Origin: Schizochytrium sp. TIO01
Lineage: Eukaryota; Protista; Bigyra: Labyrinthulomycetes
Length of the DNA: 64,000 bases
Direction: 5' to 3'
Assembly (NCBI GenBank): GCA_004764695.1
Contig: SMSO01000035.1
Span: forward strand, 2,232,001 to 2,296,000
This document shows positions 1 through 64,000 of the stretch, piece by piece. A program made the translations under genes and the position numbers. How positions within the stretch are numbered: the first letter of the stretch is position 1; each line of letters starts with the position of its first letter. The notes under the pieces were generated by a model. The model saw only the letters and a program-made list of their open reading frames with translations. It was not told the DNA's origin and ran no database searches.

Positions 1-1601
1 GATTCGTACGCAAGGGCAATGCGGGGATCCAACTCATCAAGATTAGGGCCAAGAGAGACTTGAACTCTCTTGCTTCGCAAAATAGCCTCAAAGGTCTGGT
101 CATCAGCCGCTGCCCTTAGTGCCCGGTTGTCCCAGAACGCAGGATCAACGTGTGGGTGGAACAAGAGAAGCTCCACCATTTCAAGGTTCCCACGCTCACT
201 TGCTTTGTAAATTGCGTACTGTTGCTGTGCAGATGCGTCTGCGCCTTTTCGAAGCAGTAATCTAACCATTTCGATCTGTTCGTTGCGAACTGCGCGTCGC
301 AAAGGTGCATCATAGTCCACGTGCAAGTCAATCTTGGCTCGATGTCGAGGGTGCTCAAAGAGCAAACAGACGAGCCACGTTTCTCCCATTTCGCTAGCAT
401 ATCGAAGCATTCGATTCAGCAATTCTGGTTCCGGATTAACGCGTTCGTCATTGAGAAAACAAATGACAGTTTCGACATGGTTCCGGCTGTACGCAGCACG
501 TAAAGCCCAGTAGCGACCTTTCGTTGGGTCAATACGCGGATCCTGTAAAAGAAGTCGTACACATTCTGAGTGACCACCCTGGGCAGCTCTTCGAAGTGCA
601 TCGTCATTTGGGGTTACGCGAGGGTCATTTAAGAGTCCTTGCACAATATGCGCATGCCCATTTTGACAGGCGAGACGAAGAGGCAGATTGTCCTCGACGG
701 CCGGGTCGACGCCGTCCACACCAAGGAGAAACTTGCACGTTTGCCACTGACCTCGCATGGCGGCGATACGGATTGCGTAGTTATGGTGGGTAGTTGGATC
801 CACTCTATCGGGAAGGTTTGGTGCCCGAAGTTCTTCTGGGCGATGCCACTGAAGAAGTTCTTGGCAGATTTGCCAGTGACCATAAGCAGCAGCAGTTCTG
901 AACGCATCATCTTGAAGTGCAGTAGGGTCAACTTCAGTGTAGGATAAAAGCAGACGTAGTAACTCAAGGTTTCCGGACCTGCACGCGATTCGCACAGGGA
1001 ATTGAGATGCCGCAGTGGGGTCGACGCGATCATCATCAAGCAAGAGTGCCACAATTTCATTTTGTTTTGCTGCGCATGACCGCCTCAATAATTCATTGTC
1101 TGAAATGCTTGGGTCAAGCCAGGCACCTTTATCACGAAATGACAAAGAGCTCTGTAAAGACTGAAAAACGACATCTTTCTTTTGCAATAGAGGTCTTTTT
1201 CGAGAGGTCTCTTCATCTCCACTGAGAGCATCTTCAGACTCTTCTAAAAATGCATGACTACCTTCCGTACTACTTGTAGTAGATGCTTCACTGCAAGCAT
1301 TGGTGTTTGATTTTGTGACCAGATGAGGCGATGGTCCATGATACCCTCCAGACTGAAGATTTCTAGTATACTCAAGCCTGGATCTCTCTAGAAGAACTTC
1401 TACCACCTCACGCTGTCCCTTCAGACACGCTCGAATAAATCCCGTAAATGCGCCACGCGAAGTGAGTGCTCTACGTCTGTCACACCCAGGCCTTTTAGAA
1501 TCAAGCAAAATTCGCACACGGCTGACATCTCCATTGGAACATGCCTGTTCGAATTCTTCAGCCGCTTGTTCTGAGCTTAAAAGGCTTTCACTAGCGCCCA
1601 T
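1..1601 (-). CDS. Ankyrin-repeat protein with predicted N-myristoylation (3' end runs off window)
   Basis: Manual translation from ATG at 1601 is open to the window edge (533 codons) and is absent from the ORF track because there is no stop. Starts MGASES (MGxxxS). Repeated units include LLDDDRVDPTAASQFPVRIACRSGNLELLRLLL, VDPAVEDNLPLRLACQNGHAHIVQGLLNDPRV, ALRRAAQGGHSECVRLLLQDPRIDP and AIYKASERGNLEMVELLL. Confidence 0.9.
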   Translation of the reverse strand, partial: MGASESLLSSEQAAEEFEQACSNGDVSRVRILLDSKRPGCDRRRALTSRGAFTGFIRACLKGQREVVEVLLERSRLEYTRNLQSGGYHGPSPHLVTKSNTNACSEASTTSSTEGSHAFLEESEDALSGDEETSRKRPLLQKKDVVFQSLQSSLSFRDKGAWLDPSISDNELLRRSCAAKQNEIVALLLDDDRVDPTAASQFPVRIACRSGNLELLRLLLSYTEVDPTALQDDAFRTAAAYGHWQICQELLQWHRPEELRAPNLPDRVDPTTHHNYAIRIAAMRGQWQTCKFLLGVDGVDPAVEDNLPLRLACQNGHAHIVQGLLNDPRVTPNDDALRRAAQGGHSECVRLLLQDPRIDPTKGRYWALRAAYSRNHVETVICFLNDERVNPEPELLNRMLRYASEMGETWLVCLLFEHPRHRAKIDLHVDYDAPLRRAVRNEQIEMVRLLLRKGADASAQQQYAIYKASERGNLEMVELLLFHPHVDPAFWDNRALRAAADDQTFEAILRSKRVQVSLGPNLDELDPRIALAYE

Positions 1602-3307
1602 GCTCCAGTCTGTAGTCTCTAAACTCTATCAACACTATCTTTTCTTTTCTGTAAAACTCGAATTCGAATATTGCAAGTGCAGCTGCACCTTGTTCAGGAC
1701 TTTGATTCAGATCTCGCTTTTCCACACGGCGTTGCGAGGTTAGCAATCAACCTTTGAAGAACCTCAATCTGAGAACTTAGATATGTTACCTTTGCTATGT
1801 GACCTCCCCGACGTTGGCGTTGCCACCAGCGAGGTGTTATCCGTGTCTTTGCAAAGACAATATCGCTAGCTTTCAGGTTTTAAGGAATACAATCTATCTC
1901 CCTACTATTACTTCAAGGCCAGCACGGGCCCACTCCGATGCAAAAGTCACGCGAGGTAGCGGCAGCGGCGTTAGACGACTCACGTCAGGTCAGCCAGCCA
2001 GCCAGCTTGGGGCCCTGCTGCCATGCAAACCTGTTGTGTCAGTGCTAATCTGGAGCGATCGCTCGCTGGAGCTTTGACAATCGATTGGTGAATCGAGGAT
2101 TGAACTTCGGCTTTCAAAAGTGCGACTTGTGAAAAGAAACAATTTATTTTGTAAAACTCAACAAAGAATGTAATGCGCGAGTTTGTGACAATTTAGGTAA
2201 ATGTCACTATGCTAGCGGCTTTTATGAGGACTTTTTTAAAGAGCATGGTTACTTACCCAAAACTGATTACTTGTGTCGCAGGTCGTTTCAGTTTAGAGTA
2301 CTTACCTACCCATCTACAATTGAGTGAGATAACAAGAAATCTATGGATCGCAGGAGCAGAGCAAAGCTGTCGTTGGTTAGAACGCGAGGTTTTTATACAA
2401 GTTAGATGTGCACGAACGTGTTGGGGCAGCGACTTCATACATAGCTTTGTTTCTACTTGAGCTAGATTTTATTTTTAATAAAATATATATATTCCGCGGA
2501 GGTCAAACTATCATTATCATTTTGCTCACCGTCAATTATTCAATTGTGCCCAAACTTTTTGGCCAAGACCAATGTCCCTTACTCTTCCCACCATCAAAAA
2601 GCAAGTCGGTGTCCATGTTCTCTTGCGCTTTCCAGCAATTGTAAACAACAACCTGGACGAATTCGAAGGTTTCACCTTAGGTGTATAATTTTACTACCTA
2701 CCCATTTTCGTACCCCAAAAGCGAAATAAGCAGAGCCCACTACTGGTACTTCCTATCCATCGAATAGGCGAATAGGATTGTAAGTCCAGAGATTGAAAGA
2801 AAATCAAGATCAGAACTGAATAGTAGTATTCTAGAGCTATCTGGTGTCCAACGAGACCTAAGCAAGACAATTCTGAGTCGAAGCAACCTGGTCCAACGAA
2901 GCATTCATTATTCTGCGTTTGGCCGGGAGATCATACCATGGCATTGCAACTGCGGCTCACACAGAATCAGCTTTAGGTCATAGGTACTTCAGACACGATG
3001 ATTAGTTGTGATTGAGAATCCACGAAAGACCTAATAGGTACCTACTATTCTTCTCTAGAGCTGCCTGCATACTCCCCTCAAAAATTCCGAACCCAAAGTT
3101 AAAATAGTGCAATCGCTCGACTCTCTGTCGGTGGTTTGTGGAGCTTGGTTTTCTCGTTGCTGAGCGTTATCCTAACTCCGTTGTAATCCGTCTACAGGAT
3201 CTTATACAGATAGTTTACTTGGTCTTTCAAAGCCGCAGCAGGCATTGTTTATTTCCGGGTGTGCTCTTGTGTAGATAGTATAACGAAGTAAAGAGTGCCC
3301 ATCGTCC

Positions 3308-4663
3308 ATGGCAGAGCTACGAAGACTTTGGAGCCGCCCAACGGTGGCAGCTGAGTGGGATGAGGAACATGAAGAGCGCAGTGCACAGTGGTGGGAGCTC
3401 TTTTTAGACCTTGTGATCGTGGCAGCAGTGGCAAACGTTGCCGATGGACTCAAAGAGACCCTCGAAGGCACGCCAGGGGCGGAGGTCCGCGTTGGCATTT
3501 CTGTGTTCGATTTCATCATGGAATTCTCGCTCTTCTTCACCGGTTGGCTAGAGTACACGCTACACACAACAAGATTCTTGGACACCTCATTTTTGCATAG
3601 CTTGTTGTTGTTTGGCTTCTTCCTAGGAACCTCGGGAATGGTGGTCAACGCGGGCACAAGCGAAGCGTACCGTGGGTTTGCAATAGGAGTGATCTTTCAG
3701 CGGTTGGCACTCATGGTGATGACGTTGGTCGTCTATATGCTCTTGCCCCGAGGAAGGCATCAAGCCCTCGTTGATGCTGGCCATATGCTCCCAACAATTA
3801 TAATCTTAAGTTTTGCACTTTGCTTTAATGCATCTGATGTAGTATTTCAAGTTTTATTGGGCATCTCTGCAACATATGAGGTTATTTTCCCACTTATGGA
3901 GCACTTGGGACACCTTTCAACCAGATCAGGGGTGCCTATCAATAAGGATCACATTCAAGAGCGGTTAGGATGCATGCTGATGGTCATTCTCGGTGAAAGC
4001 GTTATGTCATCTGTAATGTCATACCACAAAGTATCACACAAACCCTCGGCATATTATTCTGGAATGGCTCTCACTTTGACAATTACATTTGCAGTGGCTG
4101 TAATGTACTTTGCTGTTGTGCCGCCGAAAGAGTTCAGTGCTTTTCGGCGGTCTACGATCACAGGAGTTTCCTTGGTTGTTGCGCACTGGGTTTTGTTTCT
4201 TTCATTAACGGCATTGGGCGTTGGGATCAAACTGTATATAGCAGTTATTTTGGAAAGGGATGAGGATATCTTACTTGATGCACCATGTTATTTAATACTT
4301 TTTATTTCTCTCGGCATAGCCATAGGCTCCATGTTAGCCATGCGATTGTTGCATTGGTGGGGCCGACAGCCAGCGCCCAGTGACCCTATCTACATCCGCC
4401 GTGCCAAATATATATGGTGGTTTGGTCTCGTTATTTCCACACCTCTTCCATGGATTGTTGCGAGTATCACGATAGGGCGCCACCCACAAGGTGTAGAACC
4501 TTTTGGGGCTCTTTGGCAGGCTGTAGGGTGCATTTTCGGTGCAGTGGTTTTTGAGTCGACCATGCTTCACTGGCTAGATGCTCAAGGTTTTGGGTCGTTC
4601 ATTGATGCTCCGTTAAATGAAGCCTCACCACTTTTATCAAACACTAGTCCTGTAGGTGGTTGA
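3308..4663 (+). CDS. ltrA: Low temperature requirement A (LtrA) family multi-pass membrane protein, copy 1
   Basis: 451 aa, about 12 hydrophobic segments. Family-like motifs ERSAQWWELFLDLVIVAAV, YTLHTTRF and HIQERLGCMLMVILGESV. Confidence 0.85.
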   Translation: MAELRRLWSRPTVAAEWDEEHEERSAQWWELFLDLVIVAAVANVADGLKETLEGTPGAEVRVGISVFDFIMEFSLFFTGWLEYTLHTTRFLDTSFLHSLLLFGFFLGTSGMVVNAGTSEAYRGFAIGVIFQRLALMVMTLVVYMLLPRGRHQALVDAGHMLPTIIILSFALCFNASDVVFQVLLGISATYEVIFPLMEHLGHLSTRSGVPINKDHIQERLGCMLMVILGESVMSSVMSYHKVSHKPSAYYSGMALTLTITFAVAVMYFAVVPPKEFSAFRRSTITGVSLVVAHWVLFLSLTALGVGIKLYIAVILERDEDILLDAPCYLILFISLGIAIGSMLAMRLLHWWGRQPAPSDPIYIRRAKYIWWFGLVISTPLPWIVASITIGRHPQGVEPFGALWQAVGCIFGAVVFESTMLHWLDAQGFGSFIDAPLNEASPLLSNTSPVGG

Positions 4664-5802
4664 TGACTGTAATTATTTCACAGTCTGCAAATTCTTTAGC
4701 TGCGATGAACACCATCTACCTAAGTGTCTAAACGACTATTGCGGACACTCTCAAGGTCTTATCATTGGTTCCTGGTAGCAGAGCTGTCACAGCACATTCT
4801 TCAACGCGCTTCTCCTTTTTCCCAACAGAATCGTCATCTAAGAAACTTTAACAACGAAGGAACACAAATTACTTACTTGTCAAAGTTGACCTTGCCATAT
4901 TAGGCTACTAACTACCTAGTACCTACTATTATCTATAGCACTCATTGCAACGATATGTGGAAGTCAAAACTTGCTTTGTATGATTCAAACTATACCTAGC
5001 TAGTTACTTGATACTACTTTCGCTTGAGAATTGCATTCTTTCATACAGACTTCTATTCTTTGTATTTGTCGAACGCGCTTATTCTCTGAGAAATAAACCA
5101 CGAGACCTGAGCGTGATGCAGTAGGCAGCCGGTGGTGCTCAGGTCAGGTCGTGAGTCTCAGCGTGCAACTTTCGTGAGAAGACTCTCCGGCGTCGAAACG
5201 TCAACAGGAAACGCAACTTGGTGACCCAGCGGATCTGCAGAAGCAATTCTAGTATGGCTCTAACACTTGAAGTTTCATTGCTTGAAAGAATAAGCATGTG
5301 CTCGTTTGCGATTGAAGCGATGCAAAGGAACAACGACAATGGCTGTCAGAATTGAATTTATTCACACTCGCTCGTTTTGTTTACAAGTTAAACCCAACCT
5401 GATACAATGAAGCACAAAAACCAATAATCTAGGTACTAACAAAAGGCGACGTATTGCAGATGAGTATATGAGTCACACGTTGAAACCGCCGCATTCCTCT
5501 CGCGTTGACCAGAAATGATTCTTTATCGCAGGACATATTCTGATCCATTATTGAGACGAGATGACTTCATATCGAGGCTCTGCCCTGACTAGTTCCAGAG
5601 CATAACAAGTGTGAACCATCCACCCAGACTATCCTTGATACCGTACCACACGAGAATAATAGAGAGCTTATGCAACGCACTTAAATGAACGAGAGTCGTG
5701 CTAAGGAAAACCAGTTCCCGAACAAAACGGGGCCCGTATATTGAAAGGTCAACCGAAGGGCACATAAGTGAATTGCTCGACTAAAAAGCACAGACGAAGG
5801 AA

Positions 5803-7242
5803 ATGCCATCGTCAGCAGAACAGTGGCGCATATGCACCCGACCTACTGTGGCAGCCGAATGGGATCGGGAATATGAGAGTCGATCATCAGAATGGTGGGA
5901 GTATTTTTTTGATTTGGTCTTTGTGGCTGCGATGACGAATATTGCTGAAGGGTTTACAGAAGCACTTTATGAAGAGCCTTATGGAGAGCACGCACTCGCC
6001 CAAGCAGTGACAGATTTTATTTCACAGTACACTCTATTCTACTCGGGCTGGTTTCAATACCTGCTGTATACGACAAGGTTTATTGATACATCCTTGATGC
6101 ACTCTGCGATTCTATTCGTTCATATTTGGGGTACTGCTGGTATGGTGGTAAATGCAGGCACTGTAGAGTCGCGATTTGGGTTTGGTACAGGTGTCATCAT
6201 CCAACGTATTGCACTTTTCGCTATGATGTTCTCCATTTCTGTGGTGCTTCCCCGGGGAAGGCGCCAAGCATATGCAGAAATGCTTCATGTAACTCCTGGT
6301 ATTGTTATTCTCACAGTAGGATTTCTTCTTGGCCTTACAACAGGGTATATGCAGGCCCTTCTTGTTGCGATTAGTGTGTGGGAGCTCGCATATCCTTTGC
6401 TTCAAACGAGCTGCGCAGTACTTTCCAGGCAAGCAGTCCCAATTCATATTGACCATATGCAAGAACGTTTGGGAAGCTTTGCAATTTCGATGTTGAGCGA
6501 AAGTGTAGTCTCTTCTGTTACTTCATATCGAAAGGTTTACCACTGTCGTACTTATTACTACATTGCGATGACCATGTCTCTTTTCATAACCTTTGCGATT
6601 GCTTTAATCTATTTTGCGATCGTTCCACCTCGACATTTAAACGCACTTCGCCGTTCAAAGTACTCTGGTGTTGCAATGTCTTGGGCGCATTGGGCTCTTG
6701 GCATTTCACTTGTCTCAATGGGAGTAGCAGTTAAACTTATCCTGAAGGTCATCCTTCAACCAGAGTTTTCACTTTTGCGCCTTCCTTGGTACTGGATGTT
6801 CATGGGATCTCTTGGGCTCACTCTCGGTTCAATGTATTCGCTTCGGCTTTTGCACTGGTACGGAAGGCAACCAGCCCCAAGTGATCCTCCACAAGTTCGC
6901 AAAATCAAGTATATTTGGTGGATCGGCCTTGGGCTTATTACACCATCTCCAGTGGTTGTTGCAGCTATCACATCTGCCATACGTCCAGACGGAATCGATT
7001 CTTTTGTTGCTCTGACACAAGGTGTGCTTTGTGTTTTGGTTTTTGTGTGTTTTGAAGCTGGAATTGTACATTGGTTGGCAGCTTTGGGGCATGAAAGTCT
7101 ATCCGAAAGCGCATCCTATGATTTCCATTCACTTTTGTCTGTACCTGTACCTGCAGGAGAAACACTGCTTTCCCGAGATCAACAACCTCGGGGTGAACAA
7201 GATCGACAAGATTTAATATCTGGAGATCCCAATGACGCCTAG
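5803..7242 (+). CDS. ltrA: LtrA family multi-pass membrane protein, copy 2 (tandem paralog)
   Basis: 479 aa. SSEWWEYFFDLVFVAAM and HMQERLGSFAISMLSESV; shares RPTVAAEWD, GMVVNAGT and GRQPAPSDP with copy 1. Confidence 0.85.
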   Translation: MPSSAEQWRICTRPTVAAEWDREYESRSSEWWEYFFDLVFVAAMTNIAEGFTEALYEEPYGEHALAQAVTDFISQYTLFYSGWFQYLLYTTRFIDTSLMHSAILFVHIWGTAGMVVNAGTVESRFGFGTGVIIQRIALFAMMFSISVVLPRGRRQAYAEMLHVTPGIVILTVGFLLGLTTGYMQALLVAISVWELAYPLLQTSCAVLSRQAVPIHIDHMQERLGSFAISMLSESVVSSVTSYRKVYHCRTYYYIAMTMSLFITFAIALIYFAIVPPRHLNALRRSKYSGVAMSWAHWALGISLVSMGVAVKLILKVILQPEFSLLRLPWYWMFMGSLGLTLGSMYSLRLLHWYGRQPAPSDPPQVRKIKYIWWIGLGLITPSPVVVAAITSAIRPDGIDSFVALTQGVLCVLVFVCFEAGIVHWLAALGHESLSESASYDFHSLLSVPVPAGETLLSRDQQPRGEQDRQDLISGDPNDA

Positions 7243-7399
7243 AGGTATAAACAATCGACACCATCGCTTAGAATGCATCCCAGAGAGGACACCATTTCTG
7301 GATTATTGTTTTGCAAATCCGAATTCGCGCTTGATATAATGGCAAATTATTCCTCAGGGATGTTTAGCATCGAGGCTTTCAACTCTTAATGCAAGTAAC

Positions 7400-7720
7400 T
7401 TAATAAGACAGAACAGTTTCGCATTTATACTTTATGTCTATGTTACAAAGAACATAACGCTTAACTCTAATAACTCTAGCTAGAGAAGTTGTAACAACTT
7501 TGCGCTTTCTACTTAGCTTCGTGCTAAGCAAGGTGGCAAATTCGCGAACTCTCCAAAATGATATCTGCTCTTTATTACCTTCTGTATTGTCAGATATATT
7601 ATTGTACTGGCATAAATGTTTGCAGAGCTGCAAGATCAATTTATGCGAATCCCTATGCGCTATCCAATAAGTTATATAGTTCGCTCATTCACATTTAAAT
7701 ACTGTGTGCGGTATTCTCGT
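7400..7720 (-). pseudogene. Possible decayed RI-type LRR gene fragment
   Basis: Minus-strand fragments QYLNVNERTI*LIG and LCKHLCQYNNISDNTEG...VREFATLL resemble the LxxLxLxxNxIxDxGxxxLAxxL consensus. Interrupted by stops. Confidence 0.3.
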
Positions 7721-8301
7721 TGAAGCAGAAACAAAAATTGTCTTTGCTTGTCTTGAATCACTGGCAAATTTGGCATGTCTTGCGAGCTAAGAGAAGGAAA
7801 GGTATTCTGCCTCTCTTGTCAATGATTGTATCTTTTATTCACTGCTCCCCAAACATCAAGATAAACAGGAATCTCATCTTGGCCCAGTCACATTAAACAA
7901 GCAACAATTGTTTACACAAAATTCCATTTGCTATTTAGATACCTCGTACATTTGCATGCATCACACGCAGGTACTCTAGAGGTAGAGAAAGACGCTACTC
8001 TTAGTATATGCATATCAACGAATAGTAGGTACCTTCATAGGTACTTGCAGGTAGAGTGGTAAGTGGTTTATTTTTGTTTTTGAAACTAATTAGACCGTTT
8101 ACTCAACGGTCGTATTTAAGTCCTCTCCTCTCGGGACTCGTGTATGTAACCGGGCAAGCTTACCTATAGACTATGCAGCCCACCAATATCAAGTTGCCGG
8201 ATACATAGTCCTTGCGCCACGAGAGGGTGTCGATCAGCAGGACTATCGTTGAGTCCACCTTGGCTTGTTCCAACCTTCAAGCAGATCACTTCTAAATTAA
8301 G

Positions 8302-11300
8302 ATGGCGCCTGCCAAAAAGGACAGCAGTGGCAAAGGAAAAGCTAAACTAAAGGCAGCAGAGCACAACTTAGGAAATTTAAGCGACGCGGAGAAAGAATAC
8401 AATTTACAAGTTCCCCGTGGCGATCTGCGAATCCGATTCCCCAAAGTCGTGGTTTCTCCAGAAAATGATGAACAAGGTATATGGTTCAGATGGCGACTGG
8501 CAGCTATTGAACTTCCAGAGGAGGAAGGATTCGAGAACATAAAGAGCAAAGTTCAATCTGCAGGATGCACAGAGATTATCGAATGTACTAGTGGTGAGTT
8601 TGGGTTTCAAGGTGAAATCATGGGTGTACCAGTTTGCCCAAAATTTACAAATTTACTGCTACAAGAATCCCAAGATGGGGACCGCTACAAAGTTGTAGTT
8701 GAGGCTTTCCTCGGAGAATACGGCAACGCAGATGAAGATAAACTTGTGGGAAAGTCATCAGTTGACCTTGCTCCACTTATTGCGGATGCCATGAACTCTT
8801 TAAGACTCGATTTAAGACTTTGCCAGCTTGGAGAAGAAAGCCAAAGCTCACCAGAACAACTTACATCTTTGTTACTTGGCATCGAGATTGAGGCCAGCGA
8901 ACCTCTTAAAGATTTTTGGGCAAACGGTGCCCTCTTTTCATGCGAGAATTTGAAATTGCACAATGTACCCGATGAATGGAAAACTTTGTTTTCTTCGTCA
9001 GAAAATCCGGTAAAGGCGAAAGTAGATCTTGACACTATTACAATCCTGCACGGTCAGGTTTCGCAAGTCCCAGAAGATCCTAAGACTACTGCAAATAATA
9101 GCACCAACTCCAATGACCAGGAGAAAGGAAAGCATGGAGGCAGCTGTTCCAGTGAAGAGTGGGGAAGAAACTGAAATCAAGGAAGGTGAACCAGAGTCAA
9201 TCTGGACAATCTCAGCAGGTGCGATGTTTGGGCCTTCCGTATTTGTTCCAAGTTCAGTTTTGGAATCTCTTATGGAAAGTCACGAGCTTAAATTTGATTT
9301 TGTTGTGGAAAGTGAGCCATCTGCAGATGCAACATTGACTCTCCGTGGAAGGTCCGACGCTGACGTGAGTGGCTTACTCGTACAAAATGTGACCAAATCA
9401 AGTCTACAAAGTCAGCTTTCAATTCCTCGTATGCCGACACCGCAAAGTGATGAAGCAAATCACATAGACAACTCACATGAAACCATTAAAACCCAAGCTT
9501 CTGAACAGGAACCTCCATTTGTTTGTCTTATGACAATGGATATGTGTTTGGGTCGTCCGTTGGTTGCAAGTCCGCCAGAACCAAGACCTGTCTTACCTCG
9601 TGTGCGAGACCTCATTCAGGGCCGACCACCGCGTCGCATGCGGGCACCAAGCGCCATCGAGATGATCGATGAAGCTGCGGAGAATATCATTGATCGTGTG
9701 ACAAATGTATACGCATCTGCATCTACTGAGGAACAAGATCGCGTACAGCTTTTGCACAGTCTAAATATCAATGGTCACTACCAGGTAATGAGAAACTCAC
9801 TGAAGGAGGCACTAAGCAAATTTGTGACAACTGAACGTGATGGTGAATTTGCAGGACTACAAGGAGATGCTTTATATAGTGCTGTGTACGAGAAGGGCCT
9901 TGCATTGTTGAATCAAACCTTCAATGATAAGATTGAAGCCGCCAAACGAGGTCAAAATACTTTGAAGGACAAACCTACTCCAGCGCGTCGCGCATCCGAG
10001 CTTCAGCACCGCCTTGCGAATCTCCTGACCCGTGCTAAAGATTTTGAAGCTCAAGGCTTATATGAGGAAGCGGAAGAGCTGTATCAAGAGCGTGTTGGAG
10101 ATGCTGAAAAAACTTCTCTCATGGATAATGAGCAAGACCTTCCTGTCGATCCGCTTGTTTGGTTTCAGTATGCTACGTTTTGTCTTCGAAGGGGCCAATC
10201 TTATCGCGCAGCTGCCGCCGAATGTCTACAAAGCGCATTGGCCCTGGATGATCAGCATACTCCTAGTCTAATTGCGTACGGTGCTCTGCTGCTTGAAAGC
10301 GGCAGCGCAGCTCAAGCAGAAACGTTTTTGGCTCAAGCCTTGGCCGGCGATCCATCTGTGCAGGCTATTGGAGCGGATTTCTTTGCAACAGCACACGGAT
10401 TGTTGAAATTAATTCCTGAAAGATTGGCTGCATCTCAACCTCCAGCTAATTTCGTGGGAGCTTGCCTAGATTGGCAAATTGCAGAAGATGAAGACAAAAC
10501 GTGCCTTGCTTTGTACACCCATGCGTGCGCACGCTGTCTAAGTTGGAATCTTTCTCGTATGGCAGCCCAGCTTCTTAAGGCACGTACTCATGTATTTACC
10601 CTAGCTAAGGCGCGACTTTCGAATGAGGACATATCAGCTATTCGCTTTACAAACAAAATTCTTGAAGGTTGGCTTGAGTCAAATGAAGAGAAGCTAGAAG
10701 ATGCATTAGAAATCTGCGACTTTTCTCCGACAGGTTTTATGCTTCTCGCACAAGTTATGACCAGCAAGAACGAATTGCATCCAGGTAGTTCTTCATCGAG
10801 AGAACTGCACCGTCTCGCGCTCGAGCAAGCCTTCGGGCGGTTGACTTCTCCTGAGAAGTTTCCTTTAGCCGAGAATATTCTGTTTTGGCACATAACAATC
10901 GATGATGCTTTAGTGCAAAGGTCTGTGCTAGAGCTTGGTAAAATCTATTTGGAGGAGAAAGCAGCAGGGGCTGCGAAACGTGTTTTTCTTTATGCGTGCT
11001 CAAGATGGCCTTCGCCATTAGGTTGGATGGGAGCAGGGGAGGCGTGCATGCTAGGTGAGGCTTACACCGATGCCATCGATGCTCTTGCCGAGGCGAATTT
11101 GATGGATCAGTCTTCGCCTCGTATTTGGGGACTTCTTTCGCTTGCGTGTCTTCGATCAGGCATGCTTGAGCTTGGACAAATTTCTTTCAAGTACACCAAA
11201 GAACTTCGAGATACAAACCTTTTAGGGGACCTTGGTACCCAGTTTCTAGAGCTTGGAGACCTCGCCCGAGCGTCGGAGGCCCTCCATCAGAAGATGGCAA

Positions 11301-11464
11301 TTGACAGTTCTCAGGACCCAGCATTGGCCCAAACCTTGCTATTGCAGAATAGGTTTGAAGAGGCTAAAGTTCTCCTTAATTCCATGCAAACTGATGAGCA
11401 TGCACAATTAAATGACCTCCTTCGTAAGCTTGTTGTCCAAGACTGCCGTCTCGAGAGTGCGTAG
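8302..11464 (+). CDS. CFAP70: Cilia- and flagella-associated protein 70-like (C2-like N-terminus, TPR repeats), split into two frames near 9120-9145
   Basis: ORFs 8302-9174 and 9029-11464 overlap in different frames and join as ...NSNDQEK/ESMEAAVPVKSGEE... Includes a C2-like segment (DKLVGKSSVDLAPLI), a CFAP70-like block (LLHSLNINGHYQVMRNSLKEALSKFV) and TPRs (WFQYATFCLR..., AIDALAEANLMDQSSPRIWGLL). Confidence 0.7.
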
Positions 11465-11861
11465 CCTCGTAATACATAACTCTACACGCTGCTTATATAT
11501 CATATCATAATTCGTTCAATGTATGAATCCAAATTTTGTTCTCTTCTCTTCTTTTTTAATCAAAAAGGCAAAGAAGAAATACCTTGATAAACGCATCAAA
11601 GTTGTACCCACGTTTCGCAATCCACTTTTAGTCTGTTAATAGATGGCGAAGCAAAATCGATGTCAAAAAAACAATAGCTTGTACAATACTTCCTAAGTCA
11701 CAGTCGAGTGCACACTAGAAGGCTTTCCTCCATAGTACCTTACTCCAGGTTAGAATGAAACTACACTAAGAGAGTTAAAATTTAAAAAGAAATCATGTTC
11801 AAGGATTTCTTGCCCGCACGCAGCACGCCATGCAAACTCCAGACTCCAATCATTGAGCATC

Positions 11862-12167
11862 ATGGCTGACCCAGATACAGTTGGCGATAGCGCTGGACAA
11901 AGTTCTGGCGGCAAGAAAAGTATTCGAGTCAAGGTGCTATATTTTGCTCGGGCACGGGAGATTTGCGGACGGGCTTTGGAAACATGGGACCTCAGCTCAG
12001 GCGCGACTGCCAAGGACCTTGAAGCACAGTTGCTCCGTAAATATGAGGGGCTAAGTGAACTGACAGAAAGCTGTGCTTGGGCCATCAACGAAGATTATGC
12101 GGATGCCTCACAAGTTCTTGAGGACGGAGACGAAGTAGCTCTCATCCCTCCCATCAGCGGAGGCTGA
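11862..12167 (+). CDS. MOCS2A: Molybdopterin synthase sulfur carrier subunit (MoaD/MOCS2A)
   Basis: VKVLYFARARE, AINEDY and C-terminal LEDGDEVALIPPISGG with di-glycine. First ATG is at 11862; the ORF track starts at TTG 11853. Confidence 0.92.
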   Translation: MADPDTVGDSAGQSSGGKKSIRVKVLYFARAREICGRALETWDLSSGATAKDLEAQLLRKYEGLSELTESCAWAINEDYADASQVLEDGDEVALIPPISGG

Positions 12168-12921
12168 CTTAAAGTAAATAACCCCCCTTTATAGATTTAA
12201 CAATGAATTAGCTGGTGTAATTTAAGAGTCACCAGCTAGTTAAATTTTGCGCGATGTCACCCATCTCCAAAACGTATAAGAACGATAGCTTGGAATATCT
12301 CTTCCTTCAACAAAATTTCCTGTTTGTGATCAAGATATGAAATTCACATATAAAATCATATTGAAGCCCTTAATAGGAGAAGAGATTATGCAACTTTGCA
12401 CAGAAGTTTTTGGGTTTTTATAGAGCCATGGTATCGTGAAAAAAAAAAAATAGAAAATGAAGATAAGGAATGGTCAAGCTAGTTTGAAAAAGTTGCGTCT
12501 CGAAATGATTATGAAATATACGTTCGAGTATATCTGTAGATCAGAGCCTTGCTAAAGTCTCCTGTTAAGCAAAAGCTTTGTTAGAATTGTCGGTGCCTTG
12601 CTGATCCATGACCACGTGCGTTGCAATGGCTCCTTTCGTGTCAAGGCGTATACGCCTAGATTGCTTTTACAAAGTGGAATTTGCGTATGGGAGTGCGTTT
12701 GCTGAGATATCTACAATGGTTGAAATCTTCGACAGTTACAATAGAATTATAGCACCTAGAGTTGCCAAGTTTAAGTACGTTTGAAGGCAATGGTAATTCC
12801 TCAGTAGTTCAAGCTTCCTTCCTCCATATTCAGGGAAAATCAAAGCTCACATATAGATAAACTAATCGATCAAAGGCTCTACTATATTCAAAGATAGATA
12901 TAATAAAGCAGACTAGCATTT

Positions 12922-15231
12922 CTACATCATTCCTGATCTCGAGGACTGCTGGATCGCTTGAAGAAGGTCATTGGGTTGCGCTTTTGGCTCCTCATAGGTC
13001 TGTGTCATGTTAGATGACACAGGCGCTGGCGGCGGAGCAGTGGCATCTCTCAGTGCCAATTTGTCTGCTTCCTGGATAATTGTATCAGGGTCCTTGGACT
13101 CAAAATCAAAGTGTTTGGCGGGCACAGCCTCATCAGAAGCAGATGCACCGGTGGCTCCGTTTCCTTCGTGATGATCATAACCAGAATTAGATTGTGGAGA
13201 AGGCGGGAAAGAAAATACTGCACCTGTTGAAGAAAGTGGGGAAGCTACTGGAGAAGCTACTGGGCTTGCAAAGCCAGTGTCAAGACCCGGAGAAAGAGCC
13301 TCATTTTCATCAATGCGTGGAGGAACCGGGTCAAGCGTAGGTGCAGTATCATCAATTTCGGGCTCCAGATACGATACCGGTGCTAAGCCAACTCTGCCAT
13401 CGTGCGTTCTGACTTCACACCAACCATTATCGTCAGCGATAGGCCGTACGGCCTCGACAATATCACCTTCGCGGAGACTGATTTCGCCATCTTCTTCGGC
13501 CGTGAAGTTAAAGAGGACACGAAGGCTTCTGCGTGAGTCCCCAGACTCAAATGGTGGACTCATGCCAGGGCTACCAGCAGCAATGCTTGCTGCTGCAGCA
13601 CGTGCCGCTTGTCTAGCGAGTTTTTCTCGCTCAGCGTAGTCTAGAATGCAAGCTAGAGGTGCGACCTGGACTTGCTTCGGCGGAAGCGTTGACAGAGAAT
13701 TGCTGCACATCCGAACTACGTCTTGTAAATGATTGTTTTGAATCTGACCGAGGGTACGGCTCATGTCCGCCATCCGCACAGTCCGCTCAAACCGGTACCG
13801 ATCCATTTCGTAGCGGAGTCCACGAACAAGCTTTTTGACGTCACCCTGACGAGCACGAATCGTTTCCTGGAGATGCTCAGCCTTAACTTGAAGGCGGGCT
13901 TGTTTTTTATTTGGAACAGCCGAGCCAGGGGATGACGGGTTGCCAGTATGACTTTCAGCGAAACCATCATCATCATCACCATCTAGGAAAGGTTGACTCG
14001 CAATTAACTGCTGTTCTGATGCTTGCAGTTTGGTCCTCAGATTTCCGAATTCCCGCATTGAAATTCGGTGTTTATGCATTGATGCTTTGACCTCTGCAAC
14101 CAGAACCTCGAGTTCTTCTAATATTTGGATTTCAAAGGATAGCTTTGTTTGAATGACATTAAGACTCTCTGTAGCCTCTTGCTCCAGGGAGTGGGCACGA
14201 CCTTCGGCTAATTCGTGCATAGAATGGAGTACACCTGGCATATTAATGATGGCGTCATCAAAGCCCCAAGACCTGGTTGGGTCTGATGCACGACCAAATA
14301 GGTGGTTAAAGCCAGCTTCTTTAGAGTTCCATTTTTCCCATGTTTTAGCCATTTCTCGTTGATCTCTCGCCTGACGTTGAATCGTTGTTTGCATCTTGAG
14401 GAGAGCTTCGCGCATACTGGTGTATACGGAATGGACTGTTGAGATTTCCTTAGCTGCCTCTTTAAGAAAATCATGAACATTGGGCGGCAGTGGAACTCGC
14501 ATGAGCATCTCCTTCCATTGGTTGAGGCCTTCGCATTCGAAGGGCAAGTGACGGGTAGAATCAGAATTGAATTTGGCGATCTGCGGTGAGCAGAATGTCT
14601 CAAATACAGCATCCCGTTTGAAGACTGGGTTTCGTGCAACTTCGCGCATGAAATGGTCAAGCACTTCAACCATCTTTTCATCCGCGAGAGCACTTTTGGG
14701 TAAGCTCGGTACCATGGCACCTGTAAAGCGGTCCCTGAGGGCATTCTGAAAGACTTTGAACTCTTTGAACTTGCGCTTTGTGTCAATATGCATCCCATTA
14801 TTAGGGGGTTGGGGGTTTTCACCGCCGAGATATTGCATGTTGGCGGCCTCTTTGTATACTCGGATCATGTAATACTTTTCGGTCTTAATGAAGAATTTCT
14901 TCTTCTTTTCCACCTCCTTTGCAATTGACAAAGTGGACCCAGTGTCGTGAGTCACATATTCAAGCCACTGCTCCAATTCACTAGCAGTTTGCTGCGGTCC
15001 CGGACTTTCCTTGGATTCCTCATCGTGCAGAAATTCCCCAAGGGATTGCGTGCCTTGAAACTCGTCCGAATGGACCGGTCCGTCGAACGGAGTTGATGAG
15101 AAGCCGCTGGTTTTTCTCTGGTTGCCCACGGCCAGATCCATTGCAGTGTTGCTTGTCGCAAACCCGTCTTCGCCGCCGCTTTGCTTTGTGCTATTGCGCT
15201 GCAGCGACGACCTCATCTTCAGCACGCCCAT
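12922..15231 (-). CDS. Sorting nexin-like protein: PX domain, BAR-like coiled coil, C-terminal SH3 and Pro-rich tail
   Basis: PX motif (YYMIRV...TKRKFKEFKVFQNALRDRFTGAMVPSLPK), long helical region, SH3 (VLFNFTAEEDGEISLREGDIVE...GWCEVRTHDGRVGLAPVSYLE). First ATG is at 15231. Confidence 0.85.
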   Translation of the reverse strand: MGVLKMRSSLQRNSTKQSGGEDGFATSNTAMDLAVGNQRKTSGFSSTPFDGPVHSDEFQGTQSLGEFLHDEESKESPGPQQTASELEQWLEYVTHDTGSTLSIAKEVEKKKKFFIKTEKYYMIRVYKEAANMQYLGGENPQPPNNGMHIDTKRKFKEFKVFQNALRDRFTGAMVPSLPKSALADEKMVEVLDHFMREVARNPVFKRDAVFETFCSPQIAKFNSDSTRHLPFECEGLNQWKEMLMRVPLPPNVHDFLKEAAKEISTVHSVYTSMREALLKMQTTIQRQARDQREMAKTWEKWNSKEAGFNHLFGRASDPTRSWGFDDAIINMPGVLHSMHELAEGRAHSLEQEATESLNVIQTKLSFEIQILEELEVLVAEVKASMHKHRISMREFGNLRTKLQASEQQLIASQPFLDGDDDDGFAESHTGNPSSPGSAVPNKKQARLQVKAEHLQETIRARQGDVKKLVRGLRYEMDRYRFERTVRMADMSRTLGQIQNNHLQDVVRMCSNSLSTLPPKQVQVAPLACILDYAEREKLARQAARAAAASIAAGSPGMSPPFESGDSRRSLRVLFNFTAEEDGEISLREGDIVEAVRPIADDNGWCEVRTHDGRVGLAPVSYLEPEIDDTAPTLDPVPPRIDENEALSPGLDTGFASPVASPVASPLSSTGAVFSFPPSPQSNSGYDHHEGNGATGASASDEAVPAKHFDFESKDPDTIIQEADKLALRDATAPPPAPVSSNMTQTYEEPKAQPNDLLQAIQQSSRSGMM

Positions 15232-17729
15232 GACTGTTGTCCTCCTCCTCGTCGTCTCCCGCAGCGCTTGGCAGGAATCCGAGGCAACTCCTTTCCGAGT
15301 TTGCAAGCAGCAAACACCTACTCAGTCAATTGATGTGTCAATTCAATCCAGTCCGGGTTCGAAGCGACGCCTATGCGCTGCTCCTACCAGTTCCTAAGGC
15401 ACAAGTTCTTTTTCAACAAGAGTAACAGCAGCACGTAGTCGGTAGATAGTTGCTCGTTCGTAGTACAGCTTAGGAGGTAGGTAGATGGGCAACTCGAAGG
15501 AAAGTGGCACAATCTCAGGACTCTCGCTTTTGCTTTTCCTGTCAAGGCCGGTGGCAAGTGCTTCTGGTCACTCCTGTATCTCGAAAGCGGCAGCCTGCGA
15601 CGTGCCTTTCAACAGCGAGCTTGGTTTATGTAGTCGCTACGGTCAACAAATTCGAATGTCCTTGAAGTGACGTACTTCAAGATGATAGGAACTTCAAAGG
15701 AGATGATGACGCTGTGTTTTCAAGACCTCGTATCTCCCAAATTTCCAGCGTGGCGTGGCAGCTTGATGCTTGCCCGCCTACTTTCTGTCGAGCGAGTGAG
15801 AGGACGCCTGGCTTTGCCGGGGCCCAATCGACGAGAGCGGCGAGTAGTGGAGAAGGTGCAGAAGAAGCGCAAAGGGTGGAAAGAAACAGGATGTTGTGCT
15901 CGACGAAACGTCCAGACGGATAATGGATGGACCGTCTCTCGGTTACTTCTACCCACCAGCTTCCAGGTCTGCACGCGAGGCGGCGTGCCTCCACTCGAGC
16001 CAGGTAAGGCGAGGCGAGGCGAGGCCAAGGTGAGAGGTGGGCCACGCAGCCTGCTTGCTGAGTGAAAAGCTCTCAATTGGCTCCACGTTCCGATTTGCCT
16101 TTGTTGATATTTGAGTTTCGAATTTTGAATTCCAATTCTTTCTGCGGATTTTATTGTTGTGTTTTTGAGGCACTTTTTGAATTTGCCCTATAATGCCTAA
16201 CTATGAAAAACTATAATATTAGGAGTGGCATTTTCTTGAGTTTCGCAAAAACTCGGAGAACAAACAATGCAATTCTTAATTTTAAAAAATAATTATTAAA
16301 CTAGATAGCAGTTTTTTTTTTTTTAAATTAATTGATTTAATTAAAAAAAGAAACGAGGACAATAAACCCATTGGCTTACCAGCAGATCATCGAAACTTGG
16401 GAAAGCTAAGACAACTTGTACGTGGCAGCGAGAAATAGTACCCACTTTGGTGTCTCGGTCGTCGGTGCTTACTTGCTTTCTTCGGAACCTTTTCCTGAGC
16501 TGCTGGGCGAGAAACTCCAAAAGAGCAGAGAACGAACCTGGTAAGACGTATGGTCTTTTCTAGCCACTCCTACCACTGCGCTGTCCCCAGTAATTGCGAC
16601 CTTTAGAAAATTAAAAATTAACAAATTGTAAAGGCCAAGGAAAACCTGATGTCTTTCATGATTGAGAGTTGCAAAAGTATAGTTTGAAGATACCAGCGGT
16701 GCACGTTTCTGCAAGACGTTTCTGAGAATGTGTAATTATCGAGTTAGGTCGCTTCATTGAGGCAGAACCATCGAGTTCCCACAACATGAGAAGAGGAATC
16801 TCTGCGGCACAGAGTCAGTGGGAAAAAAGAGTTCTTCATCATCTTCTTTTCCAACAGATAATATAAAATACCTGTGGATTTTGCCTTTAGTTTTGGAGAA
16901 CAGGCCGAAAGTGGATCTTGAAATCGTTGAGAGCATTGAAGTTTATCTTCTACAAAGAGACGTGCTGGTAAATGATTGAAGACGCGCACAAGGACAGCGA
17001 GGAAGCGCAGGAAAGAATGTCACGGGATGGAAGGCCTCGGGGACAATATCAACACAAAGTAAGCCGATGGGGACATGACTTTAAACAGAAGGACGCGTGC
17101 TCGAGAGAGCTCAGCTAACACATTTAAGACTTCTATGTCCCTGAATGAATCGATGGTGTATGCATTGGGGAAGTGAGATTAAGTTGATGGACTACCTCAA
17201 CTATTACCTACCTACATAGCTACCTTCCTACCAAAGGAAGACAACCTTCGTTTGACTCCATTTCTGCACCATCGTGCCATTTGTTTGACGCCGTGATTTG
17301 CCTGTCAACATGTCAACATCCAAAAGAAAGTTTGGTTCGATCTCGTAGCAGCTTTTTCACACAAATGTTTTGACACGTTGTGTTGCCATGCTGTAACCTC
17401 CATCGGAACAGCTTAAACCATTAGTGGTGAAGTGGTTAAAACAGTCAGTACAGGGTTTACACCCTGGAGCTCAGACAGTGGAACTGCCTCGCGAGGGGTG
17501 AGACGGACCTGCTCATTGCTACCGTCTCTTGATCAAATCCTAGCTTTTCTGCGGTGCGACCGAGCTTGTATTCAAAGTGGTTGAAATTTTTATATGTTGT
17601 ACAGCAATGAAAGTCACTGCAGTGATAAGCATAGTGATAAGCATAATCATAGCCACTCCACATATATGCTTTTATCGTATCATAATCTTTTCTTGATTTA
17701 AACAAATTAGTGCACATTCACGGATAATC

Positions 17730-19400
17730 TCCCTATTGGACTGGATATCCTTGGCAATATATGAGTTTATTTGGCGAGGGGCACTGTCACCAGATCGAGA
17801 ATGTTAGGAGAATTGGAGCTTTGTTATTGCTGGTAACCAAAGCTATGCGAGATTCATTCCACTCTTTTGAGGCTCGGAGTTTATTTACTCTGTGATGAAC
17901 CAACCATGCACAAATCAAAATCAGAGAGAGATTTAGAGAGATTTCAAGGCGCTCAGGCTAAGCATCAAGAATAGTAGTTCACTCTGGATATATTAATCTT
18001 CCTAAACTGTGTGATCAATCTTACTTTCCAAAACCAGATTATGAGCAAGAGAATTACCTATATCGCGTTAAAATTCACTTGATACACGCTAGGAATCATT
18101 GAATCTAAGCGACCATTATTTCAAACATTTTGTTTTATTCTTCGTGCCTTCTTTGGAGATATCCACCAAACGTTGGCCAATCTACAAGTCTGACCAGCAG
18201 CTAGACTTCCATGCTCTTGTTTACTCCAAGCCCTCACTCGCAAAGAAGGCAGGACGCTTGGTCCCCGAGGTTTCTCTGTTGATTCGGTGCACACACAAGG
18301 TCTATTGCGACCCTTGCTGCAATTTCATTCATAGAAAATAGGATCTCAGTGTAATCCTTCTCTATCGCTATGCAATATCAGCATACAGGCGAACTTCTCG
18401 GCCAGCACAGAAAACTTAACAGCATTTCTCTCTATCGATATTACTACAGTGTCAGATACCGAAAATAGTATAAATGGCAGCATTATATTGGAATCGTCAT
18501 CAGTACACTGTTGAAAACTTCTCCGACTTTCGGATATGATCTAAAGCAACTCCCTTCTCATCAATTTCGGTAAGGACAAGCCTCTTGGAGCTACACACAT
18601 TACTAGAAAGTCCACTCAAGCGGTTGCCTGATCCGCGTGGTCGCCCCCAATAAAGCGATTCGTGTAGTCTCAGATGTCAAGCCGACAGGGTGAAGTATTT
18701 TCAGTTAGTACTCGAGCGTGTACGATCAGAGAGCGGCTGCCATACTTTCTATAAACTTGTAGCACCTGCTCAAGGCCATGTTGTTGCTATTCTCAGGCCG
18801 TTGCTCATACGTAGAAAACCTACCTGGCGCTTTTCCTTCGTTTGACTTTGCTTGAGGCCAACAATCAATGACTCACAGCTCCGAAATCTTAGTTGTTGTG
18901 TGTTTTACTGTGGCACCGTGACAAACCAAGCCCGGTCATATTAATAAATCATCTCAAGACGGCGTGTATAGATAGAGCTAAAGATGTCTTGATATTGAAT
19001 AAGACAAGTGGAACAACTTCTATATTTGTTCAGATCTCCTCACATGGTTCCGAGTGTTTCGTCTGAGACTGTCCTAAGACTTTTACTTCATTAATCCAAA
19101 ACCATAGAAAGAGAATACTACTAGAACAGTTTTGCCTTCGTACTGCCAAGGCTTTATAATTTAACTTTGACAATGCCACCATGACATTCGATGTAAAGCT
19201 TGATGGAATGCAGGATGTTTTCAGACTAGGGAGCGCTAATCTAGCTCAAGCTCTACGGGATCACTAGATGGCCAAAGCTACTCTGTTTGTCACGATATCC
19301 TCTCACTATTTCTCGCAATAGAGCCCTGCGAGTTTACCAAAGAAGAATGGCATCACTGCGGCGGGTGCAGTGAGTCTTTCCCCACACGCCCATCTACTCA
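17730..19400 (+). pseudogene. Decayed RI-type LRR gene relic
   Basis: Colinear + strand fragments in shifting frames with stops: HQTLANLQV (18164), TLAAISFIENRIS (18310), GQHRKLNSISL (18400), ISTLLKTSPTF, GSANLAQALRDH (19229), KNGITAAGAVSLS (19343). Confidence 0.45.
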
Positions 19401-20202
19401 ACGACTTCTGCAACTGGCTGTGGAAAGATTCCAGAGCGACTCTGGAGAGACTATGACTATCCAGAAGCATTTCTCCTCTTACTCCGACTGATAAATAGGC
19501 AGCACAAATTCATTGATGAAAACACAGTGCCTGACCCTAAGAGTCGGAGGACATGAAAATTAATGAGCTGAGCAATCACAATGGATCAAAGCGAAACATA
19601 GCCGAGGACAAGCAAGCGGTAGGTTCTTCTTTTAAATTGTCATCTGCTGCGGTTCCCTTGGCTTTGCCAGAAGAACTCTTCGCACGGTCTAATTTCAATC
19701 CTTAAACTTTTGCGTCTTCAAGTTTATCATTCATGAGCACCAATAAAGAACTTGCAAGAAAGTTTCTCCTATCTTTTTATGCTGACTTTAGAACTCTTTA
19801 ATTGAAGTACAATTTTTTTTTAATTAAATTAAAAAAAAGGAGAATTAAGCGTAGCTATGAACATACTAATATCTAATGTCACCCTGGTCCTAATACTACT
19901 TAATTAGGTACTATTGTATTAAAGTTAAAAATAGCTATTGTGGATTTACTGTAGCGTGAGTAGCTGACTTCTATCCATGATAAAGACAAGGCGAAGAGGA
20001 TTATTATCCCGGCCGCTTGCTCTCCTATAGCATATCCTTAGTCGCTGTCGCCGTGCCTTGGCCGTTGCCACGCACCGACGTCGCCCATCGCTGACGTTCA
20101 TTGCCTTTTCCCCGCTTGTCTTCTAGCTGGTGCTCGTGCGCCGTTTGAACTACCCACCTTTGAAATTTCAAACTCAGCAGGTCACTCAAATCTGCAAAGA
20201 TC

Positions 20203-21477
20203 ATGATGATGCTTGTGAACTCTGTCCAGAAGGCTGCTGGCCTTCGTGGTCTTGCCTCCTCATCTGCGTCCAGATCATCGGCTGCTCGCTCCCTCTCCAC
20301 TAGCGTGTACTCTTGGGGTAACGGTGATGAGGGTCAGCTCGCTCATGCTAGCATCGAGAAATCTGGACTCATGCAAACGTACCGCGAGCCTACACCTCGC
20401 CTCGTCGATGCTCTCGAGGGCCAGGATGCCGTATGCGTCTCCTGCGGACCCACACACGCTGCCGCTGCCACTGAGGACGGCCGTGTACTGACCTGGGGTA
20501 AGTCTACCGGTGACTCGGGCATGCTTGGATTCCTCCCGTTCGGTGGCGCTGAGCCCATGCTGGGCCACGACGGTGGCGACGGTACTCACTGCCTCTTCCC
20601 ACACTGGGTCTCTGAGGGCCTCGACGGCGTTCGCGCAAAACAGGTCTCTTGTGGCTCTGTGCACACGGCAGTTCTCTCGTCCGCCGGCGATGTCTTCTCC
20701 TGGGGTCTGGGCTCTGCTGGTGGCAGCACAGGTGCTCTTGGTGTTGGAGATCGCAGCTCTCGCGCGAGACCCACTCAGGTGCTCTTCGGAGGCTCGGACG
20801 AAGTTAAGATCAAGCAGCTCGCTTCAGGAACGAAGCACACAGTTGCTCTTGGAGTCGATGGTGAGGTTTGGACCTGGGGATGTGGCGAGAACGGAAGACT
20901 TGGCAACGGAGGCACCACCGACCAGCTCGAGCCATACCCGGTTGAGTTCTTTCTTGAGGTTGGCGTTAAGTGCGTCAGTGTAGCCTGCGGAAACTCTTTC
21001 TCGCTGGCACTTGGTGATGATGGCAAGGTCTACGGCTGGGGCAAGAATGACCAGGCGCAACTTGGCCTTGGAGGCAGCATGTCGATGGATGTCTATGCCA
21101 TGGAGGAGATGCCTAGACTTATTGACACACTGGCGGATGAGAAGATTGTTCACATTGCGGCTGGAGGATCTCACGCGCTTGCGATTAACAACAAGGGAGA
21201 GGTCTTTCACTGGGGAATGAGGCTCTGGGTGGAGCCTCACAAGATGACGGCGCTCCAGGAGCACCATGCGGTCAAGGCCGACTGTGGAGATGGCTTCTGT
21301 GCGGTTCTCACTGATGTCGGACAGGTTTACACCTGGGGTAAGGGACGCTCTGGCGCGCTTGGTCATGGCGATAACTCGCGTCACGCTCAGCCTACCCTTG
21401 TCGATACTCTCGCCAAGTCCAACGTTATCGATATCGCATGCGGCCCGAGCTACTCTTTCGCCGTTGTCAAGCACTAA
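20203..21477 (+). CDS. RCC1-repeat beta-propeller protein with predicted mitochondrial presequence
   Basis: About seven RCC1 repeats (VYSWGNGDEGQL, VSCGSVHTAVL, VWTWGCGENGRLG, VYGWGKNDQAQLG, VYTWGKGRSGALGHG). N-terminus is Arg/Ser/Ala-rich with no acidic residues. Confidence 0.9.
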   Translation: MMMLVNSVQKAAGLRGLASSSASRSSAARSLSTSVYSWGNGDEGQLAHASIEKSGLMQTYREPTPRLVDALEGQDAVCVSCGPTHAAAATEDGRVLTWGKSTGDSGMLGFLPFGGAEPMLGHDGGDGTHCLFPHWVSEGLDGVRAKQVSCGSVHTAVLSSAGDVFSWGLGSAGGSTGALGVGDRSSRARPTQVLFGGSDEVKIKQLASGTKHTVALGVDGEVWTWGCGENGRLGNGGTTDQLEPYPVEFFLEVGVKCVSVACGNSFSLALGDDGKVYGWGKNDQAQLGLGGSMSMDVYAMEEMPRLIDTLADEKIVHIAAGGSHALAINNKGEVFHWGMRLWVEPHKMTALQEHHAVKADCGDGFCAVLTDVGQVYTWGKGRSGALGHGDNSRHAQPTLVDTLAKSNVIDIACGPSYSFAVVKH

Positions 21478-22769
21478 GCACTAAACTAATTTGTTGCTTG
21501 CTTATCTGCATATAATCATACATGCATGCTCGAAAGCCTGTATGTATGAATGCAGGTATACACGCTAGCTCGGGTGAAACGCATGATTGGAAGCGGATCG
21601 ATCATTCTATTTGGCGGGAGACCATGCATAAGAGGAGAAACAACAACAATCTCACGTCTTGAGCTTGACTCTTAAATGACATGGTGTTTGCTTGGTGGGT
21701 TCGATCATCCTCTGTCCTTACTCTTCTTTCTTCGGTGTGCGTATTTATATCTGCGCGCATGCTGTTGTTGGATCCCCTCGACTATCATATATATCCGTCT
21801 CTTTTCGCACAGGAGACTATTCTTTTTCGAACAAAAAACTCCATTTCTGTTGCGCCTGGGAACTGCTGCTTTGGAGGATGCTCGTTTTCAAAGTGGTCTT
21901 TGATGAATCGATCTTGTCGAGCGCAATTGTTTCATGCCCTTATCTTTTTACTTTAAGTAGAGTATTCAAGAAGAACATCTTGAAAACCTATCCAAAAAAA
22001 TAAACAGCTTTAAATATGGAGGCACGTAACGCAGATACTCTACAACCGCGTATCGCAAGTTCGCCGATTTGGGGAAAGGCGAGCTGTCTACCAAAGCAGG
22101 TTGACATCAGCATCACTCTATACACCACTTGCTCGCATCTAAATAGCAAAATAAGCAAACTTTACATGATTTATTCTCTTGTTCTTTAGCTTCCTTTCTT
22201 GAATGATTAATTCCAAAACAAAGATCTCATTAAGAAACAAAAAACAAACAGGAAGATATGTGCTTTGAAAGTACGCGTTTCATTCTACACTCTGAGTTTC
22301 TTTAAATATTTTTTCTTTTGTGTTTTTAAGTATAGGACTGTAAGTAGCAAAAAGAAATACTTCTGTAGATCATTGGTTAGTGCCCATCTCACTATGCCCC
22401 TTTCACCACTTAGAATGTGGTTTTTGGCAGCGGAAGCATTTTTGAAAAGTTGGAACATCGATTTAGCAACGAGATGTGGCGGAAATTACATGATGCACGT
22501 CATCAACTCTTGAACCTGAACGAGGTGTACATCATGTTGGATTCGACGTCCAGGGGCCAACTTGAAAGGTCGCCAGGTAAGGTGCAGAATTTACGGACAA
22601 GGAGGACACAGATATGGCAAAGGCTTTCATACCTCTCTCCCAAGAATCAACCCTGGCTCAACCATATCAGAATCATTCAATTATGCATAAGAAATTATAG
22701 ACGTAACTCAGTCTCCCTATATTCAAGCCAAGAGCATTTTGGTCACCCTCAGTCCACCATTTTACTAAC

Positions 22770-23690
22770 TTAGCGGTGCTTCCAAACGGGATCGCGTTTG
22801 CCGAGAAACGCTCCAATACCCTCCTGTGCGTCCTCGGTCTCCATGTTACGCACCATGGTCTCAGAAGCCAGCTTATATGCCTCCTCAAGCGGAAGGCTCA
22901 TTTGCTCCAAGAGAGTCTGCTTTCCCATACGAAGAGCACACGCAGAACGAGCCGCGATATCCTTGGCAATGACGAAGGCCTCCTCGTGAAGGTGCTTTGC
23001 AACGGCATCGCCATCTGCGCCGTGGCTAGGAGGCTCGACAGTGCGGGACACAAGACCCATAAGGCGGGCCTCGTTGGCAGGCACGAGGCGCCCAGTAAGC
23101 AACATATCCATGGCGTTCTTGCGGCCAACAGCGCGGACAAGAGGAACCGCGGGGGTAGAGCAGAAGAGTCCAATGGATACGCCAGGAGTAGCAAATCTGC
23201 ACAGAGACGAGGCGATTGTCATGTCAGCAGCAGCGGCGAGCTGGCAGCCGGCGGCAGTCGCAATACCGTGAGTGGCAGCAACGACAGGCTGGGGAACGGT
23301 CTCCACGAGCTGCATCACGCGGCTGCACAGCTCGAAGAGCTCGCGGCGCTTGGCGTCAGTGTTGTACTCGGGGCTCATCATCTCACGGAGATCGTGGCCA
23401 GCACAGAAAGCAGGGCCATTGGCCTGGATGAGAATGCAACGAACGTCACTATCAGAGGCAACGCGGGTAAGTTCACTTTCGAGGCGGCGGAGAAGCTCAA
23501 AGGAGAGGGCATTGCGCTGACGAGGACGGTTCAACGTCAAGGTCAAAACAGCATCCTTCGTCGAGCTGAGAAGCGGCTGCGGCTGCTCATCACCAACAGC
23601 ACCTTTGCCAGCATCCGTAGAGAAGAGGTGCGCAGAGCGGGCCCAAGGGCTCGCCCTCCGGGCGGTGGAGCGAAGAGCAGCAGTGAGCAT
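22770..23690 (-). CDS. ECHDC3: Enoyl-CoA hydratase/crotonase domain protein, ECHDC3-like, mitochondrial
   Basis: LTLNRPRQRNALS, AFCAGHDLREM, GIATAAGCQL and FATPGVSIGLFCSTP (ECHDC3-type). Presequence MLTAALRSTARR from ATG 23690. Confidence 0.88.
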   Translation of the reverse strand: MLTAALRSTARRASPWARSAHLFSTDAGKGAVGDEQPQPLLSSTKDAVLTLTLNRPRQRNALSFELLRRLESELTRVASDSDVRCILIQANGPAFCAGHDLREMMSPEYNTDAKRRELFELCSRVMQLVETVPQPVVAATHGIATAAGCQLAAAADMTIASSLCRFATPGVSIGLFCSTPAVPLVRAVGRKNAMDMLLTGRLVPANEARLMGLVSRTVEPPSHGADGDAVAKHLHEEAFVIAKDIAARSACALRMGKQTLLEQMSLPLEEAYKLASETMVRNMETEDAQEGIGAFLGKRDPVWKHR

Positions 23691-24699
23691 TATGTTCTTG
23701 CTGGATCGAGCTTTCGAGGATTTGTTGGCGAGCTTGGTCACGATTCAGGTTTGAAGTTAATCAACTTGAACTCAATTGAATACTCTAGGATGCCTCGAAC
23801 GAAAAGGACTCAGTTCTACCTACTGATAACAATAAGCACAACTACGACCCAGGCATGATCTCATGAGAGGGATACTAATTTAGCTGTGCCGTAAAAATGT
23901 TGTAAAAATGTTGTGGTTCTCGGAGCCCCGCCTCAGTAGCTTCTTCAAATCAGTTTAGAAAAATTGTCCTGTGTACCTCTCCGTGCTACCACAAGTGTGT
24001 ATCCCAGGCTCGCTTGAAGGGTCTGCTTGATGTGGCCGCGGGAGTGATGCCCTCTCCTTTCGTTGAACTTCTGTGGAGTTGAAAATACTGCATTCTATGT
24101 ACTACGACTAGAACTTCTACTACTAGACTACTACTCACATAGTGTTGCTAGCGACTCGTACGAGGTATGTCTAATTTACATTGCATTCTTCAACTTGTGA
24201 AGTTGTTTCAACTCGAAGATGCAGAAGCACAACGCGGACGAACAACCCTTCAAAGGCCACACTCGAAGAAAGGCGACAACGGCTGCTTTCGAGACGATAA
24301 ATCCCAGAGTAGCAGCTGCTCAATTCCCCGTAGGACTCTTGCGAAGTCGTTGGCTGAGGTTGCGAGAGCTCCGCGAATTAATTTGATTCATATCATGGTG
24401 TACTACCTAATACCTACCTACCTACCTACCTACCATTGGTAATGCGTACCTATTCACTCCGTTTGCTTTACAGCTAATTTATTCATCGAAGATCAACCAT
24501 AACCGATAGGTCTATCAGCCAATCCAATATTCGTTCATACTCTCATGGCAGAGTCAGAGACCTCTCTTATCTATTGATTCTTTGATTTGCTTTGCTTTGG
24601 CAAAGCTCAAGTCACAGCATATCAATCATGATCTTCGTTTGTATTGGACTTACCTGCTAGCAGTATCACTTAGCAGAACTAAGAGTGGAATTGCAATTT

Positions 24700-25160
24700 A
24701 TTTATGGTGCGACAGCAACCGATCAATGCAACTCCTCCTCTCAGGTACTTTGGAACCATAATGGAGATCCCTGTTCGCGAGCAGCTCGCCCGAAGGCCCG
24801 TTACAAAGGGTTTTCTTCCTAGGATTTCGTACTCTTTCTACGAATCTTGGAGCATGGAAACGAAGGGCTCAAATGTAGCATACAAGGAGAGGAAGATGGG
24901 CAAGATTGCGTTTGATTATTTCAAATGAATTGGTATGATAAATCGCACTATCTTTTTTGACGAATTCCCAACACATGGATAGGTATCAAAAAGTCATACG
25001 GGATAGATTCTTAACCCTTAAATCCATCGTATCCTCAAATGCGTTGGCGCAATGGTAAGATACATCGAGTGTAATAAGCGGCTAAAGCATCGAGTGTGCT
25101 TACCTATTAATTGCAAGATGGGTATTTTGCAAATGCTGGCCTTCTTAGTATTCAGGTAAT
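24700..25160 (+). pseudogene. Possible decayed RI-type LRR fragment
   Basis: Broken fragments SNRSMQLLLSG (24714), GNEGLKC (24856), MINRTI (about 24935) and ECNKRLKH. Confidence 0.28.
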
Positions 25161-25315
25161 ATCAATTAGCTCAGGTATAACTGAGAAGAAGGGAACGGCA
25201 TTACTCCCAGAGATGCTTAAAAAGCAAGAGCAAGCAAGCAAGCAAAGCACGAAAAGCAAAGGTCTAATCTCTACAGATCCGCCCAGGTCTTTGAGCTCTC
25301 CTCCAGGACTAGACC

Positions 25316-26584
25316 ATGGCGGAGGCGACAGCAGGACCGCAAGGCGTTCAGGTGTCCACAACTCGTATTTCTGCGCAAGATCAACAGCGCCGCAGTACGA
25401 ACGCAGCGGACGCACTGGTCTCATCAGCACCATGGCCACCTTCTTTCCAGCAGGCAGGCCAGCCAGATATGGTCTTGGCCGTCCAGAAAGACGCCTATTA
25501 TCGCCAAAAAGTTCGCGAGCAATTTCTGAGTGCATTTGATGTTTTATTGGAGCCCTACCAATCTGTAGTAGTCATGCCGGAAGTGAAACTGTTGGCAGAA
25601 TTGACATACTTTATGCTCACAACTGGCCAAGACAAGCAGACTCTTGGTGAAGAATACGTGGATATCATTCCAGTCGTAAGAGACAAGCTGAGGAATTCTT
25701 GGGATCTTCCACGCAAGCTTCAGAAATTAGCACTGCTTTTCTTTGGCGTTATTGCGCCGTATATGGTTCAAAGAATTGAAAGCGGAGGCTGGAAGTCCCT
25801 CGCGGTACTCTTTCAGAAACCCATGACAGCAGCAGAACGGGCTGCAGAAATGCGCAGGAAGATGCTTGAGCGTGCACGTCAACAGACACCGGCGGCTAAT
25901 GCGGGCTCGAATGGGCAAAACGGATCTTCGCAGATTGACATTGATGCACCAAAACCAAATTTGCGGCAACGACTTGTTGATTTTTACACTGCAAATCGTG
26001 AGCGCATTCTCTGGCTTCTGAGCTGGTCAGAGTTTCTTTACAAGGTTCACTTGGCAATATTTTATTTGCGTGGAACTTTTTATGAACTGCCTAAACGACT
26101 GGCTGGATTCCAGTATGTGTTTTCTCGTGTACCAAAGTCTGACAGGCCATCGTATAGGATCTTGGGTTGGTTTATTCTGGCGCAACTGGCTATTGAGGCA
26201 GCCCCCGCTGTACGTCACTCATTTCAAACCCTTCTTTTTTCCTGGGGAGTCCTTGCTAAGCGGCCTAATGAATCTGGGGAAGGCGATGCAGATTCCAAAG
26301 ACCGTGACGAAATCGTACCATCCTTACCTACTGCTGACAGTGCCTCACAAGACCTCGAAGATCTTGATCTCGTAGTTCTTCGTGACAAAAAACACGAACG
26401 AGGAATGGAACATATTAAATGTGGCATTTGTTTGAGCCCAGTCGAAAATGGTGCATGTCCCCCGTGTGGACATATGTACTGCTACGAACATATTGTCGAG
26501 GCAGTGGCAGTGAAAAGCGAGTGCCCGCTCTGTCGTCAAGCATGTACCCCATCTGATATAATGTGTGTTTACTTCACTTTGTAG
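25316..26584 (+). CDS. PEX10: Peroxisome biogenesis factor 10 (Pex2/Pex12 N-terminal domain plus RING finger)
   Basis: AGQPDMVLAVQKDAYY, QTLGEEYVDI, HLAIFYLRGTFYELPKRL, and a C-terminal RING CGIC...CPPCGHMYCYEH...CPLCR. Confidence 0.93.
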   Translation: MAEATAGPQGVQVSTTRISAQDQQRRSTNAADALVSSAPWPPSFQQAGQPDMVLAVQKDAYYRQKVREQFLSAFDVLLEPYQSVVVMPEVKLLAELTYFMLTTGQDKQTLGEEYVDIIPVVRDKLRNSWDLPRKLQKLALLFFGVIAPYMVQRIESGGWKSLAVLFQKPMTAAERAAEMRRKMLERARQQTPAANAGSNGQNGSSQIDIDAPKPNLRQRLVDFYTANRERILWLLSWSEFLYKVHLAIFYLRGTFYELPKRLAGFQYVFSRVPKSDRPSYRILGWFILAQLAIEAAPAVRHSFQTLLFSWGVLAKRPNESGEGDADSKDRDEIVPSLPTADSASQDLEDLDLVVLRDKKHERGMEHIKCGICLSPVENGACPPCGHMYCYEHIVEAVAVKSECPLCRQACTPSDIMCVYFTL

Positions 26585-27219
26585 AGGTATGGATAGGAGC
26601 TAGCACAATCAAGTCACTCTGAGCGCTCATCATGCTCTCAACTATATGTGTCAGTTTGAGTGGATTTGTATTTAGACAATCACCCCAGCACAAGCTCATG
26701 AAGGATTGTGAGATAGACATTACCTCTGGTTCATTCTCTTTATTGTATAATGAAACTAAAGTGGTAGACCTAATATGTAGTTTTCAATGTAACGGAAGAC
26801 CGGTACTAGAGATTTACGAGGTCCCATCCCGTGGCTCTCATTTTCACTTTTATGTCAGCTATTTAGAAAAGGCGAACAACACCTGCTTGGAGTTGATGAA
26901 TTCCATTTCATGCTCTTTTGCAAACAGTAGTCCTATTCGTTTTTAATTTATTTAGTTCACTTCGCTTATCCTCTATCACTTTTTTACTATTTACAAAGGA
27001 AAGGACGACAAGAACTTAGGATTGGAAGAGATATAATGATTCGTATCTTCTTTGAGATTGCAGCTTAGATACGAATTGTCTATAATTTTCATTTAGTAAG
27101 TGAGCTCCATAGGAGGGGCCGCCTCGTTGATATTTCTTTCAAAACCATTAATGGAGTAAGGAGACAATTAAAAAAGCAGAACAGGATATGAAATGAAATG
27201 GTATTTGCGTTCAACATAT

Positions 27220-28419
27220 TTACTTGCTTTCAGTAGTTGCGTTGGATGGAGGAGGTGTGGCTGCTGAAGAGGTTGGCATAGGAGGCGCTTCAAGCATTAC
27301 TGTAGGTTCTGGGAAGCCAAATGCACCAACAATTGGAGAAGCTCCCATGGGAGACCCAGGGATCTGCGGCATCATCAACCCTCCCGCGGGATACATAAAA
27401 TGGGGCGCAGAGCCGTAACTAAACCCAGTTGCAGCTGATGGTGATCCTGGAATGACTGTGGGGGATCCAGTTGCCATCATGTTCGAGAGTGACTGTTGGG
27501 TCATATAGTAAAGCTGGCTAGGCTGGAACATCATCTGCGGAGAGCCAGCATATTCACCGTTGACAGGTTGCGACAAGGAAAGCATTTGCATGTTTGCCAT
27601 GAGATCAGGCGGGAAATTCGGAGGAATTGGAAAGTTCGCTCCACCAATATTATTCTCCTCCAAGAGTGAAAGAGGACATTGCTGAAACCAGTGCGAATCG
27701 GGTCCCCCGCCCTCTTTGCCACAAATCTTGCACACATAACCTACTTTAGGAGGTTGAAAACTCTTTTTGCCAGATCTTCCCTTGGAAGCATCTGACATGA
27801 ACGGGTGAAGATGATGCTGATGAGCAAAGCCACCATGGAGATTGTTCATGTGAGAAGGGTGGTGTTGGTGATGGCGATGGTTCCCCATTCCGTTAGCCAT
27901 GCCCATTTGATCTGGGTATTGAAAGCCATGTCCTCCATTGAAGTTCGTATTCTTTGCTGAGGGAGCTGCACTATTTCCGTTCCAACCAGGAGGGAGCTCA
28001 CCTTGACGTTGAGGGCACAACTGGAACCAGTGGGAGTCTGGCTCGCCACCAGGCTTGCCACAAACCTTGCAGGTGTAGCCCGCCTTTGGTTTTGGTTTTT
28101 TCTGAGACGTATTTGCGTCCGTCTGCATATTGTCAAATTGGTTGTTTGCATGAATCTTGGCATTGGCATTGTTTCGATTCCGCGACCGGGACCCATGGGG
28201 TCCGTTTCCTGAGTGGAAGTCGTGTCTTGCAAGCCTTCCGCGGCTCGGAATGTGAGCTACCGGCTCGTCGACCGGAGCATCGGTTGTGCTATCCCCGTCC
28301 GTCGATGCATTAATCTCAAACTCCATATCCTTCCCGTTCCCGTACATGGGGTCGTTCGTGTCGATTGAAGACCGACCGGACTTTGATTCTAGTTTGTCCA
28401 ACGCGCGCGCTTCCTCCAT
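27220..28419 (-). CDS. Low-complexity protein with two extended zinc knuckles (CX2CX9HX4C), probable RNA-binding protein
   Basis: PKAGYTCKVCGKPGGEPDSHWFQLCP (28015-28071) and PKVGYVCKICGKEGGGPDSHWFQQCP (27676-27732), resembling RBBP6/Mpe1-type knuckles. N/H/Q/M/P-rich linkers. A TTTAG candidate splice acceptor lies 12 nt upstream of the ATG. Confidence 0.8.
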   Translation of the reverse strand: MEEARALDKLESKSGRSSIDTNDPMYGNGKDMEFEINASTDGDSTTDAPVDEPVAHIPSRGRLARHDFHSGNGPHGSRSRNRNNANAKIHANNQFDNMQTDANTSQKKPKPKAGYTCKVCGKPGGEPDSHWFQLCPQRQGELPPGWNGNSAAPSAKNTNFNGGHGFQYPDQMGMANGMGNHRHHQHHPSHMNNLHGGFAHQHHLHPFMSDASKGRSGKKSFQPPKVGYVCKICGKEGGGPDSHWFQQCPLSLLEENNIGGANFPIPPNFPPDLMANMQMLSLSQPVNGEYAGSPQMMFQPSQLYYMTQQSLSNMMATGSPTVIPGSPSAATGFSYGSAPHFMYPAGGLMMPQIPGSPMGASPIVGAFGFPEPTVMLEAPPMPTSSAATPPPSNATTESK

Positions 28420-29210
28420 GGTGCACGACAGCTAAATAAACACACTAGTTTTGGCAACACAAAAGCGAACACAGAGCAGCTCGGTACACCAAGCCAATAT
28501 CAATATCCAAAAACAAAGAAAAGAAACGGTACAGTGAAAGAAACCCGCGGAGCTCTAGCGCTACGTCGCTCAACCAAACGATTCTTTGCAAGATTTCAAA
28601 ATAGCCTTTGCGAGGCCTCTCCACACACGTAGTTGATACTTTAATGAAAATAAAGTATTGAGTTTAACGTCTTTCACCCCACGACAAAAGGAAAGCAATA
28701 AACGTGTCCACCAAAGATTTTCGCTGTTCACGACTCCCTGCTCCTGCGGTACAGGCCACTGCGGAACCTTGTTTGATCTGCTTGCTTGCTTGTTTGCTTG
28801 CTACGGAAGCTCCTAGGTATCTTGCCTATTGGTCTTCACTGAAGACCTTGAGTTCGTTTGCTTCCCGCCCCGCGTAACCCTCAAGCCGCTCGCAGACGCG
28901 CCCCAACCTGGCGCTCCCAACAAATAAAAACCCGCCTCTTCAATCCCCGCGAGTCCCGTCCTCGAACTCTTTCCTGCAGTGCCTGTCAGCCCTCGTCGCT
29001 CCCACACCGCAACAGGAAACCGAGACAAATCCCTTGCGACTCGAGATTGTCGCTCGACGCCAACTTAGTTCTTCTCTTCACGCTCAAGAGCGAAGCGGGC
29101 GGCAGAAAAGAACACAAAAGAACAAAGGCGCGCCAATATGATCCAAAGAACGCCGAGGCGCCCCCAAAAAGAACAAAGGCGGAAAAGCAGAGAAAGGGAG
29201 AAAGAAGCGA

Positions 29211-29231
29211 AAGAAGAAGAAGAAGAAGAAG
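29211..29231 (+). repeat. (AAG)n microsatellite
   Basis: Seven AAG units. Confidence 0.9.
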
Positions 29232-29383
29232 ACGTTGACGCACGTTAACCGGCGGTCCGCGGCTCGCGAGGTCCGCGGCGGTTCCCAGAGGGTTCTGGGC
29301 CTCAAGGCTGGCCGGAGGGCAGCAGGAGGAGGGTACCTGAGGCGGAGAACGCTCAGGTGCTCCGCTGGGCTGGCGGTGTCGCT

Positions 29384-29410
29384 TGTCTGTCTGTCTGTCT
29401 GTCTGTCTGT
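29384..29410 (+). repeat. (TGTC)n microsatellite
   Basis: About 6.5 TGTC units. Confidence 0.9.
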
Positions 29411-31814
29411 TGTTTGTGGTTTGGCTTTTCGATTATGTTTTTGAAAAGGCTTTTTCCCCTTTTCGCCCCTATATTTGAAGGCAAAGAAAGAAAGAAAAAA
29501 AGAGAGAAAACTACTTTTGTTTGGTCGCTCGGAATGGCCCAATCCAGCCCGGCCTGCGCAAGCCTTCGAGGGAGCGGGGCGTCGCCGCGGGGAGGGGTCG
29601 CTGACCGGCGTGCGTGTGCCTCGCTGGCCCGCGCGGGGAGGGCTGCAATCTGGGCTTCGTCGGTCCCTGCGGAGCCTGTAGCGGTCTGGAGTCTGCGCTG
29701 CGCCTTTGAGACCAAATTCAAATTATTCTCTCTTCTCAATAATTCAAAGAAGAACTTCAATCGTAATGATTTCTTTCATCTCTTTCATTCATTTCTATCT
29801 TTCTATAACTCAGTTAAAGAAGAGTCACTGATCCTCATAACAAGGATAAGAACAGTTATAGTAGAAGAGAATAAAGAGTAAATTTATACTAAATGAATTG
29901 AAAAGTCGGTACCTCTCTCTCTTTACTCCTTTTCTTTCTTCTTTCTTTCTTTCCTTTCTCTCTATAGCGCCATATATCTCTTACTATAGGCCTCCGATTC
30001 TCCCAAGATGGGACGAGGCCTCCGCGATTCTCCCACTGGGCCCTTCCCTCACACCAACTTGTGGAACTGGGTCGCCTTCCCTGTAGGGAACGGCTGCTTC
30101 GCACTCCACTCGGTACAATACCCCCACTGGACATAAATTGGACTCGGAGTTATTATTTTGCATAAAGTTTTTGAAAAAAGTGTGATGCTATTAGGTACTC
30201 TATGAGTCGGAGAATAGTGCTCGAGTTACTCCGGTACCTCCGTGCGCTGTGCAGATACAACGGCTCTTTGAAAGGAGGGCTCTAAAATGATGGATGGGTA
30301 CAGCACCTAGGCATAGAGTAACAGGTAGCAGAGGCAATAGGAGTTTGGAGCCTGCCTATAATATTAGCGCGAGATCGCACGATTGTTTACTGGTTTCGGC
30401 ATTGGGCGAGGATATATATGTACAGCTTCGTGGCTCTAATGTTGCGAGACTGCATGAAATATATGCTGAGCTCAGGCAGTGATACCGAGCTATCAGCAGA
30501 ATGGAATCAAAAGATGTAACAAAGTGATGGCTTTCTTGGATGGATATCAAGAAGGAGCACTTCGAACCTTGTAATAAAAGGCTAAAGAGATAGTAGCCGT
30601 GTGAACCTATTTCTAATTATGAAAAAAAAGTAGGTACTTCAAGAGTAGACCTACTACGTTAGCCGCTAATACCGGCACTGAGGCAGGCTTGCGAAATGCG
30701 ATCTAACCTGAATGAGTGGGCTATCTTGATGTTGTATGTTTGTTCCTTGGTGTACTGATAGTGCTGATACAGGCCTTGCTATATTATGTTGGATTTTATA
30801 GATGAGGTTAAAAAAAAAAGATAAAAAAAAGATAAAAAAGATAAAAGAAACCATTTTTTATTAGCTATTCGAGATGCTGCCCTTTTGTTGAGGTAGTTGT
30901 TGAGCACATGTGTACAAAGTTGTGTCACTTGCATAGCCGGATCTAAGTAATTACGAGTCAATCATTCTTAGCGCGAGGATAAAATCAGAGCGTTCTCACA
31001 GAGCAGAGCAAAAGAACCTGATGGAATACAGGAGGTATTGATTATTGCATTTTTCGTGTCTTGGCACATATTCCTAAATGAAACCTATGGTACTAGGCCT
31101 ACAATGGTGTTGGGCACAGGTGCTGCTAGCAGGATCCATTGATGCATTTATGCACTCCAAGCTTGAAGTGCGTAGGCTGATCACTCATATAACTCATGTT
31201 TTCTCCTTCCATAAACTAGGATGAATAAATTTGAAGAGAGGAACCTGTATCAAAGAAAAGGGTTATATATGGAGACGTTAAGAGAAGTTGTCCAATTTAT
31301 AATAACCTCACTTCAAATGCCCTGGGCAATACATGTTGAACAGAATACGGTAATATCTGGGTTTTCGCTGTCATTTTGTCACGTTAATATATTTTTATTA
31401 ACTTTTTTAAAAAATTTAAATTAAATTAAAAACAAAAACAAAATAAAAGACCCGTTACGGTGTTTCCCTTTATATTCATGTATGTTCCACAAGGTTTGCA
31501 TCCACCTGCGATACAAGAGTCGTGGCCACTTACATGACAATAAGCTGAAACACTTGGTCCAACGTGTAATAAAGCTTGGGTTACCATCCTACATAAAGAA
31601 CTCTTAGATGTGTACTATTTATCTATGGGTCAAAATAGAGACTCAGAAAGTTGGAAAGAAGACAAACAACACATTCTAGCGGACAAATTTAGTGCTCCTC
31701 TACTAGCTCCTTAGTACTACTTCTCTCAGCAAGAATAGAAACAACAGGAGTAGGATCAGTAGCAACAAAAAGGTCTTTCCCATCCGTGGCATTCGCAGCA
31801 ATCAAAATCTACCG

Positions 31815-31839
31815 CGCTCGCTCGGTGGGCGAGCGAGCG
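31815..31839. repeat. Perfect 10-bp inverted repeat (hairpin) upstream of the NCKX-VSD gene
   Basis: CGCTCGCTCG-gtggg-CGAGCGAGCG. Confidence 0.85.
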
Positions 31840-32168
31840 GGTGGAGTAGGTCCTTCAGAGGAACTGTACTCTGTTTGAAGGTCAAGGTCGTACTTCCCAA
31901 GGCTTATCTTGCTTTCTCTGAAACCTGTAGTCCTTCTGACTTTCACAACGTCAAGTAGTCTCGCCAAGGCAAACATCTACGCATTCAGTGAATTCAATCA
32001 AGAACCATTCAAGAGCAAGACTTCGCCTGAACTTCAATTCGCTAGACTCAATACAAAGCTTCACGAAACCTCTTTGAGTCCTCAAGAGGTAGAAACTACG
32101 ACATTTTAACAGAGAAAGCCTCTGATCGGATTGCTTGTAGAGGGCGAAGGGGGTTCCCATCTCTAAGC

Positions 32169-34367
32169 ATGAGGTCTGCTCTGTCTTCTGCGCTTGTTGC
32201 TCCAATGTCAAGACAAGCTGTGCATCCAACAACAGACATGAGCTCGCGCAAAGGTATGCTTCGCCGGACTCTTCCCCGATCAAACTCCAAGTCTTGGTCA
32301 ATGAGAAAACGTCGCAGGCATGCTCACTATCGATTTTCTAGAAAGCACCTCCTGAAGTTGCAACTTATGCTTTTTTGTATGGTTGCCTTGTACACATTGA
32401 TGCCAAGTGGTTCAACTTTGTGGGGCGCTTCTGATGATTTTGAGTCAGACTTCCACTCAACTTGGGGGCGGTTTTTAACAGAGGATTCCAATACGACAAG
32501 CTCATGCAGCTCTTCCTCATCAACAACATCAAATTCAACAGAGACTTCAGGTGGAGAATTCCCAGATGACTTTTTATCTTACGAACAGAAAGCCCACGGA
32601 GGCATCATTGTTCACATTTTTCTTATCTTTTACATGTTTATGGGTCTAGCTATTGTTTGTGATGAGTATTTCGAGCCTTCGCTGGAGATCTTATGTGAAG
32701 ATCTTCACCTGAAGGAAGATGTCGCTGGTGCAACATTTATGGCGGCGGGCGGCTCAGCACCCGAACTTTTCTCTAGTATCATTGGAGTTTTTGTAGCCAA
32801 AAGCGACATTGGATTTGGTACGATTGTAGGCTCAGCTACATTCAACGTCCTCTTCGTCATTGCTGCCTGTGCCTTTGTGACTGACAATCTGAGTCTAAGC
32901 TGGTGGCCGCTGACGCGTGATTGCGTCTACTACTGCGTTTCAATCGTTGTTCTTGTCTCTTGCATCATTGACCAGGCTGTGACAGCAGTTGATGCAACGA
33001 TTTTACTCATCATGTACGCCATATATATCACCATCATGTACTTTAATGAGCGCTTGGAGATTTACGTGACGAAAAAAGTCGAGGATGCTCAAATCCCGCG
33101 GCAAGGCTGGCGCTTGAAGCTCGAGCATGCACTGGACTCTCGCTTCTTTAATTACTTCATCTACATCATCATAGTACTCAATATCACTACTATATTTTAT
33201 GAGATGGCAAACGATGAAACGAAAGCCACTAACATCATCAATAGTGTGTGCTCAGCTCTCTTTATCACTGAAATGGTGGTCAAGATTGCGACGTTTTCTT
33301 TCTTTGGATATTGGCAGAACCCGGGGAATGCATTTGATGGCACTCTTGTTATTCTTATACTGGTTGAAGTAATTCTTTCTTCCTCAAGTTTCTCAGGTGG
33401 CCTTCGTGTTCTTCGCGCGTTTCGCTTCTTCCGTGTTGCTCGAGTCTTCCGCCTTTATATGGCTTCATTGGTTGAGAAGATTGATGCCGAGACGCAGACA
33501 TGTAGTGAGGACTGGGCGATGCTTGAACTGGCTGAAAAAATGACTTTTGAGGAGGCATCTCAATATGCGCTTCCTTTTGCTACACGCTCTGCCGCTGCAG
33601 TCGCACCGCATCACCGTCTTTCTCTGCGTGGCTCATCTCTGACTGAAGAATTGAAGGCAGAAGGTATTATCAAAGATGCTGAGCCCACAGAGGACAACGA
33701 CAAGGATGTCCGAGCCAGTAAAGTTTCATTCGACGATGATGATGACGATGATGATGGGCCGAGCAATCCATTTGAGCTTCCGGACGGAGGCCCCGTAGAT
33801 TTTGTACTGTGGCTGATAGCTTTTCCTTTGAGCTTCTTCATGTTTCTCACCATTCCCGATTGTCGGAGGCCAATCTTCAAGCGCTTCTACATGCTCACTT
33901 TTTTTATGTGCATTGTTTGGATTGCGCTGCTGGCTTATGTTATGGTTTGGATGGCGACAATCTTTGGGGACTTCTATGGAATTCCGGAGCCAATAATGGG
34001 ACTGACCCTTCTGGCTGCAGGCACGAGTATCCCTGACTTGCTGTCTAGTATTGCTGTGGCAAAGCGAGGATTCGGAGACATGGCTGTCTCGAGTTCAATC
34101 GGTTCAAACATTTTTGATATCTTGATTGGCCTTCCGGTACCTTGGTTTATCTACACGGTCTTTGTTGAGCGGGGTGGAAGCGTTGAGATCCAGTCCGAGG
34201 GGATTACCATCATGGTATTGACTCTCTTTCTGATGGTTGCAGCTGTTGTTTCAATCATCCACTGGAGCAACTGGGTCATGACCAAGAAGCTTGGAGTAGC
34301 AATGGTGGTCCTATACTTTCTATTTGTTGCTGAAAGCCTTATTCTTGAAATCTTGAAGGACTGTTAG
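32169..34367 (+). CDS. K+-dependent Na+/Ca2+ exchanger (NCKX/SLC24 family) with an inserted S1-S4 voltage-sensing domain
   Basis: Alpha-1 repeat DVAGATFMAAGGSAPELFSS...GTIVGSATFN; alpha-2 repeat GLTLLAAGTSIPDLLSS...GDMAVSSSIGSNIFDILIGLP; poly-Asp before the second TM bundle. Central loop contains FFNYFIYIIIVLN (S1), LFITEMVVKI (S2), GYWQNPGNAFD (S2-S3) and LRVLRAFRFFRVARVFRLY (S4). Confidence 0.93.
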   Translation: MRSALSSALVAPMSRQAVHPTTDMSSRKGMLRRTLPRSNSKSWSMRKRRRHAHYRFSRKHLLKLQLMLFCMVALYTLMPSGSTLWGASDDFESDFHSTWGRFLTEDSNTTSSCSSSSSTTSNSTETSGGEFPDDFLSYEQKAHGGIIVHIFLIFYMFMGLAIVCDEYFEPSLEILCEDLHLKEDVAGATFMAAGGSAPELFSSIIGVFVAKSDIGFGTIVGSATFNVLFVIAACAFVTDNLSLSWWPLTRDCVYYCVSIVVLVSCIIDQAVTAVDATILLIMYAIYITIMYFNERLEIYVTKKVEDAQIPRQGWRLKLEHALDSRFFNYFIYIIIVLNITTIFYEMANDETKATNIINSVCSALFITEMVVKIATFSFFGYWQNPGNAFDGTLVILILVEVILSSSSFSGGLRVLRAFRFFRVARVFRLYMASLVEKIDAETQTCSEDWAMLELAEKMTFEEASQYALPFATRSAAAVAPHHRLSLRGSSLTEELKAEGIIKDAEPTEDNDKDVRASKVSFDDDDDDDDGPSNPFELPDGGPVDFVLWLIAFPLSFFMFLTIPDCRRPIFKRFYMLTFFMCIVWIALLAYVMVWMATIFGDFYGIPEPIMGLTLLAAGTSIPDLLSSIAVAKRGFGDMAVSSSIGSNIFDILIGLPVPWFIYTVFVERGGSVEIQSEGITIMVLTLFLMVAAVVSIIHWSNWVMTKKLGVAMVVLYFLFVAESLILEILKDC

Positions 34368-34567
34368 TTACTCAGATACGTCCCTGTCTATATGTACTCA
34401 CCTTCGCACATCTATTCACAGACAACTGATGGATTGAGTCCACAGAATTCGTATTGCGCACAATTTTTTCCTTATTACCAAAAGAATAACAGAAGTACTA
34501 TATATACGCCTCGCACGAAAAGAGAGGGAGTGATAGAATCACCGGAAAGGACCTTTAAAGATGAAGA

Positions 34568-34610
34568 GCAACAAGTTGACAAAGCTTGTGCAACAAGTTG
34601 ACAAAGCTTG
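34568..34610 (+). repeat. Short tandem duplication (22-bp period)
   Basis: GCAACAAGTTGACAAAGCTTG occurs at 34568-34588 and 34590-34610. Confidence 0.85.
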
Positions 34611-34689
34611 CCCGCTTCCCGCAAGGCCGCGATAGCTGCTTAAGTAGCATTAGTTAACGATATCACATTCATTTAATCCAAGTATTGCA

Positions 34690-35130
34690 ATTCATGTTTC
34701 GGGTACATCTAGTAGTCTTTTCAAGTTGAGCGGAGCAGCCAATATTTTAACGACAGCGATTCGTACAATGCTTTCTTCGTACGATATTTTGGGTTGGCTG
34801 TTCAATTATCAAATGGATGAATATTTCCCAAATTCTTCAACGGTTCTACTAATCCCCGAAGCTAATTTTTCAAAAGAAGTATCTCGCGATCTAAATTCCA
34901 CCATATTACTCTTGCAGTTGAATTTCTAGTTATCACATCTCCCCCAAAGGTTCTCCTAATGTCAGGCCCCAATGAAAATATTCGACTTCCTCACTTGCAT
35001 TTCTTAACCGTCCAATCGTACTTTTACATGCACAAAGTAAATGTATATCATAGCAACTGAGTTAATGTCTTGGCCTGCTTTAGAAAGGCAGGTTGTTTGA
35101 TTGATTGCCTTCAAGTCAAGCTAACCCACA
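34690..35130 (-). pseudogene. Decayed RI-type LRR gene relic
   Basis: Minus-strand fragments LDL/EGNQ (about 35120, frameshifted), AFLKQAKTLTQL (35089-35054), SLGPDIRRTFGGDVITRNSTARVI (34975-34904), GLVEPLKNLGNI and LNLKRLLDV. Confidence 0.4.
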
Positions 35131-36187
35131 AGCGAAAATGTACTTTGCTTTCAATAGCGCTGATTTAATCAAGGAGCCATTCTGGATAGGCCGGAGGATA
35201 GGCCCTTTCTAGAACAAGACCGAGAGTACACCATCGAGTCATGCGTCCACAAGAAAACTTGAACATCTGACAACCTAGCTTTGCTTCGACTTGTGCAATG
35301 CCTTTTGACTAGCATTCACGGGGGTCTCGACTTCTTACAGAGAGTGCATCTCCATGATCCACTTGAAACTAGGATAGACCTTTAGAAATCAAGGATGATC
35401 AGCATGTATTCACTTGAACAATGTAGAGAACCTTTCGGTAACTACTAGAAGCTCAATTAGATGGCGTCCTAGGGTGACCACAAGTATTGTAATAATATAT
35501 CCATCGAAAGATAGATTGATTGTTTAACCAAAATAGGCCTATCAAAAGAAATGGAGTTCTTAGAGATACCTCTATCCGGGTAATACCTATAATATAAATA
35601 AACAAAGAATAGAAGGAGAAGAAAAAAAGAAAAAGGAAATGGAAAGCCTGACCATAACCAAAAGCTTTGCGAGTCAGAGCATCACATTGCACGGCGCCTC
35701 GTGCCGCAATAAGACGTATTGAAGAGGGTTTAGGACGACTTAAAGACCAAAGCTTTTAGCGGTGACGTCCGGCTCTGTAGAGGTCTCAATATTTGAAGGC
35801 CTAGGAGACTAGAGGAGCAGCGCTCACTAAGTCAACGTTTTGAGGTCACTCACCTCCTGGCTGGAGGGTCCTTAGGACATAACGCTCCTTCGTCAGAGGC
35901 ATATTAGGAAACCCTCGTGAAGGCGGTGCGGTAATAAGCTGTGTGTTCTAGAGCCAAAACAGGCGTTGTATCCGAAATCCGGCTGGAACACGTTATCGCG
36001 AGATCGTTTTTAAAGAGCTTGCCTGCCCCAAATTCAGAAGCTGAGGGGCCGCGAGGGTATCAATCACAAGATACTCACACCATACAAGAGTGCAAATTTG
36101 ACAAGTTTCACCTTGGTTTGAGTGAAGTCGTCAAGAGTTTGATTTAATACTGTTTTCCGCAGTTGCTAAATCCTTTTTTCAAACACC

Positions 36188-39100
36188 ATGGTCACCTGCG
36201 AAGAGGTAGAAAAGGTCGTCCATGTGGTCTACCAAGGAGGAGCCGCAGAAAAGGGTCGCAGGGAAGCATTAGCGTGGCTTCAAAATTTTTCTACTACTCC
36301 GGAGGCATGGGCAATTTGGCTAGAGTTAGTAGGCTCACCGACCAACCAAACGCAGTTCTTTGCTGCCAACATGCTTTACGCGAAGGTTCAGAAGGAATGG
36401 TATGATCAGCCCGATGCAACGAAACAGGATATCCACCAGCGTATTCTTCAGGTGGTTCGTGAATATGTCCGCGATGACTCGCAACGCCTTTGGAACAAAT
36501 CTCTGTGCCGCCTTTGTCTGGCATTGGCAAGAATGACAGTTCAAACGCCCTCAATCCTTGAAGCCTACATGAACGAAGTATGGAACTTGCTTCGTGGAGG
36601 CCTTGAGCAAGCAGCATCCAACTACTCTCCATCTGCAGATCGTGCTCTCTTCGTTGCTACGGAGCTCTTGATTGATTTACCTGAGGAAAAAGAGGCCGAA
36701 GAGTCCCCTGAAAGCGCGGTTATCTCTGACACAAACCCAGGTGGAATCGGTAAGCTCATGAATGCCATGCTTGGACAGGTTGTGGAGGCTGTGACGCAGC
36801 TCATGATGAAGGTTGATAAAGCTTCAGTCCACGCACGTGCTTTAGAGTGCCTTCACGCCTGGGCTCCTCTTGGCGTTGATGTCCCAACACTTGCTCGCTG
36901 CAACCTGCTGAGACCCATGCTGATGGCTCTAAATACTTGTCAGGAGCTGACAGTCTTAGATATGGCTTCCCAAGCACTCATTGCCTGCGTTAAAAAAAAC
37001 TCATTGGAAGAGGAGCTCGGGCAACCTGAGACACCTGAGACGCTAGCAAGCTTGGATCAACTCGTGGAAGGAGTTTTAGCTACTCAGTCACGGCTCGCCG
37101 CAACTTGCGACGCGTCGGGGTCGAACAATGGTATTAGTGGTGAAAAACTACCTCTTGAGCGCGATCCAAGCACACAAGAAGATGTCGCGCTCAGTTTGTG
37201 CAAGCTCACTGTAGCGGTGGCTGAAAGTCAAATTGATAGAATAATTCCGGGTTCCACACCACAACTTCTTGGTCTTGTAGACATGGTGATGTCGCTTACT
37301 GCCCACCCTAGCCACTCAGTTTCAATCCTCACTTTGAATTTTTGGCTTCTCATACAAGATTACGAAATGGCACGTCGACACGAGTCTTTGCGTGAAACCT
37401 GCTACTTCAAATTGCTGGAAGTTCTTCTTTGCCAGTCTAAATTAAATGAAGATGCTAGCTCGGGCTATGAGGAAGACATATTCGATGAGATTCAGAGTTT
37501 TCGCAATAGTGGCGATGGCGTAAAAGACGTTTTCTATATCACCATGTACGTTTTAGGTCCTCAGTACGTCGAATGTATGCTTTCTGTTTTGCGAAATACG
37601 CAAGATTGGCGGGATTTTGAAGCAGCAATGTTTGCACTGAGCTCTGCCGCTCGAGTGATCAATGAACAAGCTGTGCGCCCAGACCCGCGCAGTGCTAATT
37701 TACGTGGTATTGTTGAAGTTGTCTTGCAAGAGCTCTCAACTTGGAACCTTCTTGGTGCGAACGGAGCCACACTACGCTCTGGAGTGCAAATGATTGGCAA
37801 CTTTGCCTCCTTCTTGGCCCGTATGGATCTCGCACTAATTGAACGTAATTTAAACTACGTTATTTTTGCTCTTCCATTCTCCGATCCAGTCAGCAAAACT
37901 GCTGCGGAGGCCTTTGGCCGCGTTTGCATTGCGAGTCGGCTGGAGCTCGCGCTTCATCCTGATGCCGTGAAAACCTTAGCGGCCGGTATTGAAAAGGCAT
38001 ACCAGTCCTTTCCAACGGACCCCACGAAACAAGAAGATCAAAGCTTTGCTGCAACAAAGTCATCTTCTTTCCCAGTCGATGCACGACTCAAAGCAGTAGA
38101 AGGCATTGCCCGTGTTGCTTCATGCATGAAGCTAGATGCGTGTCAAGAAACACTTGTAGTCTTGTTGAATCCGAGCCTGGACCGTTTGACTAAAGCTGTA
38201 GACGGAGTTGACTGCAATATTGCCGCACAGGAGCTGCGGGTTTTATGTTGCGCGGTAAAGTTTCTGGATGTGAATACCAAAACTTTGGCTTCTCCAATGG
38301 ACCACCCTGTGGCCGCTATCCTCGCCCAGATTATGCCAATTTTGGAGAAAATTACTGCTATTCCTGCTCTGCAACATGACACAGAAGTGGTCGAGGCATT
38401 ATACTCTCTTATATCTGCGTCATTTTTTTCAGCAAAAACTGTCCTGGCTCAACATCTAGAGTCCTTACTGACAGCTGCTGTAAAGCAATTTCGAATTACA
38501 TGGTCCCCATGCTGTATTACATGTGTTGGGAAAGCTGTGGAGGTTTTCGTTCCATCCCAGCCAGGGTCCGAAAGTGGCTTTCAGCATTTGTTTGGCCGCC
38601 TCACGGAAAACATGGTTGAATGCATTCGCGATGGGCATGCTGTAAACGATCCTGTTATTATCTCCACATTTTTTGATACTGCACTAACATTCCTTATATT
38701 CTGCCCCGGAGCAATTTTCTCGTCAGCTCCTACATCGTCCGAGGATAATGTCCCTTCTGAAAGTACGCTTGATGCCTTCCTTCAAATTATGGCCAAGTGT
38801 GTTTCAAGTGATGAAGTAGAGTCTCTACGATCAGTTGCTATCTTCATCACGTCTCTCATGAGTCGCCTCGGAGGAGATGCGACAACTGCAGCAGCCGCAA
38901 TGGGGAACATGGAGGCTGCATGTAAGGCCCGTGATCTATCTCAATACAGACCATTCTTCGATCAAGCCCTTTCCCGCAATGGTCGCTACTTAGTTGGTGA
39001 AATAATTCTCGCATTGGCTTCAACCTGCCCACCAACGCCCCTAGCTAAACTAGCTCAAGGTCTCGCAGATCTCACGGTCCGTTATCCTCAACTGGTACAA

Positions 39101-39334
39101 GAATCTGTTTATGCAACATTCATGCAGAACCCACCTATTTTTGCACGCCTTAGCGATGCCGATAAGGAGTGCCTTGTAACAACTATTCCTTACATGGCAC
39201 AAGGCGTTGGCACCAAAGGTAAAGAGGCCTTTGAGGAATTTGCACGCTTGTGCCGTAAGCAGACAAAATCTGAAACGTACCAGAAGCTCCTAAATGATCT
39301 GCGCATTGCCCCCGAAGTCATTGAAATTGCTTGA
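36188..39334 (+). CDS. Importin-beta family karyopherin, importin-13/transportin-3-like
   Basis: 1048 aa of HEAT-like helices. N-terminal ALAWLQNFSTTPEAW...QFFAANMLYAKVQKEW; SILTLNFWLLIQD; WRDFEAAMFAL. Confidence 0.85.
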   Translation: MVTCEEVEKVVHVVYQGGAAEKGRREALAWLQNFSTTPEAWAIWLELVGSPTNQTQFFAANMLYAKVQKEWYDQPDATKQDIHQRILQVVREYVRDDSQRLWNKSLCRLCLALARMTVQTPSILEAYMNEVWNLLRGGLEQAASNYSPSADRALFVATELLIDLPEEKEAEESPESAVISDTNPGGIGKLMNAMLGQVVEAVTQLMMKVDKASVHARALECLHAWAPLGVDVPTLARCNLLRPMLMALNTCQELTVLDMASQALIACVKKNSLEEELGQPETPETLASLDQLVEGVLATQSRLAATCDASGSNNGISGEKLPLERDPSTQEDVALSLCKLTVAVAESQIDRIIPGSTPQLLGLVDMVMSLTAHPSHSVSILTLNFWLLIQDYEMARRHESLRETCYFKLLEVLLCQSKLNEDASSGYEEDIFDEIQSFRNSGDGVKDVFYITMYVLGPQYVECMLSVLRNTQDWRDFEAAMFALSSAARVINEQAVRPDPRSANLRGIVEVVLQELSTWNLLGANGATLRSGVQMIGNFASFLARMDLALIERNLNYVIFALPFSDPVSKTAAEAFGRVCIASRLELALHPDAVKTLAAGIEKAYQSFPTDPTKQEDQSFAATKSSSFPVDARLKAVEGIARVASCMKLDACQETLVVLLNPSLDRLTKAVDGVDCNIAAQELRVLCCAVKFLDVNTKTLASPMDHPVAAILAQIMPILEKITAIPALQHDTEVVEALYSLISASFFSAKTVLAQHLESLLTAAVKQFRITWSPCCITCVGKAVEVFVPSQPGSESGFQHLFGRLTENMVECIRDGHAVNDPVIISTFFDTALTFLIFCPGAIFSSAPTSSEDNVPSESTLDAFLQIMAKCVSSDEVESLRSVAIFITSLMSRLGGDATTAAAAMGNMEAACKARDLSQYRPFFDQALSRNGRYLVGEIILALASTCPPTPLAKLAQGLADLTVRYPQLVQESVYATFMQNPPIFARLSDADKECLVTTIPYMAQGVGTKGKEAFEEFARLCRKQTKSETYQKLLNDLRIAPEVIEIA

Positions 39335-39443
39335 TTATCATCTTTTATCATAAAATATACTTGTGATTTTAATAGGGTATTCTGTGTATGGAACTTTCTA
39401 ATTGATGGTTTATATGTGGGCTGATCAGGAAAACATATTGTTT

Positions 39444-42400
39444 TCATCCAATTTGGCTTTGTCTACTCGATAGACTTTTCCTCCTGTTTGATAGAGCGGT
39501 ATTAGTCATTTGCAATGTTTCCTCATCACTATTATCATCGTCGTCATCATTAGGATTGTTATCATCATCATCGGAGTTGTCCCTGCGATTCTCAGTATAG
39601 TACGAAGATGAAGCAGGAATTCCCTCTTCTTCCTCTTCCTCCTCTTCCTCCTCTTCTTGACTATTTCCATCAGCCTCGTCTGAGTAGTATTCGTCGTTTT
39701 CTGATAGCGGCGACTCTGATCGATTATCCTCTTGGCTATTGCCCTCATCTTCATCATCTTCGTCATCATCTTCGTCATCATCGTCTTCATTATCTTCATC
39801 ACCTTCGGAGTCTGACTCACGAGACTCCGCTCCTTCATCTTGAGCAGTTTCAGCACCATTGGTACCTTGCAGATGAGCTAGTGGCTGTCTTGCTAAGCTT
39901 CCCTCTTTAGCTCGAGCTTCCTCTTCTACTTTTCGTTGCTCCTCCTCTTCCTTTTCTATCCGTCGAGCCTTCATTTCATCATTTCGACGCTTCAACACTG
40001 AACGAGCTTCTTTGCTCAACTTTTCCTGCATAAGCTGAGAGTTTTGGACTTCAATTTCCTGCAAGAGATCCTCTGGGACATTGACATCTTCAGCAGCTTC
40101 AAATGCTTTTTGCAGAAGGCGCAGTATGCAACGATTATAAGTTGTCAAAATTTCAGATAAAAACCCTGGCTGATTCAAAATTTCAGAAAGCTGTTTGTCT
40201 GGAAGAAGTCCCCCAAGGTATGTCTCTATCCCGGCATGACGAACTCGCTGCTCTTCTTCTTCTTCTTCTTCTTCTTCTTCTTCTTCTTCTTCTTGCTTCT
40301 TGGTCTGGAGTTGCTCAAATTTATTTCCGACGGTAGTTTGTCCACCATTTGCATTTGAAAGTAAGGATGCTGCTGCAGAAACAGCAGGTTCAACACTAAT
40401 TTGAGCAGCATTGATATTTTCATGTTGAGTCGCTTGTGGAGAGATTTTATTTTTCTGTCTTCCAAACCCTAGCCATCGGGATTTGGATTTACGCTCCCCA
40501 CTAGCCGAGGTTTTGCTGGGTAATATGGCTGTTGCAACATCATCTGCTACTGATCCAAGATCTGTAGAGATCTGCCTCGTAGAAAACGACTCTCGCCGCG
40601 CCATCCGAGAAATTAGCGCTGAGTCTGCTGCCTTGGTGTAGTAGTCATTCGGTTGGCCTTGTTCCGGTCCACCAATTGTTTTGCGAAGTAGTACATAAAC
40701 TACAGACGCAAGAATCGTTAGGTTTGCTTGGGCTCGCTTCTCTGGTTTCTGAACAATGCCCATTTCCCATGGTCGACATAGCACAGGTAGAAGGCATCGT
40801 ATGATGACAAATGTCGATAAAATTAACTTTGAGCGCTCGTAGTCAAACTCCGGTTTGATTAATTCCTCGTCGGGAAGACTTGGGTTGCTGTTTGGTGCAC
40901 TTTGAGTAATCTGTTCAGAGATAGAGGCTTTTGTTGCTGCAGTTTGTTCCTTTTCACGGATCATCCATCTCGTGTATCCAGATGCGCCAAAGTCTAAAGA
41001 GTTATGTTCAATTGGAAACAAAAACCCATCTGGAAAAACTGCACCATCTGTAACAAGTTTTCCTAAGAAGCTAGCGATAGCTGCAGGAAATGGTGGTTTA
41101 TCTGTTTCTATCGAACGCAATAGAGACTCAAACACTCCTCGTACACGTACTTTTAGTCGAAGTCTTGCGAGATCAGTTTCATCTACCTTTTCCCCATTTG
41201 CATTCACTGGGGCGGTCTTTTTGCCACGAAACATACGCATACCTTTGGTTCCAAATGCACTAAGTCCCCCACTGGGGTTAAGGTTCAGGTCTTTTTTCGA
41301 AGCAATATCCGTAAGCTGGAGAGCCAGAACTTGCGATGTCCATGAGCGCACGAGGTCTGCAAACCAAATCACTGCCTTATCCATATCTTTTCGCTCTGCT
41401 TGCGATATGATTGCACGGTGCATCTCAGCATCGCGACGAATACGGGCCAATGCAATGAATACAGTTGCAATAGCGCGGAAAAGAGGCTTGCCTTTGAGAA
41501 TCTGGTCTGCCGGTGGTGCTGTGACGCCCTCTTTCCGCCATCTATATAATGGTTTTCCACTACCGTATACAATAACTTTAAGCACTTTTCGTGATCGCTC
41601 TGCTTCCTCGACTTCCTTCTTCTCATCCTTTGCTGCAACTTTATCAGCCTCGTCGTCACTGACCTGCAGCAAATCAGTGTCATCATCCAAAAGTTTTTCC
41701 CATATCGTGCGATTTTCCTCATCAGGAGGTTTTGTGACTTTGATGGAATCAATCTTACTTGTTGTATTTGATAATGCCTTTTCTGTTGTTGCTCCCGGTT
41801 GCTTGGCTGGTGATGATCCAGAATGCTCCTCATTTACAGGATTTCTTTCTGGAGCTGATGGATACTTACCTGATAAACTTGTTTGATTCGGTTGAAGTGA
41901 TGTCAAGCTACCATGAGAAGCATTTTGCTGTAATAATGGAGACTCACTTCGAATGCCTCCTGCTTGCGATAGTGGTAGCTTCAATAATCTGTTTTCAAGC
42001 GCTTCAAGTAGAGCCTTGTTTTGACCAACAATATGATCTTCGAGTCTCCGCTGAAAGTCTTCTCTTTGCCGTAGCTCCATGTGAGCCTGCAACTGATTGT
42101 CCAGTCCATTGAGAACTTCGAGCATCGTATTCTGCTGTATCTGCAATTGCTTTCGAAATCGGGCAATAGTTTCATTCCTTGTGCGAAGATGTTGTTGTGC
42201 TATTGCTCGCTGATTCGTTTGAAGTTCGTTCTTAATGTTGCGATGGCGTCGGCCATGACGGTCTTTTAAATCTCTTTTTCTCCTTGATCCCCCACCCTTA
42301 TCTTTTTGATGCCGTCTTTGACTTTTGTCTCTTCTGTGTTGTTTCTTTGGAGTTTCTACTGTGCTAGAACTTGATTCAGAGTTGTCCAATAAAAATGTAT

Positions 42401-42650
42401 TTACAGACGCAGACGTAGATGATGCTGCTGATGACGAGAGTATCATGCCCCCATGTTCCATTTCTGATCTTTCACAAGAGGAGTGCTCGCCGTTAGAGCT
42501 GCTGGAGTGGTAGTCGTTGCTGTTCTCATGGCGTTGATCGACATCAGCCTGAGCTCTCTTGGTGTGGTGTCCGAACTTTTCTCGTTCGCGAGCAAGTCTT
42601 TCACGCACTAGATGTGCTCTTATGCGCAGCACTCGCTCTTGTGCAGACAT
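39444..42650 (-). CDS. Large uncharacterised protein with coiled coils and an acidic C-terminus
   Basis: Open frame of about 1070 codons from the first ATG (42650, MSAQERVLR). Ser/Lys/Arg-rich N-terminus, Gln-rich coiled coil, globular-looking middle, poly-E/D tail. Confidence 0.8.
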   Translation of the reverse strand: MSAQERVLRIRAHLVRERLAREREKFGHHTKRAQADVDQRHENSNDYHSSSSNGEHSSCERSEMEHGGMILSSSAASSTSASVNTFLLDNSESSSSTVETPKKQHRRDKSQRRHQKDKGGGSRRKRDLKDRHGRRHRNIKNELQTNQRAIAQQHLRTRNETIARFRKQLQIQQNTMLEVLNGLDNQLQAHMELRQREDFQRRLEDHIVGQNKALLEALENRLLKLPLSQAGGIRSESPLLQQNASHGSLTSLQPNQTSLSGKYPSAPERNPVNEEHSGSSPAKQPGATTEKALSNTTSKIDSIKVTKPPDEENRTIWEKLLDDDTDLLQVSDDEADKVAAKDEKKEVEEAERSRKVLKVIVYGSGKPLYRWRKEGVTAPPADQILKGKPLFRAIATVFIALARIRRDAEMHRAIISQAERKDMDKAVIWFADLVRSWTSQVLALQLTDIASKKDLNLNPSGGLSAFGTKGMRMFRGKKTAPVNANGEKVDETDLARLRLKVRVRGVFESLLRSIETDKPPFPAAIASFLGKLVTDGAVFPDGFLFPIEHNSLDFGASGYTRWMIREKEQTAATKASISEQITQSAPNSNPSLPDEELIKPEFDYERSKLILSTFVIIRCLLPVLCRPWEMGIVQKPEKRAQANLTILASVVYVLLRKTIGGPEQGQPNDYYTKAADSALISRMARRESFSTRQISTDLGSVADDVATAILPSKTSASGERKSKSRWLGFGRQKNKISPQATQHENINAAQISVEPAVSAAASLLSNANGGQTTVGNKFEQLQTKKQEEEEEEEEEEEEEEQRVRHAGIETYLGGLLPDKQLSEILNQPGFLSEILTTYNRCILRLLQKAFEAAEDVNVPEDLLQEIEVQNSQLMQEKLSKEARSVLKRRNDEMKARRIEKEEEEQRKVEEEARAKEGSLARQPLAHLQGTNGAETAQDEGAESRESDSEGDEDNEDDDDEDDDEDDEDEGNSQEDNRSESPLSENDEYYSDEADGNSQEEEEEEEEEEEGIPASSSYYTENRRDNSDDDDNNPNDDDDDNSDEETLQMTNTALSNRRKSLSSRQSQIG
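40253..40293 (-). repeat. (GAA)n coding microsatellite giving a poly-Glu tract
   Basis: CTT run on the + strand inside CDS 39444-42650. Confidence 0.9.
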
Positions 42651-43008
42651 GGATAGTGCATGAAGCCCCAAATTTGTTGACTGGATTGCTGATTCCTTGG
42701 TTGCTTTAAAATATGAAAAACTATTGGTGAACAAAGAGCCGTTAACTCGTTTATTAAAGTTACTTTTGACCAAGACTGAGACAACACGAAATACAAGTAG
42801 TCTCGACAATACTATGTAAAAACGAAACTTGAGAGTGCATAATGTACATGAATGGTTGCAAACGAATTTTTAGGTTTTGGACGCTTGGGAGCAACTGCCT
42901 GGCATTTCAATGCAGCTTGACACTAATGCAAATATGGTTGGAGAATGAAAAGTTTTTTTGTAGAATGTGATGTTTCATTTTAAGTCATGGTAATTCAGAT
43001 TCATCATA

Positions 43009-44145
43009 TTAGACAAGTGACCTAGAAGGAATAATACCAGAAAACCCAGACGGTGGTTTGTACACAAATCCATCGTTGTCGATTGAAAAGTTAACTTCGA
43101 GTTCACAGCCGGGGCTTACTTCTACAAAACCGAATTTACAATACACAGACAGAGAAAGCAATACAAAAGGTTGGAAATGAATCACACGGTGATATGAGTT
43201 CTCACAATGAAAGTATGTTAGTAATCAAATAATGCAGAGAATTCAAGTTGAAAGGAAGTGTTTCCAAACAAAGAATATAGCAACCAACGTACCAACAGCA
43301 GGGTACACAACACCTCTAAACCCTCGAACCTCTGAACCAGGAGGCAAAAGATGGTCATTCTTGCGAATAGTCAATACAGGTCGGCCTGAGCTCTGGTCGA
43401 ACGAGCAGCCTAGAATATCCCCTTCGGTGAAGGTTTCTGTACTTGTGCTACTCTTAAAGGCCCAGCTATTTGTAGAGTCTCCTAATTCACCTTGTACAAC
43501 CTCTGGTTTACGATGAGCGACCCCGATGGCAAATTTAGCATCCTCGCCCTCAAATCTTACAATCTTTACTTCAAAATAGCATTGATCTTGATGTAAAGCA
43601 GCGTTTGCTATGCAAGGGCCTGAGCCTTTGATGAGTGTACCCTGCTTCTCAATCACAACATTCCCGCCCTTGGCCTTGTCATCTGCCATATTGGAGGGAC
43701 ATCAGGTTTTTAGACATTTTGTACACAAACGTCTTGAATCAATTTCGTTATGTCAATGGTTAGCCTGACTCAACAAGTACATTTGAATTTCATTGCAATG
43801 GTTATGGAAGCAGATCCTGCACGTGTTATTTGTTTTCTAACTCACCAAAAAATGCCTGGTCAACGGTAGACACTGCATCACTCTTTGACTCGCTGTTGCT
43901 CATTTTTCCACATGTAAGCGTATCCGTCAGTCGGATAATATGAATGTTAGTCTCAGCGAAGTGATGACGGTCTTTATGCAGTACGAGCTGTAGCGCGTCG
44001 TTCACCGATCTTAATTTTTCGTTGATTCCTCTTTCGATATTTAGACTTGGTCTGAGATAGCTCGTCGCAAGACACAGCAAAACCCTGACAAAGGCAGCCC
44101 TGGGGCGCCGAAGGGAACGCACCAGCAATCGAGAATCTGACCCAT
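43009..44145 (-). CDS. SPRYD7: SPRY domain-containing protein 7, four exons (44145-44123, 43892-43846, 43682-43293, 43121-43009)
   Basis: Donors GTGCGT, GTGAGT and GTACGT; acceptors CAG, CAG and TAG; CTAAC branch-like motifs in introns 1 and 2. The spliced product is in frame: MGQILDCCESKSDAVSTVDQAFFDDKAKGGNVVIEKQGTLIKGSGPCIANAALHQDQCYFEVKI...GVVYPAVEVSPGCELEVNFS...YKPPSGFSGIIPSRSLV*. Confidence 0.85.
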
Positions 44146-44675
44146 GGCAACGCCAGCTCAAGATCTCTCTAGCACTCGATAGCTTGCCCTATTTGATTCC
44201 TGATTTGTATTTGTTGGGTGAGCTGTCACTTTCTTTATTATTGTCGATAACATTCTCTATATTCACTTTCTTCTCTTGTATATAGGTTAAACATGATTTC
44301 TAATTAGTTTACCTAGTCATTCGCTTCTAAAACCTTTTTAATTAAAGTTTTAATTCAAACAAAATAGAGAATAGGAAAGCACAGAAACGAGTTATCGATT
44401 TTTATGTGAGCCTTAATCTTACTTTAAAATCACGAACGGAAACCCAGTATCTAGCTCGAACATAACACTGGGCTTCAAACCCCTCTGGTGTGACCTAGTT
44501 CGAGCCGTAGTTCCTTTTTTTTTTTTCTCCATATTATATTAGTCATCTACTAACTTTTGCTTGGTGCAAAATAATCGTTTGAGTGTAAAAAAAAATAGAG
44601 AAAAAAAGATTGAGAGAACTAAAAGAAAGACCAAAACCGCGATTCTTGAGAGGGCAAACCCCGATTACCGCTACG

Positions 44676-46298
44676 ATGCCTTTGTCGGTGAGCTTACACC
44701 GCGTTCTTCGGCGGTGGAGGCGGAAATGGAGGTCTGCCCAGGCTTCCGGCGCTGCTCCACCGAAGGTGTCGTGTGTCGCTGCGCTCATGATGGCGATCCT
44801 AGTGGCGACCCTGGTAGTCGCAGTCACGCTGACCGTGGGGTCGGCGATTTTCAGTCTTGTTGAAGATTCATCCGGTTTACAGGCAGAGCTCTTAAGTTTT
44901 GAGGTCTTTTCGAGCGAGACAGACGATATTTCTGGTAATTCTGGAAGTGATATTGCTGAGATCGGCCAAAAATTGATGAAGCAACAAGCAACGCTGATCA
45001 TTGGATATTGCCCTGGAGACAATCTGGCAAGATTTGCACGTGATGTTGGCGCTGCTCTTGCCAAGAGACGCCAAATGCGGTTCAAGATGATGCCTGTGCA
45101 AAGCCCTGAGCATGAGGCTTTTGTGGACATTATCATGTGCGAAAGAGGTACCACTGGAATGGTCCAGCGAAAGCGGGATCGCATGAGAGCTAAGGCCCCC
45201 TCCAGCTCGCTCTCGTTACAGTCATTGATTCCGCCTCCTCACGGGCCTGGTTGGCGGGGAAATATCATGTGGCCTGCCAGAGTACACGTGCTCAACGTGG
45301 AACGTGAGCCAGTTAAACCTTTTATTATTCGCTATCATATGGAACCATGGTACACACTCCCTGCAGAGGGTGTAGATCTCTCGATTGACTGCAAGCATGA
45401 CTCTGAGAAGCTCTCCAATCAGCACGTACATATGTACGCGCCATACTTATACATGAGTTTTACACACCGTGGCTCTGACGTGAAGCCTGAAGTTTTGGCG
45501 TCACAGCAGGTGAACCAACTTGACTCTCCACTTCCACTTCACCATTTAAGCAAGGGCGAGGACCTAAACCACGAAGAACGCAGGTTCATGGGGTTCCTCG
45601 CCAGCTACTGCAGTTCACGGGTACCCAGTGCTGTTTTTAGAGTAATGTTCTTCAATGCTGTGCATGACCGCTTTGCGCCGCTTGGGAAAGAAGTGGCAGC
45701 TGTTGGAAATTGTAGACCTCGCACCGTGTCACAGAAGGAGCCCATATTTCGCTTGCGAGCGTCTGCAAATCTTGTTAAGCCAGACATGTTTTCAGACGCG
45801 GTCGCTGCATTTAGCAGGTTTAGATTTGGTATTGCCTTCGAGAATAGCCAAGTGGAGGGCTATATTACAGAAAAGATTGTTAACGTGAAGCTTGCGGGCG
45901 CAATTCCGGTGGTCTGGGGTGCGCCTGATATTGATAAATACCTCAACACACGTGCATTTGTTTGGTGCAACATTGACACTGGTGTAGTTAACTGGAATGA
46001 CCTTGCAGCTAGAGCAAGTAAGCTCTCGGAAGTTACTTCGCAGCCAAAAATTGACATTATAGAGAAAGAAGCGCTAATGTTGCTCGGCGGCAGTGATAAA
46101 GTCTTTAGATCTTGTCTCGACGAAATTGCATACTTGGAAAGTAATCCAGCGGCCTACGATTCTATGCGCAATGAGCCCTTGATCTTGGAATTTGAGGGAT
46201 CTGTGATTGATCCTGATATGTACGCTGCTTCAATCGAGGAGGTGATGCGCGGACAACAGTCTGGGTTGACTATGATCTCATCCCACGAGGGACCTTAG
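44676..46298 (+). CDS. Glycosyltransferase family 10 (alpha-1,3/4-fucosyltransferase-like), type II membrane protein
   Basis: GT10 motif FRFGIAFENSQVEGYITEKIVNVKLAGAIPVVWG and an N-terminal TM helix after a basic cytosolic tail. First ATG is at 44676. Confidence 0.88.
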   Translation: MPLSVSLHRVLRRWRRKWRSAQASGAAPPKVSCVAALMMAILVATLVVAVTLTVGSAIFSLVEDSSGLQAELLSFEVFSSETDDISGNSGSDIAEIGQKLMKQQATLIIGYCPGDNLARFARDVGAALAKRRQMRFKMMPVQSPEHEAFVDIIMCERGTTGMVQRKRDRMRAKAPSSSLSLQSLIPPPHGPGWRGNIMWPARVHVLNVEREPVKPFIIRYHMEPWYTLPAEGVDLSIDCKHDSEKLSNQHVHMYAPYLYMSFTHRGSDVKPEVLASQQVNQLDSPLPLHHLSKGEDLNHEERRFMGFLASYCSSRVPSAVFRVMFFNAVHDRFAPLGKEVAAVGNCRPRTVSQKEPIFRLRASANLVKPDMFSDAVAAFSRFRFGIAFENSQVEGYITEKIVNVKLAGAIPVVWGAPDIDKYLNTRAFVWCNIDTGVVNWNDLAARASKLSEVTSQPKIDIIEKEALMLLGGSDKVFRSCLDEIAYLESNPAAYDSMRNEPLILEFEGSVIDPDMYAASIEEVMRGQQSGLTMISSHEGP

Positions 46299-47167
46299 AT
46301 TACAAATAATCATGTCCTTATGTAATTAACAAGGCCATGCAATGCGCAGGCTTGTTTTAAAGTCTAGTGTGGCAAATGTAAGATACAGATATGCCATCTA
46401 CCCTTGGATATACAGAAATGCCACCCCAAATACTTCGATGGAGAGCTCTTTTCAAGTTAGAGCATACATTACAACATCCACACTTATTATTAAAATTATG
46501 AAAGAATAGCTATCTTTACACTTTTGTTTATGTCAAGAATACTCGGTAAGGTTGATTTGCGATAAATAGCCCGTTTCTTGTTGTTAATTTTGGCTCGGAA
46601 AATAATATTTTAACCAGGCATTCAGGAAAAAAACAAAAAAAACTGATTTTTTTTTTTGCAACGAACGAACATTTCTAGCATAAAAGTAGAATTTGGAGAT
46701 TTACTCAAGGAAAAAGGGTCATTTTTATTGTTTTTGTGTTGATTCATGATGTAATGATGTTGTTCTTGTTTTGATGGAATGTGTATTAGTCGTACTAGTA
46801 CTAGAAAAAATGTGAGGGTATTGTGAAGTGGCAAGCTTGATGAATGTAGGGATAGAACATTGAGTAACTATCTTTCTGTGTTGGTAAGAAAAACAAAGAG
46901 GCTGACACATGCATCTGGTCTTTTACCGAGACGGGAGGAGAACTGTGATAAATTTTCTTCAAATAAGATGGAAAAAAGAAAACTGACATGCAACACATAT
47001 GCAGCAGGGCAGACGTCGGTCAAGAAGTCAGACAAATCTTGGTTTCGTGTCATGCACAAATATCGTCCGTCTTCTCATAAGCGATAAAGACTAGATCAAC
47101 TTATGCACAGCGAGGTAAAGTGCACGAATGAGAAGTTGTCAAGCGGGGCATGGAGGGAGGAAGGAAA

Positions 47168-48073
47168 TTACAGCTCCATGCTGAGCTCCTCAAAGTAAGG
47201 GTGGCGCAAGGCAGTGCGCGCGGAGATACGCTTTGCGGGATCATAGAGAAGGCATTGACGCAAGAGGTCAATGCCATCAGCATCAAGGCCTGGCACGGCA
47301 CGTTCAAGAGGCTGTGGCCTCCAGTGTGGAAACTCCGAGTTAAAATCAGGGAGCGAGTGGACACCCGGCCAGGTCTCCTCAGTTGGGGTTCCGAGCTGTC
47401 TGAAGATACGAAAAACCTCATCAATTTCACACTCACCAGGCCACAAGGGGCGACGGTTGACCATTTCTGCGAAGATGGTGCCGACAGACCACATGTCTAC
47501 AGGCAAAGCATAACGACGCTGACCGAGAAGAATTTCCGGAGCACGGTACCAAAGAGTAACAACCTCATGAGTGTAGGTACGGAAAGGGAGCGAAAATGCA
47601 CGCGCAAGGCCGAAATCGGCGACCTTGAGCACACCGTGCTGGTCGATAAGAAGGTTCTGTGGTTTAAGGTCACGATGGAAGATTCCTGAGGCATGGCAGT
47701 ACTCAAGGCCAAGCAGCATTTGAGACATGTACGACTTGACGAGCTCAGGGCTCATGTTTCCGTCCATGTTATCCATATACTTGCGAAGGTCCTGGTCAAG
47801 CCACTCGAAGACGAGGTGCAGACGCGGAGGACTCTGCTGGTGCTCGACATCGCGAAGACGAACAATGTTCGGGTGATCGAGTTCCTTGAGAAGACTGATT
47901 TCACGAAGCGCAGTACTCGGTACTCCCTCATCTTCAACCTCAAGGCGAATCTTTTTGAGAGCGACAACCTCGCCAGTTGCGCGATGTTTGGCCTTGTAAA
48001 CGACGCCATAGGTGCCCTCACCAACGGGTTTCTCCACCTTGACATACTTTTGCATTAACGTCGAAGACGACAT
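47168..48073 (-). CDS. CDC2: Cyclin-dependent kinase, CDK1/CDC2 family with PSTALRE helix (CDKA2-like)
   Basis: [48 protein letters not shown] and [14 protein letters not shown]. Confidence 0.93.
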
Positions 48074-48889
48074 TATGATTGACTTAAGCTTGGTATCGTA
48101 ATATCCACGCTTGCTACAGCCTCAGCTCTTGTGTGAAAGTGATGCTCGCAGTAGTTTTGACCTGCTCCTTGTCAGGCAAATTTAGCTTCTCAGCAGCGGT
48201 TTGACGCACGGCGAGCGAGTGGGCTCTGCCGGAAAGTCTGAATGAATGTCAAAATGACAAGTCTGCACCCAGATCTTACCGCGCTAGGCGCGAGCTGCTG
48301 CTCTCAGTTACGCAAGCAAGTCCGCGCTGGGCTTGCCACTAACAACGGGAAGTGAGGTTTGCCACCCTGCCCTTCTGACAGCTTTGCTTCGAGTTTTGCG
48401 CAGCTTCTCGCCTCGAGAAAGTTGTGCCCGTTAGTCATTTTCATTCGCTTTAAAAACTCGAGCTCTCCTTTTACCTCGACTGGAACAGTAAATGAAACGA
48501 AAAGAGATTAAGTAGGCATATAACAGCAACACTAGCAATGCCTCAGCACATCACCTCTAAAAAATTTCGAAGCGAATAAAAGGTTTTATGAAGAGATAAA
48601 GAGGGGGTCCTACCATGAATCGTTAAGTGTTGCTACTGCGATTTGTTGTAAAAAATAATCGAAACATAAAACTATTAGTAGGCGGCGGTTTTTCATTTTG
48701 TCTGGATTTAGTTCTGCATGCCACCGCAGCGAGTGAAAGGCAAGGCCGCTAGCTAGAAAGCTGACCATGGCACTCTCGATTTCGCAATTGAAAGGACAAC
48801 TTATGACTATCAGGCAGAAAAGTTGTGGCTGAAGGTTGTGATATAGAGCTTATGGAGCGGGCGGGCTCGTGCGAAGCAAGCGCTTGCTA

Positions 48890-49780
48890 GGTTTTATACA
48901 TGTTTAATATACTCCCTAGGAGGTTTGAACGGGAGTTAGGTAATGAATCGATCAGAGGAAATGTTGAGAGTAAAAATTGCGAGAGCGGTTTTGCAAAAAT
49001 GGGGGGTATTGTAGAAGAGACAGAGCGTTGCTTATGGATTGCGTGGAGGACGCCATTGAGTTCTCGATGGGGCACAGAATCGCACAGGAGTAGAAGAAGC
49101 TTTTTGGGGAGAGTTAAGATTCATCCGACAGAGTACTCTGTAGCATCACTGACAAACTAAAGAGTTGGCGTTGGATTGCGGGTTGGAGCACCTAATGTGG
49201 AGCATCACAACGAATGGAGTTTCGTTTGCTATGGCGGTTTGCAGATTTTGGAAAATGCTGACTAATAATATCTATGGCACTGGGTAGTCGAAGAGAACGT
49301 TTGAGGTTAAAAACTTCTGGAGAGACTTGAGAGCAAAGGAAATCTATAATTTCGTTCAGGGCGTCACAGGGATACCATGATGTACCCATAAAATAGGTTC
49401 TTATACGGGGCCATTTTGTATAGCGCAGGAAGCTGGTTTGTCTGGAATAACAATCATTGGCAATTGTGGATAGCTGCAATAACTCAATCTTCTTTAGTTA
49501 TATACTTTTCACAAATAACAAACCTCCGAAGGTATCATCTCTCCACTTTACACTTCATTAAATTCTATAGACCAATTAAATTATCTACTTATGTGTCACC
49601 CTCCACAGGTCAATTGATCACTCTTACTCATTTGATTTTCACCCAAAGATCACCAAACCAAGAAAAGAAACTCTATGCGCGAACATGGGGAATAAACTAA
49701 GCTTTGTGTCAGGGGTATTGCACATTACACATTTCCAATCTGACAAAATTTTGACTCTTGTACTTAATGTTCCAGTTGTT
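48890..49780 (-). mobile_element. Decayed retroelement pol fragment (reverse transcriptase plus RNase H)
   Basis: Colinear minus-strand motifs with stops and frameshifts: PLTQSLVYSP/MFAHRVS (about 49715-49667), T*VDNLIG (49594-49571), TFGGLLF (49533-49513), FMGTSWYP (about 49392), FVSDATEYSVG*IL (about 49156) and HRELNGVLHAI (49069-49037). Confidence 0.55.
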
Positions 49781-50646
49781 CTGATATCATTCGGGTTGTT
49801 GTGATTATTGGTTGCTACAAATTATAATATCAAGTAAACGTTTTTAACCTTACACAGTGATTCTTAAGGTTTATATAAATGTTGCTTGTCAGTTTGTGAG
49901 TTTGGAAATGTGTAATTTGGGATAGCTAATGTATATCTAGTTTGAATACGCAAGCTTTGTTATTCTTTCAATTTACAAAGGCCACAGAAGGTTTCAAAGA
50001 GGTGGTTCTAAGTGTTCGAGCTCCCTGGTTTAAACGACACTCAATTCTTCAAGAGTTCCTCGAAAATGGATATGATTTACACTTATGTATACGCTTGTCT
50101 TTAGAGATCTTCCGTTGCTATAGACCACTCTCGTTAGCAGCCCTCTTTTATAAAATAAAGCAGCACCCTTATAAACGAGAGTACCTACGACTTACTCTCA
50201 TACCTCAATCACGCCTTCAAATACTACCCGTCGATGTCTTTCTTGTACAGATTTGGTCTGTCCGTCAATGACAAATATATAGCACAAATACGACTCCACA
50301 GATGCACATATATATATACTACTTACATGTACCCAAAGGAGTGAATATCGAGTGTACACCTGTTCTTTTAATCCATCGAAGGTTAGTTAATATTAGTTTC
50401 ATGTTACAAGATTTTCTTCAGGCGGACTTGGGCCAAGCTTGCCTTAAAAAAGAGGAAGCTATACCAAGCTTAGGCAGGACCAAATATCTTCTTTGCCTCT
50501 GGGTGCCAGGCAGAACCAGATCAAGAACTGTAGCTTTTGCCACTCGAGCAGAACGCCAGCGTAGCCGCTGCTCCTTTTCTCGTAGCCAAGGTTTCTGCAG
50601 TGGCGTTTCAAGAATTGTCGTTCCCTCCGCTCCGGGCCTCGAGACG

Positions 50647-51363
50647 ATGCGTGTGGAGTACTTTTTTGACGTGATTTCGCCGTACTCATGCTTCTCATGG
50701 CATGTTTTAAGGAGATACCAGAGTATTTGGGGAATAGAACTCGTCGCGCGTCCGGTGTTTTTGGGAGGTATTATGCAAGGCACGGGTAACAAGCCTCCGG
50801 CGATGTTACCTGCTAGAGCCGTAATGCAGGCTGCAGATTGTGCTCGAAATGCAGCGCTTTTTGATGTGCCGCTCCTGCCGACACCTGCGAACTTCTTCAC
50901 AGAAGTGGCTCGGACGGTCCTTCAATGCCAGCGTGTTCTTGTAGCAGCCCAACAGCTAGAAAAAGAAGGCAAGGTTAATATTGATATGTTTGCTTTGATT
51001 GACTCTCTCTCCGAGGGAGTGCATTTGGATAAATCCAAACGAACGGCAGAGAACAACCTCTTGATTGATGATAGTTTCCTTGCATCTTGTTGTGCAAATG
51101 CTGGAATAGCTGAAGACGTCACTCAAGAGCTACTTGCGAACCGATCGAGCAAAGACGTCAAAGCAGCTTTACAAAAGAACACTGAGGATGCTATCGCAGC
51201 CGGGGCATATGGAGCACCATTTATGTTGATTGAGGGTGGTCAAGCACCCTTCGACAATCAATTCGCAATTTTTGGCTCTGATCGATTTGAGCAAATTGCA
51301 TATATGTGTGGAAAGCCGTGGTATGGCCCTCAGCCTAGCCGTCAAATGGGTGCCAAGCTCTAG
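50647..51363 (+). CDS. GSTK1: Glutathione S-transferase kappa (DsbA/HCCA isomerase family) with PTS1
   Basis: MRVEYFFDVISPYS, PVFLGGIMQGTGNKPPA, GAYGAPF, FGSDRFEQIA and C-terminal AKL*. The likely start is ATG 50647. Confidence 0.92.
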   Translation: MRVEYFFDVISPYSCFSWHVLRRYQSIWGIELVARPVFLGGIMQGTGNKPPAMLPARAVMQAADCARNAALFDVPLLPTPANFFTEVARTVLQCQRVLVAAQQLEKEGKVNIDMFALIDSLSEGVHLDKSKRTAENNLLIDDSFLASCCANAGIAEDVTQELLANRSSKDVKAALQKNTEDAIAAGAYGAPFMLIEGGQAPFDNQFAIFGSDRFEQIAYMCGKPWYGPQPSRQMGAKL

Positions 51364-51896
51364 ATTGAAGACATCTTACATACATGTACCTCTAACTCTC
51401 TAACTCTCTAATTCATTAATTCAAGCAACGTCTTCTAACAACGCTACCACGTTTTACTTCAAGAGAGCAGCAACTCTATGCAAAGGCATCTGTGGAAAAT
51501 TTTCATTGGTTAACTACGCCAAGCCTTGGTGAGCGTTGGTGTCTAACATTTATAGGAGAAGTTCAAAACACTCAGAAAAGTTGGGACTAATATTACATTT
51601 TGTCATTATCTATCGTTTCCTTATTTAATTTTCGGCACACAATTCCTTAGCAGATTTTTTTATGGTTGAACAGTCTTTGTTTCTTGCTTTTGATTGATGC
51701 TCAACACTAATAAACTAACACATTCTTCTAAATTTCCTGTCTGGAAAAGTAGAACAGACGTTGGCAAATTTAGCAAACAAAAACGAAAACGAGCTGAAAG
51801 GATATAGCTGGCAGCTTCATTTTGAACAAGACCCTACCCTAGGATTGGTTTCTTCAATCTGTGTCTACAAGTAAAACCTAAAGCATGACACAATCC

Positions 51897-53309
51897 TCAT
51901 TGAAAGTCACGAAAACAAATCAGAATAGCACTCAGGTTGTCCGCGGATCCGGCATCATATGCATGCCGCAGAAGCCTTTGTGCCACTTGATCAGGATGTG
52001 CCCCAGTCTTCAACTCCTCAAGGCAGATTCGGACTGCTGTATCATTCTGAATGCAGTCCCAGACACCATCGGAGGCAATAAGCACAAAGTCATCATCAGG
52101 ACAAAGCTCCGAAACATAGACCTCTGGAATAGAAGACAAAGGGTTTTGTTCCTGAAGCTGCCAGTCAACATCCTGTTCTGCTGAAAAGTGGTCCAGAGTA
52201 AGGTCGTGTTGTTTGTGCTTGAAGCTACCCAACGCACGAGAGACACTGAGATCGTGATTAAGTCTACCAGAGGAACTTAGCATACCACCCGAGCGAGTAA
52301 TACGCTCTTTTTCAGTTGGTGTGGTGGGCTTGTGATCTCTTGTGAGTGGGACCGCACGACCTGCCTTGGACATGACAGCGCGAGAATCGCCAACCCAGGC
52401 AACTACAAGCTGCGGAATTTCACTAGGAACAATGACAGCAACTGTTGCAGTTGACCCTGAGTCTTCAAACAAGTCAGCTTGATGTGAGCCACCGAATTGC
52501 ATAGTTGAATACTGGCTAGATTTGCACCTTCGAAGGCCGAGTCGTTGTTGTGGCTGAATACTTGCCTCTGCTATGGCTGACGCCTGACGCTGGCGCATGA
52601 GGGTAAGAAGTTCGAGATCTACCCTCCGCATTGCATTGTTCATCAATGAAGTTAGATCCCGAGGCGATTCAGGACTTTTGAACAATTCATCGAGCACTTC
52701 TCGACAAAAGTTTGCCTGGAGCCAGCGACTCACCCTTGCACCACCGTGACCATCGAAGAGACCTGCAACAAGGGCTTGGTTTGTTTTGACTGAGACGTAG
52801 TCTTCCATTGAGGAGCGCCGGCCCTGTTCTGTAGCAGTTCCGACTGGAAGGCTAGCAATGCGGGCGCTCATGCTGCTGCTGCAGCTGCTTTGACTGTTGC
52901 TCCGTTCGCGATGCATGGCAGGCAAAAGTTTAGATGCTGACTCGTGTGTTCTGAGTGTTTTTGCTAGAAACTGAGGTTTGGCTTCAAGAGACTTTCTCTT
53001 TTTAATCAGCTGTTTGCTTCCGGAATCATTGCTGCTGCCATTCACGTTCTGGCGACGATGTTCAGGGGTACGTAAACGCGGTGATCCATCTTCACTTGGG
53101 ACTAATTCGTCACCCAAAAGTCCTAACGAGGCCTCGAGAGCTTCTTCGTCTTCCATGAGGTCATCAAGCGAACCGATTGAAGATGCATCAGAAAAGTCTT
53201 CTGCGTCACTATCCTCATCGACGCTGCTGTGTTGGCTTGCCTGTGAGCCTAGTTGTTTGCGAGTGCCCATTTTCATGAGGCTCATACGGTCGCCTTTTGT
53301 CTCAATCAT
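51897..53309 (-). CDS. Protein phosphatase 2C (PPM family)
   Basis: QGRRSSMED, GLFDGHGG, DSGSTA, WVGDSRAV, DHKP, LSVSRALG, IASDGVWD and GSADNLS. Confidence 0.95.
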   Translation of the reverse strand: MIETKGDRMSLMKMGTRKQLGSQASQHSSVDEDSDAEDFSDASSIGSLDDLMEDEEALEASLGLLGDELVPSEDGSPRLRTPEHRRQNVNGSSNDSGSKQLIKKRKSLEAKPQFLAKTLRTHESASKLLPAMHRERSNSQSSCSSSMSARIASLPVGTATEQGRRSSMEDYVSVKTNQALVAGLFDGHGGARVSRWLQANFCREVLDELFKSPESPRDLTSLMNNAMRRVDLELLTLMRQRQASAIAEASIQPQQRLGLRRCKSSQYSTMQFGGSHQADLFEDSGSTATVAVIVPSEIPQLVVAWVGDSRAVMSKAGRAVPLTRDHKPTTPTEKERITRSGGMLSSSGRLNHDLSVSRALGSFKHKQHDLTLDHFSAEQDVDWQLQEQNPLSSIPEVYVSELCPDDDFVLIASDGVWDCIQNDTAVRICLEELKTGAHPDQVAQRLLRHAYDAGSADNLSAILICFRDFQ

Positions 53310-54242
53310 AGTATGAAATAAGTTGAATTACTGTGCGCTCCCCACAAAGCAAAGCGCAGTAGTTCCTTGATTTTCTTGATTTGATCTCTAATTCCTACGC
53401 TGCTGCAGTTTAAGTAAAACTATACAGTGCCTTCCTCTTGATGTCCTTGAAGCCGGAATCAACTTTGCACCAGCAAGCAATCGTTGTTCAAGTATCGTTT
53501 TGTGCTCGTTCTGGTTCTGGTTCCTGTTCCTGCACTGTTGAGTCTTGATTTGCTCAGTGTGTACAGAGAGATGTACGTGTTTTATTATGTACTATATTAT
53601 ATATATTGATTGATATAATAAGCGTTCTGCGAAGGCGGACGTGCTCGGCGCTGGCCAACCCTTTCGTGCCGAGCACAGGCAGACTAGGCGAACGCGTCGC
53701 TTGATGCAGCTCTGCCCTGCCGTGTTCTCTGAGGAGGGTTTCCACAGCTATGTGCCGTTTTGTTTCGGTCTTGAGTTTGGGTTTTGCTCTAAAGCGAGCG
53801 AGTTCCTGCCTTTTTGATTCAAGTCTTTCTAAATGAGCACCCTCAATCTTCCCCTGAGCTTTCGGGCTTTGCTTTCGTGGCTTCGATGAGTGCTTTGCCT
53901 TTGGCTCTGCCTTTGGCTTCGGTCTAGCGGGCCTGGGTTTGGCGCTGCGTTGATGAGTGGGCCTGGTTTGCTTGCTTTGGGAGTGGTTTTGGTTTTGCAG
54001 ACCTTGCAGCTTGTAGTTCTTTGCTAAGTGTTCGACTCCTCCTGTGCTTGAACAAGCAGGTCGTCTTCGGGGTCCTTCCAAATTGTACGGGTACAAGTAG
54101 AGACCTCCAAGAAGGGGCTGGACTAGCTGGAGCTAGAACTGCTGCGCTTCCAGTGCTCCTTGACGGCGCCGCCGTTCTCTTCTCTCTTGAGACCTAAGCT
54201 AGGTCGCGATTGAGTTCTGCTGCTTCCGCTGCTCGCGATGGT

Positions 54243-54261
54243 GTGTATGTATGTATGTATG

Positions 54262-54304
<43 letters not shown>

Positions 54305-54331
54305 CGATCGATCGATCGATCGATCGATCGA
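54243..54331. repeat. Compound microsatellite (GTAT)n(GATT)n(GATC)n
   Basis: Three consecutive tetranucleotide arrays; the GATC array is self-complementary. Confidence 0.9.
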
Positions 54332-55258
54332 GGGCTGCTTGGGCTAGCTAGTCAGGAGCGCCGCAAGATGCTCTCGCTCGATTTGGAGTCAAGTGCTGCT
54401 GCCTGCGCCTTGCTGCTCTCTCTCCCCGCGTTCGTGGAGCAGTTAAGGAAGGCTTGCTGGTCACGCTACTGGTCTTTGCGGCTCGAGCGACAGCTCGAAG
54501 GGCGACGAGGAGCGAAGAATGTGGGTGATGGCTCTTGAAGAAGCGAGCACTTAACTGGGCTTGAACTTGAACTCGATGAAGTGTTTTCTTCTACAATTCA
54601 CGGCTTGAAGAACTGAGAGAGAGAGAGAAGAGAGAGAGAAAAGAAACGTAGAATTATGTGCATCGATGTATCATTGATTGCGTTACATTCATTCCTCTAT
54701 TTCGTTCTATTCTATTCTATTTTATTCTTAGTTTCATTTTATTTTATTTTATTTATATTCTTTAATTTTAATGAAAAGTTATTTTCATTAAAAATACAAA
54801 CAAATAAACACAAATGACATTACAATTGACAAAAGTAGACCCACAATAAACGAATGACAAGAAGAGGGGCTTTGCTCCTTCCAAACTTTTCATCCTCGTA
54901 ACCTTAAATAGAAAAGTAATCATTATTGATTTCCCCACGCAAAAAGAGAGAGGAAACTCGAAGAAAAGAAAGAGAAAAGAGAACTTGAGGGTCAATCAAT
55001 CTCTCTCCGAGTCGCTTGCAAATTCAACCTTGCGCTCCGGACAAGACTCGCGAGGCTGCAAGAGCTGCAAATTCGAGGGCCGTCTGGACGCGTATGCAAA
55101 GAAAAGCAAAGAAGCAGCAGAGCAAAACCAGCCCACCTTTCAGGGCCTGGAGAGGAGCTGCAAAGGCCTCAGGAGAGAACACCGGAGGCCCGGGAGACGC
55201 GGCACGCGCGGGGAATGGCCCGTAAAAAGAAATGCAAAAGAAAGAACGCGCTCAAAGA

Positions 55259-55265
55259 CAAGAAA

Positions 55266-55296
<31 letters not shown>

Positions 55297-55347
55297 GAAA
55301 AGAAAGGAAAAGAAGAGAAAAGAAAGGAAAAGAAGAGAAGAGAAGAG
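55259..55347 (+). repeat. Purine-rich (AAAG)n/(AAAAG)n tract
   Basis: About 90 nt of A/G only. Confidence 0.85.
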
Positions 55348-55971
55348 GCACGTTTTGGGAAAAGCGCGAAGTGACAGGGACTTCAATCAAAGCCCGTTTC
55401 GCGTGCGGACAAGGACAGCCTAGGACCGGCCTTGGCTCTGAGGGAGACACAGGCAGCACCACGAGCACCTGGGCCTGCACAACACAGGCGGCGGCGCAGC
55501 AAGAAGGCGTGCTGCCGTAGATACGCGCGAAGATCGTAGCTTGCATCGACTGCAATTTGTTGATGACTCATTCGTTCGTTCAATTCGTTCGTTGTGAGAA
55601 AAGAAGCGAAGCTTTAAGAGCGGCACTTTTCTCAAGTTATGACTCCGATTATTAACTTAAGTTGACAATCTTTTTTATAGTTATAAACAAATAACTTGGA
55701 ATAAAGTAAGTAAATTAAGTGAATAAGATGGTATGAATTAAAACAGTGTTTTGCGTTTACCATAAATGCTTCTTTCGCTCATGAGCCGTGAATAAACAAA
55801 GCTTCTTCTCAGCAACAGTGCGGCGCTTAACACTGTGACCAGGGCTGATGCGGACGGTACGTAGTAAGGAGGTATAGAGGAACGGTGGCCAGGCACCGGA
55901 ATGGGCTCTAAGGTGGGTGGAGATATAATGAGGAAGCAAAGAATCACTGAGGAAGCGAAGAAAGTCGATCT

Positions 55972-56018
55972 AAGTTGAAGTTGAAGTTGAAGTTGAAGTT
56001 GAAGTTGAAGTTGAAGTT
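55972..56018 (+). repeat. (AAGTTG)n hexanucleotide repeat
   Basis: Seven full units and one partial. Confidence 0.9.
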
Positions 56019-57979
56019 CGTATGGAAAATAAGAAAAAGCGACCCTGGTGGATTGTGTGTTCTTCGTCGAGGACGAAGATCTTCGAAGATTGTGCTGAGG
56101 CAAGCTGCTTGACTATATACCGAGGAGGGAAAGTCAACAGGTTTGCATTATTTTGAGATTGAAGATCGACCAAGTCAAGGTTCCTGATGTGAAGAGATAG
56201 CAGAACCAGTACAATTCTGTTTCTTTCTCTCAGTCTGCTTTTCTAAAGAATATAGAAATGAAAAATGGTGGTTCATAAGTGTCTTCAAGCAACCGACTAG
56301 ATGTGATGGCTGAGTGCTTAACGTTCAGAATTCCCTTCGATCAATTCGTTCGGCAACTAAATCGGTCTTGTGGTGCTATGGAGATCTAAAACCTAAACTC
56401 AGCTCTGAAGCCGAATTCAAAATTAAGCTTGGATTGCTCCTTTGCAATGATTCGAAGTTTTTGTTTCTTGTTTTGTTTTTTCAGTTGGAAAAACTGAAAA
56501 GAAAAAAGGCGAGATGGTTACATACATATTATCTAAAACTGTAAGAGTTGAGTGCACGTGAGGAAGAAATATATTTTTTACTTTTACTTTACTTTACTTT
56601 ATTTATTTATTTTATTTTATTTTAATAGGATTGGAAAGGATGCAGGTCCATGATCGAGGGCCGGCTGGGAATAATTGCGAGCTTTGCGGTTGCGCTCGCT
56701 TAAACAATTTGGTGGTTCGCGGGAGGGGGTAGACATTTTGGTGTCGTCGTCTCATGTTGACATCGCGCGCGCAGCTCTGTAAATAAATGGGGCTATGCGA
56801 GTTTGGTAGTCCAGGCCCGGAAAGGGGTGGTGGTGAAATTGATGCGAAGAGTGCGGGGTCAAAAGTGACCTTGAAAATGGAATAACGTTGAAAATGCTTC
56901 TTTTTACTCGAGTATTACGGGGGGAGCTAAGGCAACTTTGGCAACTTCAATCCTGGGAAATGTAACAGAGGGCATTGATTGGATGGGTTTGGAACGGTGG
57001 CGTCATTATAAATATGTGTTGGTGAAAAAATATATGCTCAAGGTTTGAGAGGTTGACGCGCGAAAGGACAACTCAGAAATGATACACTACAAGGAATTCG
57101 GAGATACAGACATCCAGCAGGTAGGCACAGTAAAGCTGGGCACGTTAGGAGATTTATAAACCTCAATCAATTTGCAATGTTGGAAATCAGCATACGTACG
57201 TACATACATACATACATGCTTGGCCACATACAAAAAGATACATACAACAACGCTTTAAGCTCGAAAATACCATGGGAGCGGAACAAAGGATGGAAGTTCC
57301 ATGAAAGATTATTGATTAAAAAAAGTGCGGTGCGAGCCCAGAGGCATAATCGACGATGATGAAAGCGATGGCGAAGATGTACTTGTCTTAGCTAGCTTTC
57401 CCTCAACTTACTGTACGTGAACTTGAAGGTTGGAACGTAGGTGCCCTGAGTGGGTGGGTAGCAGACGTTGTTGAAAAAGTTACCGAAGGAGAAAGCTTCT
57501 ATCTGTGCGAGCTCTGGCTTTCGCCTTTGTACATCGTCGCTATGGATTTCAGCAAATCTTGTTCTAGCTAGAGACATATAGTTTTAGAAGCTGAAGAAGT
57601 CGAAGACCCGGCAGAGAATCAAGAACCGCAAAGCTTGCCCTGCAAGACATGAGCAGCAAATGAGTGGGCAGGTGGCTTGGGATAAGGCAAACAGCATCTC
57701 GCGAGCGGATTGCCAATGTGCAAGCTTGGCGACGCGTGAATGTAATCCTGACAACGAGAATGCAATGCGATTCATCTTCGTATGATGGAACAGAACAACT
57801 TGAACTGCGAACTCAGAGTGTGCGGCTCCCGCGGCTTATTAGAAGCAGGCAGTTAAAACTGGTGTCCCATACGTACCCAGGTACTAGAACCTACTACTGC
57901 TGTTTATTCGCCAGAGGTACCTGGAGGCACAGAATGTGGCATGCAGCAGTTGCGATCTGGAGGAATCCAGAGTAACCGC

Positions 57980-60110
57980 TGCCGTGGATGGTAATGGGCT
58001 CCGTGACGAAGGAAGACTCAGTTGAAGACGTTGAATTTCTTTCTTGCACAGGTTTGTGTGGGCCCGCGCTCTGCAAAGTAGTAGGACAAGGTGAAGACTG
58101 GTAGCTAGCTAGCTGCCTACACTTCACGGCGCTCCAATCTGGCTGCTCAAAAAGCAAATCCTGTCAAATGTTATTTTTACTCAAACTCAAAGCATATCAT
58201 ACCGTATCAACCGATCATGAATGGGGTACGGGGTGCATATCTACGCTCTAGAAGCAGTTGAGGATTTTTGACGCAATGGAATGGTGGACACCTACCTTGC
58301 TCCGCTGCAAGCTTTAGTTGCGACGGCAGAACTTGATCCAACCTGAACTACGCAGGAAGGTACTAGCGATATCGAGGATCGGAGACTCTTCACTTCGAAT
58401 GACTTGTGAAGAAGTTCTACCGGTAGTAGTCTTCTCGCGTCCACACAAAATAGTGCTCATACGAGCCCTACTACACTTAACTATACCAGGCCATGCAGAG
58501 CTGAAACCAGGGGGACAATATGACGATCATAGGAAGCGATTGCTGAGCTTAGTGTATCTACGAATTATCGTATTGATATTAACAAGCTCCGAATCCATTC
58601 ATGGACACAACTCGAAGCAGCGGCCTTACAAATAAAGTTGCCTCTAGAGCAAGCAAAGGTTGATGAGAATAGTGGGAATAACCAGTCAATCCTTACACGA
58701 GTTGGACTAGCCACTCCAGGATAGAAATTACAACGATGATTTAGTAGGTATACCATACCTACTCTTGGGATCGACTATTCTGCGTCTACGGGGGCGGATC
58801 TTTTGAGATCAGACTTTGGAAATGAAGATAGAGTCAGCCGCTCGAAGGAGTAAATTCTGTCACACGTCTTTTCGGTCTGAGATAAGTTTGTGTGATGTGG
58901 AGTTTCATATAAAATCCATCTCAGGACGTCTCGTGATAACTTCTCATGCCTTCGCCTTGGACCGAGTTGTTCTATCCCTTTGCACCATGTTCGGCTAATC
59001 TTGCGGACTTCTTTGCATACGCAAAGACCTTTCTTCACCTGTAGAAAACTAGGTCAAGTCGAGGGTGTTGTACTGTTGAGCGCGATAAAGGCATAGAGGA
59101 AGAAACGAGATTCCCGAATCTTGACCTTTCAAGATAGCACCACCGATCGACTTTCTTTGATCATACAAGGATGAGACTATTTGAGGCAGAAAAGCTTGGC
59201 AAACTCTAGGGCCGGCCAAGCCCTAAAGCGGTCGTGTTTCTGTAAATAAGTCGCGAAGAGTTAGAAAGTACGTGTTAACGCAGCATCCCGAAGGAATTAA
59301 TAATACGAGGCGTCCCGGTGGATTGTCTCGCAATCATGCAAGCAGTCGGTTTGAGATTCGTTCGGAAAGGTCAGCAATGTCGAATTTTGGATGTACGACT
59401 GCCTGCAAGGCCTTGTTTACACTCGAAGCAAAGCCTAATAATCTAATCTATAAGGTATATGTAAATCTATGTTACTCTTGCTAACCAAAATTTGGGTGAG
59501 ATGTAAAGTATTAGCAACGAATGATGTCTAGTTCCTACTTATATGAGCAAAGAAGTTTGCTCAGATAAACCCACGTCATCAATTTTCTGCGAACCTTTCG
59601 TCTGTTTGCATAATCCCGACCAAAAAACGCTTTTAAAATTCTTTGTATTTTCATGTTAAACTTTATTCAAATTCGTGCTGGATTGAGTCATCATTGCGTC
59701 TGAAGTATTCATCGTTGTAGAATGCAGCGTTGTTGGAATGTCTAAACAAAGTGTTTTCTTGGTTACAGTTTGAGATCAGACCTTCGAAGCGCAATTGGCG
59801 GAGCATTTTCAACGTAAAATTTATCAGGAAAATAGTGTGGTGAAATAAAGATTGGTGCTCGAGAAGAAGAAAGAGTGCAGCGTCCTTAGATTAGGCATTT
59901 ACATTCACCTAACCTCTCCTCAACCGCCTTCCCCAACATACAGAGGGTACTGAGGAAAGTTGCCAGAAGTGCTTACATCTTGAAGACAAGTGTTCGAAGC
60001 GTATTCAGAGATCTTAGGTTAATAGAAGCATCAGATACTCGGCGAACAAAGGTACTAGGAATACTTCTTGCCCGCATGTAGAGATCTACAGGCTTAACAA
60101 ACTTTGAGGC
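57980..60110 (+). pseudogene. Decayed RI-type LRR gene relic (largest in window)
   Basis: Colinear fragments DGNGLRDEG (57987), SRIGDSSLRMTCEEVL (58372), QSLHELD* (58687), LADFFAYAKTFLHL* (59000), GQVEGVVLLSAIKA (59052), FPNLDLSR* (59111), YQENSVVK (59822) and KIGARE (59848). Confidence 0.5.
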
Positions 60111-61073
60111 AGGCCTCCATCATCGTGTCATGTCAAATTCATCACAGACAATATAAAATCTGAGTCAGTCGACTTGAAGAACGGCCTCTTATGCCTCGCA
60201 GCTGAGGGTGCATATGCACTATAGAGATCCCATTGCGCACACGTTCACGAATCTCATGTTAGCACGAGACCAAGACTCTACTACAGCTCAAACCCCACTC
60301 TCACGAGCCAGAGGCAATGTTTCCAAGCCTTTTCGCTTGAGCAAAAGCTGAAGCAAAAGCAACCACTGTCTCAACCGTATTCTGGAGATACCTAGCTAGG
60401 TGATCTAGCTAAGCACATTTTGCATGGAGGATAGCGCAGCCTCGCGACGCCTTCTCAGCATCACCACTGGCCGCTTGAGGTCTGTGACTGATGGATCTCG
60501 CAGGCCCCAAACTCGGAATTCTTTCCAGCGACACAGGCCAGATCCCTAAGAGTTACGTTGAGAAAGCAAACCCGGAGGCTGGCTGCCATGGGAGGTCTAG
60601 TCGGGTACATCAAATCCATGGGCCAGGCGAGGCGTGCATTTCTTTCCACTTCTCTAGGCCTCGCCGGTGTCCCAGAGGCAGTGGGTTTGCGGTGCCCTCC
60701 CTGACTGCCGTATCATTCAGGTTTTGATCATCCCCAAATTATCAGATTCCAGTCCAGCTTCAAGCTGCGTTCGAGTTCTTCAGAGGGAGGTTGGTCTTCG
60801 AGCTCTTGCGCAGCTCTGGCAGCCCTGGTGAGCGAGTAGTAGAATTCATGAATTCATGAATGAATGAATGAATGAATGATTGGAAAGCCGTGCTTCCTCA
60901 GCTGCAAGAGGTCTCCAATCCCGAGCCTGGAAATTCCAAGCGAGCTGGGTGTCTGGTGCTGTACCTCTTCTTCACATTCGCCAACAGCTCTTTCAAGTTC
61001 TTCGTTCATCGTGGTCCCAATTAGTCACCATTACGAAGAAGACCCAACAAAGCTGTACCTTCCTTCCAAACCC

Positions 61074-61074
61074 A

Positions 61075-61172
<98 letters not shown>
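61074..61172 (+). repeat. (AAAG)n microsatellite
   Basis: About 24 units with one interruption. Confidence 0.95.
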
Positions 61173-61173
<1 letters not shown>

Positions 61174-61663
61174 GAAACAAGCGTAGGGCCTTTCACCTAA
61201 GTGGCACTCTCTCGCAAGACTCCGCGCATCTAAGGCCTTTCTCAACAAACCTCGTCCACTTAACAAATGGCAATATAATACGCGTGGTCCTGTAATACAG
61301 AAAAATGCAGTAAGTTTCTCTGCGTCAAACAGCACATTACACAAGCGGATAACGCCTTTTCAGGTCCCAGGCGCGCAAGTGGGGTATAGGTGGATTGTTG
61401 ACTTGCGGCATCTTGCCCAAAGTGGAGTATAGCGCCCCGCAAGTGGGCTTTTGTGGACCAAAGTGAAGGTAGTAGCCAGTGAGCGCCTGAGGGCGCTGTA
61501 ATGTGAATTGCAAGTTTCATTCAACCAGCCGGCTGAAGCTCGGCTGTTATTTAAAAAACACCCATGAAGAAGGAAAGGCCCCCGCTCTGATCCTAAAAGC
61601 GCCTGATACCTTCGCCGCAGTGTCGCCATCGACGCGTTTAAGACCGCTTCAGAGCAATCTATC

Positions 61664-61734
61664 GATCAATCAATCAATCCATCAATCAATCAATCCATCA
61701 ATCAATCCATCAATCAATCAATCCATCAATCAAT
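61664..61734 (+). repeat. (ATCA/ATCC)n microsatellite
   Basis: ATCA array interspersed with ATCC, upstream of the b5-ACAD gene. Confidence 0.9.
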
Positions 61735-62481
61735 TCACTCAATTCACGAACGGTGTCCTATGGTTTCTCATAAGAAAGGGGTAACAGACAGAAGTGAAGT
61801 GTCTTCAGGAAGAAGCAGAAGGATCATTGCAAAATCTGACGTCAGAATTGCAAAACGGGTCTTTTTTGGGTGAGGTTGAAAGCGATTGCAATGCGGAGGG
61901 AAAGGAGGTCCCTGCGTGGATAGGTTCGCGTGCAGACAGGCAGGAGAGAAGGGTTGGGGGCTCAGGAGGCTTTTCTTAACTGGGCACCATCGCGAGTGTG
62001 CCTCGGGTTTGCAGACTGGCTTGGAAATGCTGTTTCCTGAGGATAGATTGAATTGCGATTACCTGCGCTGGGACCTACACATTACGATAGGAAGAGGGGG
62101 AGGTATGGGGTGCTAGTGGCGCGTAGGAAACGGGTAGCGAGGCCTGTGGAAGTACGGGCGGTGTAATGGGATTAGGTGATGTAATGAATTGCATTTCGAG
62201 TTGTGAAAACAGTTGATGAAATGTGGTAAACCACGATGGCGAAGTAAAGGAGATAAGGGAAGAGGCTAAGGAGGTCTGGGAACTGGGAATTGGGAATGGG
62301 TACGGGTCACCTAGGAGGGGGTAAGGCTCCTTTGAAGAAGAAGAAAAAGAAGAAGAAGAAGAAGTGCTGTAGGAGCCAGGCTTGGGCAGAACTGGAGTGA
62401 AGCAAACCCGTAACGCATTTTGGTGGAGATCGGTTTGATCGATTGGATCGTGGAGAGGAAGACCTCGGCAGCAAGAATAAA

Positions 62482-64000
62482 ATGACGACTCGCGTGGTGA
62501 CGACGAAAGAGCTGGAGCAGCACAGCAAGCCCAGCGACGCATGGTTTGTCATCAATGGTAATGTGTACGATGTGAGCAAGTTCGCAATGATGCACCCCGG
62601 TGGCGAGGAGATCTTGTATGAATATGCAGGCCAGGATGTGACCGAGACATTTTACGGACTTCACAGACAGGAAGTCCTCGAAAAGTTCGGACCTAAGCTT
62701 CTTGTTGGCCGTCTCGAAGGCGCTGAGGAGGAAAACGACGATAACCGCGTCCTTTCGCGCTCGGATCTTAGCATCCTTCCTTTCGGCGAGAACCCCGCGT
62801 TCCAAGGCTTTGCTTCACCATTCTGGAATGATTCCCATGTCCAGTTTCGCAAAACCGTCCGCAAGTGGCTCGAGGAGAATGTTCGTGAGGAAGCCGAGGC
62901 TGGCGAACTCAGCGGCAAGGCTCCGAGCGACGAGCTCTTCAAGAAGATGGGCGAGGCTGGTCTGCTGGCAGGACGAATTGGACCTGGCCCTGCGATGAAA
63001 TATGCCCCTGAAAATCTCTTTGGCGTACCCAAGGATAAGTTCGACTACTTTTACGAAATGATCCTCCATGAGGAGGTCGGCCGCCTTGCCTGCCCGGGCT
63101 TCGTCGACGGCATTGGATCTGGTATGGCTATCGGCCTCCCCCCCGTGCTTCAGTTCGGACCCTCTTGGATGAAAGAGAAAGTCGCTAAGGAAGTACTCTC
63201 TGGTGAGAAGCGCATCTGCTTGGCCATCACCGAGGCCTTTGCAGGCTCTGATGTTGCCCATGTAAAGACCCGCGCTGAGCTTTCTGCAGATGGCTCGCAC
63301 TATGTTGTCAACGGTACCAAGAAGTGGATCACCAATGGTCACGACTCCCACTACTTTACCACACTTGTTCGCACTGGCGGTGAGGGCCATGGTGGTCTCT
63401 CCTTTCTCCTCATTGAGCGCAGCGAAGGTCTTGAAACCAAGAAAATCAAGACGTCCTACTCCCCCTCTGCTGGTACTGCATACATTACCTTTGAGAATGT
63501 CAAGGTACCCAAGGAAAACCTCATTGGAGCCGAGAATATGGGCTTCTTGCTCTCCATGTACAATTTTGTGCACGAGCGCTGGATGATCTGTGCATACATC
63601 ATTGCCGGCTCCCGCGGAATGATTGATGAGTGCTTGCGCTGGACCCAGCAGCGAAAGGCCTTTGGAAAGCCTTTGATCTCCCAACCTGTTGTGCGCAAGC
63701 AGCTTGGCGAAATGATCTCTCGTGTTGAATCTGTCTCCGCATGGTGCGAAAGCGTCACCTATCGCATGTGCAATATGCCATACGCTGATATGTCCTCCAA
63801 GCTTGCTGGCCAAATCTGCCTTCTTAAATATGAGGCGACCCGCGTCGCTCACGATGTGTGTGACATGGCTGTACAAATCTTTGGTGGGCGTGGTATCACC
63901 CAAGGTGGCATGGGCAAGTACGTGGAGCGCTTTATGCGTACCTACAAGTTTGCTAGCATTCTTGGTGGCAGCGAGGATATCCTCATTGATGCAGGGCTTC
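62482..64000 (+). CDS. Cytochrome b5-domain / acyl-CoA dehydrogenase fusion (3' end runs off window)
   Basis: Manual translation: MTTRVVTTKELEQHSKPSDAWFVINGNVYDVSKFAMMHPGG...FYGLH (b5), then ICLAITEAFAGSDVA, VVNGTKKWITNG, QRKAFGKPL, AVQIFGGRG and ILGGSEDIL. Absent from the ORF track because there is no stop. Confidence 0.93.
   Translation, partial: MTTRVVTTKELEQHSKPSDAWFVINGNVYDVSKFAMMHPGGEEILYEYAGQDVTETFYGLHRQEVLEKFGPKLLVGRLEGAEEENDDNRVLSRSDLSILPFGENPAFQGFASPFWNDSHVQFRKTVRKWLEENVREEAEAGELSGKAPSDELFKKMGEAGLLAGRIGPGPAMKYAPENLFGVPKDKFDYFYEMILHEEVGRLACPGFVDGIGSGMAIGLPPVLQFGPSWMKEKVAKEVLSGEKRICLAITEAFAGSDVAHVKTRAELSADGSHYVVNGTKKWITNGHDSHYFTTLVRTGGEGHGGLSFLLIERSEGLETKKIKTSYSPSAGTAYITFENVKVPKENLIGAENMGFLLSMYNFVHERWMICAYIIAGSRGMIDECLRWTQQRKAFGKPLISQPVVRKQLGEMISRVESVSAWCESVTYRMCNMPYADMSSKLAGQICLLKYEATRVAHDVCDMAVQIFGGRGITQGGMGKYVERFMRTYKFASILGGSEDILIDAGL

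What the first reader, a model, noticed from the sequence alone, without database searches (positions are those of the whole stretch)
32169..34367. NCKX-type Na+/Ca2+-K+ exchanger with a complete voltage-sensing domain in its cytosolic loop: candidate voltage-gated calcium exchanger
Seen in sequence: one uninterrupted 732-aa ORF has both Ca2+/cation-antiporter alpha repeats (GATFMAAGGSAPE; GTSIPD...GSNIFD). Between them (about nt 33126-33458, aa about 320-430) is a four-helix module. S1 is FFNYFIYIIIVLN; S2 is LFITEMVVK (FxxExxxK charge-transfer pattern); the S2-S3 segment is GYWQNPGNAFD; S4 is LRVLRAFRFFRVARVFRLY, with Arg at 413/416/419/422/425/428. No S5-P-S6 pore follows; the chain resumes a soluble loop, poly-Asp and the second exchanger half. 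Established knowledge: the NCKX central loop is cytosolic and regulatory, and a VSD has both ends cytosolic, so the insert preserves topology. The Asp of GSNxFD is the residue tied to K+ dependence in NCKX. Pore-less VSDs are known to control the Na+/H+ exchanger SLC9C1 and voltage-sensing phosphatases. The module lacks Hv1 hallmarks (S1 Asp, S4 RxWRxxR), arguing for a sensor rather than a proton channel. Inference: an independently evolved voltage-regulated Ca2+ extruder, possibly for Ca2+ signalling in flagellated cells. I know of no description of this architecture but could not search.
Basis: partly seen in the sequence, partly recalled or inferred. Interest (0 to 1): 0.93.

Follow-up and report, generated by a model that had tools for sequence, protein, structure and literature searches.

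The report
Calcium exchanger with built-in voltage sensor
A marine protist (thraustochytrid) gene encodes a sodium/calcium-potassium exchanger with a complete, strongly conserved channel-type voltage sensor inserted in its middle; about 100 relatives in several protist groups share the design, and I found no paper describing it, so it may be a second kind of voltage-controlled transporter.

Summary
Window 32169-34367 (+) is one intronless 732-aa ORF. Pfam finds two Na_Ca_ex repeats and Ion_trans positions 2-109 of 241, which is S1-S4 with no pore.

- **Transcription:** two transcript-like contigs from separate studies cover the whole ORF colinearly, with no joints.
- **Structure:** AlphaFold2 models a 10-TM exchanger core (NCX1, Z 43.6). 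The four-helix bundle superposes on Cav1.2 VSD-IV (rmsd 1.8 Å over 117 residues).
- **Family:** 100 of the 120 best homologues carry the same insert. Named ones are thraustochytrids, euglenids and a cercozoan; a pelagophyte model is truncated; an Atlas cluster is mostly haptophyte. On an exchanger-core tree they form one group (SH-aLRT 91, three odd rows left out).
- **Conservation:** across 70 members, S2 Glu, S3 Asp, six S4 basic positions and the Ca2+-site residues are invariant or nearly so.
- **Origin of the sensor:** it is most like domain II or IV of four-domain Cav/Nav channels.

Best reading: an NCKX-type Ca2+ extruder gated by membrane voltage. The polarity and the coupling route are unknown. 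Ten full-text searches found no description, and a 2023 Nature paper calls SLC9C1 the only known VSD-regulated transporter. Function is inferred only. The scan had noted this same stretch before, but not on other DNA.

The parts
31766..34730 (+). Extent of the transcript-like contigs (mRNA): a 5' leader of about 365-400 nt with no AUG, the CDS, and a 3' UTR of about 310-360 nt
   Evidence: X1 record 2 (2986 nt) covers 31805-34730 and X2 record 5 (2971 nt) covers 31766-34676. Both are colinear with no joints. The flanking intergenic DNA (30967-31634 and 34975-35642) is uncovered in all four runs; there is no ATG in 31766-32168.
32169..34367 (+). Complete intronless CDS, 732 aa: NCKX-type exchanger with an inserted voltage-sensor domain
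32340..32399 (+). N-terminal hydrophobic helix (aa 58-77), likely a signal peptide or anchor as in NCKX. A Ser/Thr-rich, disordered and probably extracellular stretch follows (aa 80-124).
   Evidence: helix 54-77; pLDDT below 50 for aa 80-124. PMC3667879 describes the NCKX signal peptide. This assignment is inference.
32580..33089 (+). Exchanger half 1 (TM1-TM5, aa 138-307), including the alpha-1 repeat
   Evidence: Na_Ca_ex; pLDDT above 90; NCX1 Z 43.6.
32718..32777 (+). Alpha-1 repeat signature (aa 184-203) with the Ca2+-site residue Glu199
   Evidence: D184 to E199 are largely invariant in 70 sequences; nearly identical to vertebrate NCKX3.
33090..33140 (+). Fixed-length helical linker from TM5 to S1 (aa 308-324, an S0-like helix)
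   Evidence: the N293-to-N338 distance is 42-51 residues in all 70 sequences; pLDDT 94-96.
33141..33212 (+). VSD helix S1 (aa 325-348): N338 is nearly invariant and E345 is acidic in 49 of 70
33222..33296 (+). VSD helix S2 (aa 352-376): N358 and E368 invariant, F365 (F60/Y10), K372 (67 of 70). These form the charge-transfer centre.
33321..33380 (+). VSD helix S3 (aa 385-404): D390 invariant, E400 in 67 of 70. It is preceded by the FGYW..NAFDG motif shared with Cav3 domain II.
33402..33470 (+). VSD helix S4 (aa 412-434): Arg at 413, 416, 419, 422, 425 and 428. Each of these positions is basic in 63-70 of 70 sequences.
   Evidence: model residues 309-430 superpose on Cav1.2 VSD-IV at rmsd 1.8 Å over 117 residues.
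33483..33515 (+). Conserved post-S4 motif D-A-x-T-Q-x-x-x-x-D-W (aa 439-449), a candidate coupling segment
   Evidence: T442 in 47 of 70, Q443 in 57 of 70, D448 in 43 of 70. Its function is inference.
33567..33728 (+). Disordered, length-variable cytosolic linker (aa 467-520)
   Evidence: pLDDT below 50; the S4-to-TM6 distance is 42-260 residues across the family.
33729..33785 (+). Poly-acidic run plus a GPxxPFExP-type motif directly before TM6 (aa 521-539). This is an ancestral NCKX feature.
   Evidence: also present in vertebrate NCKX3.
33792..34361 (+). Exchanger half 2 (TM6-TM10, aa 542-731), including the alpha-2 repeat
33999..34124 (+). Alpha-2 repeat (aa 611-652) with D623 (GTSIPD) and D650 (GSNIFD)
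   Evidence: T619, S620, D623, S646, N647 and D650 are invariant..

Best explanation
The gene encodes a plasma-membrane-type Ca2+ extruder of the NCKX (SLC24-like) branch of the Ca2+/cation antiporter superfamily. A complete, pore-less S1-S4 voltage-sensor domain has been inserted into its central cytosolic loop, directly after TM5.

Shown:
- The gene is one uninterrupted ORF, and transcript-like contigs carry it as one colinear piece.
- Both modules fold as expected.
- The insert keeps the exchanger topology and puts the VSD in the canonical orientation, with the S1 N-terminus and S4 C-terminus both cytosolic.
- The transport-site residues and the voltage-sensing residues (six S4 basic positions, S2 Phe/Glu, S3 Asp) are conserved across about 100 homologues from several protist lineages.

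Inferred:
- S4 moves with membrane potential.
- That movement switches Na+-driven Ca2+ (+K+) exchange on or off, adding steep voltage gating to the weak intrinsic voltage dependence of an electrogenic exchanger.
- The movement reaches the exchanger through the rigid TM5-S1 junction and helix packing, and/or through the conserved post-S4 segment that leads to the mobile gating helix TM6.
- In a cell that also has four-domain voltage-gated cation channels, this would time Ca2+ clearance to electrical events.

The polarity (activated by depolarisation or by hyperpolarisation) cannot be read from sequence. I hold the two as about equally likely.
For: - **Architecture:** Pfam gives Na_Ca_ex twice plus Ion_trans profile positions 2-109 of 241. 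Phmmer against the PDB gives Cav3 domain II at domain E 1e-12 to 1e-13, and NCLX, NCX1 and NCX_Mj for the exchanger halves.
- **Fold:** the AF2 model has pLDDT above 90 over the core and S1-S3, and pTM 0.74. VIA-align gives NCX1 at Z 43.6, rmsd 2.4 Å over 359 residues, and Cav1.2 VSD-IV at Z 14.5, rmsd 1.8 Å over 117 residues with 28% identity. For the VSD-only model (pLDDT 87), every listed Foldseek hit is a channel VSD, with TM 0.64-0.79.
- **Not an artefact:** colinear contigs of 2.97-2.99 kb from two studies have no joints, intergenic DNA is uncovered, and the leader has no AUG. 100 of the 120 best homologues have the insert.
- **Constraint:** E368, D390 and N358 are invariant. Each S4 basic position is kept in 63-70 of 70 sequences, and position 365 is always aromatic (F60/Y10). 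Exchanger residues E199, D623 and D650 are invariant.
- **Single origin:** on a tree built from the exchanger core only, the VSD-bearing sequences form one side of a branch (SH-aLRT 91).
- **The loop as a regulatory socket:** a paralogue in the same genome carries EF-hands in the same loop.
- **Excitable context:** the genome has three four-domain Ion_trans channels and 86 Ion_trans matches.
- **Precedent:** SLC9C1 shows that a VSD can gate a secondary transporter (PMC6052114, PMC10620092).
- **Topology:** NCKX2 has 10 TMS with a cytosolic loop between TMS5 and TMS6 (PMC3667879).
Against: - There are no functional data of any kind: no gating charge, flux or localisation.
- The S4-to-TM6 linker is long (42-260 aa in the family) and mostly disordered, so a simple lever on TM6 is doubtful.
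- The model's coordinates and PAE were not available, so no VSD-core interface could be examined.
- The three-chain docking test gave no verdict.
- TMEM266 has a VSD and no known voltage-controlled output (PMC13095418), so an intact VSD does not guarantee a gated effector.
- The runs used for transcript evidence are only guessed to be RNA, and they are assemblies, not reads.
- Two full-length VSD-less NCKX proteins (P0091, P0101) sit inside the clade, so the VSD is dispensable for at least some members.
Confidence: 0.65

Rival explanations
1. The VSD is a structural, targeting or oligomerisation module, for example for sorting to a membrane domain or for lipid or partner binding. It does not change the transport rate with voltage, and the protein behaves as an ordinary NCKX.
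For: TMEM266 is a conserved VSD protein with no known voltage-controlled output (PMC13095418). The S4-TM6 linker is long and disordered. VSD-less proteins nest within the family. The docking test gave no verdict.
Against: All six S4 basic positions, the S2 Phe/Glu and the S3 Asp are kept across 70 sequences that are only about 40-50% identical overall. That pattern is what selection for charge translocation predicts, not selection for a mere helical bundle.
Confidence: 0.15
2. The VSD responds to voltage, but its output is not the exchanger's turnover. It might control a binding partner through the cytosolic loop, or the exchanger core might act mainly as a Na+/Ca2+-sensing regulator of the VSD (a transceptor).
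For: A conserved post-S4 cytosolic motif (aa 439-449) and a long loop could be docking sites. First-stage notes list other pore-less VSD fusions in this genome (unverified), and several VSD-only Ion_trans matches exist. This suggests VSDs are used as general signalling inputs here.
Against: All transport-site residues of both alpha repeats are invariant and nearly identical to vertebrate NCKX3, which argues for real transport. The simplest target of an intramolecular sensor is its own host domain, as in SLC9C1 and VSP.
Confidence: 0.1
3. The VSD itself conducts ions, as an Hv1-like proton pathway or an omega-type leak. This would make a combined channel and exchanger.
For: Hv1 shows that a lone VSD can conduct, and Hv-type channels are common in marine protists (PMC10377628).
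Against: S4 has Arg at every third position with no gap and no RxWRxxR pattern. The aromatic plug residue at 365 is F or Y in all 70 sequences, and mid-S1 carries Asn338 rather than an acidic residue. The nearest VSDs in sequence and in fold are non-conducting Cav/Nav sensors.
Confidence: 0.06
4. The fusion is an artefact: an assembly chimera, two genes read as one, or a retained intron-like segment that is removed from the mature mRNA.
For: None was found. The only weakness is that the RNA status of the runs is a guess.
Against: Colinear contigs in four runs from four studies show no joints. The same architecture occurs in 100 homologues, including transcriptome-derived proteins from MMETSP and EukProt. 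The VSD is in frame and highly conserved, and the TM5-S1 spacing is fixed at 42-51 residues.
Confidence: 0.01

Closest known systems
NCKX / SLC24 K+-dependent Na+/Ca2+ exchangers (closest VSD-less sequence relatives found: vertebrate NCKX3)
   Same: It has two Na_Ca_ex repeats and alpha-1/alpha-2 signatures almost letter-for-letter those of NCKX3. It also has an N-terminal hydrophobic segment and an acidic run plus a GPxxPFxxP-type motif before TM6. Identity is 34-38% over 83-97% of the length. The model has the 10-TM CaCA fold.
   Different: A 4-TM voltage-sensor domain is inserted about 30 residues after TM5, where animal NCKX proteins have only a soluble loop. K+ dependence and stoichiometry are untested.
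SLC9C1 (sperm-specific Na+/H+ exchanger), called the only known transporter regulated by a VSD (PMC10620092, PMC6052114)
   Same: It is a secondary-active cation exchanger that carries a canonical, pore-less S1-S4 domain in the same polypeptide. The proposed logic, a voltage sensor gating a carrier, is the same.
   Different: The transporter superfamily differs (CaCA, not CPA/NHE). Here the VSD is inserted between the two inverted halves of the carrier, not appended after it. There is no cyclic-nucleotide-binding domain. The nearest VSD matches listed are Cav/Nav domains II and IV, and SLC9C1 is not among them. The family occurs in protists, not animals. The origin is therefore independent.
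Voltage-sensor domains II and IV of four-domain Cav/Nav channels (Cav3.x DII by sequence, Cav1.2 DIV by structure)
   Same: It shares the FGY..NP.N.FDG S2-S3 motif with Cav3 DII, the S2 F..E...K pattern, the S3 Asp and the S4 R-x-x repeats. Identity is 28-36%, and rmsd is 1.8-2.5 Å over about 117-124 residues. The family's VSD profile scores best on domain II in 78 of 103 four-domain channels and on domain IV in 22.
   Different: No S5-P-S6 pore follows. The domain forms its own clade: identity is 41-59% within the family against 36% or less to channels.
Voltage-sensing phosphatases (Ci-VSP/TPTE) and Hv1
   Same: They are pore-less VSD proteins whose sensor drives a non-channel output (VSP) or stands alone (Hv1).
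   Different: There is no phosphatase domain. The Hv1 S4 RxWRxxR pattern is absent, and Asn rather than an acidic residue sits mid-S1.
CaCA exchangers with regulatory modules in the central loop: NCX1 with CBD1/CBD2, and the EF-hand-bearing paralogue in this genome
   Same: The TM5-TM6 cytosolic loop is the place where CaCA exchangers accept regulatory domains. A paralogue at G000:C24:4636195-4638015 has EF-hands there.
   Different: Here the module is membrane-embedded and senses voltage, not a soluble Ca2+ sensor.

Membership tests
CaCA superfamily, NCKX (SLC24)-type exchanger | Two Na_Ca_ex (alpha-repeat-containing) halves | tested here: met
   PF01699 with 2 stretches, E 4.9e-52.
CaCA superfamily, NCKX (SLC24)-type exchanger | Alpha-1 GATFMAAGxSAPE with the Ca2+-site Glu, and alpha-2 GTSxPD plus GSNxFD with two Asp (by motif position: Glu188, Asp548 and Asp575 of NCKX2) | tested here: met
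   E199, D623 and D650 are invariant in 70 sequences, and the motifs are almost identical to vertebrate NCKX3. The NCKX2 numbering for Asp575 comes from PMC5749117; Glu188 and Asp548 are from my own knowledge.
CaCA superfamily, NCKX (SLC24)-type exchanger | 10-TM inverted-repeat CaCA fold | tested here: met
   NCX1 8sgt_A at Z 43.6, rmsd 2.4 Å over 359 residues; NCLX at Z 38.9; NCX_Mj at Z 24.5.
CaCA superfamily, NCKX (SLC24)-type exchanger | Closest non-fusion relatives are SLC24 members rather than NCX, CAX or CCX | tested here: met
   the first named VSD-less full-length animal hits are vertebrate NCKX3 (E about 1e-119); the next Atlas clusters are NCKX5 and NCKX4.
CaCA superfamily, NCKX (SLC24)-type exchanger | K+ co-transport (4 Na+ : 1 Ca2+ + 1 K+) | not testable with these tools
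   Asp650 is present, but NCX_Mj also has the equivalent Asp240 without K+ coupling (PMC5749117). Flux assays are needed.
Voltage-sensor domain of the voltage-gated ion channel superfamily | Four-helix S1-S4 bundle matching the N-terminal half of Ion_trans, with no pore | tested here: met
   profile positions 2-109 of 241; four helices; all listed Foldseek hits are channel VSDs, TM 0.64-0.79; rmsd 1.8 Å over 117 residues to Cav1.2 VSD-IV.
Voltage-sensor domain of the voltage-gated ion channel superfamily | S4 with at least 4 basic residues at every third position | tested here: met
   six positions (413-428) are basic in 63-70 of 70 sequences.
Voltage-sensor domain of the voltage-gated ion channel superfamily | Gating-charge transfer centre: an aromatic and an acidic residue in S2, and an acidic residue in S3 | tested here: met
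   position 365 is F in 60 and Y in 10, and E368 and D390 are present in 70 of 70.
Voltage-sensor domain of the voltage-gated ion channel superfamily | Voltage-driven gating-charge movement | not testable with these tools
   This needs gating-current or voltage-clamp-fluorometry measurements.
SLC9C1-type voltage-gated Na+/H+ exchanger | CPA-fold NHE transport domain followed by a C-terminal VSD and a CNBD | tested here: not met
   no Na_H_Exchanger or cNMP-binding hit. The VSD is internal, between the two CaCA halves. It may work like SLC9C1, but it is not a member.
Hv1 voltage-gated proton channel | S4 RxWRxxR signature and a mid-S1 acidic selectivity residue | tested here: not met
   S4 reads R-V-L-R-A-F-R-F-F-R-V-A-R-V-F-R with no Trp in register, and mid-S1 is Asn338 in 68 of 70. 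The S1 equivalence to Hv1 Asp112 was not checked by a direct alignment.
Voltage-sensing phosphatase | PTEN-like phosphatase and C2 domains after S4 | tested here: not met
   no such Pfam hit. The sequence after S4 is a linker and then exchanger half 2.

The most novel reading that the evidence does not exclude
This is the founding example of a second, independently evolved class of voltage-gated secondary transporter. It is an ancient protist family, found in stramenopiles, haptophytes, euglenids and cercozoans. A Cav/Nav domain II/IV-type voltage sensor is embedded between the two inverted halves of an NCKX exchanger and gates Ca2+ extrusion on the time scale of electrical signals. That would give excitable marine protists a voltage-timed Ca2+ clearance mechanism with no counterpart in animals.
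Probability: 0.55. Interest if true: 0.9.

Novelty: new variant of a known kind. Interest (0 to 1): 0.82.

Why it matters
Voltage sensors are textbook parts of ion channels. Outside channels, only voltage-sensing phosphatases, Hv1 and one transporter (SLC9C1) are recognised, and the 2023 structure paper calls SLC9C1 the only known VSD-regulated transporter (PMC10620092).

A large, conserved family of VSD-NCKX fusions would show that coupling a voltage sensor to a carrier arose more than once, and with a different geometry: inserted between the inverted repeats, next to the TM1/TM6 gating bundle. It would offer a second system for studying electromechanical coupling in an alternating-access transporter.

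It would also add a missing element to Ca2+ signalling and excitability in ecologically important marine protists, namely thraustochytrids, haptophytes, pelagophytes and euglenids. The NCKX core has close animal relatives, so the VSD could serve as a portable voltage switch for engineering exchangers. Public databases currently label these proteins as ordinary 'sodium/potassium/calcium exchanger'.

Tried and rejected
1. **Docking test.** I ran a three-chain docking test with exchanger half 1, exchanger half 2 and the VSD as partner. The result was no verdict (score 0.00). This is evidence neither for nor against contact, and the alignment was not used by the tool.
2. **Model coordinates.** I looked for coordinates or PAE to inspect the VSD-core interface and the S4 register. 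No files are exposed, so the modelled sensor state (up or down) and the coupling surface could not be read.
3. **Whole-library search with the VSD alone.** I hoped phmmer against 1.84 billion representatives would size the family. Four-domain channels sum four stretches and dominate the list, so no clean family count came out. It showed only that family members have 41-59% identity and channels have 36% or less.
4. **Literature.** Ten full-text searches and eleven look-ups in ten papers found no description of a VSD in an NCKX, NCX or CaCA protein. Subscription-only papers are not covered.
5. **Recent copy of a channel domain.** I rejected the idea that the VSD is a recent copy of a channel domain from this genome. 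The best in-genome VSD matches are only 26-36% identical.
6. **Asp650 and K+ dependence.** I rejected the claim that Asp650 proves K+ dependence (PMC5749117).
7. **Antisense ORF.** The antisense 116-aa TTG ORF at 31951-32301 lies over the 5' leader and CDS start. I treat it as a chance ORF and did not pursue it.
Full report
**1. The observation**

Window 32169-34367 (+) is a single ORF of 732 codons.
- Pfam finds Na_Ca_ex twice (E 4.9e-52).
- Between the two repeats, at aa 325-430, it finds Ion_trans matched to profile positions 2-109 of 241, which is S1-S4 without S5-P-S6 (E 1.3e-18).
- Phmmer against PDB sequences puts the T-type Ca2+ channels first. Their domain II aligns to aa 316-431 with domain E values of 1e-12 to 1e-13 and shares the FGY..NP.N.FDG S2-S3 motif.
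- The two exchanger halves match NCLX, NCX1 and NCX_Mj.

**2. Is it one real gene product?**

The window lies on contig C34 of a 64-Mb, 37-contig assembly. An earlier follow-up in the scan calls it a thraustochytrid. My closest named homologues agree: Hondaea fermentalgiana at 72% identity and Mucochytrium quahogii at 56%.

Logan contigs of four runs from four studies were laid on 30800-35800.
- X1 has one 2986-nt contig covering 31805-34730.
- X2 has one 2971-nt contig covering 31766-34676.
- Both are colinear with the genome and no joints were reported.
- The intergenic DNA on both sides has zero depth in all four runs.
- One contig of the upstream gene ends in a poly(A) loose end.

This island pattern is what transcript assemblies give. 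The runs are only guessed to be RNA, and contigs cannot show abundance. The 403-nt leader contains no ATG, so 32169 is the first AUG on the transcript. The VSD segment is therefore not spliced out, and an assembly chimera is excluded.

**3. Structure**

AlphaFold2 with a 70-sequence family alignment gives mean pLDDT 78 and pTM 0.74.
- The exchanger core and S1-S3 are above 90, and S4 is about 70-77.
- Residues 1-39, 50-58, 80-124, 436-444 and 467-526 are disordered.
- VIA-align places the core on human NCX1 (Z 43.6, rmsd 2.4 Å over 359 residues) and on NCLX (Z 38.9).
- It places model residues 309-430 on Cav1.2 VSD-IV (Z 14.5, rmsd 1.8 Å over 117 residues, 28% identity). CatSper, NALCN, Cav3.2 and Nav1.8 sensors follow closely.
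- The VSD folded alone (pLDDT 87) returns only channel VSDs among the listed Foldseek hits, with TM 0.64-0.79.

NCKX2 has 10 TMS, an extracellular C-terminus and a cytosolic TMS5-TMS6 loop (PMC3667879). A 4-TM insert in that loop keeps the exchanger topology and orients the VSD canonically. This last step is inference from established topology.

**4. A family, not a singleton**

Of the 120 best database hits, 100 carry the insert, at 36-72% identity to the query.
- Named members come from thraustochytrids, from euglenids (Keelungia, Urceolus, Petalomonas) and from the cercozoan Mataza.
- There is also a truncated gene model of the pelagophyte Aureococcus.
- An ESM Atlas cluster of 71 proteins is most often haptophyte.
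- Many members are transcriptome-derived (MMETSP, EukProt).

A tree built from the exchanger core only, with the VSD columns excluded, puts all 100 VSD-bearing sequences on one side of a branch (SH-aLRT 91). For that tree I left out three rows: P0102, a truncated model that still holds S1-S2, and P0091 and P0101, full-length VSD-less proteins nested in the clade that may be secondary losses. Vertebrate NCKX3 and the other VSD-less proteins lie on the other side. One ancient insertion is therefore the simplest history.

**5. Constraint**

Across 70 members that share about 38-71% overall identity with the query:

| Element | Residue | Conservation (of 70) |
|---|---|---|
| S1 | N338 | 68 |
| S2 | N358 | 70 |
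| S2 | position 365 | F 60, Y 10 |
| S2 | E368 | 70 |
| S2 | K372 | 67 |
| S3 | D390 | 70 |
| S3 | E400 | 67 |
| S4 | six basic positions, 413-428 | 63-70 each |

A seventh basic residue at 431 occurs in 39 of 70, though not in this protein. The transport-site residues E199, T619, S620, D623, S646, N647 and D650 are invariant, and both alpha repeats are almost identical to vertebrate NCKX3. Both modules are thus under the selection expected of working parts.

**6. Where the sensor came from**

A profile of the family's VSD scores highest on domain II in 78 of 103 four-domain channels and on domain IV in 22. Mean scores are 46.6, 71.9, 52.1 and 64.8 bits for domains I to IV.
- Identity within the family is 41-59%, against 36% or less to any channel.
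- In this genome the best VSD matches are 26-36% identical. They lie in three ORFs that each carry four Ion_trans domains.
- SLC9C1 does not appear among the 60 phmmer hits shown or the listed Foldseek hits.

The sensor is therefore an old derivative of a Cav/Nav domain II/IV-type module, acquired independently of SLC9C1.

**7. Anatomy relevant to coupling**

- The TM5-to-S1 junction has a fixed length (42-51 residues between N293 and N338 in all 70 sequences), is helical and is modelled with pLDDT 94-96.
- The S4-to-TM6 connection varies from 42 to 260 residues and is largely disordered.
- That connection keeps a short motif right after S4 (D-A-x-T-Q-x-x-x-x-D-W, aa 439-449).
- It also keeps an acidic run plus a GPxxPFExP-type motif right before TM6. 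The acidic run and that motif are ancestral NCKX features, also present in NCKX3.

I infer that coupling runs through the rigid N-terminal junction and helix packing, and/or through the post-S4 segment. Neither route could be tested: no coordinates were available and the docking test gave no verdict.

**8. Context**

- This is the genome's only VSD-NCKX. At least seven other CaCA paralogues lack a VSD match, and one has EF-hands in the same loop. The loop therefore acts as a socket for regulatory modules.
- The genome has 86 Ion_trans matches, including three four-domain channels and several other pore-less, VSD-only matches. First-stage notes list other VSD fusions (unverified).
- This organism therefore has the parts for electrical signalling.

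**9. Mechanism and rivals**

The best reading (0.65) is a Ca2+ extruder whose turnover is gated by membrane potential. The polarity is open.
- If depolarisation activates it, Ca2+ clearance would switch on together with voltage-gated Ca2+ entry.
- If hyperpolarisation activates it, as in SLC9C1, the carrier would be silenced during depolarisation. That would allow Ca2+ transients to rise and prevent reverse-mode entry.

The rivals are:
- a voltage-insensitive structural or targeting role (0.15);
- a voltage sensor with an output other than transport (0.10);
- a conducting VSD (0.06);
- an artefact (0.01).

**10. Novelty**

Ten full-text searches and eleven paper look-ups found no description of a VSD in any CaCA exchanger. 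Recent reviews and the SLC9C1 structure papers list only channels, Hv1, VSP, TMEM266 and SLC9C1 (PMC13095418, PMC10651576, PMC10620092).

Databases already hold the proteins under automatic names: 'Sodium/potassium/calcium exchanger 1' for Hondaea, and an Atlas cluster named 'Ion transport protein/Sodium/calcium exchanger protein domain-containing...'. The sequences are therefore public, but the architecture appears to be unremarked.

I class it as a new variant of a known kind (the VSD-coupled non-channel effector). Interest is high because it would be a second, independent, widespread and structurally different voltage-sensor-transporter fusion.

Noticed in passing
G000:C24:4636195-4638015 (locus L002:1-2115): A CaCA/NCKX-like paralogue in the same genome carries EF-hand pairs (EF-hand_7, E 3e-24) in its central loop. 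This is the position where the gene under study carries the VSD.
   Followed up: partly
G000:C6:1961942-1966192 (L011), G000:C4:441284-446716 (L012), G000:C30:1545311-1549087 (L013): Three long intronless ORFs (1915, 2245 and 1809 aa) each have four Ion_trans domains. They are four-domain Cav/Nav-type channels in a thraustochytrid.
   Followed up: partly
G000: C13:2892606-2892974, C33:4244561-4244983, C24:397755-398102, C30:5297517-5297984, C30:3016926-3017498: These are further Ion_trans matches covering only the S1-S4 part of the profile, inside ORFs of 400-923 aa. They are candidate pore-less VSD proteins, possibly the VSD-PDE, VSD-RGS and VSD-ABCG fusions noted by first-stage readers.
   Followed up: no
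window 34425 and 34568 (3' UTR): The window has a 22-nt tandem duplication near 34568 that is single-copy in the contigs of three runs. Two of those contigs carry about 81 extra letters at 34425. These look like strain-level 3' UTR polymorphisms.
   Followed up: no
window 31766-32168: The roughly 400-nt 5' leader of the transcript contigs contains no ATG in any frame.
   Followed up: yes
proteins P0091 and P0101 (database hits): Two full-length NCKX-like proteins without a VSD nest inside the VSD-bearing clade on the exchanger-core tree. They may be secondary losses of the sensor.
   Followed up: partly
window 25316-26584 (+), 27220-28419 (-), 36188-39334 (+), 39444-42809 (-): The neighbouring genes are a Pex2/Pex12 RING peroxin, a zinc-knuckle protein, an importin-beta-family protein and a 1121-aa ORF with no Pfam match. 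There is no functional link to the exchanger.
   Followed up: partly
protein P0003 (NCBI CAK9005813.1) and P0002 (GBG25547.1): Public annotations name these VSD-bearing proteins as ordinary 'Sodium/potassium/calcium exchanger 1/2 (retinal cone...)'. The annotation does not mention the voltage-sensor insert.
   Followed up: no
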